A stretch of DNA of 47,769 nt from Promethearchaeota archaeon (GTDB lineage Archaea; Asgardarchaeota; Lokiarchaeia; Sigyniarchaeales; SOKP01), in NCBI GenBank assembly GCA_019057795.1, contig JAHLWS010000081.1:1-47769 (forward strand). Reading direction: 5' to 3'. The position numbers and the translations under genes are program-made. The first letter of the stretch is position 1, and every line of letters starts with the position of its first letter. Below the pieces are notes generated by a model, which did no database searches, was not told where the DNA came from, and saw nothing but the letters and a program-made list of their open reading frames with translations. Below are positions 1 to 47,769 of this stretch, in pieces.

Positions 1-165
1 GATATGGACGACGAAGAATTATACGCCGTCGGCAACATGATTAATGAGATTAAGCTTGAACGAGAGCTAGAAGAGAAAGACAAGGCGTTAGAAGAGAAAG
101 ACAAGGCGTTAAAAGAGAAAGACAAGATTATTAAGCAGTTAAAAGCGCAAATAAAGAGTAAATAG
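1..165 (+). CDS. 3' end of a CDS (5'-truncated by the window) with a C-terminal heptad coiled-coil repeat
   Basis: Frame 1 is open from base 1 to TAG at 163-165: ...ELEEKDKALEEKDKALKEKDKIIKQLKAQIKSK*; followed by a T-rich tract. Confidence 0.7.
   Translation, partial: DMDDEELYAVGNMINEIKLERELEEKDKALEEKDKALKEKDKIIKQLKAQIKSK
68..126 (+). repeat. 21-bp in-frame tandem repeat (about 2.8 copies)
   Basis: TAGAAGAGAAAGACAAGGCGT at 68-88 and 89-109; partial variant at 110-126. Confidence 0.9.
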
Positions 166-375
166 GTAGACTTTTTCTTTCCTGTTCAAGTTTTAAATTA
201 CTGTTTCAATCATCATAGAGAAGTCTAAAATCAAATAAAAGATGATTCATTTATTAAGCGGAATTCAGTAAAGTTGACAACTAGCTTAACTGAATAATAA
301 TGATTTAAGCTTAAAAATAATTAAAAAAAGAGGTATTTCTAAGTAAAATTCTTAAATTTTTTTAACTAAAAAATC

Positions 376-909
376 TTAATTGGGTAAATATCCCATATTA
401 TCTAATGCATCTAAAACTATTTTTTTACTTTCTTCAATTGTTTGCTTGTCAGTCTCAACAACTATATCTGCTTTGTCTGGTTCTTCAAAAGGAGAATCGA
501 TGCCTGTAAATTTCTTTATCTCGCCGGCTCTAGCTTTTGCGTACATTCCTTTCACGTCTCTCTCTTCACATACTTCAATTGAGCATTTCACATAAACTAA
601 AATGTAATCCCCAATTTCTTTGCGAGAGTAATCCCTAATATCGTTAAAAGGTGAAATAAAAGAAGCCAATACGGCAACTTTATTTCGAGTTAGTAGCTTT
701 GCTACAAAAGTGATTCTTTCGATGTTCATTCTTCGATCATCGTCTGAAAACCCTAAGTCTCGAGTTAAACTCTTTCTAACAATATCTCCATCAAGCCGTT
801 CAACCTTCATCCCTCGAGCTTTTAGATCGTCAGCTACGGCATCCGCTAAAATAGATTTACCTGAACAAGCAAGTCCCGTAAACCATAACGTAAATCCTTT
901 ATGTTCCAT
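376..909 (-). CDS. cysC: adenylylsulfate (APS) kinase
   Basis: WFTGLACSGKS P-loop; LDGDIVR, RDVKGMY and FTGIDSPFEEP motifs. Confidence 0.95.
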   Translation of the reverse strand: MEHKGFTLWFTGLACSGKSILADAVADDLKARGMKVERLDGDIVRKSLTRDLGFSDDDRRMNIERITFVAKLLTRNKVAVLASFISPFNDIRDYSRKEIGDYILVYVKCSIEVCEERDVKGMYAKARAGEIKKFTGIDSPFEEPDKADIVVETDKQTIEESKKIVLDALDNMGYLPN

Positions 910-941
910 CTTTTTTTCTCTTTCGTAAATTATATTTTCAA

Positions 942-2327
942 TTAAAATTCTATACTTTTTCCTTCTAAATCTTCTGGAATATTGATTTCAAATATATTCA
1001 ATATCGTAGGAGCTATATCTAAAATATTTTTTGTTTCTAATTTTTTCCCTTTTTCTACTAAGGGGTCGTATATGATAAAAATCCCGTTATAATCGTGAAC
1101 TGCGTCGTCAGGACCAGTGTCATTTTCGTCTAAATACATACTTTTATAACCTATTGTTCCAGCTGATCTCCAATTCAAGTCGTCAAAATAGACTAATAGA
1201 TCAGGAGCGTCGCCTCGTACATTCTCGTATAAATCCTCAGGCTTAAAAATCTTCGTTTTCATTGGGTTTCCTACATTGTCGGGAATTGTTTTTAATTTTT
1301 CTGTTATAGATCTTCGATAGTTCTCGTATTCGGAGGGTTCTATGATTCCAAATTTCTCTCTACCCTTAACATTTAAAAAAATACGGGCGTAATAGCCCCC
1401 CCAACCCCACGCGTAGGTTTTATTCCAATCAATTAAATCTTCTTTTAACCTAGTTCCTGGAGTGGGGCGTTCTTTAAATGTTAATAACCCCAATTTTTCT
1501 AACGCCATATTTACGCAAATACACCCTTTCATGGCTTTAGCACCATGATCTGAAACAACGAAAACAATAGTATCTTCACCAAGTAAATCTAAGACTTCTC
1601 CAATTTCTTTATCTAAGAATTTATAGAAGTTTTTCATTGCGGTTTCAAATATATTACCTGGTTCAAATTTGTGATGCGATTTATCGTAATATTTCCAAAA
1701 CGCGTGGTGAAATCTATCCAATCCAATTATAACAAATTGGCAAAAATCCCATTCCTTATTCTTTATCAGGTACTTGAGGACTTTAAAATGCATTTTTGTC
1801 ATTTTATAAAGGTCTAATAACAATTGCTCCTTATGTGATGTCCGAAATACCACATCAAAAGTATAATTCTCTACAACTTTGCTTATCTCTTCCTTTAACT
1901 CAGGAGGATAAGTAAAGTTCGACAAAGAATCAGGAGTAATAAAGCCAGAAATTAGGTTCCCATTTATAGCTTGAGGTGGGTATGTGGGCGGTACACCTAA
2001 TATTATTGATTTGTATCCATTTTTTCCTAAAATATCCCATATTTTAGGTTCTTTTATGTTTTGTGAGTTCGCCACCCAGAAATCAGTATACGATTTTTCC
2101 TTTCTATGTCGAAACCCATATATTCCTAATGTTCCCGCTTTTTTACCTGTTGCCATTACCATCCAAGCTGGAACGGTTATTGGGGGATCTGAACTTCTAA
2201 GCTTTCCATAAACCCCTTTATTCATTAAATTTCTTATGTTTGGGCATTCATCTTTAAAATCTTCGAATAATGTTTTAGGAGTAGCACAATCTAAACCAAT
2301 AACTATCACTTTTTTATTGCTACTCAA
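942..2327 (-). CDS. alkaline phosphatase superfamily enzyme (type I phosphodiesterase/nucleotide pyrophosphatase-like)
   Basis: IGLDCA, PPITVPAW (Thr at the nucleophile position), DRFHH, SDHG and DDAVH metal motifs; TTG start with AGGAGA upstream. Confidence 0.85.
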   Translation of the reverse strand: MSSNKKVIVIGLDCATPKTLFEDFKDECPNIRNLMNKGVYGKLRSSDPPITVPAWMVMATGKKAGTLGIYGFRHRKEKSYTDFWVANSQNIKEPKIWDILGKNGYKSIILGVPPTYPPQAINGNLISGFITPDSLSNFTYPPELKEEISKVVENYTFDVVFRTSHKEQLLLDLYKMTKMHFKVLKYLIKNKEWDFCQFVIIGLDRFHHAFWKYYDKSHHKFEPGNIFETAMKNFYKFLDKEIGEVLDLLGEDTIVFVVSDHGAKAMKGCICVNMALEKLGLLTFKERPTPGTRLKEDLIDWNKTYAWGWGGYYARIFLNVKGREKFGIIEPSEYENYRRSITEKLKTIPDNVGNPMKTKIFKPEDLYENVRGDAPDLLVYFDDLNWRSAGTIGYKSMYLDENDTGPDDAVHDYNGIFIIYDPLVEKGKKLETKNILDIAPTILNIFEINIPEDLEGKSIEF

Positions 2328-2338
2328 GATAAATTCTC

Positions 2339-3493
2339 CTAATCGGCTTCGACAAAGGGATTACTATATTTTAATATAACTTCCGCGACTTCAGGTCTCA
2401 TAACATCCGCCGTTGGTGGTTTTCCAGCAAGAAGAGCTTCTCGAATTTTTGTTCCTTTAAAAAAATCGTGGAGTTCAGGAGGGTGAGGACAGACTTTATC
2501 GTTTACAATTGAATTACACTTCTTGCAGCGCGAAAAAGATCGAAAGAATAACGGTTCTATCCCTAAATCTGGAAACATATCAAAAATTTTATGGGCGTCG
2601 TATGGCCCGTAAAAATCTCCCACTCCAGCGTGGTCTCTTCCTATTATTATGTGGTCGCAGCCAAAATTTTTTCTTGCAATTGCGTGGAAAATAGCTTCTT
2701 TTGGACCAGCATATCTCATTTCCGTTTCAAATGTGCTTAAAACAACGCGATCTTCAGGATAATAGTTTTTAATCAACGCCTTATAAGCGTTAATTATTAC
2801 TTGATCTAAAAAATCCCCTGCTTTTTTCCTACCGATCACAGGGTTTATGAAAAGCCCATCAAAAAATGTTAAGCCCGCTTTCTGGATATATTCGTGTCCT
2901 AAATGAGGAGGATTTCTCGTTTGAAAAGCTACAACTCGATTCCAATTTTTTGCTTTAAACAGAACGCGCGTCTCTATTGGTTTTAAATCTAACTCAGGAA
3001 AAATGGGAGTAAATTCGTTAACGAGGAATATATCACCCCCTATTAGTTTTTCTTTTTGATCAAAAACTTTTTTAACTCCTGGGTGAGTTTTATCTATTGT
3101 GCCATATACTTTTTCTGCGAAGCTTTTTTTGTTATAACTATAAATATCTTTGATGTTGAATAAGGCAATCGGGTTATTAGAAAAGTCGGTTAAAATTACG
3201 GAATCTTCCTCTTTAAGGTTCGATACATCGCTTTCAGAGACATCAAGTACAATCGGAAATGGCCATGCGATCTCGTTTTCTAAATACATGTGATCCAGAA
3301 CATTTAGTGTATCGTTTTCGGTCATGAATCCTTCTAAAGGGCTAAAAACTCCAAATGCGATGTTTTTAATAACTTTCAAAGTTTCTGAATCGGTTTTTAT
3401 TTTTTCAAACTCGTCAATTTGGTCTAAAATTTTTAGCTTTTCTCTTTCAGGTAGTTCTTTATTAATCAAACTACCCCCATGTGGTTCTATCAT
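2339..3493 (-). CDS. sat: sulfate adenylyltransferase (ATP sulfurylase)
   Basis: PHGG N-terminus, FSPLEGFM, FQTRNPPHLGHE, GRDHAGVG, and C-terminal Zn site CKKC..CPH. Confidence 0.95.
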   Translation of the reverse strand: MIEPHGGSLINKELPEREKLKILDQIDEFEKIKTDSETLKVIKNIAFGVFSPLEGFMTENDTLNVLDHMYLENEIAWPFPIVLDVSESDVSNLKEEDSVILTDFSNNPIALFNIKDIYSYNKKSFAEKVYGTIDKTHPGVKKVFDQKEKLIGGDIFLVNEFTPIFPELDLKPIETRVLFKAKNWNRVVAFQTRNPPHLGHEYIQKAGLTFFDGLFINPVIGRKKAGDFLDQVIINAYKALIKNYYPEDRVVLSTFETEMRYAGPKEAIFHAIARKNFGCDHIIIGRDHAGVGDFYGPYDAHKIFDMFPDLGIEPLFFRSFSRCKKCNSIVNDKVCPHPPELHDFFKGTKIREALLAGKPPTADVMRPEVAEVILKYSNPFVEAD

Positions 3494-3537
3494 GATTTTT
3501 CTATCTTCTTAATTCTTGTTTTCTTTGAAATTTTAAT

Positions 3538-3777
3538 TTAATCGATATATCCTAGATCTCTTAATCGTTGTTTTACTTTCTCTTCTTCTTCTTTTGTAAA
3601 CGCTTGTTTTGTCTTTTCATCTTGCTCAATTGAAGATAAAACTTGCCTTAAGACATAAGTTACATAACTAGATACTGAAGAAAAGCCAGTCCCTTTCATT
3701 CGCTCCTTTACTTTATCTGCTAAAGGTTTGGGAATAGAAACCGTCGTATATTCAACCTTATATTCATCTTTAGACAT
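3538..3777 (-). CDS. ribbon-helix-helix (CopG-like) protein with C-terminal RLxxLGY tail
   Basis: YTTVSIP ribbon strand, GFSSVSSYV helix, C-terminus EEEEKVKQRLRDLGYID; first gene of the sat operon. Confidence 0.8.
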   Translation of the reverse strand: MSKDEYKVEYTTVSIPKPLADKVKERMKGTGFSSVSSYVTYVLRQVLSSIEQDEKTKQAFTKEEEEKVKQRLRDLGYID

Positions 3778-4030
3778 ATATTTTCACTAAATTTTTACTT
3801 TATATTAATAAATTAAAATGAAATTTATTATATATAACTTTACTTAACGCCACATAATTAAATTAATTAAAATCATAAAAAAATATATTAATTCAATTTG
3901 AAATTAGGTAAACCACTTAAAGTCCTAAGAATTTTAAGTTTCCTAATTCTACTCTTATAGTTAAACTATTTATAAATATTTAACAAAGTTTAACTTTACA
4001 GCTTAAATTTGGTAATCTAAAATTTAAAAA

Positions 4031-4693
4031 TCAAGGTTTATTATGGATCCTTATTATATCTTCTTTAATGATTAATACTTTTTCTTCATATTGATTAATC
4101 ATTTCTTTCAATTCAGGTATAGTTGGATAATCATTCTTACCTGTGAAATCATGGGCATCATCAATTAAGATAATGTGATTTTTGTTAGGATGGTTAAGAA
4201 TATATAGCAATTCCTTAGTAATTGGGGTCTCCACATTAGTTTTCGAAGTATTCTTACCTGAATAATGAGCATCAAGCCAAAATAAACATGGGCCGTCTAT
4301 TTTAGAAAGAATTTCGGGTAGTTTTTCTGAACTATCACCCAATTTAACATTGATATGCTTATATTTGATGAATTTTTGTTTTGCTTTGAGATAAAGCACC
4401 TTATTTAATTCGATAGAATAAATTTCTTTAAAATTTTTTTTTACAGCGTTAACTGTATTTCCTAAATAGGTCCCCGTTTCTATAAAAATATTTATTGAAA
4501 ATCTTTTAGCATACATTTTAATAATTTTACGTCTATAAGGTTGAGGGGGTGATTTAGACCTTCCTTTTTTTGCCCATCTTCTAATTTCTTTACCCGTTCT
4601 AATAAAATTAATAGGTTTATTATATAATAACTTTTTATATTTCAGTATTATAATTTTTAACTGTTTTAATTTATCAGATGTATTAATTTCCAA
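4031..4693 (-). CDS. class I SAM-dependent methyltransferase-like protein
   Basis: FIETGTYLG, SIEL, GDS, FWLDAH and ILIDDA motifs; the frame extends to an ATA at 4735 that has GGTGGT upstream. Confidence 0.7.
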   Translation of the reverse strand: MEINTSDKLKQLKIIILKYKKLLYNKPINFIRTGKEIRRWAKKGRSKSPPQPYRRKIIKMYAKRFSINIFIETGTYLGNTVNAVKKNFKEIYSIELNKVLYLKAKQKFIKYKHINVKLGDSSEKLPEILSKIDGPCLFWLDAHYSGKNTSKTNVETPITKELLYILNHPNKNHIILIDDAHDFTGKNDYPTIPELKEMINQYEEKVLIIKEDIIRIHNKP

Positions 4694-4936
4694 ATTAGTA
4701 AGCGATTTGATTTTAGACTTAATATCTTTATATATTTAAAACCACCATTTTTATTCTAGATACTAATTATCAATTGATAAATGAAAAAGGAGAATCTACT
4801 TTTTATAATGTTTCAGAAGTTTTAGATATTTAATGATTCTTAGTTTTTTAATATTTATTTAAGACTATAATCGTTAATTTCTAGTTCTTAATTTTTATAA
4901 TGGAAGAAGGATGAGAATAATAAAATGGTGATACTT

Positions 4937-6595
4937 CTAATAGAAAAATGGAAGATATGCCTGCCAACCTCGTAGAAAAACATTTAAGTTGGGCACTGGT
5001 TCCATAGCTGGCTTTAATGTTAAATACGGAAAAGGATATATCCCCAATTTCCAAAATAGAAAACAAAACTTCCTACTTATTTCTTTAATTTTTAACGCTA
5101 TCGAATTTTTATTTACAAAGTAAGATTTAAAACCTTCTCTTTTTAATATCTCTCTTTCAAATGAAGTTAATTTGCCTAATACCCATAGTAATGAATTCGA
5201 TTTAAGTAATTTTGAGACAGATTTCACCAAATATTTCCAATCAGTCTGATTTTCTAGTGTTTCTAATATTCCAATATCATAAGATTGATTTTTTTGGATT
5301 TTATTTAATATAGTTGTTTTTATTTGATGACTCACTCCAACACTTTGAAAATAAAGATCAGCTTCATTTTTTGAATTATCAGAAATAAAAGCATGAGTTA
5401 TTCTTAATCTTGGTAAATCCGCCAAATCCGCTGATGGTTTAAGATTTTTTTCTGTTATGGAAATTAATTTTAGCGATTCATGAATGCGATGCAATTCTTG
5501 GATATTTTCATATAACCTTACTCTCGCATTAAAATATTCTGGAGATTCAACTCGTTTTTGCTGACATCGATCATCATTAATCGCTAACAAACGTGGATCA
5601 ATTTTATTTTCAAAAACAAATTCTGAAATTGTGAGTGCCAAACTTTCAGTAGTTGCAAAATTATTTTCAGCTTGAAGTTTTCCTGCTTTAGCAATTGCTT
5701 CTGCTTCAGCAGGATGATTATAATAATAAATAATTTTTTCAAGCAAATCTTCAAAACTATGCCATGTAACTAAATGTTTTCCAGGTTCAAAAAATCGATA
5801 AAGGAATGATTGTGAACTTAATTCGTCCACAAAACATAATGCACCTGCAAAGAGACAACTATGTATTTGAGGGGTTAATTGCCCATTTAAACTACTAATT
5901 ACAATCATTTTTGAACGGGATAAGACTTTGAGCCAATCTAAATAGGGAAGTCGATTATAATAATGAAATGGGATATTATGCTTAGGCAACTTTTTTTCTA
6001 AAAACTGTACCATTCGACTTCGGCGTGGATGAGATGAACTCCACCTTTTTCCAATATAAGTTACACCAGACTTTTTATTATTTACTATTTCAAACTTTAA
6101 CGCAATAGGCGGACAAAATGCAGAATGTCTAATACCTGCTTCATAAAAAAAATGTAAATGAGCTGGTTGAGAAGCTGTTAACATATGTTCAAAATTCTCA
6201 CGTTTGATGTAATTAATTAATGAACTAATAGGATACAATAAATGGTGTGTATCAGCAACTATAGCAAATTTAGGGCATTTTAATTTAGATAAATTTTTAG
6301 GAAAACAAGTGGAAGGTGCTTCGAGAACGGAAAAAATTAAATCAATTTTTCGATCATTTTCATTTAACTGTGAAAGTACTTCGTCTATATCAAAAAAACG
6401 TCCACTTGTACGAATATATTTTCTTTCTCTTGTATCTTTATTTTGTAGTTTATGACCACAAAATATTTCGCGTTTTCCACACCAAGGATATGGTTTAACT
6501 TTAACTCTATTAAAATCGCCATGCGAGGGTATGAGTACGATATTTAGTAATTTATCAAAATAATCTTTATAGTTTGTATGATCTTTTAATGTCAT
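4937..6595 (-). CDS. glycosyltransferase-like protein (GT-B, CgeB/Glyco_trans_1_2-like core) with C-terminal extension
   Basis: 552-aa ORF; FEPGKHLVTW...LLEKIIYYYNHPAEAEAIAKAG segment is typical of this family. Confidence 0.65.
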   Translation of the reverse strand: MTLKDHTNYKDYFDKLLNIVLIPSHGDFNRVKVKPYPWCGKREIFCGHKLQNKDTRERKYIRTSGRFFDIDEVLSQLNENDRKIDLIFSVLEAPSTCFPKNLSKLKCPKFAIVADTHHLLYPISSLINYIKRENFEHMLTASQPAHLHFFYEAGIRHSAFCPPIALKFEIVNNKKSGVTYIGKRWSSSHPRRSRMVQFLEKKLPKHNIPFHYYNRLPYLDWLKVLSRSKMIVISSLNGQLTPQIHSCLFAGALCFVDELSSQSFLYRFFEPGKHLVTWHSFEDLLEKIIYYYNHPAEAEAIAKAGKLQAENNFATTESLALTISEFVFENKIDPRLLAINDDRCQQKRVESPEYFNARVRLYENIQELHRIHESLKLISITEKNLKPSADLADLPRLRITHAFISDNSKNEADLYFQSVGVSHQIKTTILNKIQKNQSYDIGILETLENQTDWKYLVKSVSKLLKSNSLLWVLGKLTSFEREILKREGFKSYFVNKNSIALKIKEISRKFCFLFWKLGIYPFPYLTLKPAMEPVPNLNVFLRGWQAYLPFFY

Positions 6596-6762
6596 ATATT
6601 AATAACTTGTTTTATCATTTTATTAATTTTTTTTATAAGTGGAATAACTCTTTTGTACAAGTAATTGAATTTTAAAATTGGTTCAAATATAAAGATCTAT
6701 AAAAACATTTAGGTATAACAAATAAAAAATTTCATAAATTTAAAAGACTGATGAAAATTTAA

Positions 6763-7107
6763 ATTATTAAAATAAATAATGATAAAATTGAACCCTTAAA
6801 AATCAATTTGTTACCCGTCTGCTTTATAGAAAACTATGAACTACGGGCAAATTTATTCATTTCAACATGGGCTTTAAGCGAAAGTTCTAAAGGCTCACAA
6901 GATTTTGTAGCAAAATCTAAATGGTTTAATTCAGAACATATACTCCTTGTTTATTCGATAGAAGGAACCAAATACCCCGATGCTAAAATAATAGAAAAAT
7001 ATGCTAAAGAAATGAATCGCACGATTGAAAATATCGGTTTTCTAAAGGGTAGATATTATGCAATGAAATATGCAATATTCTTTTCTTTATTTGTTATTAT
7101 GCAATAA
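6763..7107 (+). pseudogene. C-terminal relic of a putative sugar O-methyltransferase
   Basis: LFISTWALSES resembles the late motif of sugar O-methyltransferases; in-frame TAA at 6760; no SAM motif I present. Confidence 0.4.
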
Positions 7108-7213
7108 TTTTTATTTGTTCGGACTCAAAATTGAAAACTTAATAGTTTATAAAGATTTTTTAATTTTATAGGTAAATTTAAAGATTTTTAAACTAAATTA
7201 AAACAGATTTAAG

Positions 7214-8398
7214 ATGAAAATAGGTGTTATTGGTTTAGGTAAATTAGGACTTCCATTAGCTTTGGTTTTTGCTAAAGCAGGTTATGAAGTTCTAGGGATT
7301 GATATAAGTGAAGATAGAATTAATAATATAAAAGAATTTTATAAAAAAGAAGCCCAAGAACCAAAAGTAACAGAATATTTACAGAAATACGGTGAAAATC
7401 TCGTGCTAACTACGGACTATAATAGGCTAAGTGATATCTCAATAATAGTTATAATTACTCAGGGCCCAAGCTTGCCAGACGGCAGCTTCAATTCGAGCTA
7501 TGTCGAAAAAGCAGTGAAAGATGTTCACAGTATTAATGATGATACATTAATTGTGATCTCTACCACTACTAATCTAGGAACAATAGATAACTTATCCAAA
7601 ATCCATAATAAAATTTGTTGTAATCCCGAAATGATAAAACAAGGCTCAATTATTAATGATTTTGAAAATCCTAAATTTACTATTATTGGAGCCTATAAAA
7701 AAGAAGAAGGAGAAAAATTCGCAGAAATTTGGAAAAAAGTTCACGATAAACCAATTTTTTATGTTTCACCTATAGAAGCTGAGATTCTTAAGCTTTCATT
7801 GAATGTTAGTTTCGATTTAGGTATTACATTTGCTAATATTATAGGAGAATTATGTGAAAAATATAATGCCAAATCGAACAGTGTTCTAGATATAATTTAT
7901 CACGACAGGAGGAATTATAAGCCTGGATTAGGTTTTATGGGTCCATGTTTTCCACGGGATGTATGCAATTTTAAACGAATAAGTCTAAAAAATTCTATAG
8001 AAAGTGGCTATTTATTTTCCCATTTTCTAACTGAAGCAAATGATTATACTGTTGAACGATACATTCGTAAAATCAAGTCATTCGACCGAAAGAAAATTGG
8101 AATATTAGGTATTAGTTATAAACCCAATGTTCCATATATTTTTGAATCTCAACCAATAAAAATCATTCAACAACTTATTAATGAAAATGTTGGGTTAGAA
8201 TATAGTTTCTATATTTTTGATCCATTAGCAGAAGAAAATGGAAAAAAAGTATTAACTAGTAGCAATATTCACTTTTGTTCATCAATAGATGAATGCTTGG
8301 AAAAGGCGGAAACTATTTTTATTGGAACGGCAAATTATTCAGATATTAAGACAGACAAACCAAAAATTGATCCTTGGAATTATGGAATAGCAGGGTAA
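7214..8398 (+). CDS. UDP-glucose/GDP-mannose dehydrogenase family protein
   Basis: GLGKLG Rossmann motif, NPE, catalytic Cys in GFMGPCFPRD, LGISYKP. Confidence 0.9.
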   Translation: MKIGVIGLGKLGLPLALVFAKAGYEVLGIDISEDRINNIKEFYKKEAQEPKVTEYLQKYGENLVLTTDYNRLSDISIIVIITQGPSLPDGSFNSSYVEKAVKDVHSINDDTLIVISTTTNLGTIDNLSKIHNKICCNPEMIKQGSIINDFENPKFTIIGAYKKEEGEKFAEIWKKVHDKPIFYVSPIEAEILKLSLNVSFDLGITFANIIGELCEKYNAKSNSVLDIIYHDRRNYKPGLGFMGPCFPRDVCNFKRISLKNSIESGYLFSHFLTEANDYTVERYIRKIKSFDRKKIGILGISYKPNVPYIFESQPIKIIQQLINENVGLEYSFYIFDPLAEENGKKVLTSSNIHFCSSIDECLEKAETIFIGTANYSDIKTDKPKIDPWNYGIAG

Positions 8399-8453
8399 TT
8401 TATCCTTTTATACTAACTCAAGAAGAAAACTTATTTTAAAGGTTAAAAATATC

Positions 8454-9485
8454 CTACATTCTTATCCAGTTGTCCATATATCTAAAATCCCAGTTTTTAT
8501 GGATTATTGGATTAGCCCAGTTTTTTGGAGCGATTACAATCTTATTAGGATTATTATTCAGATATGCACCCCACCAGCTAAAAGTGGAGTTTGCGATTAT
8601 TTGATGATCACAACAAGACATTAAATATAATTCAAGATAATCTTTTTCTTGCGGGAATAGAAAATCTAAAGAAGGAAATTCCTTTTCCAAATAATTTCTA
8701 ACGAACTCATGATCAGATGAAAAAATAATTATTTTTATATTATTCAAGCCAAATTTTTCTCTGAAATAAACGATACTTTTAGAATAATAATCAGAGTTCC
8801 ATAAAGATGGTTGATCGTATTTTTTTGGATGAGTTATATTATCACCTCTTCTAATATGTAATGCTATTGTTATGTTATCTCCTTGATAAATTTCGTGGTA
8901 TTTTTTTGTCAAATATTCTTTTTCAGAGGGATAAATATTGAACAAAATAGGCAGCAATTTATCTCTGAATTTATCAAAAAATTTTTCACTTGAAAAATAT
9001 CCATTAAACAAAATACCACTATAGTTTGCTAGGTTGCAAATTTCAATTGGTTTAGCAATTTTATGATAACCCATCCCTTTTTCCTGATAAAAAAATAAAT
9101 TATAGGGCCGATGTTCGATAAGTGAGAGCTTACGGAAAACAGTATCCCAATAAACGGGTCTTGTATCTACTCGACTCGGGGCTCTTCGAATTTTTTTGAA
9201 AACAGGTGATATAGAATGCTCCCAACCATATGCTATAACTGTTGCTATTTGATATAATTGGTTTCCTAGCCCCCCTTTTAGTTTTACGGTAACAATTTTT
9301 TTAGGAACTACTAAATTAGTCTTTACTTTAGCCAGAATCTTACTTAGCAGAGGGATTTTCTTGATTAATTGCTGTAATTTCTCAGTTCTATTAAAATCAG
9401 TTTTAATTAAACGTCCTAGCCGCCAATATAGATCACTTAGAATATCTATTATTGAGAGGATTCTCTTTTTTAAAAATTCTTTCAT
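8454..9485 (-). CDS. GT11 alpha-1,2-fucosyltransferase family protein
   Basis: GGLGNQLYQ, HIRRGD, FSSD and CDHQIIANSTFSWWGAYL motifs. Confidence 0.9.
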   Translation of the reverse strand: MKEFLKKRILSIIDILSDLYWRLGRLIKTDFNRTEKLQQLIKKIPLLSKILAKVKTNLVVPKKIVTVKLKGGLGNQLYQIATVIAYGWEHSISPVFKKIRRAPSRVDTRPVYWDTVFRKLSLIEHRPYNLFFYQEKGMGYHKIAKPIEICNLANYSGILFNGYFSSEKFFDKFRDKLLPILFNIYPSEKEYLTKKYHEIYQGDNITIALHIRRGDNITHPKKYDQPSLWNSDYYSKSIVYFREKFGLNNIKIIIFSSDHEFVRNYLEKEFPSLDFLFPQEKDYLELYLMSCCDHQIIANSTFSWWGAYLNNNPNKIVIAPKNWANPIIHKNWDFRYMDNWIRM

Positions 9486-9496
9486 ATTAGCATCTA

Positions 9497-10492
9497 TTAG
9501 TTTTTTCTTGATTTAACTTGTTCTTCAATCCATTGATAAGTTTTTTCAATTCCCACTTTTAATGGTTGTGAGACCTCCCATCCAATTTTCTCGCGATATA
9601 ATTTATTATCTGAATTTCTTCCTCTCACACCCTCAGGACCTTTAATATTTTTAATTTTTAAATTCTTACCAGATATTCCTATTATCATTCGGACCAGGTT
9701 ATTTATAGAAATCATTTCTTCAGATCCGATATTGACAGGACCTATAAAATCAGAATCCATTAATCTAAGTACAGCTTCTAAGCATTCATCAATATATAAA
9801 AAAGAACGAGTCTGTTTACCATCCCCCCAAACATCTATAAAATCACCATCTTGGGCTTCAATTACTTTTCTACATAAAGCAGCAGGCGCTTTTTCCTTTC
9901 CCCCCTCCCAAGTTCCTTCTGGACCAAATATATTATGAAATCTACTAATTCTAATATTTAATCCTAGATTTTTAAGAAAAGTTAAATATAATCTCTCACT
10001 AAATAATTTTTCCCAGCCATATTCGCTATCAGGCGCTGCAGGATAAGCAGAATCTTCAGATAATTTTGGATTGTTTGGATCCATTTGATTATATTTTGGA
10101 TAAATACAAGCGGATGAGGAGTAAAATAGTAACTTAATTTTATATTTCACTGCCCATTCAGCAACATTTAAATTTATCATAGCTGAATTATGCATAATAT
10201 TAGCATCATTATCTCCAGTAAAAACATATCCTGCTCCACCCATATCTGCTGCAAATTGATAAACCTCATCAAAACTTCCTTTTCCAAGCTCATTTTGATT
10301 AGGGGCTAATATTACCTCTTTAACTACTAATGGATTTCTTAAATCACCTATAACAAATTCATCTGCTTCTGTTTTACCAAATTCGGGGTATTTCAAGTCA
10401 ACACCACGAACCCAATATCCTTCCTTCTTTAATCTTTTTACCATGTGACTTCCAATGAAGCCACCAGCTCCTAATATTAACGCCTTTTTCAT
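9497..10492 (-). CDS. GDP-mannose 3,5-epimerase-like NAD-dependent epimerase
   Basis: GAGGFIG, AADMGG, SSACIYP, YGWEK, EKAPAALCRK and GVRGRNSDN motifs. Confidence 0.85.
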   Translation of the reverse strand: MKKALILGAGGFIGSHMVKRLKKEGYWVRGVDLKYPEFGKTEADEFVIGDLRNPLVVKEVILAPNQNELGKGSFDEVYQFAADMGGAGYVFTGDNDANIMHNSAMINLNVAEWAVKYKIKLLFYSSSACIYPKYNQMDPNNPKLSEDSAYPAAPDSEYGWEKLFSERLYLTFLKNLGLNIRISRFHNIFGPEGTWEGGKEKAPAALCRKVIEAQDGDFIDVWGDGKQTRSFLYIDECLEAVLRLMDSDFIGPVNIGSEEMISINNLVRMIIGISGKNLKIKNIKGPEGVRGRNSDNKLYREKIGWEVSQPLKVGIEKTYQWIEEQVKSRKN

Positions 10493-10746
10493 GTTGGTTT
10501 GCCACTATCCTTATTTTTCGGATAACTTTTGAATTATTTAATTTTTTAACTTGATAGCTTTTAAGTAATTAAATAAATATTATTTTAATAAATTTAATAT
10601 TTATTATAAAAATAGTATTTCTATCTTAATGGATAAATGTCCTTGATATATATCTCCACTCTATTGTATAATTTGTGAGAATGTTATAAAAAAAACTTTT
10701 AGGTTTTTTTTATTTAATTTGGAATACTTTATTAATTTGAGAAGAT

Positions 10747-11499
10747 ATGATAATAAGGTTTATTAAAAAGATTCCAATATTAAAATCAAAATTAAAAACA
10801 TTACTCGGTTTTACTTCTATAGTTTTTGCAAAAATTAAACTTAAGAAAGCTGTTGCAAAATGTAAATCTTGGAAAGAACTTATAAACTTAGCATATACAT
10901 TTCAATTTTATGTTTATAAGAAAGAATTTTTTAGATTTGGAATTTTCCCTCTACAGGAAAAAGAAGAGTTAATTGATTTTTTAAAATTATTTATAAAACA
11001 ACATCCAAAAATAATCTTTGAGTGTGGAACAGCAAGTGGCGGTAATTTATTTTTACTAACACGATTTTCTGATAAAGATTCAATAATAATTAGTGTAGAT
11101 CTTCCTGGTGGTAAATTTGGAGGCGGATATCCATCTTGGAAAATACCATTTTATAAATCCTTTACCTCATATAATCAGAAAATTATTCTTATAAGGGATG
11201 ATTCTCATAAAATATCTACTTTAGAAAGCTTAAAAGAGGTTTTAAATAATCGGAAGATTGATGTGGCATATATTGATGGGGATCACACATATTCGGGGGT
11301 AAAAAGGGATTATGAATTGTATAGAAGTCTAATTAAGCCAGGAGGGTTAATGATATTTCATGATATAGTTCCGCATAAAAATAGAAATGTAGGGGTACCG
11401 AAATTTTGGCAAGAAATACACAAGGAATATGAATTTAAAGAAATTGTTAAAGATTGGAACCAAAATGGGGCAGGTATAGGAATATTATTCATAAAATAG
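10747..11499 (+). CDS. class I SAM-dependent methyltransferase (Methyltransf_24-like)
   Basis: ECGTASGG, IDGDHTY, PGGLMIFHD; paralog of 17435-18211. Confidence 0.85.
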   Translation: MIIRFIKKIPILKSKLKTLLGFTSIVFAKIKLKKAVAKCKSWKELINLAYTFQFYVYKKEFFRFGIFPLQEKEELIDFLKLFIKQHPKIIFECGTASGGNLFLLTRFSDKDSIIISVDLPGGKFGGGYPSWKIPFYKSFTSYNQKIILIRDDSHKISTLESLKEVLNNRKIDVAYIDGDHTYSGVKRDYELYRSLIKPGGLMIFHDIVPHKNRNVGVPKFWQEIHKEYEFKEIVKDWNQNGAGIGILFIK

Positions 11500-11527
11500 A
11501 AATGGGAAAAAAATAATAACTAATATG

Positions 11528-12634
11528 CTATATTTCTAAAAAAAAGCGTGCTAAATCTTTTGTGATACATCTTAGACATGTCTTTTCCTTATATAATTGA
11601 AAGGCATTATCCGCAATTTCCATCCTTAATTCTTTATTATTTACTAATTCCAGAATTCCCTCTGAAATAGACTTTGGATCTGCTCTTTCACATAAAAAAA
11701 TGTTTTTCCTATGAGTAAATAATTCATTGATAGCAGGCGTGTTTGATGTAATTATAGGAACTTTCATTTGTATTGCTTCAAAAATCTTATTTGGAATTAC
11801 ACATAAAGTTTTTTCTCCTTTTCCAAAAATTCCTAAAGCTATATCATATTTAGATATAAAATGGGGCAATTCATTAAGCGGAATTAAATCATAGAATTCT
11901 AGGTTATTTAATTTCAAAGATTTTGCAAGTTCAAAATTTTTTTTATATGTCTGTCCTCTACCAAGTAGAGAGAAAATTATTCTTTTATCATCTTTTAAAT
12001 CATCTGCAGCTTTAATTATAAATTCAATACCATGTAAAGGGATATAGGTTCCCCAAAACCCAACCTTTATTTTCTCACCATTCCCTCTTCTTTTTACCGC
12101 GTTATTAGAAATGCTAAAAATGGGCTCTGCTCCAACAAGAATTCTCCGAAATTTATTTTTTCTTAAATTAAACTTTATATTGAAATACTTAATATGTGTA
12201 TTAGTATCTAAAACAATTTTATCTGATAAAAGACATTCAAAATAATCTAAACAATAAAGAAATGCATATTTTAATAATTTAAAAGGCATATTTTTCCTTG
12301 AAAATACCTTTCTATCATCATAATAAGTCTGGAATTTTGATATGAAATAATCATATATTAAAGGAATTTTTTTATATTTTGAATAAAGTTTTGTTAAAGA
12401 GAATAACAACCAATCACGAGGAGATACTGAAAAAAAAATAATCAGATCAAAATCTATTGAATTAAGTGTTTTAAAACTTTTAATAAAAGTATAGATTACT
12501 TTCCTATTTGATGAATTCTTAAAATTTAATTTATAAACCTTTATACCATTAATTCTTAAAGCTCTTAAAATTATCCAATTCCTAGAATAATTTTCATCAA
12601 AGTTTCCAATATAAAGAACTTTTTTTACCTTAAT
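11528..12634 (-). CDS. GT4-like glycosyltransferase (start extended to ATT)
   Basis: GTYIPLHG and IPNKIFEA motifs; frame stays open upstream of 12409 to ATT at 12634 (IKVKKVLYIGNFDENYSRN), bounded by TAA at 12638-12640; GGTG upstream. Confidence 0.8.
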   Translation of the reverse strand: MKVKKVLYIGNFDENYSRNWIILRALRINGIKVYKLNFKNSSNRKVIYTFIKSFKTLNSIDFDLIIFFSVSPRDWLLFSLTKLYSKYKKIPLIYDYFISKFQTYYDDRKVFSRKNMPFKLLKYAFLYCLDYFECLLSDKIVLDTNTHIKYFNIKFNLRKNKFRRILVGAEPIFSISNNAVKRRGNGEKIKVGFWGTYIPLHGIEFIIKAADDLKDDKRIIFSLLGRGQTYKKNFELAKSLKLNNLEFYDLIPLNELPHFISKYDIALGIFGKGEKTLCVIPNKIFEAIQMKVPIITSNTPAINELFTHRKNIFLCERADPKSISEGILELVNNKELRMEIADNAFQLYKEKTCLRCITKDLARFFLEI

Positions 12635-12762
12635 TGTTTAAAACACCAAGTTTTAAATCTTATTTAATGAAGCCATAAAATTCTTCAGTTTTATTATTAA
12701 TAATATCCATTATATTTTGTTTTTATAGAGAATTGGGTAATTATATTTTATGTAATTTATAT

Positions 12763-13566
12763 TTATGGATTAAATTTATAATTCTTATTAATAATTAACC
12801 AATTTTGATATTGAAAATTATCATATTTCTGATAATATTTTTTAACTAATTTAATACAGTCAGGGTAAATTTTGTAAAAATTATAATTCAATTCCTCAAA
12901 TAAGTCAAAAATATCTCTTAAGAATACATGTGCGCCAATAAAGGTTCCGCCATACTCGAATTGAATTATATTAACTTGAATATTATTAAATAATGTTTTT
13001 CCACCCTTTAGTACTTCAAATTCATGTCCTTCAACATCAATTTTCATATAATCAATAAATTTTATATCATTTTCACGGCAATAATTTTCTAATGTATCAA
13101 GTTGGATTTTTTCTTTTTGCTGTTGTGGAATTTTCCCATAACGTTCATCTAATCCTTTTCTTTGATATAAGGAATTCAATCCTGAACCTTTTTTGAAAAT
13201 ATGTATAAATTGCTCCTTCTTAGCTGAACTTAAACCAATATTATTACAAATAACATTAGGGGGAAAATTATTATTTATCAATTTCTTAAAAGTATATTTA
13301 CTTGGCTCAAAACAATGAATATTTAATCTTTTATTTGTATTTAAAACAAACTTTGTCCATTGACATACATTTGCTCCAATATCAAATAAAACACTACGAT
13401 TTCCAATATTACGCTGTAAAAAGCGCATCTCTCCATTTGTAATCATATTATCATTGTTTTCTCCATTGTATCTATCGATATAACGCTTGAAAAAGTTATA
13501 GATTTTTGGATTCCGTGGTATAATTTTTATTAATAAATTATAAAAATTTATTTTAATTTTACTCAT
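12763..13566 (-). CDS. FkbM family methyltransferase
   Basis: FDIGANV, FEP, MKIDVEGHEFEVL and IQFEY motifs; ATG at 13566 follows GGAG. Confidence 0.9.
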   Translation of the reverse strand: MSKIKINFYNLLIKIIPRNPKIYNFFKRYIDRYNGENNDNMITNGEMRFLQRNIGNRSVLFDIGANVCQWTKFVLNTNKRLNIHCFEPSKYTFKKLINNNFPPNVICNNIGLSSAKKEQFIHIFKKGSGLNSLYQRKGLDERYGKIPQQQKEKIQLDTLENYCRENDIKFIDYMKIDVEGHEFEVLKGGKTLFNNIQVNIIQFEYGGTFIGAHVFLRDIFDLFEELNYNFYKIYPDCIKLVKKYYQKYDNFQYQNWLIINKNYKFNP

Positions 13567-13848
13567 ATTGTTCTCCAACAATTAAATTTTATATTTGCAA
13601 ATTTATAGTGAAGAAATTTAATTTGCCTTAATCTAAAAATATATTTAAAATTTGTATATAAACTTGCGAGGGAAATTATATGGAGCAGAATAATTTAATT
13701 GTCTAAATAAATAAAAAGTGCTGTAGCAGATACTTCTTTCTCAGAAACTATTCAAACTTAAATTAATAAAATATTAACCCCTTATGAAAATCAATTAATT
13801 TAATCCATAACTCATAATATTAAGAAAATACCCTTTAATTTTAAATAT

Positions 13849-14958
13849 ATGAAAGTTATAGCAATAATGCCAAAATTGTTAGATTATTTGGTTTCAGCAA
13901 TTATCGAAGGATTATATAAAAATAATGTGAATATAATTGCATCCGAACCAGGAAATAACGTCAGAAAGGTTTATTCAAAAAAAGAGATAATAGAACACTC
14001 CAAAGATGCCGATTACATTCTGGTACTTACAGGAAAAGTTAAGGGAAATATCCCTCCGAAATATTTTCTCTTAGATAAAATAAATAGACCGAACATAACA
14101 GCCTTTATAGATGGAAGTGAATGGACTTATTCAAGCTTCCCGGAAAAAAATCAAATAATTGAAAGCCTGAAAAATCCAATAAGGAGAAAAGGCAAAAAAT
14201 GGATAAATAAAAGAATGTTTAATTATTGTACATGGTATTTTAAAAGAGAATGTTACCCTGAAGATGCCAAAAAAGGAATTATACCTCTATTATTCGCTGC
14301 AGAAGATAATTATTTTGGAAACTATGATTATGAGAAAAATATAGATGTTTTTTGTTCATTTAGACAAAAAGGAACTGGTTTAAGGCAAAAAGTAGAAAAT
14401 ATATGTAGAAAATTAAAGAGAAAAGGGTATAATATCGTTATTAAAAGTGGGTTATCATACGAAAAATATAAGAAATTAATTTCATCTTCTTATATCAGTA
14501 TTGATGCTTGGGGTGGGGGAGATTGTAATGCTAGAATTTGGGAAATCTTTGCTAACAAAAGCTGTTGTTTTTCTCAAAAATATAATATTCTCTTTCCACA
14601 TAGTTTTACAGATGGATACAATTATGTTGAGTATTCAACCATTGAAGAGTTTGAAGATAAATTAAGATATTATTTAAAGAATAAAGAAAAATGTTTAGAA
14701 ATAGCAGAAAGAGGATATCAACACTTATTAAAATATCATACTTCAAAACAGAGAGCTAAACTAATATTAGATGTTTTGGAAAACGAAAATAAAACAAAAA
14801 AATTTGATTATAATAAAAAACATTCTGTGGGAAAAATTTTTTATTTAAGCGTGATTTTAAATAGCTTTGTTAAAGATCCACGGAATATTATTAGATATTT
14901 AATGAATGTGTTTCAAGAATTAAAATTTAGGATTCGGAAAAATAAAATAAAAAAATAA
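13849..14958 (+). CDS. glycosyltransferase-like protein (Glyco_trans_1_2-like)
   Basis: GGGDCNARIWE; F.DG..YVEY...LRYYL....IAERG..H..KYHT motif. Confidence 0.7.
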   Translation: MKVIAIMPKLLDYLVSAIIEGLYKNNVNIIASEPGNNVRKVYSKKEIIEHSKDADYILVLTGKVKGNIPPKYFLLDKINRPNITAFIDGSEWTYSSFPEKNQIIESLKNPIRRKGKKWINKRMFNYCTWYFKRECYPEDAKKGIIPLLFAAEDNYFGNYDYEKNIDVFCSFRQKGTGLRQKVENICRKLKRKGYNIVIKSGLSYEKYKKLISSSYISIDAWGGGDCNARIWEIFANKSCCFSQKYNILFPHSFTDGYNYVEYSTIEEFEDKLRYYLKNKEKCLEIAERGYQHLLKYHTSKQRAKLILDVLENENKTKKFDYNKKHSVGKIFYLSVILNSFVKDPRNIIRYLMNVFQELKFRIRKNKIKK

Positions 14959-15034
14959 ATAACAGGCATCAATTAATAATTGATTTTAGCATATTCTAAT
15001 GAATATGAATCATATTAAAGTTTCCAAATTGGTT

Positions 15035-16000
15035 CTAGGCATTTAGTTTTATGAATATATCTTCTAGACTTGTTTCTAATTCTTTAATTTGCTTAATAGG
15101 ATATTTTTGAAGGATTCCAAATATTTTTGGATAGAAATTTCGATCTTGAATATTAAAATATACAATGTCTTTATTACTTTCTATATTGCTAACATAATTT
15201 AAAGTACTTAATTCATCAGTTAATTCTATAATTTTATCTAAACCGATCTTTATTTGAATTTTGATTTCTTTTTGAAGGAATTTTACAAAATTTTCTTTTG
15301 TATCAATTTTTATAATACTCCCTTGTTTAAGAAAAGCAATCTTACTACACATAGATTCTACTACATTCATTTGATGTGAAGTAATAAATATCGTTTTTTT
15401 AAGATTTGTTAGTACATTCATTATTTCTTTAACTATTATTGGATCTAGTCCTAACATTGGTTCATCTAAAAATAAAATTTTAGGGTCTATTAATAAAATC
15501 CTCGCCAATGCTAATTTTACTTTCATACCACTTGAGTAGGTCTCTACCAACTGATTTAACTTACTTGTTAAACCCAATATTCCAATGATATCCTTGATTT
15601 TCTTTTCATAATCACTTATATTATAGATTTTAGAGAAAAATTTTAAATTTCTATAACCTGTTAATCTATAATAAATCATTTCATTTCCAAGCATCAAGCC
15701 TACATTCTTTTTAATAAAATACCGTTCTTTTAAGATATTTCTACCAAGAACCTTGGCATAACCCTCTGATGGTTGCAATAAAGTCGTTAGAATGGATACC
15801 AAAGTTGTTTTACCTGCTCCATTAGGTCCAAGTAGTCCAAATATTTCTCCCTCCTTGATCTTTAAATTTATATTATTTAATGCTGTAAGTTTTTCAGCTT
15901 TACCTCTCATCTTGTATCTTTTTGTTAAATTAAATGTTTCTATTACATAATTTTCATCCATTGATTCATTTTCCTTAGGTATATTACTATTTGTTGTCAT
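15035..16000 (-). CDS. ABC transporter ATP-binding protein
   Basis: Walker A GPNGAGKT, signature YSSGM, Walker B LFLDEP; ATG at 16000 lies directly after the permease stop. Confidence 0.9.
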   Translation of the reverse strand: MTTNSNIPKENESMDENYVIETFNLTKRYKMRGKAEKLTALNNINLKIKEGEIFGLLGPNGAGKTTLVSILTTLLQPSEGYAKVLGRNILKERYFIKKNVGLMLGNEMIYYRLTGYRNLKFFSKIYNISDYEKKIKDIIGILGLTSKLNQLVETYSSGMKVKLALARILLIDPKILFLDEPMLGLDPIIVKEIMNVLTNLKKTIFITSHQMNVVESMCSKIAFLKQGSIIKIDTKENFVKFLQKEIKIQIKIGLDKIIELTDELSTLNYVSNIESNKDIVYFNIQDRNFYPKIFGILQKYPIKQIKELETSLEDIFIKLNA

Positions 16001-16001
16001 A

Positions 16002-16835
16002 TTAGTATCCAGATATTCCAAATTTATCATAGAATGTATTAAAAAAATATACAGAAAAAATAGGCAAAATTATTGTACCTCCAACAACTACAATGATGTG
16101 TATAGGTGTTAGAAAGGTTATAGCTAAATTATAATCAATTCCCATTAACCAAGAAATCCGTATTATATCAATAAAATAATATAAAGGATTTAATAAAATA
16201 ATGAATTGGATAACTTCAGGAAAAATTTGTAAAGGATAACTTATACAACTCAACCAGAATAAGAATGTCAATCCAGTATTGACTACACTATAAATACCTT
16301 CTTTAGTAATCATCAGTATCCCCATTATTAATCCTAAACATCCAAATAAGATTGCTAAAGATAGAAATGAAAATATAACAAGAAAGAGATAAAAAATGTT
16401 TATTGGAAATAATATATAGGCTATAATAAAGAAAAAGATAAAGGGAATACTTATTAATATGATTTCAGCTATGAGAAAACCAAATAAAAGGACATACCGA
16501 TTTATAGGGGCAACCATTAAAGCTTGTAGAGTTTTCCAATACTTTTCTGAATTAAATAAATGTGAAAAACTGAGTACAATTCTTCTTAAAAATTGAATGC
16601 AGAAGGCAATAAATAAGAATAGAATAAAATTTAGACCTGTCCAATATCCGAATTGATAATCCTCTCTTATTGTAAATATTACGTTAAAAATTATTAATGG
16701 CATCAAAATCTGGATGAAAGGAGCAAAATATCGAGTAAAAATTGATAATTTAAATCTAGCTTCAAGATAAATATTTCTTTCTACTAAAGCATTAATTTGC
16801 TTTATATTAGTTCTTAAAGATTTTTTTGATACCAT
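16002..16835 (-). CDS. ABC-2 type permease
   Basis: About six hydrophobic segments; YPL..FP and LNPLYYFIDIIR motifs; coupled to the ATPase gene. Confidence 0.85.
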   Translation of the reverse strand: MVSKKSLRTNIKQINALVERNIYLEARFKLSIFTRYFAPFIQILMPLIIFNVIFTIREDYQFGYWTGLNFILFLFIAFCIQFLRRIVLSFSHLFNSEKYWKTLQALMVAPINRYVLLFGFLIAEIILISIPFIFFFIIAYILFPINIFYLFLVIFSFLSLAILFGCLGLIMGILMITKEGIYSVVNTGLTFLFWLSCISYPLQIFPEVIQFIILLNPLYYFIDIIRISWLMGIDYNLAITFLTPIHIIVVVGGTIILPIFSVYFFNTFYDKFGISGY

Positions 16836-16980
16836 TCTAAATTAAAATTTGTGAAAGTTATATTATGATTAAATATAAGGATGATATAATTGTATCTTGA
16901 AAATATTATATTCTACTTATCTATTAAAATTTGGTGTTAGAATCCATTTCCAATTATTTTTTTAAATTGTCTGATAATAG

Positions 16981-17336
16981 GTGCTTTATCAATTTTTTAA
17001 ACCTGGAAAACATTTAGTTATATGGCGAAATTTTGAAGATTTACTTGAGAAACTAATTTATTATTATAATCATTCTGATGAGGCAGAAGTAATTGCTAAA
17101 ACAGGGAAAATTCAAGCTGAAAATAATTATGCAACTACTGAAAGTTTGGCGCTCACAATTTCAGAATTTGTTTTGGAAATAAAATTGATCCACGCTTTCT
17201 GGCTATTAATGATAACCGATGTCAGAATAAATAAGTTGAATCTCCAGAATATTTTGATGCAAGAGTAAGGTTATATGAAAATATACAAGAACTTGTTTTT
17301 CTACGAGGTTGGCAAGCTTATTTTTCATTTTTATAA
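16981..17336 (+). pseudogene. degenerate partial paralog of the 4937-6595 gene
   Basis: Close match to the central part of that gene; frameshift near 17176, internal stop, and ENIQEL joined directly to VFLRGWQAY. Confidence 0.9.
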
Positions 17337-17434
17337 TTAAAATGAACTATGAGAATTTGCTTTCCATTAACTCTAATCCAAGATTAAATATTTTTTGCCA
17401 TATACCGAATTCGTGTATAAATCGATTTATATTC

Positions 17435-18211
17435 TCATAGATATATCAGGCCTATTCCAGCCCATTTTTGTTTTCTGTCTTTAATAATTTCAAGATATTC
17501 ATAATCATTTTTGAGTTCATTCCAAAACTTATTTACTTTGCAACTAGACCTAGGGTCATGTTCAACGATATCGTGAAACGCGATTATTCCTCCTTCTTTA
17601 ACTAAACTTGAATACATTTTGAAATCTCTCTTAACTCCTTCATAGGTGTGATCTCCATCGATAAATAGAAAATCAACCTTTTTATCGGCAAGAACGGTCT
17701 TAACGAGTTTAAATGTTTTCGGATTATGGGAATCGTCTCTCAGCAATTTGATTTTCTGCCCATTTTTCGTGAAGGATTGGTATAGAGGTATTTTCCATTC
17801 GGAATACCCTCCTCCAAAAGATCCCCCCAGAAGATCTATACTTATTATGCTAGCTTCGGGATCGGCGATTCTAGTAAAGAGATAAAGTGTTCCCCCCCCA
17901 GCTGTTCCTATTTCAAGGATTATTTTAGGATTTAAATCTTTAAGAATTTCAAGAAGTTTAGTGATCTCATATTTAACTTGACCCACTTTAATAGAAAAAG
18001 TAAAGTATTGAAAAGAAAAAGCAAACTCGACAGCATTAGAAATATTATTTATATTCTTGATTTCTCTGTTCAAAAATTTACCTCTATTCATTTTCAAAAC
18101 TATTATTGGACACAGCAATTTCATCCCCATAGAATGAATAGAATATAAAGTTTTTTTTAGAACTGGGGGCATTATATCATATATCTGTAAAAACAATTTT
18201 TTTAAAGCCAT
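17435..18211 (-). CDS. class I SAM-dependent methyltransferase (Methyltransf_24-like)
   Basis: LEIGTAGGG, FIDGDHTYEGV and GGIIAFHD motifs. Confidence 0.85.
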   Translation of the reverse strand: MALKKLFLQIYDIMPPVLKKTLYSIHSMGMKLLCPIIVLKMNRGKFLNREIKNINNISNAVEFAFSFQYFTFSIKVGQVKYEITKLLEILKDLNPKIILEIGTAGGGTLYLFTRIADPEASIISIDLLGGSFGGGYSEWKIPLYQSFTKNGQKIKLLRDDSHNPKTFKLVKTVLADKKVDFLFIDGDHTYEGVKRDFKMYSSLVKEGGIIAFHDIVEHDPRSSCKVNKFWNELKNDYEYLEIIKDRKQKWAGIGLIYL

Positions 18212-18490
18212 AATATTTTAACATTATTTATGTGGTGCGTTTTGCTAATTCGAGAGTTTACCTATAATTAGGTCATCTATTCTGTTGTTGATAAATCGGG
18301 GTATGAACATGGGGTCATTGAATGGACTTCTTTCTTCACTGGGATTTTGGTCGAGTTTTATAGAACAAAAAACCCATGAAGCCGAAGATATAAAACTCCC
18401 TATTGATTTTGATAATAATCCAAAAAATAAAAACCTTGTTAGGATATATGATAAGGTTAAACTAAATGAAAATTTTTAAATGAAAATTCA

Positions 18491-18688
18491 GTTATCTTGT
18501 TCCATGATACAAATATATATGAAGGTGTTATACGATTTTTCGGTGAGTTAGACTTGCCAAAATATAATTTTACTCATTCTTTTGGATTAGGGGATGTGTC
18601 AAAAAATAAAGAATTAATTTCAAAGATTAAAGAGATATGGTATATACCTCAAGAGTTCAAGCTTAGAACAATAAAAGAAGCTCAATAA
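18491..18688 (+). pseudogene. C-terminal relic of a methyltransferase
   Basis: VILFHDT...GV.RFF.EL...FTHSFGLG resembles the Methyltransf_24 C-terminus; N-terminal part missing. Confidence 0.5.
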
Positions 18689-18873
18689 TTAACCTTAAGC
18701 GGTCTGGATAAAAATCTGGATAAAAAAGGTATTTTCAGATGATTGCGTGATATTCTTAGAATATCATCCAGATAAGAATAGTTAATACAAAATTTTAATT
18801 ATTTCACTAACTTCTAATAAATATTCGAGGTATATTGAAATAAATATATATCATAATACTTTTTTTCACCGAC

Positions 18874-18901
18874 AATCTTAAATCTTAAATCTTAAATCTT
18901 A
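18874..18901 (+). repeat. (AATCTTA)4 perfect tandem repeat upstream of the inositol synthase genes
   Basis: Four perfect 7-bp copies ending 42 bp before the ATG at 18944. Confidence 0.9.
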
Positions 18902-18943
18902 TAATTTATTTATTTTATAATTAGTATCAAATTTATAGAGTCG

Positions 18944-20008
18944 ATGGTCATGGGCAAAATTAAGATTGGAATTATCGGAATTGGAAATTGTGCAAGCGCT
19001 TTAGTCCAAGGTATAGAATATTATCGAGATTCTAATAAAAGTGGATTACTTCGACCTAATCTTGCGGGTTATTATATTTCTGATATTCAAGTCGTAGCAG
19101 CGGTGGATGTATCTGAAAATAAGGTAGGGAAGAACATTTCGGAAGCAATTAAAGCAAACGAATTGGATGTAGTGGTTGATTTTCATAAAAATTTTAATGT
19201 TCTGGTCGTTATGGGCGATATTCTCGATGGTGTCATTAGTGAAACGGAAAAAAATATTAAACCGGCAAATCAAAACCCAATAAATGTTGCAAAATATTTT
19301 AAATCGACTGGTGTAGAGATAGTATTATGTTTATTACCTTCTGGGGCTGATAACGCCGTTAGATTTTACGCAAACGAAGCAATTAAAGCTGGTTGCGCTT
19401 TTATTAATGCAACACCTACAAATGTCGCAACTGATAAAGAATATGCTAATAAATTCCATGATGCAGGTTTACCTTTAATTGGAGATGATTTACAAGACCA
19501 ATTTGGTGCAACAATTTTACATAAAATGATACTTCAACAAATGCTTGATCTAGGAATAGATATAAAAGAAAGCTATGCTTTGGATGTAGGTGGCGGAGCT
19601 GAAAGTTTAAACACGATTTACCGAACGCGAGAAACAAAACGAAAAATTAAAAGCATGTCTGTAGCGAGAGCCTTAAATATTGACGCTCCAATTGTTGCAG
19701 GCACTTCTGATTGGGTTGAATTTCTCGGTAATAAAAGGAATTCTATGCTCTGGATTGTTGGTAAAGGCTTTATGGGATCAGAAATAATAATGGATATTAA
19801 GATTCAAACTGAAGATGGTCCTAATGGGGGCTCCGTATTAGCAGATGTGATTCGCGTGACTAAAATAGCAATAAATCAAAGTGCTGCGGGATCTATTGAT
19901 GAAATTTCCGCTTACGGGTTTAAAAACCCACCGAAATCTCCGAAAACTCCGGCTGAAGCCAGTAAGAATTTAGCTAATTTTATATTAGGTATAAGAAAGG
20001 AGGAATAA
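18944..20008 (+). CDS. myo-inositol-1-phosphate synthase homolog, divergent copy
   Basis: GIGNCASALVQG, GCAFIN, IGDD and FKNPP motifs; several conserved motifs substituted. Confidence 0.8.
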   Translation: MVMGKIKIGIIGIGNCASALVQGIEYYRDSNKSGLLRPNLAGYYISDIQVVAAVDVSENKVGKNISEAIKANELDVVVDFHKNFNVLVVMGDILDGVISETEKNIKPANQNPINVAKYFKSTGVEIVLCLLPSGADNAVRFYANEAIKAGCAFINATPTNVATDKEYANKFHDAGLPLIGDDLQDQFGATILHKMILQQMLDLGIDIKESYALDVGGGAESLNTIYRTRETKRKIKSMSVARALNIDAPIVAGTSDWVEFLGNKRNSMLWIVGKGFMGSEIIMDIKIQTEDGPNGGSVLADVIRVTKIAINQSAAGSIDEISAYGFKNPPKSPKTPAEASKNLANFILGIRKEE

Positions 20009-20013
20009 AATCC

Positions 20014-21189
20014 ATGGAAAATAATTCAAAGATTAATTCAGAATTTAACGATGTTTCTGATAAAAAAGAAATTCGGATCGCCTTAGCTGGGCTTGGTAAT
20101 TGTGCATCTGCTTTAATTCAAGGTATTGAATTTTACAAAAACATCAAGGAAGAAGACATGTATGTTAATGGGTTGATGAACCCTAGTATTGGTGGATATC
20201 TTCCACGGCATATTAAGATAGTTGCTGCTTTTGATGTATCTACAACAAAAATCAATAAAGATGTTTCAGAGGCAATTTATGCGGAACCTAATTGCTGTCA
20301 TAAGATTGTAAATCCAGAGGAAATGCCAAAGACAGGAGCTTTATGTTACCCCGGACCAATTTCAGATGGATGTTATGTAAGTAAAGATGGAAGAATATCA
20401 ACATTTGATTATTTTAAAGTATATGATGAGAATAAAATAATGTCTGTTGATATTGCTCAAATGCTTAAAGAAAATAGGGCTGAAATTCTAATTAATTTTT
20501 TACCCGTTGGAAGTCATAACGCTTCTAGAATATACGCTCAAGCAGCACTTGATGCAGGTTGTGGATTTATAAATGGGATTCCTGAATTCATCGTGTCTGA
20601 ACAAATTGAGGGCGACAAAGATTGGGTTGCTGAATTCGAAGCTAAAGGGTTACCCTGTGCTGGTGATGATATTAAATCTCAAGTTGGTGCTACAATTGCA
20701 CATCGAGTTTTGGCTAAGATGTTTTTAGATCGGGGAGTAGTTGTAAATGATACGTATCAGTTAAATATCGGAGGTAATGGCGATTTTTATAACATGAAAT
20801 TGGAAAAGCGTTTAACCACTAAGCGAAAATCAAAGACTTCTGCAGTTGCTTCCGTTCTACCATATCCAATTAACTGCCGAATTGGTCCAAGTGATTTTGT
20901 TCCTTTTCTTGAAGATAAAAAAATTTGTTATATTAGGATAAATGGTACGACATATGGAAATTTACCGTTAGTCTTAGATGTAAAAATTAGGGTTGAGGAT
21001 TCTCCTAATTCGGCAGGAGTTATGCTAGATATAATCCGTGTTATGAAACTTGCCTTAGATAGAGGAATTTCGGGAATTTTAGAAAGTGTAAGTTCTTTTA
21101 GTTTTAAACATCCACATATTCAACCACCTTCAGATATAATTGCTAAACAATGGGTTTCAGAATTTATCGAAGGCAAACGCGAGCGCTAA
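20014..21189 (+). CDS. ino1: myo-inositol-1-phosphate synthase
   Basis: GLGNCASALIQG, GDDIKSQVGAT, QLNIGGNGDF and EDSPNSAG motifs; AGGAGG SD. Confidence 0.9.
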   Translation: MENNSKINSEFNDVSDKKEIRIALAGLGNCASALIQGIEFYKNIKEEDMYVNGLMNPSIGGYLPRHIKIVAAFDVSTTKINKDVSEAIYAEPNCCHKIVNPEEMPKTGALCYPGPISDGCYVSKDGRISTFDYFKVYDENKIMSVDIAQMLKENRAEILINFLPVGSHNASRIYAQAALDAGCGFINGIPEFIVSEQIEGDKDWVAEFEAKGLPCAGDDIKSQVGATIAHRVLAKMFLDRGVVVNDTYQLNIGGNGDFYNMKLEKRLTTKRKSKTSAVASVLPYPINCRIGPSDFVPFLEDKKICYIRINGTTYGNLPLVLDVKIRVEDSPNSAGVMLDIIRVMKLALDRGISGILESVSSFSFKHPHIQPPSDIIAKQWVSEFIEGKRER

Positions 21190-21258
21190 TCGCTTTAATT
21201 TATTTTATTTTAAAAATTATTTTTCTTAGATTATTTAATTAATAGATTATTTTTAATA

Positions 21259-22050
21259 TTGGTGCATAGTGTGGAAAGCGTTATTTTAGCAGCGGGATTT
21301 TCTTCTCGATTCAATTTTGGAGATAGTTCATTCAAAAAGTTTCTCTTACCGCTCAAGAAAACAATCATACTAAATTATGTAATTACCGGGATGTATTTTG
21401 CGGGGATTAGGAAAATTAATATTGTTGTTGATGACGCGGTTGATAAATCACAAGTCGTTAGTTGTTGTTATGATTTTGGCAAAGAAATCAATTTAGATTT
21501 TGAGGATTTAAAAATTAATTTAATTGAAAATAAGTATTCTGAAAGAGAAAATGGATATAGTTTATATTTAGGTGCAAAAGCAGTATCATCTAAAAGTTTT
21601 GTGTTATCTATGGCAGATCATATTTTTTCAGAAAACATCTACACTGAACTTTTATCTAATTATAACAACGATGATATAATCTTAGCTACAGATCCTATGA
21701 GCATTAAAGGAATTTACGATTTAGAGGATTGTACTAAAGTTTATGGCGAAAATTTCTACATAAAGAAGATAGGAAAGCAAATCAGTAATTATAATAGACT
21801 AGATATGGGTGTTTTTATTATGAAAACTGATATAGTTCAAGAAACTTCACAAAGTATTGAAAAAAGTCGTGAAAAGTTTGGAGTTTCAGATATAGTTATT
21901 TCTGCTATTAATTTAAATTTAAAAGTTTCTTATTTTGATTTTCCTAATACAATTTGGGTTGATGTAGATAATGACTTTGAATATGAAAAGCTAAAGAGAA
22001 ATTTTGGCGAATCAAACCAATTCAAACCTTTTAATTTGGATATTTTTTAA
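21259..22050 (+). CDS. NTP transferase, CTP:inositol-1-phosphate cytidylyltransferase (IPCT)-like
   Basis: ILAAGFSSRF, ENGYSL, MADHIF, EDCTKV, IGK and WVDVD motifs; directly downstream of ino1. Confidence 0.75.
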   Translation: MVHSVESVILAAGFSSRFNFGDSSFKKFLLPLKKTIILNYVITGMYFAGIRKINIVVDDAVDKSQVVSCCYDFGKEINLDFEDLKINLIENKYSERENGYSLYLGAKAVSSKSFVLSMADHIFSENIYTELLSNYNNDDIILATDPMSIKGIYDLEDCTKVYGENFYIKKIGKQISNYNRLDMGVFIMKTDIVQETSQSIEKSREKFGVSDIVISAINLNLKVSYFDFPNTIWVDVDNDFEYEKLKRNFGESNQFKPFNLDIF

Positions 22051-22061
22051 TATTCTTACTA

Positions 22062-23288
22062 TTAAATGATTTTTAAAAATTTTAATAATCGTTCAGTAGA
22101 ATTTCCATCAATATTTTTGTGATATAATCTCCTTGTTTTTAACCTTCTCTCTTCAAAGTCTTTTTCGATATTATGAACATTTTTTATCGCTTTAATCAAT
22201 TCTTTTCCCGTGAATAATAACGGTCCAGGAGCAATTTGTTTAAAGTCATAATAAAATCCACGCCCCTTTTTCATAAATTCCTCAAAATCGTATGTAAATA
22301 ATAAGATTGGTTTGTTTAATAATAGAAAATCGCAATAAACTGAAGAATAATCCGTAATTAAAATATCTGTTATACATAATAATTCTTGAATATCAGTATT
22401 TTTTGACGCTTTTTTGATATTCGAATAATTCTTAAATTCAATAATTTGTTCAAACATATGTGCTTTCATAATTAATATTGAATTAGAACTCTTTAAAACA
22501 TCATTTAATTCAATTAATTCCTCCTGATTAAACGGTAATTTAGCGGTAAATGAGTTATCTCGGAAAGTTGGTGCGTATAATAAGATTCTTTTAAAATTCT
22601 TAGCTATTTTGTATTTTTTTCTAATTTGAGTTTTTAGTTCTAAATCTTTAGAAAATAAGATATCATTTCTGGGATAGCCAGTGGTAAGTATTTTTTTAGG
22701 CGATATCTGAAAATAATTTACAATAAGCTTTTTATCTTTTTTGGTGCCTGAAGGAGTAACAAAATAATCAATAAAATTTTCATTCACAATCTTCAATTTA
22801 AGATATTTTGCTAGTTTACCATACTTAATAGGGCCATGGGCCGAGCTATTTCTTTTATTTTGCACACCATGCCAAGTACAAACAAAGATAGTATTAGGAG
22901 AAAAATCAATAGGTAATACATCAAATACACCATGAGTACTGAAAATGAATTTCGCCTTTCTTAATAGCTTAATCGTATTTAGATCAAATTTATAAACTAC
23001 CTGATATCCTTTAGCTTTAAGCTCCTCTAATAAATTACGAGAATTTGTTATCCACATTACTTTATATTCAGTATTTTTAACTAAATATTGAAAAATATAT
23101 TTTGTATTATCTATAAATGCCTTTCCTCCATATGCACTCAATAAAATCAAGTTTGCATCGACTTTATTACTAAACAACTTTGAAATTGTTTTAATAACTA
23201 ATGAATATCCAATTTCTTGGGTAAATTGATATAATTTCGTTGATTTTAAAAATGTGAACTTATTAAGAATTTTATTAAAAATATTCAT
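22062..23288 (-). CDS. CDP-glycerol glycerophosphotransferase (TagB/TagF) family protein
   Basis: TWHG, GYPRND, LYAPTFRD and LITDYSSV motifs. Confidence 0.9.
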   Translation of the reverse strand: MNIFNKILNKFTFLKSTKLYQFTQEIGYSLVIKTISKLFSNKVDANLILLSAYGGKAFIDNTKYIFQYLVKNTEYKVMWITNSRNLLEELKAKGYQVVYKFDLNTIKLLRKAKFIFSTHGVFDVLPIDFSPNTIFVCTWHGVQNKRNSSAHGPIKYGKLAKYLKLKIVNENFIDYFVTPSGTKKDKKLIVNYFQISPKKILTTGYPRNDILFSKDLELKTQIRKKYKIAKNFKRILLYAPTFRDNSFTAKLPFNQEELIELNDVLKSSNSILIMKAHMFEQIIEFKNYSNIKKASKNTDIQELLCITDILITDYSSVYCDFLLLNKPILLFTYDFEEFMKKGRGFYYDFKQIAPGPLLFTGKELIKAIKNVHNIEKDFEERRLKTRRLYHKNIDGNSTERLLKFLKII

Positions 23289-23314
23289 TTCTTCAATCCT
23301 CCTTATTCCCTTCT

Positions 23315-24505
23315 TTAAAATAGAATTTGTTTAATTAAGTTCGAAAACTCGTCTTTACTTCTTTCTATGGAAAATTGACTAAAAATCTCTTTAATGTCAT
23401 TATCAGTAATTTTATGAGACCATTTTATCATATAGTTTATCGCTTCTATCCATAAAGATAATTTTAAGGGAACTACCTTAAGAAAATCTGTTTTAATGAA
23501 AAAAGAATTTGCTCCACAATTGGGCGAAGATATCACGGGAGTTTTATTTACAAAACTTTCTATGATAATTCTTCCAAATGCTTCCGTGCAAAATGTAGGA
23601 ACTAAAGTTAATTGAGAACTTTGATATAATTTGTTTAATTCTCTTTTACTAATTTGATCATAGTTAATAATTTTGTTATCAACCTTCTCAAATTTAGCAG
23701 TAGGTATCTTGCTTCCTACAACAACAATTTTATAATCTTTTGGAACGAACCGGGATAATTTTAAAACAAAATCTAATCCTTTATGTGAAGCGTTGAATTT
23801 TGGGATTACAAATAATAACTGATTTTTCTTTTCTGAGGATTCTAGAGGTGAATAGTTTTTTATTGGAGTAATATTTGCTACCTTGATTTTTTTTGAGTCT
23901 ACATTGTTTGATAAAATCTTCCTCATTAATTCTGAAGCAACCAAATTTACCGTTGCTTTATTTATTAGAAACAAATTAATTTGGCAAACGAAATATCGAA
24001 ATTTATAAATTATCGTAGAAATATCTGAGCTTAGGGAATATTGCCATCCTTGGACTTTATTTCCAATTAATACCCTTAGCGATCTCCAATAATTAATACA
24101 ATTATTACATGTTTTTTTGTTTTTTAATCCCGGGCATGCTTTTCCATATCCAATTATATCAACATGTTTAGGACACACATCAGAAGTATCGCGTACAATA
24201 CTAATTATGGGTATTTTTTTAATATTAGCAGAAGCAATAGCAGGAAAGGTAATTCTGCTCTGAGTTATTATAATATTTGGTTTAAATTTATTTATTATTT
24301 TTAATATTTTTGGTATAAAAACAAAATAACCTACGCCTAAAGGATTTAAGAATTTTTTAATTAACTTATTTGTATTAAGCGCCAAGATTTTAAGTTGAAA
24401 CTCTTTATTTTCTTTTAATCCATTGAAAATATTTAAAAAGCTTTTGGCAGCACCCCCAGCTGAAGTTTTCTCATAAGGGACAGTTACCACTAGAATTTTG
24501 ATCAT
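23315..24505 (-). CDS. GT4 glycosyltransferase with Cys-rich insert
   Basis: GGA N-terminal loop, HKG, EAFGRIIIES; CP..C..CNNC insert. Confidence 0.8.
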   Translation of the reverse strand: MIKILVVTVPYEKTSAGGAAKSFLNIFNGLKENKEFQLKILALNTNKLIKKFLNPLGVGYFVFIPKILKIINKFKPNIIITQSRITFPAIASANIKKIPIISIVRDTSDVCPKHVDIIGYGKACPGLKNKKTCNNCINYWRSLRVLIGNKVQGWQYSLSSDISTIIYKFRYFVCQINLFLINKATVNLVASELMRKILSNNVDSKKIKVANITPIKNYSPLESSEKKNQLLFVIPKFNASHKGLDFVLKLSRFVPKDYKIVVVGSKIPTAKFEKVDNKIINYDQISKRELNKLYQSSQLTLVPTFCTEAFGRIIIESFVNKTPVISSPNCGANSFFIKTDFLKVVPLKLSLWIEAINYMIKWSHKITDNDIKEIFSQFSIERSKDEFSNLIKQILF

Positions 24506-24767
24506 TTTTTACTACAAGTTTTGTACAATTGTTTAAAATTTTAATTTGAATTTAGTATTTAATTAAGGTATAGAGTGATTGGAAATTGTTAAATATTTTT
24601 ATAACATAAATTCAACCCCTTGCATTATAGATTTATAAAAATAATGTAAACATAAAATCAATCAATTTTAAATTTCAGTTATTCAGAGTTTAACTTAATA
24701 TTAAGATCAGCCTAAAATTTTAATAATTAACTTAAAATCCAATAGTTAATTAATTCTAATTAATATC

Positions 24768-25919
24768 ATGATTGATTTAATACCGCTTGAAAAAGTAATT
24801 AAAGAAAATCCCCGAGTTGAAGAACTTGAAAAACAGGGATATATAATAAAGCCGGAAAAAATTGACAGTTATTTAGAAGATTTTAAAGGGCGAACTACAA
24901 CTTTACCAAATAAAGAATATTGGAATGAAAAGATAGTCTTAATAACGGGCATTAGCGGTTTTGCGGGAAGCCATTTAGCTGAACAATTATTAGATCTAGG
25001 CTGTGAAGTACATGGTACAATCCGTAGGCACGCAGTTCCTATGTATGAAAATATTGAACATTTAAGGGGTAATATATTTCTTCATGAAGCGGATATTACT
25101 AGCGCTGAAAGAATTTTATCTATCTTTGAAGAAATACAACCTAACGCAGTATTTCATCTCGCTGCTGAGTCTTTTGTTCCAACTTCATTTCGAGAACCCG
25201 TTAGAGTTACACATAATAACATAATAGGCACCATTAAATTGTTTGAAGCAGCGCGTAGATTCAATTCGGGACTAGAGAGTTTACAAGTTGCGTGTAGTAG
25301 CGAACAATATGGGTTAGTGGATCCTAGAGAAGTACCAGTAACAGAAGATTTAAAGAAAAATCCCTTCCGACCGAGAAGTGTTTATGGAATATCAAAATGT
25401 GCCACTGAACAAATAGCATGGTTATATCATAATTCGTATGGAGTACCGAGTATCATTTCTCGTGGCTTTAATCACGAGGGTCCTAGAAGGGGGATTCAAT
25501 TTGTCACTAGCGTAATCCATAGACAAATTGTAGAAATTTTAGAAAATAAAAGGGATAAATTTGTTATTGGAAACCCCAACGCTATTAGAGATTTTACACA
25601 CGTTAAAGATACAGTTAATGCTTACATTATACTTAGTGAGAAAAAGAAATTTGGAGAACCATTTAATGTGTGTTCAGGAAAAGGAATAACAGTCGCTGAC
25701 TATGTTAAATTAGCGAAGAAAATCTACAATATCGACGCAGATGTGTTTATAGACCCTCAACGTATGCGACCTAGCGAAGTTCCCTTATTAATTGGCCTGA
25801 ACGATAAGATATTTAGCGAAACAGGCTGGAAACCGGTAAGATCAATAGTAGAAATTATAAAAGAAGGAGTAGAATACTTCCAAGCTCATCCAGAAATGCT
25901 TGGAATCGAAGCTCATTAA
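24768..25919 (+). CDS. gmd: GDP-mannose 4,6-dehydratase family protein
   Basis: ITGISGFAGSHL, HLAAESFV, SSEQYG, YGISK, FNHEGPRRG and RPSEV motifs. Confidence 0.75.
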   Translation: MIDLIPLEKVIKENPRVEELEKQGYIIKPEKIDSYLEDFKGRTTTLPNKEYWNEKIVLITGISGFAGSHLAEQLLDLGCEVHGTIRRHAVPMYENIEHLRGNIFLHEADITSAERILSIFEEIQPNAVFHLAAESFVPTSFREPVRVTHNNIIGTIKLFEAARRFNSGLESLQVACSSEQYGLVDPREVPVTEDLKKNPFRPRSVYGISKCATEQIAWLYHNSYGVPSIISRGFNHEGPRRGIQFVTSVIHRQIVEILENKRDKFVIGNPNAIRDFTHVKDTVNAYIILSEKKKFGEPFNVCSGKGITVADYVKLAKKIYNIDADVFIDPQRMRPSEVPLLIGLNDKIFSETGWKPVRSIVEIIKEGVEYFQAHPEMLGIEAH

Positions 25920-26023
25920 TTATTATCTAATTTTTTATAAATTCGTATTTTGAGGGTTTTACATTAATCCTTTTTTTACATCTTTCTTTTACAGTATTTA
26001 AAATTAGAAAAAATAAGATAAAA

Positions 26024-26749
26024 TTATAAGTTCAATACATTTTTTTGAATTTTAATTAATTCCATTATACCCCTTTCTCCGACTTCGATTATATCGTTTA
26101 ATTTCTCCTTGTTAAACGGTAATCCTTCCGCAGTTCCTTGAATTTCGATCAATTCTAAATCTTCGTTTGCTACTAAGTTAAAATCAACGTCTACTTTAGA
26201 GTCTTCTTCGTAATTTAGGTCTAAAAGAATTTTGTTGTTCTTAAGACCAAGCGATATACCTGCAGTGACCTTGTAATCGGGAAATTCGTATATTCTTTGT
26301 TCGTTGTATAAGTAATTGATGGCGTCAAAAACGGCAACAAAAGCTCCTGTGATCGAGGCACATCTTGTACCACCATCGGCTTGTATGACATCGCAATCAA
26401 TTCTAATCGTACGTTCACCAATTTTGTCGTAATTGAATGCGGCTCTCATACTCCTCCCTATTAAACGCTGTATTTCGTGAGTTCTACCCTTTACCCTTCT
26501 CTCTCTTTCTCTTGAGTTTCTATTTTGAGTTGCTCTTGGCAACATATTATATTCTGCGGTTATCCAACCCGTTCCTGTATCTACCAAAAATCTCGGAACA
26601 TTTTCCAGAACGGAGGCAGTAACGATTACTTTTGTGTTTCCTTGAGTGATTAACACGGAACCTTCGGGGTACTTTAAAAAGTTCCGTTCGATAGTTGTTT
26701 TCCTAATTTCATCAAGAGTTCTTCCGTCAAGTCTTACATTTCCAAGCAT
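26024..26749 (-). CDS. rph: ribonuclease PH (bacterial type)
   Basis: R.DGR, GWITAEYNMLPRAT, GRTHEIQRLIGRS, DCDVIQADGGTR and EIQGTAEG motifs. Confidence 0.9.
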   Translation of the reverse strand: MLGNVRLDGRTLDEIRKTTIERNFLKYPEGSVLITQGNTKVIVTASVLENVPRFLVDTGTGWITAEYNMLPRATQNRNSRERERRVKGRTHEIQRLIGRSMRAAFNYDKIGERTIRIDCDVIQADGGTRCASITGAFVAVFDAINYLYNEQRIYEFPDYKVTAGISLGLKNNKILLDLNYEEDSKVDVDFNLVANEDLELIEIQGTAEGLPFNKEKLNDIIEVGERGIMELIKIQKNVLNL

Positions 26750-26898
26750 TTAAATAAAACCAGATTTTTCTCAATTGTATTTTTTGATATATGAAATGAG
26801 TTTAAAAATTATTTTCTACACTTAATGAAAAAAAAAAATGATTAAAATACTTTTAGAAAAGCAAAGAGAAATAAAAGATTGGTATTCTTATACGAATT

Positions 26899-28008
26899 TT
26901 ATTTAAGAGGGTACGTTCCTAAGATTTTTTGCCAAATAACGCTTGATTTCATTTGCTCGAGCGCTTTTTTCGCTTTAGGATCGTTTTTGTCAGCTTCAAA
27001 ATCCATAAAGAAGATGTATTCCCACCTTCCTTTTTTTCTTGGTCTAGACTCGATTTTTGACAAATTGATCTCAGCGTCTGAAAATATTTTTAAAACCCAA
27101 TATAAAGCTCCAGGTATGTGTTTAGTTACAAACACGATTGATGTTTTCATTTTTTCAGCTTTTAATGGATTTTCTAATTTAGAAATAATTAAAAATCTTG
27201 TAAAGTTAGAAGGGTCATCTTCTATATTCGAGTTCAGAACTTTCAAATCGTATATACTCGCAGCAAAATCAGTGCCAATCGCCGCATAAGATTTATCTGC
27301 TAACTTTTTAATTCTTCGCATAGCTTCGGCAGTTGAGCTAATATCCATTAAATTTGCATTTGGTAAGTTGCTTTTTAGCCACGATTTGGCTTGAGCAAAC
27401 GCTTGGGGGTGTGAAAAAATGTTTTTTATGAGAGAAATTTCTGATTCTTTTAAGCCTATTAAATTCTGGATGACTCTCAACTCGACTTCTCCGTGAATAA
27501 ACAGTTCCTTTTCAATAAATAAATCGAGCGTCTCTCGCACGGTTCCATAAAAGCTATTTTCAATCGGGACAATCCCGTAATCTAATATATCTTTTTCAAC
27601 ATTATCAAAGATCTCTGAAGTTGAGTTGCACGGAATGAATTGTGTTCCAGCTTTAGCAAAAGACTCAAGGGCTGCCTGGTGCGTGAAAGTGCCCATTGGG
27701 CCTAAATATCCGACTTTAGTAACTGTGTCTTGAATAGCCTTACTTGCACTAATAATTTCTTTCCAGATGGCTTCCATACTTTCTTTTTCGAATATTGTTG
27801 ATTTATTTTTGATTCTCTCGATTATTTCCATTTCCCTTTTGGGTTGAATTATTTCTAAATTCAGATCTTTCTTTAAATTTCCAATTTTAATTACGATGTT
27901 TCCTCTTTTATTCAACAGATCAACGATTTGATCGTCAATTTCGTTAATTCTTTTTCTGGTCTCTTCTAAATCTTCTTTATAATTCTGCTCTTTCCTCAAA
28001 TTAATCAC
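26899..28008 (-). CDS. pheA: bifunctional chorismate mutase/prephenate dehydratase with ACT domain
   Basis: AroQ N-terminus (R..I..ID), YLGPMGTF, PIENS, SHPQA, NFTRF and ESRP motifs. Confidence 0.92.
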   Translation of the reverse strand: MINLRKEQNYKEDLEETRKRINEIDDQIVDLLNKRGNIVIKIGNLKKDLNLEIIQPKREMEIIERIKNKSTIFEKESMEAIWKEIISASKAIQDTVTKVGYLGPMGTFTHQAALESFAKAGTQFIPCNSTSEIFDNVEKDILDYGIVPIENSFYGTVRETLDLFIEKELFIHGEVELRVIQNLIGLKESEISLIKNIFSHPQAFAQAKSWLKSNLPNANLMDISSTAEAMRRIKKLADKSYAAIGTDFAASIYDLKVLNSNIEDDPSNFTRFLIISKLENPLKAEKMKTSIVFVTKHIPGALYWVLKIFSDAEINLSKIESRPRKKGRWEYIFFMDFEADKNDPKAKKALEQMKSSVIWQKILGTYPLK

Positions 28009-28054
28009 ACTATAATTATAATAATTATTAAATAAGTATTTACAAAATAAATAA

Positions 28055-29731
28055 TTACAAAAGTTTTTGCAAATTTAATTCTAATCCGGCAACGGGGAAC
28101 TCCAGTTTAAAGTTTAACAATACTTCTGGATGGATTTCTCCAATCTCTCCAACTTTTTTACCATTTACATAGATATCTCCATAACGACCGCTAATATAGC
28201 TAGGGTTCTTCCCGGGCTTAATTTCATATTTATCATAAAGCCCAAGAGCAGTCATTATGAAATCTAAAGTCGACCTTATTTCTGTAAAATCAGCGTCTTC
28301 GTGGTACGATGTCGCTGAAAGGTGAATTTCTCTTTTTGCGCCGGTTTCTTCTTCTTTCGAAAGTAAAACGACATCTCCAACTTCAAAAATTCTAATTGGT
28401 TTCTCTTCGGATCTGTTAAATCGTATCGTTTCCATTAATTTAGGCAGTATTGAAGTTCGCGTGGTATCGTATTCTTTTGATACAGGGTTAGCAATATGAA
28501 TTAATTTGGATTCATCAATTTTTTTTTTCATATAATCGAATTGTTTTTCAGAATTTGATAAAATGAAATTAAGAACTTCTAAATATCCTGCTCCAACCAT
28601 AATTCTTCTTATTTTATTAGAGAACGATTGAATAGGGTGATATTCTCCTACGCATCCTTCTCGAATGGTTTTTGGTAAATTAAAATAACCATAACCGATC
28701 GCAACTTCTTCAGTGAAATCAACTGGATGCATTATGTCACCTCGAAAGGCAGGAACATAAATGTCTAAATATCCTTTTTTCTTGGATCTTTTAGCCTCCA
28801 TCCTACATTTTTGAAAACACTTAATCATTTCAGCGATTGATAAATTCAGACCAATGTAATCGTTAATGTAGTCAATTTCAACTTCCCATTTTTTTGAATC
28901 TAAATTTGGGGTATTAATTTCTTTTTCTCCTTCATAATTTACTTTAACACTTTCAATTTTCGCTCCCATGTCTGATAAAGTCGTAGATAAGATGTTTAAA
29001 GCAAGATTTACGGCGTTAAAATCGGTACCAGTCAAATCTAAGAATAGATTTTTCGTTTCTTCAGTTACAGTTGTAAGAACTCCGTTTATTATTGGAGGAA
29101 ACGAAAGAACTTCGTTATTGCTATCAAAAATTACTGGGTAAACTTCTTTCCCTTCTAAAATGGGAGCGTATTCAATGCCTTTATCGTGAAGCAGTAAAAT
29201 TTCTTCTAAGTTCATGGAATACCCATCTCCATGCAAAGGCGTAAAACTTACTGAATCTGGTTCCACGGCAGTATATCTGTATGGGGGTTTTACTTTGTCT
29301 AAGTCGTGTACTCCAATCGCAACTTTCTTTCTATCTCTTCCAATGGCCCAGTGAAGGTGCTCTTGAATGGTCATTAAGGTAGCTACCTCGTCCTCATCTA
29401 AATCAATATCCCGAATTATTCCACATACTATGTAAGGTCTTACTTTTTTTACGCTAGGGTCTACATTCATCACAATATCACTTGGTGTTATGTCGAATGA
29501 AGGTACACCTAGTTCAATTTCGTAATAACCTTTAAGAGTCCTCGCTATACCTTCTGGACTAGAGAAATCAGGTCGGTTTGGATTATACTCAACTTTAACT
29601 TTTTGTTCTTCCTCGTTAATATCTTCCAAATCTAAACCTATCCACTGCAAATCGTACTCTAATTCTTTTAGATCTAATTTTTTTCCAACTAATCTTTCGA
29701 GTCTTTCAATTTTTAATTCGAGTGTTGGTAT
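28055..29731 (-). CDS. pheT: phenylalanyl-tRNA synthetase beta subunit (archaeal type), ATA start
   Basis: NRPD, AIGVHD, LSFPPIIN and GEIHP motifs; frame extends to ATA CCA ACA (matching the usual MPT N-terminus) 6 nt after GAGGTGA. Confidence 0.92.
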   Translation of the reverse strand: MPTLELKIERLERLVGKKLDLKELEYDLQWIGLDLEDINEEEQKVKVEYNPNRPDFSSPEGIARTLKGYYEIELGVPSFDITPSDIVMNVDPSVKKVRPYIVCGIIRDIDLDEDEVATLMTIQEHLHWAIGRDRKKVAIGVHDLDKVKPPYRYTAVEPDSVSFTPLHGDGYSMNLEEILLLHDKGIEYAPILEGKEVYPVIFDSNNEVLSFPPIINGVLTTVTEETKNLFLDLTGTDFNAVNLALNILSTTLSDMGAKIESVKVNYEGEKEINTPNLDSKKWEVEIDYINDYIGLNLSIAEMIKCFQKCRMEAKRSKKKGYLDIYVPAFRGDIMHPVDFTEEVAIGYGYFNLPKTIREGCVGEYHPIQSFSNKIRRIMVGAGYLEVLNFILSNSEKQFDYMKKKIDESKLIHIANPVSKEYDTTRTSILPKLMETIRFNRSEEKPIRIFEVGDVVLLSKEEETGAKREIHLSATSYHEDADFTEIRSTLDFIMTALGLYDKYEIKPGKNPSYISGRYGDIYVNGKKVGEIGEIHPEVLLNFKLEFPVAGLELNLQKLL

Positions 29732-29747
29732 TTTTTTTCACCTCTTT

Positions 29748-31283
29748 TTAATATGGTTGTTGCCTTAGCCATTTGATTGGATTAACATACAAATCTCTAA
29801 TGTCCTTCCGACCATAGTATAACATTGCTATACGCTCAAGTCCTTGACCCCACGCTAAAACGCGAGTGGGTTCTTTGATGCCCCAAGGATACGTTACTTC
29901 AGGCCTAAATATTCCTGAACCTCCCATTTCTAACCATTCTCCTATTTTATCGTAATATACAGAAACTTCCATACTTGGTTCGGTATACGGAAAAAACCCC
30001 GGTCTTGTAATAATTTTTTCAAATCCCATTTTCTTGTAAAATTCTGATAATAAACCGATTAAGTCGCTTAAATTTACGTGGTCGTCAATTACGATGCCTT
30101 CTATTTGAGTGAATTCAGCTAAATGTGATTTATCTAATTTTTCGTTTCGGAAAACTCTATCGATACAAAACACTTTTACAGGCGTTTTTTCGTTATCTCT
30201 ATAAAATTTAGCCAGACGCCTTATAGTTGTGGCAGTTGTATGGGTTCTTAATACTGTTTGTTTTGCAACATTTTCGTCCCATTCATAACCCCATCCAAGC
30301 GAATTAGAATCGCCCCCATTTTCGTGTGTAGCTTTAACAGCCATTACTTTATCTTTCTCCGGCAACTTCGCGATTTTTGGATTGTTTAAATAGAATGTGT
30401 CTTGTAGTTCGCGAGCAGGATGGTCTTGCGGTTGAAATAACGCGTCAAAGTTATAAAATGCACTTTCTACGATCGGTCCTCTTATTTCCGTAAAACCCAT
30501 CGAAATAAAAATCTCTCTGATTTCATTAATGAGATTAACAAGAGGATGGTATTTTCCCCCTTTCAATGAAGGTCCTGGTTTGGTCACATCAAATGCTTTT
30601 AAATTGTAATCTTTCCAAGAGCCAGTGCTGAGCATCTCCGAGGTGAGTTTGCTTACTTGCTTTAACTCTTTAATCTCAGATAATTTTATATCTCTACCCT
30701 TTTTTGTTAGAAAAATAATTCGTTGCGTTTTTTTTGCTTTTCTTATTAATTTCCTTTTATTTAGAAGGTCTAGGCATTCCAATTCATATTTTGATAATTT
30801 AGAATAGTTAAGTATTGGGCTCTTTTCGAATTTTTTCATAAATTTTTCAACTTCTGTTGTGGGGAACTCTTCAGCAACGAGAAAAATCTTGTTTTCTCCT
30901 GTAGCCTTACTTTGAGCAATCCAACGATTCTTCTTCATGTTAGAAAGACCAACGTAAAAAATCTTTTTGTCTAATTTAGATTTATTAAGGAAATCTGTTA
31001 TGCTAATCTCTTTAATGTCAGATTCAATCAATAAATTAAGCAACCTACGCTCCGGTAATTTAATTTCTAAATAATTTAACCCCTCATCGTTTAAAGATAT
31101 TTGATTTATTTCTTCTTCTCTGAATCCACCTAAATTTTGATCGATGAGATCGTTAATAGCTGCCATGAGAACTATATAATCAACATTTAATTCTTTTGCT
31201 AATTCTATTGCCATAAGCTCTGTGCTTTTACTCTTCAGAACTTTAAGAATTTCTATAACTTGTTTCTTTAATTTAATAGTCAT
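29748..31283 (-). CDS. pheS: phenylalanyl-tRNA synthetase alpha subunit (archaeal type)
   Basis: NFDALFQPQDHPARE, LRTHTT, FRNE, FPYTEPS and GLERIAM motifs. Confidence 0.96.
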   Translation of the reverse strand: MTIKLKKQVIEILKVLKSKSTELMAIELAKELNVDYIVLMAAINDLIDQNLGGFREEEINQISLNDEGLNYLEIKLPERRLLNLLIESDIKEISITDFLNKSKLDKKIFYVGLSNMKKNRWIAQSKATGENKIFLVAEEFPTTEVEKFMKKFEKSPILNYSKLSKYELECLDLLNKRKLIRKAKKTQRIIFLTKKGRDIKLSEIKELKQVSKLTSEMLSTGSWKDYNLKAFDVTKPGPSLKGGKYHPLVNLINEIREIFISMGFTEIRGPIVESAFYNFDALFQPQDHPARELQDTFYLNNPKIAKLPEKDKVMAVKATHENGGDSNSLGWGYEWDENVAKQTVLRTHTTATTIRRLAKFYRDNEKTPVKVFCIDRVFRNEKLDKSHLAEFTQIEGIVIDDHVNLSDLIGLLSEFYKKMGFEKIITRPGFFPYTEPSMEVSVYYDKIGEWLEMGGSGIFRPEVTYPWGIKEPTRVLAWGQGLERIAMLYYGRKDIRDLYVNPIKWLRQQPY

Positions 31284-31337
31284 GTCTTAAAATCAAAATC
31301 ATTTTACTTTTCGTTATATTTTTTCTAAATCTTTAAC

Positions 31338-31353
31338 CTTTTTAAATCTTTCG
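31338..31353 (-). promoter_or_regulatory. candidate BRE/TATA promoter proximal to pheS
   Basis: Minus strand CGAAAGA-TTTAAAAA about 55-70 nt upstream of the pheS ATG. Confidence 0.45.
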
Positions 31354-31357
31354 TGGA

Positions 31358-31443
31358 ATTAATCGTTTTAAATTGCTCGTTCATGAATTAGAACGATAGC
31401 TTAGGATTAACTAAAGTATACAATTAATTATAAAACGATCAAC
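31358..31443 (-). promoter_or_regulatory. candidate multibranched RNA structure upstream of pheS
   Basis: GUUGAUCGUUUUA/UAAAACGAUUAAU closing stem; inner UUAG/CUAA and UCGUUC/GAACGA hairpins. Confidence 0.45.
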
Positions 31444-31460
31444 TCTTTTAAATAACCGCA

Positions 31461-31502
31461 GCCAAGGGAAAGAAATTAAAATAATTTAGTTATTCCCTTG
31501 GC
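31461..31502 (-). promoter_or_regulatory. GC-rich inverted repeat/hairpin overlapping the leader ORF stop
   Basis: Perfect 10-bp stem GCCAAGGGAA/TTCCCTTGGC; inner AAATTA/TAATTT. Confidence 0.7.
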
Positions 31503-31579
31503 AAAATAAAGAAGTTAAAGATAAATGAATCTTTGTAGAATTGTTTTGAATTGAGTAATAAATAACTAAAAAGTTTCAT
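31490..31579 (-). CDS. putative Phe-rich leader peptide (29 aa)
   Basis: MKLFSYLLLNSKQFYKDSFIFNFFILPRE*; same strand as and upstream of pheS-pheT-pheA. Confidence 0.55.
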   Translation of the reverse strand: MKLFSYLLLNSKQFYKDSFIFNFFILPRE

Positions 31580-31647
31580 AATATACTCTTCTCAAATATT
31601 CAATAACTATAAAATAAAATATCAATATTCACTAAAAAATTTTCCTA

Positions 31648-32085
31648 CTATAGTTTTTCGCGAAGCGCTGTCGAACTCAAGATATTTTTATTCCGATCTT
31701 TTATCATAGGTATGACAATAATTATTAATGGTGTGAAACTCTTGCTTTCCCTGATTTCGTTTATTTTTAAGGCGTTTTTATAAGTCTCTTGACTGGCAAT
31801 GATTCCTTCATATTCTGGTTCGTGAACTGGAGGCCCATATGGGTCGTTTAACGGAATTATTTCAACGCGATTCAAATGTCCTATTGAATCTATAAAAGCT
31901 TTCAGGTTTTGTTCTCTAGTTTTGTAGTTTTCGATTTTTACGGCGTGCTTTTTTTTTTTAAGTAAATCTTCTGTTGTTAAACCTATAACAATCTTTTTAG
32001 AAAATAATAACGCCGTTTTAATTAGAATCTTATGTCCATCATGGAGATGATCAAAAGTTCCGCCCATTCCGACTTTATTAAAAAT
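31648..32085 (-). CDS. coaD: phosphopantetheine adenylyltransferase (archaeal type), probable ATT start
   Basis: GGTFDHLHDGH, DPYGP, SQET and LSST motifs; first strand FNKVG lies upstream of ATG 32067; ATT at 32085 follows AAGGTG. Confidence 0.88.
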   Translation of the reverse strand: MFNKVGMGGTFDHLHDGHKILIKTALLFSKKIVIGLTTEDLLKKKKHAVKIENYKTREQNLKAFIDSIGHLNRVEIIPLNDPYGPPVHEPEYEGIIASQETYKNALKINEIRESKSFTPLIIIVIPMIKDRNKNILSSTALREKL

Positions 32086-32110
32086 TTGGGAAACACCTTA
32101 CTATAAAGAA

Positions 32111-32548
32111 TTAGACCTTAACTTTTTCCTCAACTTTCTTCTTTTTTTCGTCAGTTTTTTTGGTATCTATTGTAGGCTTTTTTAACCTGACGTTGTAAAT
32201 TTGTTTTATTCTCATTGATTCGTTGCATTTATCGCATGAGCCAATTTCTTTAAATACATAATCTCCATGTTCGTAATGTCTTACATTAGTTATATTACAC
32301 AAATTACAAGCAAGTATCGTTAATGTTTGTCTAATTGGCTCTGGTATCTGCTTTTGAATTTGAATTAATGAAGTACCTACACAAATTAACGAAAAACCTA
32401 TTATTAAATTGGTCATTTGATTTTCTCCACCAAGGTAAATAAATAAAGCACCTACACCTATTAATAAAATTAATAAAATATTCTTCAGTACTTTCTTGAG
32501 AGAAACGCTCTTATTTAAGATGTCCTCATCATTTTCGTCATCAATCAT
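32111..32548 (-). CDS. two-TM membrane protein with zinc ribbon
   Basis: Two hydrophobic helices; CNLC...GDYVFK...CDKC. Confidence 0.7.
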   Translation of the reverse strand: MIDDENDEDILNKSVSLKKVLKNILLILLIGVGALFIYLGGENQMTNLIIGFSLICVGTSLIQIQKQIPEPIRQTLTILACNLCNITNVRHYEHGDYVFKEIGSCDKCNESMRIKQIYNVRLKKPTIDTKKTDEKKKKVEEKVKV

Positions 32549-32703
32549 AAATGTCTTTATCCTTATGAGTTATTAGTGATATCTAATAATCTATTCTCTA
32601 TAATAGAAAAGAATATAAGATTAAATAAATTTTGTTATTATGAAAACTTAGTAGGTTTAATTTTTCAATTATTATTTTTATTAAATATCAAGAAAGGATG
32701 TAA

Positions 32704-33858
32704 ATGATTGTACAATTAATGCAGTTAGGTCAAACGGGGACAGACCCTCTCGGTTTAATTTTTCAATTGCTGTGGTTTCTCTTAATTTTTATGTCTATGT
32801 TTTATGGAACTAAGTTACAGGCGTATCGCTCACGAAAAGAGATAGAATCCGGATTAGTTAAACTTAAAAAATGGGACGACGAATGCAAACAGATTTTACT
32901 TTCTAACTTTAGAAAATACGCTGATAAAAAAGAAAATGATAAGGACTTAATGCTAAAACTTGAAAATTTCTTAACCTTCGTTGCCATATCACCCGTATCA
33001 CTCGATCCATACGGAATAATCCCCAAAATCGATCACATTATTAAAGTAAGAGATGATCGATTTAAAGAAGAGGTCAAAAGATTAGCACCAAATGCGGAGT
33101 TAGGAAATCCTGATGCGCAAAATTTAGAAAATATACTTGAAGCCGTAATGGCTGTAGACTTTGTTTATAGACTTGTAAAGCACTTCTTAATATTAGGCAA
33201 GAAATCCAAATCTTACATAATTCTGATGCAGATTGCCATGCAGATGTCGATCATACTAGCCCTCGCTAAGTCTTATTACCACGCGACTAAAGCTTTTGCG
33301 GAAGGGAGCCCAATTGGCGACGCTCTTGGTCCCTTGGTTGCTGGCAGTTTTGTAAGAGATGTTTCAGGAAGAGACGATACGGAAGCTATCGAAATCGCGA
33401 AAGAAACAATTGTTCAAGTAGTAAATTTCGAAGATAGAACCGTTTATGTCGTTCGAGCAAAAGGCCCCGGAGGAACCGTTGGAAAACCGGGCACAGCAAT
33501 AAAGAAATTGGTCGAAGAACATGGAGAATCTATTTCCCGGATAATTATGATCGATGCGGGATTAAAACTTTCTGGAGATAAAACAGGTTCTATAGTGATT
33601 GGAGTCGGTGCTGCTATCGGAGGAATTGGAGTTGAAAAGTTTTATATTGAACAATCCTCAACTAAGACCGCAATTCCAATTGACGCCCTCATCTGTAGAC
33701 AATCTTTAGAGAATGCGATAACGACGATGTCGCGAGCAATTACTCAAAGCGTTCATCCTATTGTTGAAAAAATTAAAATGGCAATCCGGAAGCGAACTGA
33801 GAAGGGAGCCAAAATTATTGTTGCTGGTATAGGAAATACTATAGGAATAGGGGTTTAA
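32704..33858 (+). CDS. DUF1512-like archaeal conserved protein
   Basis: P.SLDP.GI, PIGD..GP, GPGGTVGKPG, IDAGLK, GVGAAIGG.G.EK and GIGNTIGIG motifs. Confidence 0.75.
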   Translation: MIVQLMQLGQTGTDPLGLIFQLLWFLLIFMSMFYGTKLQAYRSRKEIESGLVKLKKWDDECKQILLSNFRKYADKKENDKDLMLKLENFLTFVAISPVSLDPYGIIPKIDHIIKVRDDRFKEEVKRLAPNAELGNPDAQNLENILEAVMAVDFVYRLVKHFLILGKKSKSYIILMQIAMQMSIILALAKSYYHATKAFAEGSPIGDALGPLVAGSFVRDVSGRDDTEAIEIAKETIVQVVNFEDRTVYVVRAKGPGGTVGKPGTAIKKLVEEHGESISRIIMIDAGLKLSGDKTGSIVIGVGAAIGGIGVEKFYIEQSSTKTAIPIDALICRQSLENAITTMSRAITQSVHPIVEKIKMAIRKRTEKGAKIIVAGIGNTIGIGV

Positions 33859-33992
33859 TTTCGCTTTTTTTTTTAATAATTAAATTTTAACTTTCTTTAC
33901 CGTTTTATCTCCTTTAATTTTTGTATTCATTAAAAAATAAATTTAATTACTTTCAAGTAATAATAATCAGGTTATCAATTTTGTTAAAAATG

Positions 33993-35270
33993 TTAAGTAA
34001 TAGTAGAACATTTTAATAAAAATTGTTCATGCGAAGTTTGGAACACATCCCTTATTCGCACAGGTTGAAACCAGCAACCTCTATCGGATAGATTTTGAAT
34101 AAAACCATCTCCGACTACTTTTCTGAGGATGTTTAACGCTCCATTTACGTCTGCATTGAGAAGATAATTCGAGCCTCTAAATAATCCTCGTTTTGTCCGT
34201 TTACCAATGTAATTTTTATTTTTTTTAATCGGTTCTAAATCCAATGAGCTACATTTTGAAGTATAGGACTCATCAACTTCATGAATTTGAATTCCTACAA
34301 GCTGAGTTTTATAGGTTATCATTTGTTTAAGTTTTTGAATGGGGATATTCACGAAATTCTGGTTATTTCGTTTGCCCATTCTGATATTCTGTTTTATATT
34401 ATCCAAATTACCTAAACAAATGTGTCCTATTTGGTTTTTTAAGCAATATCCAACAATAAATTGGGAAGTTTTATGCAAATAATCAGTAATCACAGAGTTT
34501 CGATTAATAGTAATACTATCAAGTCTATTTGTCCACTTTAAGGACTGTTTGTCTTTTATAGAATAGAGCCTTGCTTTTCGTTTATTCCATTGTCGGTTAA
34601 TTGACTTTAAAACTCTTCCTGAAACGATAATTGGCCTAAAATTTCTGTTTTCTACCGCCGTTATTAAATTGTTCAATCCAAAATCAATAGATAAATATCT
34701 TTTTGTATCCAATTTTGATTTCCTTATTTCTTTTTTATATACTATTTCGATTTCATAAAAGATCTTTCTCGGTAAGATCCTTATTTGTTGATATGTTTCA
34801 AAGTTCTTATTTTTATAGTAAGGAATAGATATTTCTAATGGATTTTTAAAGTCAGAATATGTTTCCTTAAATAGTTTAGACATCGTAAGAATGATTTTAT
34901 TGTTATTAATCTCGCTATTTTGGTTGGTGAATATTAAAAAATTACTACGGTCTTTCTTATATTTAGGTGGTCTTGGTCTTCCATTGAACTTTTTTCGACT
35001 TTTTTTCCATTCTTTTATCGCATTGAAGAAACTTTTCCAATTTTTATCGATAATTTTAAGAATCTGTTGCGAAGTTTGAGCTTTTAATAATTTGTAGTTA
35101 TCAGAGTGTTGCAAGATAAAATTTAAATCTTGATAGCGAAGCCAATTTTCCAAATGAAAAAAATCTTGTCGTATGTACCAATTTGCCTGATTAAAAAGCT
35201 TTTTAGAAATAGTACAAAGCAAATCTAACTGAGCACTTTTAGGATGTCTAAACCTATAAGTTAATTTCAC
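33993..35270 (-). mobile_element. tnpB: TnpB RNA-guided nuclease, IS200/IS605-type solo element (no tnpA)
   Basis: QTSQQIL and PPKYKK; RuvC-I SIDFGLNN; ESYTSK; RuvC-III NADVNGALNI. Confidence 0.9.
34005..34090 (-). ncRNA. candidate omega/reRNA scaffold hairpins overlapping the tnpB 3' end
   Basis: AGGTTG/CAACCT stem at 34062-34080 and GAACA..TGTTC stem near 34007-34028; boundaries uncertain. Confidence 0.45.
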
Positions 35271-35451
35271 AGTAAGATAAAATGTTATTGTTAATTATTT
35301 AAAAGCAAAGACGCATGTTATTTTTAAAAAACTTTGGGTAAAGAAAAAATAAATAAATAAATGATTTTTATTTAAATTAATTAATATTTTTTAATTTTTT
35401 TAGTAAAAAATATGATGATATTAAAAAGTAACTTCTAAAAAAAAATAGAGT

Positions 35452-35919
35452 GTGAGAAATGTGAAACTTTTTTCTGAAGAATGGGCTCAAGAATATAAGA
35501 AGGCTCTCAATGCCAATAAAAATTACGCCGCTGCCGCGTCGTGGTGGGTTGGAGATTTTATGTTTATCTACGAACCTAGCGGAAATTTAGATCATGAAAT
35601 AAGAATATTTATTGGATTATATAAAGGGGAATGTACAGGTGTTAAAGTCTTAAAGGAAAGCGACGAATACGAACTTTTACCTGCAAACTCAGAACCAAGA
35701 CCTTTGAAAGAAGGAGAAAAAATTGGGGTAGAATTTGTATTTTCTGGGACTTACGACAACTGGTTAAAAGTATTGAGCAAAGATTTGGACCCAATTCAAG
35801 GTTTAATGGCTGGTAAGTTTAAGCTTATAGGAAACATGGCGAAAGTCATGCGTGCTACGAAGGCTGCTCAAGAAATGGTTGTAGCGACCACAATGGTCGA
35901 AGGAGCCGAATTTTTATAA
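35452..35919 (+). CDS. SCP2 sterol/lipid-binding domain protein
   Basis: FSEEW...LN; W..VL...LDPIQGLMAGKFKLIGNM. Confidence 0.85.
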   Translation: MRNVKLFSEEWAQEYKKALNANKNYAAAASWWVGDFMFIYEPSGNLDHEIRIFIGLYKGECTGVKVLKESDEYELLPANSEPRPLKEGEKIGVEFVFSGTYDNWLKVLSKDLDPIQGLMAGKFKLIGNMAKVMRATKAAQEMVVATTMVEGAEFL

Positions 35920-36086
35920 ATTTAATATTCTTTCTTTTTTTTTGATTTTTTTAAAATTGCGTTCACTGAAGTTCTCATTTTGAATTTGAACAATTTTCTA
36001 GAAAAACAATAATTGGACTATAGATAGAATTTAATAGTTAATTTTCTATGTTTAATCCAACAAACAAATAATCTATTAAAAAAAAT

Positions 36087-37109
36087 GTGATAAATTTGGG
36101 CTTGTCCAAAAAAGAATATTTTGTAAAAGATTTAATAATAGACGATGAGTACGGCGTTATAGATTCTAAGGCAACGATTCAGGAAGCCGCTAAAAAAATG
36201 AAAGAAATAGGAGTACCCGATTTGGTGGTGGTCGAAGGAGACTCTCAAAAAGTTCTTGGAGTTATAGCTGATTTTGACATCATTCAAAAAATAGTAGCAG
36301 AAGGAACAGACCCTAAGGGAGCAAATGTTATTACTACTATGTATAAAATTGAATCCGTCGCACTTAACAGCCCCGTTACAGAAGCTTTCACAAGAATGCG
36401 TGATTTGCAAGTTAATGTAGTACCCGTGGTGGAAAATGGAAAACTCATGGGCGTATGTACTATACAAGATTGTTGGAGTTATATTCCAGACGAAGATGTT
36501 GACGAAGTAGGGCTAATTCCCGTTTCTGATACGAGAACTGCCGAATTCTGGTTTGCTACTATATGTACGATATTGGCTTTTGTTTTTGGAATTGTATTGC
36601 CTTTTGGAGGGTTGTATGGATATTTTTCAGGTATTCCTACAGATCTCCTAAGTTTTTTTGGGGTAGCTGATATTCAAGGAGATTTAGTTTCATTTCACCT
36701 ATTTGAGGCGCGAGGGTTCAATTTTCTTGTACCCTTTCTTGATTTAATAGGAAGTAACGGAGCTATTTGGCTTTTAATAGTCGTATGTAGCTCTCTCCTA
36801 TTTGTATTTGGTGTGTTAACTCTATTTTCATTAATATATGCGAGTTTTTCAGATGCTAAACATATTTTTATCAGTCAAATCATAAAAACAGTTATTCCTT
36901 GGTTACTTGTATTTTTCATGGTTCTTGAGTGGATTTTACTTGGCATTGCTTTTGCTACTACGGTTCCCTCTACAAATGTGGTACCTAACGTTATTGGTTT
37001 GACAATGTCTATTATATCTATGGTTTTAATTGTAGCAGCTATTTATCGAGATTATATCTTCCGTGGAAAAGACACGTCTCAATCTATAAAAAATGAGGTG
37101 CCAAGGTAA
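36087..37109 (+). CDS. CBS-pair protein with C-terminal four-TM domain
   Basis: Two CBS repeats (EAAKKM..LVVV..GVI.D.DI; EAF.RM..VPVVENGKLMGV), then four hydrophobic helices. Confidence 0.85.
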   Translation: MINLGLSKKEYFVKDLIIDDEYGVIDSKATIQEAAKKMKEIGVPDLVVVEGDSQKVLGVIADFDIIQKIVAEGTDPKGANVITTMYKIESVALNSPVTEAFTRMRDLQVNVVPVVENGKLMGVCTIQDCWSYIPDEDVDEVGLIPVSDTRTAEFWFATICTILAFVFGIVLPFGGLYGYFSGIPTDLLSFFGVADIQGDLVSFHLFEARGFNFLVPFLDLIGSNGAIWLLIVVCSSLLFVFGVLTLFSLIYASFSDAKHIFISQIIKTVIPWLLVFFMVLEWILLGIAFATTVPSTNVVPNVIGLTMSIISMVLIVAAIYRDYIFRGKDTSQSIKNEVPR

Positions 37110-37111
37110 AA

Positions 37112-38560
37112 GTGCCCCGTGGTGGAGGCGGTGGTTTTAGAGGTGGTGGGTTTAGTGGTGGTGGTTTTAGGGGAGGCGGATTTCGTGGAGGCTCCGCAGC
37201 GTTTCGAATGGGCGGATCTAGATCAAGTGGAACGCCATTTGGCAGAACTGGTGCCACGCGAATAACCTCAAGAGCTCCAAGAGGTCCTTACCGCCACTCA
37301 TATTATAGACCGCATAGGAGATACTCTCGGTTCGGCTATCGACCATGGTATTGGCACGCGTGGTACAACCCCTGGTGGGCGGGGCGCTGGTATAGACCGT
37401 GGTATTATTCCCCCGTTTATGTTGGAGGAGGTATTATGATTGCCATCGTTTTAGGTTTAATTTTGTTGCCCCTATTTGGTCTGGCTCTATGGTTTCCTTT
37501 TAGTACTGCAGATACAGATGGCTACGTAACTTATCGTTCTACTGAAACTCTTAACTTCAACGAATATTGGTACGAATACGAGTACATTAAATCGGGAAAC
37601 GATATTACCTACTCAGTGCAATCGTCCCCAAGTATTATCAGTTTTGCAATATGGGATGAACCATTTGAGTCTTTACCAACTACGACGAAGATAGGTAGCG
37701 ATAGCGATCAGTTTCCTCTTCAGAATGACTATTACGAGTATATATCGTATTTTCTAAAACCGGGTTCTTCGATTCATTACAATTATAATGCGTCAGGTCA
37801 GATTGATTTCTTCATTGCGAACGGATACGATATTAACGAGTGGAATCAAGGAGGCAGTCCATCCTTTTACGTATTTGAAGACAATGTGGACCAAGGTAGT
37901 GGGGATTATTCAGTTTCGGAAGCAAGAGATTATTATCTCGTTTGGTACAACGAAGGTGTATCTACAGTTAATGTTAACATTACAATCAATTATTCCGCTG
38001 CTAATGTAGTAGATCTAACGGAAGCAGATTATTATGTTGAAGGTGTATATTCAATAAATCAAAGTACTTTTACAGTTCCGAACGATGGAAATTGGTATTT
38101 TTTCGTTTACTTTGACCCCATGTTATCTCCAGAAGAAACTACGGACATTACATTTGATGTATCGTACGATACCAGAGTTACTTCTACTGATAGGTGGGTA
38201 AGTATTCAACCTATTTTGATTACAATTATAGTGGTTGCTGGTATCGTGATTGTTGCCGCACTTATTGCTCGAAGTGGACAAAAGAAATTAAAATCGAAAC
38301 CATCATCTAAAGCAATTCCTGCAAAAACGCCTGTAAAAGCAGTTAAATCGTCAACTTCTAAATGTATACGCTGTGGCTCTGTAGTCCGGAAAGACGCCCA
38401 CTTCTGCCCGAGCTGTGGAGGTAAAATTGAAGGCAGAAGTATTGGAACACCTTCAAAAGTTACCCCAGCTAATTCTAAATCGTGTTCTTTATGTGGCAGT
38501 AAACTATCAACGAGTGACAAATTCTGTAAATGGTGTGGGACTGAGGTAGAGTTTAGGTAG
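37112..38560 (+). CDS. two-TM membrane protein: RGG-rich N-terminus, beta-rich external domain, C-terminal double zinc ribbon
   Basis: GGGFRGG repeats; TM helices; CIRC..CPSCG and CSLCG..CKWCG; starts 2 nt after the CBS gene. Confidence 0.85.
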   Translation: MPRGGGGGFRGGGFSGGGFRGGGFRGGSAAFRMGGSRSSGTPFGRTGATRITSRAPRGPYRHSYYRPHRRYSRFGYRPWYWHAWYNPWWAGRWYRPWYYSPVYVGGGIMIAIVLGLILLPLFGLALWFPFSTADTDGYVTYRSTETLNFNEYWYEYEYIKSGNDITYSVQSSPSIISFAIWDEPFESLPTTTKIGSDSDQFPLQNDYYEYISYFLKPGSSIHYNYNASGQIDFFIANGYDINEWNQGGSPSFYVFEDNVDQGSGDYSVSEARDYYLVWYNEGVSTVNVNITINYSAANVVDLTEADYYVEGVYSINQSTFTVPNDGNWYFFVYFDPMLSPEETTDITFDVSYDTRVTSTDRWVSIQPILITIIVVAGIVIVAALIARSGQKKLKSKPSSKAIPAKTPVKAVKSSTSKCIRCGSVVRKDAHFCPSCGGKIEGRSIGTPSKVTPANSKSCSLCGSKLSTSDKFCKWCGTEVEFR

Positions 38561-38889
38561 AGTCGTAAATCCTTAAATTCTCAAAAAACAAAACCAAAAT
38601 TCTTATATTTTTACATCTTTTTTTTTAATTTAAAGCAGTAAAATATTGTTAGTTGCATTATTAAAATGTTAAAGTTGTTTTTGAGCTTATGTTTTAAATT
38701 AAAGTTGAGAAAAATTTTTTTATATTGTATACTATTTAGCATTGTAACTTTTTTTTTAATAAGTTCAGAGATATTCTTTGAGATTCCAGGGTATTTTTTT
38801 TAATTTTTTTCAGTTGTTGTATTGTAATAGCTGTATTTTATTTACAAAATAAACAAAATAAAATCTGCGTTATTTTAGATACAAAACTG

Positions 38890-39336
38890 ATGCAAGAAAG
38901 GTTTTTGAATGAGAATGGTGTTAATCCATTAAAAAATAAGAAATTTAGTAAAAAATATAAAATTTTGTTGTTAAAAAATGCAAAAGAGATTGATATAGAT
39001 ATAGTATATAAACCGTCATTTATCCATACTCTACAAATTTATTGCTTGTTATGTTATTTTGGTATAGCACCGATGTTAATATTCTTTGTATTTTCCACCA
39101 TTTATCTGTCCTCAACCCATACTATTGTGATAATCTTGCTGTTTATTATCAGCTTAATTTTTTTTATCGTCACGATGGAAAAGAGATCGATTGGCCAAAT
39201 ATGCAAATATATTGATTCAGAAATAAAGCAAATCCTATTTGAAGAGGAAACCGGTTATAAGCCTATAGTCAAGGGAAGATTTACTTTTAAATATAAGGCT
39301 TGGTTAATGTTAAACGAGAGGAAAATGGGAAATTAA
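38890..39336 (+). CDS. hypothetical two-TM membrane protein
   Basis: 148-aa ORF with two hydrophobic segments; no recognisable family. Confidence 0.5.
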   Translation: MQERFLNENGVNPLKNKKFSKKYKILLLKNAKEIDIDIVYKPSFIHTLQIYCLLCYFGIAPMLIFFVFSTIYLSSTHTIVIILLFIISLIFFIVTMEKRSIGQICKYIDSEIKQILFEEETGYKPIVKGRFTFKYKAWLMLNERKMGN

Positions 39337-39436
39337 TTATTTTGAAATTAGTAAGGACTAATTTATTTGATACGCGTGATTAATTAATTTAAAATAATAG
39401 AAAAAAGCTGTAAACACTTTCATAAAGTTAAATATT

Positions 39437-40240
39437 ATGAACTCCCTTAAAAAGGATTTATCTGAGCTAATAAAGAAAAAAGTTTATTTCTTTGATTTAG
39501 ACGGTACAATATATATAGGAGACCAATTATTCGAGGGAGTTATCGAATTAATTGATATTTTGAAAAGAAAAGGTAAAAAATTCTTTTTTCTTTCGAATAA
39601 TTCAAGTAAATCTACTTCAGATTATATTAAAAAGTTAAACGATTTAAACCTAAACGTAACCCGTGAAAATTTAATACTATCTCAACACCCGACTATAGAT
39701 TATCTAAAAAAGAAAAATTACGAAAAAATCTTTCTATTAGGTACAGAACCTCTTAAAAGAGAATTTCGCCAAGAAGGTTTTATTTTAACTGAAACCGATC
39801 CTGAAATCGTTGTTCTCGCTTTTGACCAAGAATTGACATATGAACGTTTAGTAAAAGCTTCGTACTTACTTCAAAACAACATACCTTATATTGCTACGCA
39901 TTTAGACGATAGATGCCCGACTAAAAATGGATATATTCCCGATGCTGGAGGAATAGCTGCTCTTCTATATAAAGCAACAGAAAGAATGCCAAAAGTTTTT
40001 GGAAAACCGAATAAAGAAATGCTTCTATTCAAACTCGAGGAGCTTGGGATACATCCTAAAGATGCAGCAATTTTTGGAGATAGGTTATATACAGACATAA
40101 AAATGGGAATAGAGGTCGGTGTGACAACTTGTTGCGTATTGTCTGGAGAAGCAACCTTAGAGATGATCGAAGAAAGCAAAACTTTTAAGCCAAATTTTAT
40201 AATCGAAGGAATTTGGAATTTTTTAGAAACTATAAAATAA
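39437..40240 (+). CDS. HAD-IIA (NagD-like) phosphatase
   Basis: FDLDGTIY, SNNS, GKP and GDRLYTDI motifs. Confidence 0.92.
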   Translation: MNSLKKDLSELIKKKVYFFDLDGTIYIGDQLFEGVIELIDILKRKGKKFFFLSNNSSKSTSDYIKKLNDLNLNVTRENLILSQHPTIDYLKKKNYEKIFLLGTEPLKREFRQEGFILTETDPEIVVLAFDQELTYERLVKASYLLQNNIPYIATHLDDRCPTKNGYIPDAGGIAALLYKATERMPKVFGKPNKEMLLFKLEELGIHPKDAAIFGDRLYTDIKMGIEVGVTTCCVLSGEATLEMIEESKTFKPNFIIEGIWNFLETIK

Positions 40241-40390
40241 CTGTTTACGGTTTACGGTAATATACAACCTTCTTATATCGAAAATTTTATTTCTAAAGGG
40301 AAATTAATATATCAAAAGCAGTATTCTTGAAATTTGCGGAATAAAATAAAAATAAATTTTATAATTTTAACGAAAATTTGGTACAATTAA

Positions 40391-43084
40391 ATGACAACTA
40401 CAGAAAAACCTAAGTATGTTTATGCTTTTAGCGAAGGTAGAAAAGAGTTAAAGAATCTACTTGGAGGAAAAGGAGCAAATCTCGGAGAAATGACCAAGTT
40501 AGGGTTAAATATCCCTCCTGGATTTACATTAACTACAGAGGCTTGCTTAATTTACTTCAAAAGTCCTAAAAAATTGATGGTAGAGATCGAACCTATGGTG
40601 TTAGATCACCTAAAACATCTCGAAGAGCTCACAAAGAAAAGATTCGGAGATAAAAAAAATCCTTTATTAGTAAGCGTAAGAAGCGGCGCACCCCAATCCA
40701 TGCCAGGGATGATGGATACTGTTTTAAATCTAGGGCTTACAGACGAAAGCGTGTTAGGTATGGCAGAACAAGTGGAGAAACCACGATTTGCTTACGACTC
40801 ATACCGAAGGTTTATACAAATGTTCGGCGATGTTGTCATGGGCATCGGCGACGAGAAATTTGAAAGAATTTTGGATAAATATAAACGGAAGATTTCACGA
40901 ACTGCTCAAGATACAGACTTAACTGTAGCAGATCTTCAAAATGTTATTGTAGATTATAAAGCTCTTTACGAAAAAGAAATTAGCTCACCATTTCCTCAAG
41001 ATCCTTTTAAACAATTATTTTTATCTATAGAAGCTGTTTTTAAATCTTGGAATAATAAGAGAGCTATTACTTATAGGAAGATATCAAATATCCCTAATCT
41101 TGGAACCGCAGTTAACATACAAGCTATGGTTTTTGGGAATAAAGGATCTAACTCCGGTACTGGCGTAGCTTTTACGAGAGACCCTTCTAATGGAGATAAT
41201 GTAAAATTTGGGGAATACCTAACTAACGCTCAAGGAGAAGATGTTGTTGCGGGAATTCGAACTCCAAAAAAGCTTGAAGAAATGGATAAAGAATTCCCTG
41301 AAATATACAAAGAATTGAAGAGTACAATGGTCAAGCTCGAGAAGCATTATAGAGATATGCAGGATATCGAGTTTACGATCGAAGATGGAAAGTTGTTTAT
41401 TCTACAGACTCGAAATGGTAAACGCACTCCGTCGGCAGCAGTTAAAATCGCTGTAGATATGGTTAGAGAAGGTTTAATAAATAAAGAAGAAGCAATAATG
41501 AGCATTGATCCAGATAAAATATCTAAGCTTTTATTTAAAAGTATAGACGAGGGGGCAATCGTACATGTTTTAGCAAAAGGTATTAACGCTTCACCGGGCG
41601 CAGTTTCGGGAATTGCGATATTTGACTCAGATAGGGCCGAAGAATTAGCTAATTCTGGAGAAGAAGAGATAATATTAGTTCGACCTCAAACTAAGCCTGA
41701 GGATGTTCATGGATTATACGCCTCTAGCGGTGTATTGACTCAGTTTGGGGGAAAAACCTCTCACGCAGCTGTCGTTGCGAGAGGAATGGGTAAACCAGCC
41801 ATTGTTGGCGCTCAAGATATCGAGATCGACGAGGAGAATAGAGAGTTTACAATAGCTGGAACTGTAATTAAAGAAGGAGATTACATAACGATTGATGGCA
41901 CGACAGGACGCGTCATAGAAGGAAAAGTTCCTTTGGTTCAACCCGAAATTAAAGGAGAATTTTTAGAATTACTTGAAATAGCAGACGAAATTAGGACTTT
42001 AGGCGTACGAGCAAACGCAGATACCCCAGTAGATTCTAGAAAAGCCATAGAATTCGGTGCTGAGGGTATTGGGTTGTGTAGAACAGAGCACATGTTCATG
42101 GCACAAGAGAGGTTACCCGTTGTACAAAAAATGATAATGTCACAAACAAAAGAAGACCGTCAAGACGCCCTAGATAAGATTTTACCAATGCAAAAAGGAG
42201 ATTTCTTAGAGATTTTTGAAATAATGGAGGGAAAACCAGTGACCATTAGATTATTAGATCCTCCACTGCATGAGTTCTTGCCTGAATTATCCACAGTATT
42301 ACTAGAGCGTCAAGAACTACAAATGACGAATTCTTTGTCAAAATCCCTATTAGATATTAGCCCACTTGACGAGGAACTCAAAAGGAAGAATAAAGTCATC
42401 AGATTGATTAGATCTCTTTCTGAGGAGAATCCGATGATGGGATTAAGGGGTTGCCGACTTGGGATTGTTTGGCCTGAGATAAACGAGATGCAAGTAAGGG
42501 CTATATTTCAAGCGGCTTGCGAACTTAAATTACAAGGAGTTAATGTTTTACCTGAAGTAATGATTCCTCTTATTGGTATGATTTCAGAACTACAATTTGT
42601 CAAAGCTCAATTGCTTGAAATAGCAGAAGAAACTATTAAAGATTACGGCGTAGAGTTAGATTACAAATTTGGTACAATGATCGAAATCCCGAGAGCCGCT
42701 TTAACTGCCGACGAAATTGCTATGGAGGCCGAGTTTTTCTCGTTTGGTACTAACGATTTAACTCAAATGACCTTTGGATTTAGTCGAGACGACGCTGAAG
42801 GAAAGTTCATTCCAGTATATCTAAGTAAAGAAATTTTAGAACGAAATCCTTTTGAAATCTTAGATCAAGACGGCGTAGGCAAATTAATGAAAATAGCTAT
42901 TGAGTTAGGCAGAAAAACTAGACCGGACTTAAAGCTTGGAATTTGTGGTGAACATGGAGGCGAACCGAGCGCGATTAAATTTGCTCATTCAATAGGTTTG
43001 GATTATGTATCATGTTCTCCATTTAGACTTCCAATCGCAAGAATTGCCGCTGCTCAGGCAGAGATTGAACAAAGAAAAAAATAA
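40391..43084 (+). CDS. ppdK: pyruvate, phosphate dikinase
   Basis: LLGGKGANL, SMPGMMDT, phospho-His in TSHAAVVARG, GIGLCRTEHMF, FSFGTNDLTQ and GICGEHGG motifs. Confidence 0.97.
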   Translation: MTTTEKPKYVYAFSEGRKELKNLLGGKGANLGEMTKLGLNIPPGFTLTTEACLIYFKSPKKLMVEIEPMVLDHLKHLEELTKKRFGDKKNPLLVSVRSGAPQSMPGMMDTVLNLGLTDESVLGMAEQVEKPRFAYDSYRRFIQMFGDVVMGIGDEKFERILDKYKRKISRTAQDTDLTVADLQNVIVDYKALYEKEISSPFPQDPFKQLFLSIEAVFKSWNNKRAITYRKISNIPNLGTAVNIQAMVFGNKGSNSGTGVAFTRDPSNGDNVKFGEYLTNAQGEDVVAGIRTPKKLEEMDKEFPEIYKELKSTMVKLEKHYRDMQDIEFTIEDGKLFILQTRNGKRTPSAAVKIAVDMVREGLINKEEAIMSIDPDKISKLLFKSIDEGAIVHVLAKGINASPGAVSGIAIFDSDRAEELANSGEEEIILVRPQTKPEDVHGLYASSGVLTQFGGKTSHAAVVARGMGKPAIVGAQDIEIDEENREFTIAGTVIKEGDYITIDGTTGRVIEGKVPLVQPEIKGEFLELLEIADEIRTLGVRANADTPVDSRKAIEFGAEGIGLCRTEHMFMAQERLPVVQKMIMSQTKEDRQDALDKILPMQKGDFLEIFEIMEGKPVTIRLLDPPLHEFLPELSTVLLERQELQMTNSLSKSLLDISPLDEELKRKNKVIRLIRSLSEENPMMGLRGCRLGIVWPEINEMQVRAIFQAACELKLQGVNVLPEVMIPLIGMISELQFVKAQLLEIAEETIKDYGVELDYKFGTMIEIPRAALTADEIAMEAEFFSFGTNDLTQMTFGFSRDDAEGKFIPVYLSKEILERNPFEILDQDGVGKLMKIAIELGRKTRPDLKLGICGEHGGEPSAIKFAHSIGLDYVSCSPFRLPIARIAAAQAEIEQRKK

Positions 43085-43242
43085 ACAATTTTCTACTATT
43101 AGATTACATTTCTTTTTTAATTATTTCTATTTTCAATTTCTTTTAAAATTAAACTGGTAACATAATTTTAAGCAAATGTTCCATAAAAAATATATCTTAA
43201 TAATTGATTTAATAATATACAATACAAATTGTAGATGTGAAA

Positions 43243-44349
43243 ATGACCTTAACTATAGATGAGAGAATTTCGTTATTAAAAGAAGTAGGAGAAGAAATAA
43301 TAAATATAGACGAATTAAGACAATTAATTCAATGGAAACATGATAATAACGAAAAGATTTACGCATACGATGGGTTTGAACCATCAGGCAATATTCACAT
43401 AGCCCAGGGTCTTCTAAGGGCGATTAATGTAAATAAGATAACTAAAGCGGGTGTTAGATTTAAGTTTCTAATTGCAGATTGGCACGCAGCTGCGAACCAT
43501 AAATTTGGTGGAGATTTAGATGTAATTAAGAAAGTTGGCGATTATTTCATAGAAGTTTGGAAAGTCTGCAACATGGACCTAAGTAAAGTAGAATTTATTT
43601 ATGCTTCAGAAATAGTGAAAGATCCTGCTTATTGGGAATTAGTATTAAAGATAGCAATCAACAGTTCTTTAAATAGAGTAAAAAGATGTACCCAAATCAT
43701 GGGAAGAGAAGATATCGATACATTAACAGCTTCTCAAATAATGTATCCTTTAATGCAGGCAGCAGATATTTTTTATCTTCCCGGGGATATTTGTCAATTG
43801 GGATTAGATCAACGTAAAGTAAATATGTTAGCAAGGGAGGTTGCACCAAAGATAAATAAACCAAAACCAATTTCACTTAGCCATCATATGTTAATGGGAT
43901 TAGGAAAGCCACCCGATACGAATTTGACGGGAATTGATAGAGCTGTAAAACTCAAAATGTCAAAATCAGATCCAGACTCAGCAATTTTTATGTTAGATAA
44001 TCCCACAGATGTGAAACGCAAAATAAATAAAGCGTATTGCCCCCCAAAAGAAACGATTGAAAACCCTATACTAGAATATTGTAAATATATAATATTTGAG
44101 CTCATAGATACGTTTGAAATAGAAAGACCCGGTAAGTATGGAGGAGATATAGAATACAAAAACTACGAAGAGATGGCAAATGATTACGCTCAAGGTAAAC
44201 TAAATCCCCCCGATTTAAAACCAGCAGTGATAAAATATCTAAATCAACTACTGCTACCTATAAGGGAACATTTTGAGAAAAACGAAAAAGCTAGAGAACT
44301 TTATACATTTGTAGAAAGATTATATTTGAAGAAAAATACGAAAAAATAA
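43243..44349 (+). CDS. tyrS: tyrosyl-tRNA synthetase (archaeal/eukaryotic type)
   Basis: YDGFEPSG.IHIAQG, YPLMQAAD, GLDQRK and KMSKS motifs. Confidence 0.95.
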   Translation: MTLTIDERISLLKEVGEEIINIDELRQLIQWKHDNNEKIYAYDGFEPSGNIHIAQGLLRAINVNKITKAGVRFKFLIADWHAAANHKFGGDLDVIKKVGDYFIEVWKVCNMDLSKVEFIYASEIVKDPAYWELVLKIAINSSLNRVKRCTQIMGREDIDTLTASQIMYPLMQAADIFYLPGDICQLGLDQRKVNMLAREVAPKINKPKPISLSHHMLMGLGKPPDTNLTGIDRAVKLKMSKSDPDSAIFMLDNPTDVKRKINKAYCPPKETIENPILEYCKYIIFELIDTFEIERPGKYGGDIEYKNYEEMANDYAQGKLNPPDLKPAVIKYLNQLLLPIREHFEKNEKARELYTFVERLYLKKNTKK

Positions 44350-44350
44350 C

Positions 44351-44977
44351 ATGATTAAGCTATTGGCTATTGGCGATTCTCACTTACCTCGTAGGGCTAA
44401 AAGCGTTCCAGATCAAATTATCAAAAAGTTAGAGCAATTAGTTGAACTTGAAAAATTTGATTACACTTTTTTTACTGGCGATGTTGTAAATGCTCCGAAA
44501 TTCATGAATTTTTTAAACTTAATTACAAAGAGAAATTTATTTGTTGTAATAGGGAATATGGATTATTATGGTGGGAATCGAGATGCTCCAATCTATCGAA
44601 GTTTAAATATATCTATGGCAAACAATGATAATTTAATTGTTGGGTTAACTCATGGCCATCAAGTATCTCCTAGGGGAGATCGTTCTCAACTTGAGTTGAT
44701 TGCAATCGAAAAAAGTTTTAACATTTTAATATCTGGACACACGCATAAAGAAGAGAATTTTCTTCAGAAAGATATCTTACTGTTAAATCCCGGTAGCGTT
44801 ACTGGAGCGTGGTCTTTTGTAGCAAGCGGTAATCCTTCGTTTATTACTTTAAGTGTAATTGAAAAAACGGGGGAGATTAATGTGGTTTCATATCAGTACG
44901 ATATAAGAGCTGCGAAACTTAAGGATTTAAAATCCTATTATGTTTTTGAAAACAACAAAATTCGACATAAATTTTAA
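44351..44977 (+). CDS. Vps29-like metallophosphoesterase (YfcE/MJ0936 family)
   Basis: GDSHLP.R, TGD, GNMD, HGHQV.P.GD, ILISGHTHK, NPGSVTGA and PSF motifs. Confidence 0.88.
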   Translation: MIKLLAIGDSHLPRRAKSVPDQIIKKLEQLVELEKFDYTFFTGDVVNAPKFMNFLNLITKRNLFVVIGNMDYYGGNRDAPIYRSLNISMANNDNLIVGLTHGHQVSPRGDRSQLELIAIEKSFNILISGHTHKEENFLQKDILLLNPGSVTGAWSFVASGNPSFITLSVIEKTGEINVVSYQYDIRAAKLKDLKSYYVFENNKIRHKF

Positions 44978-45533
44978 GATTAAAAGAAATTAGGGGGCCT
45001 TTTACAAATAAATGATAAATTATTAATTTTATTTATACAATTAATTCTTCAAAAATCTTTCCTTCCTCTTTATAACAGCTAATATCTGAGCTTTTATAGA
45101 TAATTTTTTAATTATATTGATTTAGTCGGTTTAAAGCTTCGGTTTTGAATAGTCTTTGTGATTTTAAAATTACTTGACGTTCTCTTAAGGCATAAAATAG
45201 ATTAGAAATTGAAGTGATTTTGTTTAGATGGAAAAATATAGGTTTAGTATATACCAAAAAATTAATCTTAAGTAAAATATAGGAGTTACGGGAAATTTAA
45301 TAATAGGAAATGATAAAAAATTAAAGTAATTTATTATTCCATTTCTATTTTACATTTACTTTTATTATCGATTTAACTGATTAAAGAGAAGAAATAAGCG
45401 ATCAGAAAAAAAGGGGTTAATTATTGATTTTTCATTCATTTCATTTGAAAAATTAACCAATAATACAATAAAATAATATTATTTGTTTCATTGAATTAAT
45501 TATCAAAAAAACAACAAACAAATGTGCATTTAA

Positions 45534-46343
45534 TTGACAATTATTCAAGCATCGATATGCGCTAGTAATAAAGCCATAATTTTGATTGGAGATAGATTAG
45601 TAACAGTATCCGAAATATATGAAGCGGAAGCAAAATCGCAAAAATTGTATGCTTTTGGTTTTTTTGGCATTGGATTTGCGGGGACATTATCCGACATCAT
45701 AAGCGTGAAAGATACCATTCCAGAGAACCCCCCAACATTTCCCAATTTTATCGAATCTATTAGTAAAATATACAATCAAGAAAATGAAACGCGCGAAGAT
45801 AGTTTTTTCAAAAGGCATTCATTGTTAGACAAGCAAGAATTCAAGGAATATGTGCAACACGACGAGGGAAAGATTCCAGAGGATTTAATTGAATGGATAT
45901 ACGCAAATTTACAAGAAATCCGTTTGGAATGCATCGCAGTGGCCGTTGGATTTAATGAAAAGAAAGAACCCCAAATCGTATTTATTAATCAATTTGGTGA
46001 TCAATTCAATCAAACCGAAAGCAATCATTGCGCCATTGGTTCAGGAGAGACATTTTCAGATGTATTTTTTGATGTAAACGAGTATGATCCATGTTGTACA
46101 TTAGACCAAGGGTTATTTTTTGCGTTCAGGGCGAAAAAATCAGCAGAGGCTCATATTGGAGTTGGTCAGAACACGGATATTTTAATAATTGAATTAAATA
46201 AAGACCCCGTTTTCATTTTAAACGAATCCGCAGAAATGCGTAAATTGGAAGAAATTTATAATAACGAAAGAGTTAATATTTACGATTTATATAATGATAG
46301 TGCACAGAAAGTAAAGGGGATAATTGATGAAATACGACAGTAA
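45534..46343 (+). CDS. divergent proteasome-beta-like Ntn hydrolase
   Basis: N-terminal (M)T, IGDR, downstream Lys, GFAG, AIGSG and GVG motifs; TTG start. Confidence 0.7.
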   Translation: MTIIQASICASNKAIILIGDRLVTVSEIYEAEAKSQKLYAFGFFGIGFAGTLSDIISVKDTIPENPPTFPNFIESISKIYNQENETREDSFFKRHSLLDKQEFKEYVQHDEGKIPEDLIEWIYANLQEIRLECIAVAVGFNEKKEPQIVFINQFGDQFNQTESNHCAIGSGETFSDVFFDVNEYDPCCTLDQGLFFAFRAKKSAEAHIGVGQNTDILIIELNKDPVFILNESAEMRKLEEIYNNERVNIYDLYNDSAQKVKGIIDEIRQ

Positions 46344-46476
46344 TAAAAAATTAGACCAGTCATTTAAACCCATTGCGAAAAAATTATCGCAGAAGTGGGA
46401 GATTAAAAAGAAATATTTGAAGAAAAAGGAAAAACCCATTACCAAGCCAAAATATAAGCCCCACGAAGAGGAGTAA
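46327..46476 (+). CDS. putative small basic protein (49 aa)
   Basis: MKYDSNKKLDQSFKPIAKKLSQKWEIKKKYLKKKEKPITKPKYKPHEEE*; overlaps the upstream stop; GGGGA before the ATG. Confidence 0.35.
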   Translation: MKYDSNKKLDQSFKPIAKKLSQKWEIKKKYLKKKEKPITKPKYKPHEEE

Positions 46477-46648
46477 TAAGGTTATTATAATTAGTTCAAA
46501 TTACCAGAGCTGATATCACTAGTTATCAGAAGCATTGAGGGATTTCCAGGGGCGTATCATCATAGTACCATTAGGTCGGAAAAAAATTACAAGGTATTAC
46601 TTAACTTACGAAATTAGATAAAAAAATAAAAATTTGTAGTAATTTTTC

Positions 46649-47074
46649 TTATTTTGGCGTTTTAATCTTGTCTAACACGAGGACTTTCGGTAGTTTTAAC
46701 AATATACCAAAATTTCTTTTTCCGTCACTACTTTTATCATATCTTAACTTTTTAAATCCGTATTTATTCTTTTTCATCATCATGTGGAGAGTTGAGTTTT
46801 CGCCGCTAGAAAAACCCATCAAATCTTCTGGAGTTGACATTATCTCTAAATCGTACTCTTCCAATTTACCTTTTCCAAGTGTGTATTTTCCATTCTCTGC
46901 TATAAGGTTAACCCATAAGTAAAAGTCTTCTTCAGTTTGAAGTCCCATATTTAACCTTGCCTGAAAGTTATCAAGTGTTTTTGCGTTTTTTGGATTTCTG
47001 CGTTTATCTAGGATTATACTTTCGATAACGCCCTTAAAAGTAACAAATAAGTTTTCTTTCTCGTATTCTTCCAT
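46649..47074 (-). CDS. SCP2-like fold hypothetical protein
   Basis: G.Y.LGKGKLE.YDLEI..TPEDL...SGE pattern resembles the SCP2 fold. Confidence 0.55.
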   Translation of the reverse strand: MEEYEKENLFVTFKGVIESIILDKRRNPKNAKTLDNFQARLNMGLQTEEDFYLWVNLIAENGKYTLGKGKLEEYDLEIMSTPEDLMGFSSGENSTLHMMMKKNKYGFKKLRYDKSSDGKRNFGILLKLPKVLVLDKIKTPK

Positions 47075-47268
47075 AACTCTTTACCATTGATCATTTTTTT
47101 AAGAAATATTATTAAAATAAACTCTATTACAATTAATTAATATTTTATGGAATGTGATTAATTTTAATTTCCCTTCATTTATAAATACCTTAAAATACCC
47201 CTAATTTATCTGTAAATTTACGCACTCTCGTTTTATATTAGTATAAATGTCTATTGAAACATATAGGA

Positions 47269-47769
47269 ATGAGACTGACCGAACAAATCTAGATAATAAA
47301 GACGGTAAGCCTCTCGTGCTTATGCCATTTATCAAAAAACATCTATAATGTGGCAAATTATTATGTTAGGCAAGAATTTTTTTATTTAGAAAACTGGCTA
47401 AGATACTATGATTTATGGTATATGTTAAAAGATAAAAAGGCGTATCAGAAACTTCCCTCACAAACAGCCCAACAGATATTAAGATTAGTTGATAAGAATT
47501 GGAAATCTTTTTTTAATTCCTTTAAAAAATGGAGGGCACAACCAATAAAGTATCAAGGACGCCCTAAACCTCCAAAATATAAGAAGAAGAACGGAGAGTT
47601 CGTGCTTATTTTCACTAATCAACAATGCCGTATCAAGGAAGGTTATTTGTATTTTCCTGAAAAAGTGGCCATATGTCCTATAAAAACGCGTATTGAAAGC
47701 CAATTACATCAAGTAAGGCTCGTTCCTAAGGGATTTTATTACATTGTAGAGATTGTATACGAGAAAGAA
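47269..47769 (+). mobile_element. tnpB: second TnpB (3'-truncated by the window) with an in-frame TAG at codon 8
   Basis: MRLTEQI*..LCHLSKNIYNVANYYVRQEFFYLENWLRY..QTAQQIL..DKNWKSFF..GRPKPPKYKK; clearly homologous to 33993-35270; absent from the supplied ORF track. Confidence 0.88.

Follow-up and report, generated by a model that had tools for sequence, protein, structure and literature searches.

In the synthesis of wall teichoic acids in Bacillus and Staphylococcus (TagB, TarF, TagF and TarL, with TagD or TarI), a small cytidylyltransferase makes a CDP-alcohol, and a GT-B enzyme of the PF04464 family, bearing two catalytic histidines, moves the alcohol phosphate onto a lipid-linked glycan at the cytoplasmic face; the product is exported by an ABC-2 transporter. 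The alcohol phosphate known to be transferred by TagF-family enzymes is that of glycerol or ribitol. CDP-inositol is produced by MIPS (myo-inositol-1-phosphate synthase) and the IPCT cytidylyltransferase in the IPCT/DIPP synthase pathway (Archaeoglobus AF0263, PDB 2XME and 4MND; Thermotoga TM1418, PDB 4JD0) and, to our knowledge, is known only as the precursor of di-myo-inositol phosphate and of a few lipids. The ether-lipid synthase of Rhodothermus marinus represents such a CDP-inositol-dependent inositol-lipid route. TagF-like phosphotransferases are also found together with a glycosyltransferase in ABC-transporter-dependent polysaccharide loci, as in the capsule polymerases Cps3D and Bcs3, a family whose product is an alternation of sugar and polyol phosphate (PMC5974469). 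Finally, a proposed Bacteroidetes cluster of NTP-transferase, CDP-alcohol phosphatidyltransferase and HAD genes uses CDP-inositol outside solute synthesis, MIPS being clustered there with a stand-alone NTP transferase (PMC9246714). Here we describe a conserved Asgard gene set that most likely makes CDP-inositol and hands inositol phosphate to a TagF-family transferase within a surface-sugar locus.

The gene set was found in a 47,769-nucleotide stretch of a Promethearchaeota genome (GCA_019057795.1, JAHLWS010000081.1; hereafter the window). Three genes on the plus strand, encoding a MIPS-like paralogue (MIPS_A, 18944-20008, 354 aa; PF01658, 55.9 bits), a canonical MIPS (MIPS_B, 20014-21189, 391 aa; PF01658, 103 bits; TIGR03450, 348 bits) that begins 5 bp past the MIPS_A stop, and a stand-alone IPCT-like cytidylyltransferase (21259-22050, 263 aa), converge on two minus-strand genes encoding a TagF/TagB-family CDP-alcohol phosphotransferase of GT-B fold (22062-23288, 408 aa; PF04464 Glyphos_transf) and a GT4-type glycosyltransferase (23315-24505, 396 aa; Glycos_transf_1 and Glyco_trans_1_4). 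Translation of the cytidylyltransferase gene may start at a TTG codon (21259) or at one of two GTG codons (21262 and 21271). Its TAA stop codon (22048-22050) and the stop codon of the tagF-like gene (22062-22064, minus strand) are separated by a spacer of 11 bp (22051-22061), as read from the sequence; this five-gene arrangement is precisely that proposed in the initial annotation. The GT4 gene lies directly upstream of the tagF-like gene on the same strand, with a 26-bp gap, and the two probably form one transcription unit; GT4 orthologues also adjoin TagF in two other genomes (G007, 56%; L054, 50%).

The setting had been described as a glycan locus, and the Pfam scans bear this out. The remainder of the island (376-14958) encodes glycosyltransferases including a GT11, CmcI-type and FkbM-type methyltransferases, a UDP-sugar dehydrogenase, an epimerase, an APS kinase and an ATP sulfurylase (PAPS synthesis), and a Phosphodiest-family protein. 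Between this region and the module, an ABC-2 exporter of the Wzm/Wzt or TagG/TagH type is encoded on the minus strand (15035-16835; PF00005 and PF01061), with the ATPase at 15035-16030 and the permease at 16002-16835. It is a candidate for the export of a finished lipid-linked glycan, and an ABC-2 permease and ATPase also lie about 10 kb or less from the module in four other loci (L052, L054, L056 and L058). The right border of the island is an NDP-sugar 4,6-dehydratase/epimerase of the SDR type (24768-25919, plus strand; GDP_Man_Dehyd, 271 bits), a neighbour kept in other genomes: its counterpart adjoins TagF in L048 and is syntenic in G014. The location of the module in a variable glycan island suggests a serotype-like surface diversity in these archaea. 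No RNA family was detected in the window by an Rfam scan.

Profile and PDB matches place the cytidylyltransferase, an NTP_transf_3 protein, nearer to characterised IPCTs than to nucleotidyltransferases for other sugar or alcohol phosphates. Among NCBIfam models it scores best with NF041135, the IPCT half (103.6 bits vs 38.4 bits for the next family), and its sole PDB matches at E ≤ 1e-3 are 4JD0, 2XME and 4MND, all of which are IPCTs. Residues R17, K27 and D120 are invariant in the alignment (A1), with the Arg-Lys spacing of R16, K26 and D112, active-site residues of T. maritima IPCT (as cited in PMC12275187); this equivalence is by spacing and motif only, since the HMMER alignment to 4JD0 omits the N-terminus. 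Because the cytidylyltransferase family also includes phosphocholine, phosphoglutamine and phosphoglycerate enzymes (PMC12275187), the substrate is assigned from context: the co-occurrence with MIPS genes and the existence of a sister, MIPS-linked paralogue point to L-myo-inositol-1-phosphate. The enzyme is not a bifunctional IPCT/DIPP synthase, as no PF01066 domain is present in its 263 residues or elsewhere on the contig. In the IPCT tree, the window-type enzymes form a clade of 13 rows (SH-aLRT 94), and for 10 of these a TagF gene lies within 5 kb, in four different gene orders. Across a branch with a support of 99, the sister clade shows the opposite association: a CDP-OH phosphotransferase gene is within 5 kb in 31/31 cases, and none of the 31 is on a contig with a TagF match.

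The partner enzyme is assigned to the TagF/TagB family on a PF04464 match of 240.6 bits that spans profile positions 9-364 of 367. It matches S. epidermidis TagF (3L7I/3L7M) at E ~1e-36, TarL and Cps3D coming next. The catalytic histidine pair of the family (H444/H584 in S. epidermidis TagF, H300/H433 in TarL) corresponds to H140 and H277: H140, within a TWHG motif, aligns with H444, whereas H277, within K-A-H, falls at most one residue off position 584 when aligned with the H584A mutant chain, and its column does not vary across 34 Asgard TagFs. In the donor-polyol loop, WHG-VQN-K, Q143-N144 occupy the positions of TagF P447-L448. In TagF, P447 and L448 form a small glycerol site, and TarL replaces both, which fits ribitol (PMC10901376). 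The Pro-Leu pair after WHGT is thus missing in the window enzyme, and the use of CDP-glycerol finds no support there. Asgard TagFs adjacent to an IPCT carry a VQNK or ISFK loop, whereas those whose neighbour is a different NTP transferase or a PEP-mutase fusion carry the glycerol-type loop TPIK (WHG-TPI-K), as in TagF. The loop that follows the catalytic histidine (TPIK vs VQNK/ISFK) is therefore a simple candidate sequence marker of donor type in the TagF family. The polymerases TagF, TarL and TarK have an extra N-terminal domain ahead of the GT-B domain (PMC10901376); such a domain is missing from the window enzyme (408 aa), in which the match to GT-B begins at residue 41-43 and whose size is that of the single-addition enzymes TagB and TarF. 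Its best NCBIfam model is TarF (174.5 bits vs a cut-off of 550), and it scores below every NCBIfam equivalog cut-off. This architecture favours an inositol-phosphate-decorated glycan, or a copolymer of sugar and inositol phosphate, and makes a long, plain poly(inositol phosphate) the less likely of the two products initially envisaged.

As the initial annotation had stated, the window contains neither a CDP-alcohol phosphotransferase gene, none of the six PF01066 matches of the genome being on this contig, nor tagD. The only cytidylyltransferase-fold gene of the window (31648-32067, PF01467) was considered as a tagD candidate and rejected, as it encodes an archaeal phosphopantetheine adenylyltransferase (CoaD). 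Extending the search to the whole genome, we found no TagD: the best TIGR01518 match, on contig C49, reaches 46.7 bits vs a cut-off of 165 and adjoins a riboflavin kinase gene, a context that makes RibL, the FAD synthetase of archaea, its most likely identity. The genome likewise yielded no convincing IspD/TarI (PF01128 matches of at most 26 bits, fragments inside larger NTP transferases), no PF03808 match (TagA) and no second TagF, the PF04464 gene of the window being the only one; a single PF00953 gene is present, outside the window. Five of the six PF01066 genes resemble archaetidylinositol-phosphate or DIPP synthases. A DIPPS-type partner elsewhere in the genome would have weakened the proposal, and a CDP-alcohol phosphotransferase of 463 aa is indeed encoded on contig C52; however, it sits with its own MIPS and its own IPCT paralogue (50% identical to the window IPCT), and so does not account for the window genes.

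We then examined whether the linkage between the MIPS, IPCT and TagF genes extends to other genomes. At least 11 more loci, spread over several genera and showing four gene orders, retain it, although these genomes are kin and the counts do not represent independent events. All five genes are present in G007 (69-84% identity), and MIPS_A, MIPS_B, IPCT and TagF are found as a group in L048, L054, L052, G183, G178, G202 and L200, these loci showing four gene orders. Window-type IPCTs were found in 10 of 400 Asgard genomes, all 10 of which have a TagF match. IPCT and TagF are on one contig in eight of them, at a distance of less than 100 bp in five and of 0.4, 2.4 and 14.5 kb in one each; the other two IPCTs are on contigs shorter than 4 kb. 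Departures from the complete module were also seen. In G198 and G200 the IPCT is present with no intact MIPS genes nearby, and a VQNK-loop TagF in L050 stands without IPCT or MIPS over about 17 kb to one side and, up to the contig end, about 9 kb to the other. The bacterial and Heimdall IPCT-like/PF04464 pairs that we checked have no MIPS within 8 kb. In L053, a VQNK-loop TagF has no IPCT within 9 kb; a full module had been predicted for L053 from this loop, and it lies 12-16 kb away on the same contig.

These features suggest that the five genes would constitute a supply-and-transfer module for inositol phosphate. MIPS_B, from its family membership, would convert glucose-6-phosphate into L-myo-inositol-1-phosphate, which the IPCT, judging from homology and gene context, would condense with CTP to give CDP-inositol. 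The TagF-family enzyme would then take CDP-inositol where classical TagF, TagB and TarF take CDP-glycerol, and attach inositol phosphate to a hydroxyl group on the lipid-linked glycan that the adjacent GT4 and other transferases of the island would build; the finished anionic glycan would be exported by the ABC-2 transporter. Restricted to a GT-B domain, the 408-aa enzyme would most likely add inositol-phosphate units one at a time, to decorate the glycan or, in alternation with the GT4, to form a glycosyl-inositol-phosphate repeat, a long homopolymer being less likely. The initial proposal that CDP-inositol is the donor thus gains support from the gene linkage, the lack of TagD/TarI and the separate supply on C52, donor specificity itself being deduced; all the computational checks suggested with it turned out in its favour. 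We put at roughly 0.6 the probability of this scheme, with CDP-inositol as the donor, a lipid-linked glycan as the acceptor of inositol phosphate and the ABC-2 transporter as the exporter. If true, the TagF class of enzymes would gain a new donor and CDP-inositol a new fate, and a first hint would be at hand on Asgard cell-surface glycan chemistry, a field essentially blank so far. In the literature that we searched, which is largely without subscription journals, we found no paper treating CDP-inositol and TagF as one pathway, and none linking Asgard archaea with glycerophosphotransferases or inositol phosphate with TagF-like capsule enzymes.

The initial annotation counted two MIPS genes; both encode PF01658 proteins, but they are not equivalent. 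MIPS_B matches M. tuberculosis Ino1 (1GR0) over its full length (E 3e-89), retains all canonical motifs (GDDxKSQ, GGNxD, the lysine helix and DSPNSAG) and clusters in the tree with stand-alone B-type MIPS of genomes that have no module. MIPS_A also has 1GR0 as its best solved structure (E 9e-62) and keeps the fold and the catalytic lysine positions; however, GDDLQDQ, GGGAESLN and DGPNGGS replace the canonical GDDIKSQ, GGNxDFxN and DSPNSAG, and it also reads AGTSD. These altered motifs surround the NAD and substrate site, and the changes are fixed in 9 module orthologues and in 120/120 of the best database homologues. As MIPS_A proteins form a separate clade (support 100), we regard them, on sequence grounds, as a distinct Asgard subfamily, MIPS-like and not MIPS. 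MIPS_A is an integral member of the module, its gene immediately preceding that of MIPS_B in almost every case, and it could act as an altered cyclitol-phosphate enzyme, as a sensor or as a subunit. The transferred alcohol might differ from plain myo-inositol: starting from the MIPS_B product or from some other sugar phosphate, MIPS_A might yield a distinct cyclitol phosphate (for instance the epimer scyllo-inositol phosphate, or another ring), to be activated and transferred by the same cytidylyltransferase-TagF logic. A precedent exists in Ari2 (6K96), the second-best PDB match of MIPS_A, a five-membered cyclitol phosphate synthase that likewise has no Lys in the GDDxKSQ motif, and the constrained changes, retained lysines and gene order of MIPS_A would fit such a role. 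However, an HTH-like N-terminal extension is present in about half of the MIPS_A family members, which occur singly in genomes lacking the module, a pattern more in keeping with a sensor or regulator than with a step specific to this pathway. Lokiarchaeum ossiferum, for example, has a MIPS_A-type gene alone, with no module within 10 kb. No HTH remnant is found upstream of the window MIPS_A (18212-18943). Moreover, the sister paralogue of the window IPCT, 50% identical to it, is paired with a single canonical MIPS, and we consider a cyclitol other than myo-inositol unlikely. A wider formulation, in which exported surface glycans of Promethearchaeota are built from or decorated with a phosphodiester-linked cyclitol by a CDP-inositol:TagF-type route, not known from any organism, whose chemistry is tuned by the MIPS_A paralogue, as a new enzyme (cyclitol-phosphate epimerase or synthase) or as a metabolite-sensing regulator (HTH-fused in many genomes), is offered as a less probable reading; inositol-phosphoglycans would then be added to the inositol-linked features of the archaea most closely related to eukaryotes.

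It is also conceivable that the genes are mere neighbours, CDP-inositol or inositol-1-phosphate feeding membrane lipids or solutes through CDP-alcohol phosphotransferases encoded elsewhere, and the TagF-like enzyme using CDP-glycerol or another donor from an unrecognised enzyme. Glycan islands collect many unrelated genes, the genome holds the synthase-like PF01066 genes mentioned above, and MIPS_A and MIPS_B are its sole A-type and B-type copies, so that they may also serve inositol-lipid synthesis and not be dedicated to the glycan. Yet the IPCT-TagF adjacency survives four rearrangements in several genera, the link to CDP-OH phosphotransferases is in every case carried by the paralogous IPCT clade, TagD and TarI are missing from the genome, and the glycerol-type Pro-Leu, lost from the polyol pocket here, is kept in the TagF paralogues beside other nucleotidyltransferases; a chance association therefore appears improbable. 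We hold it just as improbable that the acceptor is something other than a glycan, with inositol phosphate placed from CDP-inositol on a membrane lipid (an alternative route to inositol phospholipids or glycolipids) or on a protein. The products of all CDP-inositol consumers described so far are indeed solutes or lipids (DIPP synthase, and the lipid routes treated in PMC9246714), and TagF-family enzymes are monotopic membrane proteins acting on lipid-linked acceptors (PMC10901376), but the probable co-transcription with the GT4 gene and the glycosyltransferases, sugar-nucleotide enzymes and ABC-2 exporter that surround TagF here and in related loci argue for a glycan.

Taken together, the proposed transfer of inositol phosphate to an exported glycan sets this locus beside, and apart from, each of the described systems. 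Compared with the wall teichoic acid pathway, the host is an archaeon without peptidoglycan whose genome has no TagD, TarI or TagA, the cytidylyltransferase has the IPCT/LicC fold and not the TagD fold, the donor would be CDP-inositol, and the polyol loop reads VQN instead of TPL. The TagF-like capsule polymerases, of which both Cps3D and Bcs3 are among the PDB matches of the window enzyme, are large multidomain proteins, exceeding 1100 aa, with CDP-glycerol or CDP-ribitol as donor, whereas the window encodes the TagF domain (408 aa) and the GT4 as two proteins, with inositol as the probable polyol. With the IPCT/DIPP synthase pathway the module would share the step to CDP-inositol, and its IPCT stands alone like the 251-aa 4JD0 chain; however, it has no fused or adjacent CDP-alcohol phosphotransferase, its partner being a TagF-fold enzyme, and its host belongs to a low-GC Asgard lineage and is not a hyperthermophile, in which DIP would be expected. 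The CDP-inositol lipid routes, which the C52 locus resembles, rely on an integral-membrane PF01066 transferase and yield a lipid, whereas the window combines a PF04464 enzyme with a context of glycan assembly.

Five genes of the window form the module: MIPS_A (18944-20008), MIPS_B (20014-21189) and a gene for a 263-aa IPCT-like cytidylyltransferase (21259-22050) lie on the plus strand and converge on a minus-strand TagF-family gene encoding 408 aa (22062-23288), the stops of IPCT and TagF being separated by 11 bp, while a GT4 gene (23315-24505) precedes TagF on the minus strand with a gap of 26 bp. The family assignments agree between Pfam, NCBIfam and PDB, and the positions, families and convergence proposed by the initial annotation were confirmed. 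The window is contig C81 of a genome of 4.95 Mb in 87 contigs; its archaeal-type PheRS, TyrRS, PPAT and DUF1512 genes identify an archaeon, and the closest database proteins come from Promethearchaeota, Lokiarchaeia and other Asgard groups.

The module is embedded in a glycan island (376-25919) with genes for PAPS synthesis, several glycosyltransferases, methyltransferases of the CmcI and FkbM types, one UDP-sugar dehydrogenase and epimerases, plus an ABC-2 permease with its ATPase; to its right are the housekeeping genes for RNase PH, PheA, PheT and PheS. The RNase PH (26024-26749; TIGR01966, 329 bits) is of bacterial type in an archaeal genome and is 85% conserved in a congener. At the left end of the island (376-3493), a 461-aa protein of the Phosphodiest/sulfatase superfamily is encoded between APS kinase and ATP sulfurylase; the same trio adjoins a TagF gene in the genome G013, a sulfotransferase gene adjoins IPCT in the locus L052, and the glycans of these loci are probably sulfated as well. 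Just beyond the island (33993-35270) is an OrfB_IS605/TnpB-like gene with a Cas12f1-like TNB domain, and a related fragment is found near the module in L200. The PheS-PheT-PheA-RNase PH-SDR block is syntenic in the congener G014, with 75-86% identity (window 22062-31283 against L038, contig C135); past the SDR gene, the inositol module is replaced in G014 by another GT4 and a TagF of the TPIK type. The arrangement resembles that of O-antigen or capsule loci, with what seems to be a glycan island of variable content at one fixed place in the chromosome.

The initial annotation had suggested a test for co-occurrence of MIPS, IPCT and TagF across genomes, and this combination recurs in several Asgard loci. 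The congener G007 has the five genes in the same order, with 56-84% identity, and MIPS_A, MIPS_B, IPCT and TagF are found together in L048 (GCA_048941405.1), L054, L052, G183, G178, G202 and L200 (GCA_052626505.1). Partial modules are present in G195, G200 and G203, where the contig is short or the MIPS genes are decayed. On contig C13 of G200 (L056), a 45-aa MIPS_A remnant (5770-5904, 69% identical) lies between a double TagF gene and IPCT, and no MIPS_B was found near this locus; the MIPS genes of the module appear to have decayed in G200. Four gene orders were observed (A-B-IPCT> <TagF; IPCT> <TagF A-B; <B<A TagF> <IPCT; <IPCT<B<A TagF-TagF>), and a linkage that persists through rearrangement usually points to functional coupling. 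Of 400 Asgard genomes scanned, an IPCT of the window type (at least 55% identity) was present in 10, all of which have a TagF; the two genes share a contig in 8 of the 10, the other two IPCTs being on contigs shorter than 4 kb, and they are less than 100 bp apart in 5 of these 8 and 0.4, 2.4 and 14.5 kb apart in the remaining three, counts that overstate independence as the compared genomes are related.

We then asked which other enzymes could supply or consume the activated donor. The TagF-like gene of the window is the only PF04464 gene of the genome. No TagD was found at the cut-off in the genome: the top match scores 46.7 bits against a cut-off of 165, and it adjoins riboflavin kinase, a context that makes it most likely the archaeal FAD synthetase. 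The genome search returned nothing convincing for IspD/TarI and no TagA, and a single PF00953 gene is present, outside the window. In the window itself, the sole PF01467 candidate for TagD is CoaD. Consumption of CDP-inositol by a CDP-alcohol phosphotransferase has a counterpart in this genome: none of its six PF01066 genes is on the contig of the window, but one on contig C52, coding for 463 aa, is bordered by a second IPCT with 50% identity to that of the window and by a third MIPS (L046, 3906-7259), so that this consumer exists with supply genes of its own. Of the two genes that the initial annotation suggested seeking in the genome, tagD and that of DIPP synthase, no TagD reached the cut-off, and a CDP-alcohol phosphotransferase is present with its own IPCT and MIPS. 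A fourth, divergent MIPS-family gene is on contig C77, and the A-type and B-type MIPS of the module are the only such copies in the genome. The C-terminal part of the 463-aa protein is a CDP-OH_P_transf domain; its N-terminal half, ~220 aa, is uncharacterised. The C52-type locus is conserved in ~30 Asgard genomes, in some of which a short AIP-synthase-like CDP-OH enzyme replaces the 463-aa protein, and it could represent a CDP-inositol-dependent lipid or solute route.

The IPCT tree separates these two settings. IPCTs of the window type make up a clade of 13 (SH-aLRT 94), sister to a clade of 31 (branch support 99) whose members all have a CDP-alcohol phosphotransferase gene less than 5 kb away, usually accompanied by a MIPS of the C52 type; no TagF match was found on the contigs of these sister-clade IPCTs (0/31). 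The phylogeny looks like an IPCT duplication after which the two copies came to serve different kinds of transferase, which argues that both paralogues would make the same product.

The TagF enzyme of the window has retained the two catalytic histidines (H140, H277), and its 408 aa correspond to the GT-B domain alone. As polymerases of the TagF family have an extra N-terminal domain (PMC10901376), it resembles the single-addition enzymes TagB and TarF; its best NCBIfam model is TarF, with a score far under the cut-off. The pocket for the donor polyol is formed by the loop after the catalytic His, where P447 and L448 of TagF make the pocket glycerol-sized and are replaced in TarL to fit ribitol (PMC10901376). 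The window enzyme has Q143 and N144 in place of this Pro-Leu pair. The loop reads WHG-V/A-Q/L-N-K in the window enzyme and in the four IPCT-adjacent TagFs closest to it, and HG-ISF-K or a close variant is found both in a second clade of IPCT-adjacent TagFs, which includes fused double-domain proteins, and in very remote TagFs of Heimdall that adjoin IPCT-like genes. Asgard TagFs located beside unrelated NTP transferases and an MFS transporter (G002, G013) have WHG-T-V-I-K, and the rest of their clade, including the G005 TagF beside a PEP-mutase/NTP-transferase fusion, has WHG-T-P-I-K, as TagF. Since the loop types sort by neighbour, the neighbouring nucleotidyltransferase predicts the donor loop in this phylum. 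Two VQNK-loop TagFs (L053, L050) have no IPCT within 8-9 kb. When the loop was used as a test, a complete IPCT/TagF/MIPS_A/MIPS_B module was found further along the L053 contig, 12-16 kb away and with the layout of L052; for L050, no such module was found within the available ~17 kb and ~9 kb, which is a caveat to the prediction.

TagF paralogues were also observed in other species of the genus: one with the glycerol-type TPIK loop beside the PEP mutase/NTP-transferase fusion on contig C64 of G005 (L041, 1-2832), a neighbour that suggests phosphonate activation, and TVIK-loop TagFs with a generic NTP_transf_3 and an MFS transporter on C119 of G002 (L039, 3949-7768) and C7 of G013 (L040, 7756-11127). 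Several different activating enzymes seem to serve as partners of TagF-type enzymes in Asgard archaea. At many module loci there is more than one TagF gene, and these genes belong to different clades (L052, 6439-7632 and 16514-17752; L200, 8667-9863, with L053, 7815-9044; L058; L060); in these, the ISFK-loop enzyme converges on IPCT and the VQNK-loop enzyme is beside an ABC transporter. Fused double-TagF proteins of ~820 aa are encoded in G198, G200 and G202. The two types could reflect a primer/extender division of labour; the lineage of the window has the VQNK type only.

The two MIPS proteins differ. MIPS_B keeps all canonical motifs and clusters with the B-type MIPS that occurs singly and on its own in module-less genomes, and MIPS_A falls in a separate clade (support 100), with GDDLQDQ for GDDIKSQ, GGGxESLN for GGNxDFxN, AGTSD for IGPSD and DGPNGGS for DSPNSAG. 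GDDLQDQ occurs in every one of the 120 best database homologues of MIPS_A (62-92% identity), and the counterparts of GGNxDFxN and DSPNSAG in nearly all of them; AGTSD is fixed in the nine module orthologues, the set compared for this motif. The catalytic lysine positions appear to be retained. An HTH-like N-terminal extension of ~45 aa (ISRMT[IV]xR[IV]KKRN) is carried by 53 of the 120. Members of the MIPS_A-type subfamily occur widely among Asgard archaea, and the extended form stands alone in Lokiarchaeum ossiferum and in a complete Lokiarchaeota genome, a 4.36-Mb contig (L106 and L107, each 10001-11188), where genes for an Arf-like GTPase and for a PGM_PMM_I protein belong to its conserved surroundings. 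A MIPS_A-type protein may be an enzyme-derived transcription factor; in the module, of which it is the least understood member, it may act as a sensor or a subunit, or catalyse the formation of a new product.

Taken together, the most likely reading, to which we give a probability of about 0.6 as a whole, is that MIPS_B would make inositol-1-phosphate and IPCT CDP-inositol, as family membership and context suggest, that the TagF-like enzyme would move inositol phosphate onto a lipid-linked glycan that GT4 and the other enzymes of the island would assemble, and that the ABC-2 transporter would export this glycan. The linkage, the IPCT tree and the donor loop thus support CDP-inositol as the TagF donor, as initially proposed; the poly(inositol-phosphate) product proposed with it is less likely, single additions or a glycosyl-inositol-phosphate repeat being more likely than a homopolymer.

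We wondered whether such pairs exist beyond the Asgard module. Scanning the genome collection with the IPCT alignment returned mostly long bacterial ORFs of ~440-480 aa with an IPCT domain, presumably fused IPCT/DIPPS-type genes. In MAGs of Caldithrix abyssi, Gemmatimonadales, Ignavibacteria and Heimdallarchaeota (L163, 6881-9760; L173, 7989-9842; L189, 4831-6662; L155, 7959-10085), a stand-alone IPCT-like gene immediately adjoins a PF04464 gene, with no MIPS within 8 kb of these pairs. A CDP-inositol/TagF-type pathway was not found described in the literature searched, which leaves out most subscription journals, and the CDP-inositol consumers described or proposed are all PF01066 enzymes (PMC9246714, PMC12275187). 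If our reading is true, the module would extend polyol-phosphate transfer of the teichoic-acid type by a new, archaeal variant.

Follow-up and report, generated by a model that had tools for sequence, protein, structure and literature searches.

In bacteria, the use of leader peptides to sense how well an amino acid is supplied is textbook knowledge, and the described systems closest to the locus reported here are pheM-pheST and pheL-pheA of Escherichia coli, both of which are leader-peptide transcription attenuators. In Firmicutes, RNA control of aminoacyl-tRNA synthetase genes is usually exerted by T-box riboswitches, which respond to tRNA charging. Amino acids are also sensed via the peptide in the ribosomal tunnel, as tryptophan is by TnaC of E. 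coli and arginine by the fungal arginine attenuator peptide. For mycobacteria, polycysteine leaderless short ORFs that tune downstream genes of the same pathway have been outlined (bioRxiv 10.1101/834739). Our full-text literature search recovered work on bacterial leader peptides and none on leader-peptide control in archaea or on leaders of archaeal aminoacyl-tRNA synthetase operons.

The window analysed here, a stretch of 47,769 nt from a Lokiarchaeial genome (contig JAHLWS010000081.1, assembly GCA_019057795.1), carries a locus for which an original prediction had proposed an attenuator with a Phe-rich leader peptide upstream of pheS-pheT-pheA. The ORF and stem of that proposal proved to be conserved among relatives and to have a parallel in a Trp-rich leader of the same genomes; its competing pairing is not conserved, and a U-tract after the stem is inconsistent among the loci.

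Like pheM and pheL, the Asgard leader is a short Phe-rich ORF lying on the same strand as, and ahead of, genes for phenylalanyl-tRNA synthetase (PheRS) and chorismate mutase/prephenate dehydratase, with a hairpin next to it, and we propose for it the same logic, in which scarce Phe-tRNA would raise both charging and synthesis. It differs from the E. coli systems in its host, an Asgard archaeon, and in that one leader precedes pheS, pheT and pheA together. Its structure is a single conserved hairpin with a coding 5' arm and the stop codon at the start of the loop; no counterparts of the 1:2, 2:3 and 3:4 alternative helices were found, and the U-tract is inconsistent. In addition, a conserved BRE/TATA-like block separates the Asgard hairpin from pheS, and no leader family of Rfam matches it. 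With the T-box riboswitches the leader shares its position on an aminoacyl-tRNA synthetase operon and, if our proposal is right, the response to charging; unlike them, it has a conserved and putatively translated ORF, no specifier-loop architecture and no Rfam T-box match. The mycobacterial polycysteine ORFs, as far as the published outline goes, resemble it in having runs of one codon, in being possibly leaderless and in doing without a textbook terminator/antiterminator pair, and differ in being bacterial and in sensing Cys. We know of no conserved stop-enclosing hairpin in that mycobacterial system. As in TnaC and the arginine attenuator peptide, the peptide C-terminus is conserved close to the stop of the upstream ORF; unlike these two, which have no cognate-codon run, the Asgard leader has such a run as its dominant feature.

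Organisation of the pheS-pheT-pheA locus

The spacer that separates pheS (31283-29748) from a cytidylyltransferase-like gene (32067-31648), both on the minus strand, is 364 nt long with a G+C content of 22.5%, in a host genome of 4.95 Mb with 31% G+C. Pfam searches bore out the predicted identity of the three downstream minus-strand genes as those for PheRS alpha, PheRS beta and chorismate mutase-prephenate dehydratase-ACT: pheS (29748..31283) encodes a PheRS alpha chain of 511 aa (PF01409, E 4.6e-89), pheT (28055..29650, with a real start possibly further upstream) a PheRS beta chain (PF17759, B5 and B3_4), and pheA (26899..28008) a protein with chorismate mutase, prephenate dehydratase and ACT domains. 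In every family locus long enough to show it, pheT follows pheS, and pheA directly follows pheT in 8 of the 10 family genomes checked.

Within the spacer, the minus-strand ORF with six Phe codons was present as claimed, running from an ATG at 31579 to a TAA at 31492-31490 (29 codons plus stop, 31490..31579) and encoding MKLFSYLLLNSKQFYKDSFIFNFFILPRE. Four of its Phe residues fall in codons 19-24 (31508..31525, minus strand), which read F-I-F-N-F-F, the family consensus being F-F-F-x-F-F. Comparison with the ATG ORFs of 20-45 aa found between the genes of this genome, 2506 in all, a check that the original prediction had called for, placed the leader inside the tail of the background: 6% of these ORFs had a Phe fraction at least as high, and 2.6% had at least six Phe together with four Phe in a six-residue window. 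Phe density alone was therefore dropped as support for a leader.

The final codons of the ORF, (L)PRE, form the 5' arm of an RNA hairpin (31461..31502, minus strand) and the loop opens with the stop codon. The perfect 10-bp stem that had been described is indeed there, built from these last codons: GCCAAGGGAA (31502-31493) pairs with TTCCCTTGGC (31470-31461) across a loop of 22 nt. Small ORFs with a GC hairpin enclosing their stop number 34 genome-wide, among which the leader's stem ranks second best; the combination is rare. Both arm sequences are essentially unique within the 4.95-Mb genome, on which ground a repeat or mobile element was rejected. A known RNA family was likewise rejected: an Rfam cmscan of 30800-32200 with E values up to 10 gave two chance-level matches to unrelated families, and no leader family or T-box. 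The case for a leader depends on the relatives, in which its conservation far exceeds chance.

Conservation and coding signature of the leader

A covariance model comprising the last 15 codons of the leader and the hairpin (R1) had one match per genome in 104 of the 135 genomes of the family, covering 11 of its 13 genera, and in 30 of the 36 high-quality genomes; 24 genomes from six other families of the class gave 0 matches. Searches with pheS identified 23 loci of the same genus, with pheS sequences 70-95% identical and spacers nearly all of 344-364 nt. Every one of these (23/23) has an ORF of 27-34 codons with the same end, ...SF(I/F)FxFF(I/N)LPR(E/D)-stop; their ATG or TTG start lies at one position, and their N-termini are unrelated in sequence. 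Among matches fetched from other genera with enough contig, 38 in number, the distance to the pheS ATG is 196-228 nt, or 135 nt in a single case. A further 10 contigs carrying the motif came from a metagenome scan. Absence of a conserved upstream ORF or stem from relatives, which the original prediction had named as a refutation, is decisively contradicted: the Phe-cluster ORF and the stem are kept in 11 genera, always before pheS-pheT(-pheA). In 42 of 63 loci the leader is preceded by the cytidylyltransferase gene, in the remainder by something else or nothing, and the leader unit stays with pheS where this neighbour differs. Comparison of the loci establishes a single-copy unit, placed always about 200 nt before pheS.

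Two of the genomes missed by R1 are explained by assembly gaps: in G061 pheS begins at the contig edge, and in G128 pheS was not found. Genus g12, also missed, keeps the hairpin, followed by T5; its ORF has no canonical start and stops (...SLFFI-TAG) just before the stem. In one close relative, L004, the leader start was lost through a deletion. The defective ORFs of g12 and L004 imply that the hairpin can persist without an intact ORF.

Over the 25 codons before an invariant CCA codon, the frame of the ORF is free of stops in 61 of the 63 loci, and over the same stretch the other sense frames are stop-free in 16 and 1 of the loci and the antisense frames in 5, 16 and 1. A stricter test was confined to codons -26..-16, which lie outside R1 and are unconserved (40 clusters at 65% identity). 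Here the ORF frame is open in 60/62 loci and the other sense frames in 9/62 and 13/62, with averages of 1.2-1.7 stops over this A/T-rich unconserved stretch. In 59 of the 63 loci, the CCA codon is preceded at a distance of 20-37 codons by an in-frame ATG, GTG or TTG. The stop is TAA in 48, TGA in 7 and TAG in 8, at an identical codon position in 55/63. Judged by this pattern, an ORF of approx. 29 codons, the N-terminus of which is free to vary, has been held open through the history of this Lokiarchaeial (Promethearchaeia) family.

The C-terminal consensus of the leader is Q-D-S-F-F-F-K-F-F-I-L-P-R-E-stop. Phe accounts for 233 of 378 residues (62%) at codons -8..-3, vs 60 of 930 (6%) at -26..-12, which across the aligned loci concentrates the Phe codons in the six codons just 5' of the conserved sense-strand hairpin. 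Most Phe positions have TTT in some loci and TTC in others, and position -3 is TTT in 63/63 loci. Phe codons are rich in U, and the invariance of TTT at -3 indicates some constraint at the nucleotide level.

In a rival reading, the hairpin would be the functional element and the ORF a by-product of its U-rich flanks, the hairpin acting for example as a terminator or insulator between the upstream gene and pheS, as a protein-binding RNA or as a processing or stability signal. The near-invariant stem and the conserved UGCGG that follows it would suit this reading, as would the persistence of the hairpin in g12 and L004 despite a defective-looking ORF; there being no such family in Rfam, a novel RNA motif is conceivable. 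Nevertheless, a frame that was open by accident would have acquired stops in more than 2 of 62 loci in so A/T-rich and unconserved a region, and would have retained neither a start codon nor a stop that is fixed in position and variable in sequence, and the unit follows pheS and not the upstream gene. We consider a purely non-coding element very improbable.

Pairing of the hairpin in the pheS-sense RNA

Stem pairing is retained in 98.1% of cells in an alignment of 64 sequences. One stem pair is GC in 35, AU in 13 and GU in 13 of them, a second is GC in 56, GU in 4 and AU in 2, and four pairs are invariant. The covariation score of the stem exceeded those of all 500 shuffles and of every slid control. 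Where the 5' arm has A, the partner is always U, and where it has G the partner is C or U. This pattern of A-U, G-C and G·U exchanges can be accommodated only in the pheS-sense RNA. The loop varies between 15 and 29 nt across the family, which argues against a (dimeric) DNA operator.

Directly 3' of the stem, the family alignment reveals a conserved single-stranded UGCGG (31456..31460, minus strand). Neither this pentanucleotide nor the GCCAAG/CTTGGC of the stem ever varies, though in the stem compensatory changes would be neutral. Pairing alone does not account for this invariance, and that of GCCAAG/CTTGGC hints at a further sequence-specific partner.

A parallel leader rich in Trp

When this genome was screened for mini-ORFs containing runs of a single residue, one of those recovered was MVTKDILFCWQWPWRS, located on contig C53 at 169 nt before a trpB2-type gene. 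Across the family, a Trp ORF of 16 codons with 3-5 Trp, 139-178 nt before trpB2, is present in 23 of 30 loci, this genome included, and reads M(A/V)T...W(R/Q)WQWPWR(W/F)(R/Q). A GGCGTT/AACGCC hairpin takes its 5' arm from the final Trp-Arg codons of this ORF. As in the Phe leader, there is a run of cognate codons, the last codons make up the 5' arm of a hairpin and the stop is in or at the loop, and in the same genomes both leaders have their structural gene 140-230 nt downstream. The Trp leader is shorter (16 vs 29 codons), as is its stem. A covarying helix, TGGTTTA/TAAACCA (TGATTTA/TAAATCA in some loci), brackets the Trp ORF; a counterpart of this helix was not found in the Phe leader. The Trp unit is an independent parallel to the Phe unit, built to the same design. 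No cognate leaders were seen in this genome before the gene for prephenate dehydrogenase or before either of its two class-Ib synthetase genes (TyrRS/TrpRS), and a crude screen of the same genome for other single-amino-acid leaders left the Phe and Trp units as the only convincing ones.

The Trp leader also bears on whether the Phe peptide itself could be the sensor. A nascent peptide with the C-terminus ...FFxFF(I/N)(L/P)PRE might stall termination from within the exit tunnel, in which case the signal would be free phenylalanine or another ligand rather than a shortage of charged tRNA. Conservation extends over the last dozen residues as far as the stop, with Pro-Arg-Glu/Asp and in many cases Pro-Pro among them; the N-terminus varies freely and the stop is fixed in position, as would be expected of an arrest peptide. 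The conservation of P-R-E is, however, inseparable from that of the stem, the same bases being its 5' arm; CCA is used in 63/63 loci and Arg is encoded only by AGR, and the ORF of genus g12 ends before the PRE codons. Moreover, a cognate-codon run is the signature of a tRNA sensor, and the Trp leader keeps the codon-run logic with a different peptide end. Arrest by the nascent peptide is accordingly an unlikely account of the Phe leader.

Promoter-like elements around the leader

About 55-60 nt before the leader start, comparison of the family detects a conserved AAAATTTTTTAG motif (31632..31643, minus strand). It is kept where there is no cytidylyltransferase gene upstream, travelling with the leader rather than with the upstream gene, and is a candidate either for a promoter or TATA-like element of the leader or for an insulating oligo-T terminator. 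The TATA-like TTTTATA that had been noted approx. 30 nt before the ATG was found at 31614-31608 (31608..31614, minus strand; 29-35 nt before the leader ATG), and most loci have a TATA-like element at a similar distance before the leader; the spacing would fit a leaderless or very short-leader transcript. Between this element and the ATG lies TTTGAGAAGAG (31586..31596, minus strand; family motif CTTGAGnAGA), a candidate for a weak Shine-Dalgarno-like or promoter-proximal element, and in relatives GAGATGA/GAGAAGTG variants occur 8-10 nt before TTG starts.

On the other side of the hairpin, beyond approx. 50 variable bases, a near-palindromic motif with the consensus yCTAATTcAAGATAGAGc (31375..31393, minus strand; one or two copies in the family comparison) is fixed approx. 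115 nt before the pheS ATG, where it may serve as a binding site for a transcription factor ahead of that gene's promoter. It is followed by a BRE/TATA-like block, cRAAAgATTTAAAtA ... ATTTAGAAAaAATATA (31311..31356, minus strand), the best-conserved part of the spacer family-wide and probably the proximal promoter of pheS. The original prediction had itself cautioned that a BRE/TATA match near pheS could drive this gene independently, and the caution was well founded, the most conserved part of the spacer being this very block (31356-31311). Relative to start codons, TATA motifs across this genome are most frequent at -35..-30 and again at -80..-60. With its position at -63, the pheS block falls within the second of these ranges and fits an ordinary leadered promoter. 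The conservation of this block makes it very probable that pheS is served by a promoter of its own, and with the block and the palindromic motif both lying between hairpin and pheS, this gene can be transcribed without the leader. The arrangement suggests a basal, leader-independent expression of PheRS, an essential enzyme.

As a further rival reading, the leader might be an independent gene for a micro-protein, i.e. a hydrophobic peptide of 29 residues with a function of its own, for example in association with PheRS or the membrane, for which the hairpin would be the terminator and the linkage to pheS a matter of neighbourhood only. The ORF is clearly selected to stay open, it has its own TATA-like element and a separate conserved promoter-like block precedes pheS. 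Against this, conservation is limited to the C-terminal third with its Phe residues, the remainder changing freely in sequence and character; nor would one expect of such a gene an enrichment for the amino acid of the three genes downstream, a Trp-rich twin before trpB2 or a constant spacing to pheS. A T6 located further upstream is well kept, in contrast to the U-run behind the stem, which in most loci is weak or missing. A micro-protein gene hence seems improbable to us.

Termination signals, alternative structures and RNA data

A T-run of at least five within 25 nt after the stem is found in 21 of 63 loci (33%), vs 8% of control windows; in 15 of 63 such a run directly precedes the 3' arm. 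In the window itself, the stem is followed by T3 only, and there is no T-run of at least five either after it or before its 3' arm. A U-run downstream of the stem is thus missing in two thirds of the loci, this one included. A scan for bacterial-type terminators returned 0 sites, bacterial promoter and terminator scans being uninformative for this archaeal DNA. Archaeal RNA polymerase is not known to depend on a hairpin in order to terminate.

Run on the entire spacer, RNAalifold predicted a single hairpin and no alternative helix, and a scan of column pairs in 34 distinct loci brought up only weak U:G/A pairings of the Phe codons with AAGGGA. An attenuator with mutually exclusive structures is consequently not borne out, neither method having detected a conserved antiterminator; the competing pairing suggested for it, GAAUAACU/GGUUAUUU, can form in the window and is not conserved in the family. 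Two other pairings were examined and rejected. A long-range helix in the minimum free energy fold of the window, between the Phe tract (31522-31507) and 31344-31329, was attributed to composition, with duplex energies in 62 loci no better than those of shuffles (mean z -0.33), and a CTTGA/TCAAG pairing around the ORF start fell short of 85% pairing in the column-pair scan.

In the metatranscriptome X19, contigs of a 97%-identical relative cover 31124-31385 at a depth of approx. 81; they run through the promoter-like block and stop short of the leader, with a fold-back piece at 31345-31385, and such contigs cannot define transcript ends or the absence of a transcript. Libraries X18 and X20 are probably DNA.

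Proposed mode of action

Taken together, an ORF kept by selection, its Phe run, the hairpin, the fixed site before Phe genes and the Trp twin make a sensor of Phe-tRNA the best explanation. We regard it as rather probable, on the strength of the comparative sequence data, that the leader is a Phe-responsive, cis-acting leader peptide on which the translating ribosome reports the supply of Phe-tRNA(Phe) to pheS-pheT-pheA. Weighing against this reading are the promoter-like block and the palindromic motif between hairpin and pheS, the failure to find a conserved alternative helix, the missing U-run in two thirds of the loci, the hairpins that persist beside defective ORFs, the invariant GCCAAG/CTTGGC and the nucleotide-level constraint on the Phe codons. 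A T-box-like or tRNA-mimic role, in which the conserved UGGC-UGCGG would contact a tRNA, is a speculative idea; a tRNA-Phe gene was not found in the assembly by aragorn (with and without introns) or by a regular-expression search.

As to how the signal would be read, when Phe-tRNA is scarce the ribosome would stall when either of the two final Phe codons occupies its A site. These codons lie 8-11 nt before the stem, such that the stalled ribosome would cover the start of the 5' arm and block the hairpin; if the A site is occupied by the invariant final Phe codon, the stem would start 8 nt downstream and lie inside the mRNA channel, and hairpin formation would thereby be prevented. Transcription, or survival of the RNA, could then extend into pheST-pheA on top of the basal level from the proximal promoter. 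With Phe-tRNA plentiful, the ribosome would reach the stop and leave, the hairpin would form and the leader transcript would end there, in many lineages with the help of a nearby U-run and perhaps together with an archaeal termination factor, for which aCPSF1/FttA is a purely conjectural candidate. Alternatively, the hairpin might take its effect through the stability of the RNA or on the downstream promoter. That the output step is transcription attenuation through occlusion of the hairpin is a tentative proposal, clearly less secure than the sensing of Phe-tRNA itself. Equally doubtful for now is the wider picture, a minimal, antiterminator-free form of ribosome-mediated attenuation in Asgard archaea that would set the levels of PheRS and of a Phe-biosynthetic enzyme over a basal promoter.

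Implications for Asgard archaea

The comparative evidence is unusually clean, extending over approx. 100 genomes, 40 clusters of N-terminal sequences and a second, Trp-specific unit. If the proposal is true, ribosome-RNA polymerase coupling in archaea would be tight enough for regulatory use, and a switch could be built from one hairpin without an antiterminator. The leader is a short, mutable element that lends itself to testing archaeal termination and coupling. The proposal, if true, would further imply that regulation by upstream ORFs, a major mode of control in eukaryotes, was already present in the lineage from which these arose.

Invariant bases and degenerate forms of the Phe leader

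The bases GCCAAG and CTTGGC of the hairpin that encloses the stop codon of the Phe leader (stem 31461-31502), together with the adjoining 3' UGCGG (31456-31460), showed no variation in 63 loci. As compensatory changes within the stem would be neutral, this invariance suggests that these bases have a sequence-specific partner, which may be a protein, a tRNA or an rRNA. A degenerate form of the leader was found approximately 190-230 nt upstream of pheS in one genus of the family, g12 (loci L137-L139), where the promoter-like block is intact, the leader ORF is without a canonical start codon and has a TAG stop immediately 5' of the stem, and the hairpin is CCCAAGAGA/TCTCTTGGG, followed by T5. In a close relative (locus L004; pheS 94% identical), a deletion of approximately 80 nt takes out the leader start and the upstream elements; the residual leader frame contains no ATG, GTG or TTG and extends back into the terminal part of the upstream gene.

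Sequence and RNA contigs upstream of pheS

On the minus strand at 31375-31393, and at the equivalent place in relatives, there is a near-palindromic motif (consensus yCTAATTcAAGATAGAGc), present in one or two copies at a constant distance of approximately 115 nt upstream of the pheS ATG; it lies 5' of the probable pheS promoter and is a candidate binding site for a transcription factor. No multibranched RNA fold was recovered as a consensus structure at 31358-31443. Contigs of a 97%-identical relative from X19, a true metatranscriptome, span only 31124-31385 (depth approximately 81-118), i.e. the initial 160 nt of pheS and approximately 100 nt upstream, and one 71-nt piece contains a fold-back at 31345-31385. 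Near 31385, on the 5' side of the predicted TATA, this may point to the 5' end of an RNA or to a stable 5' fragment, with the proviso that assembled contigs cannot define RNA ends or absence.

tRNA genes

Across the whole assembly of the host genome, rated 100% complete, aragorn found no gene for tRNA-Phe and no more than 14-18 tRNA genes in all, which is likely due to intron-containing or otherwise atypical tRNA genes.

A Trp-rich leader upstream of trpB2

On another contig of the host genome (C53; locus L101/L102), a Trp-rich ORF of 16 codons, MVTKDILFCWQWPWRS (61813-61863, minus strand), precedes by 169 nt the start of a trpB2-type gene. The open frame of the latter (60615-61643, minus strand) encodes 344 aa, compared with 459-494 aa in relatives; the difference may reflect a frameshift, splitting of the gene or an error in the assembly. 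Of 30 family loci, 23 retain the Trp-rich ORF, which has three to five Trp codons; its stop codon is enclosed by a hairpin and a covarying helix brackets the ORF. The Trp-rich leader and the Phe leader are of the same design.
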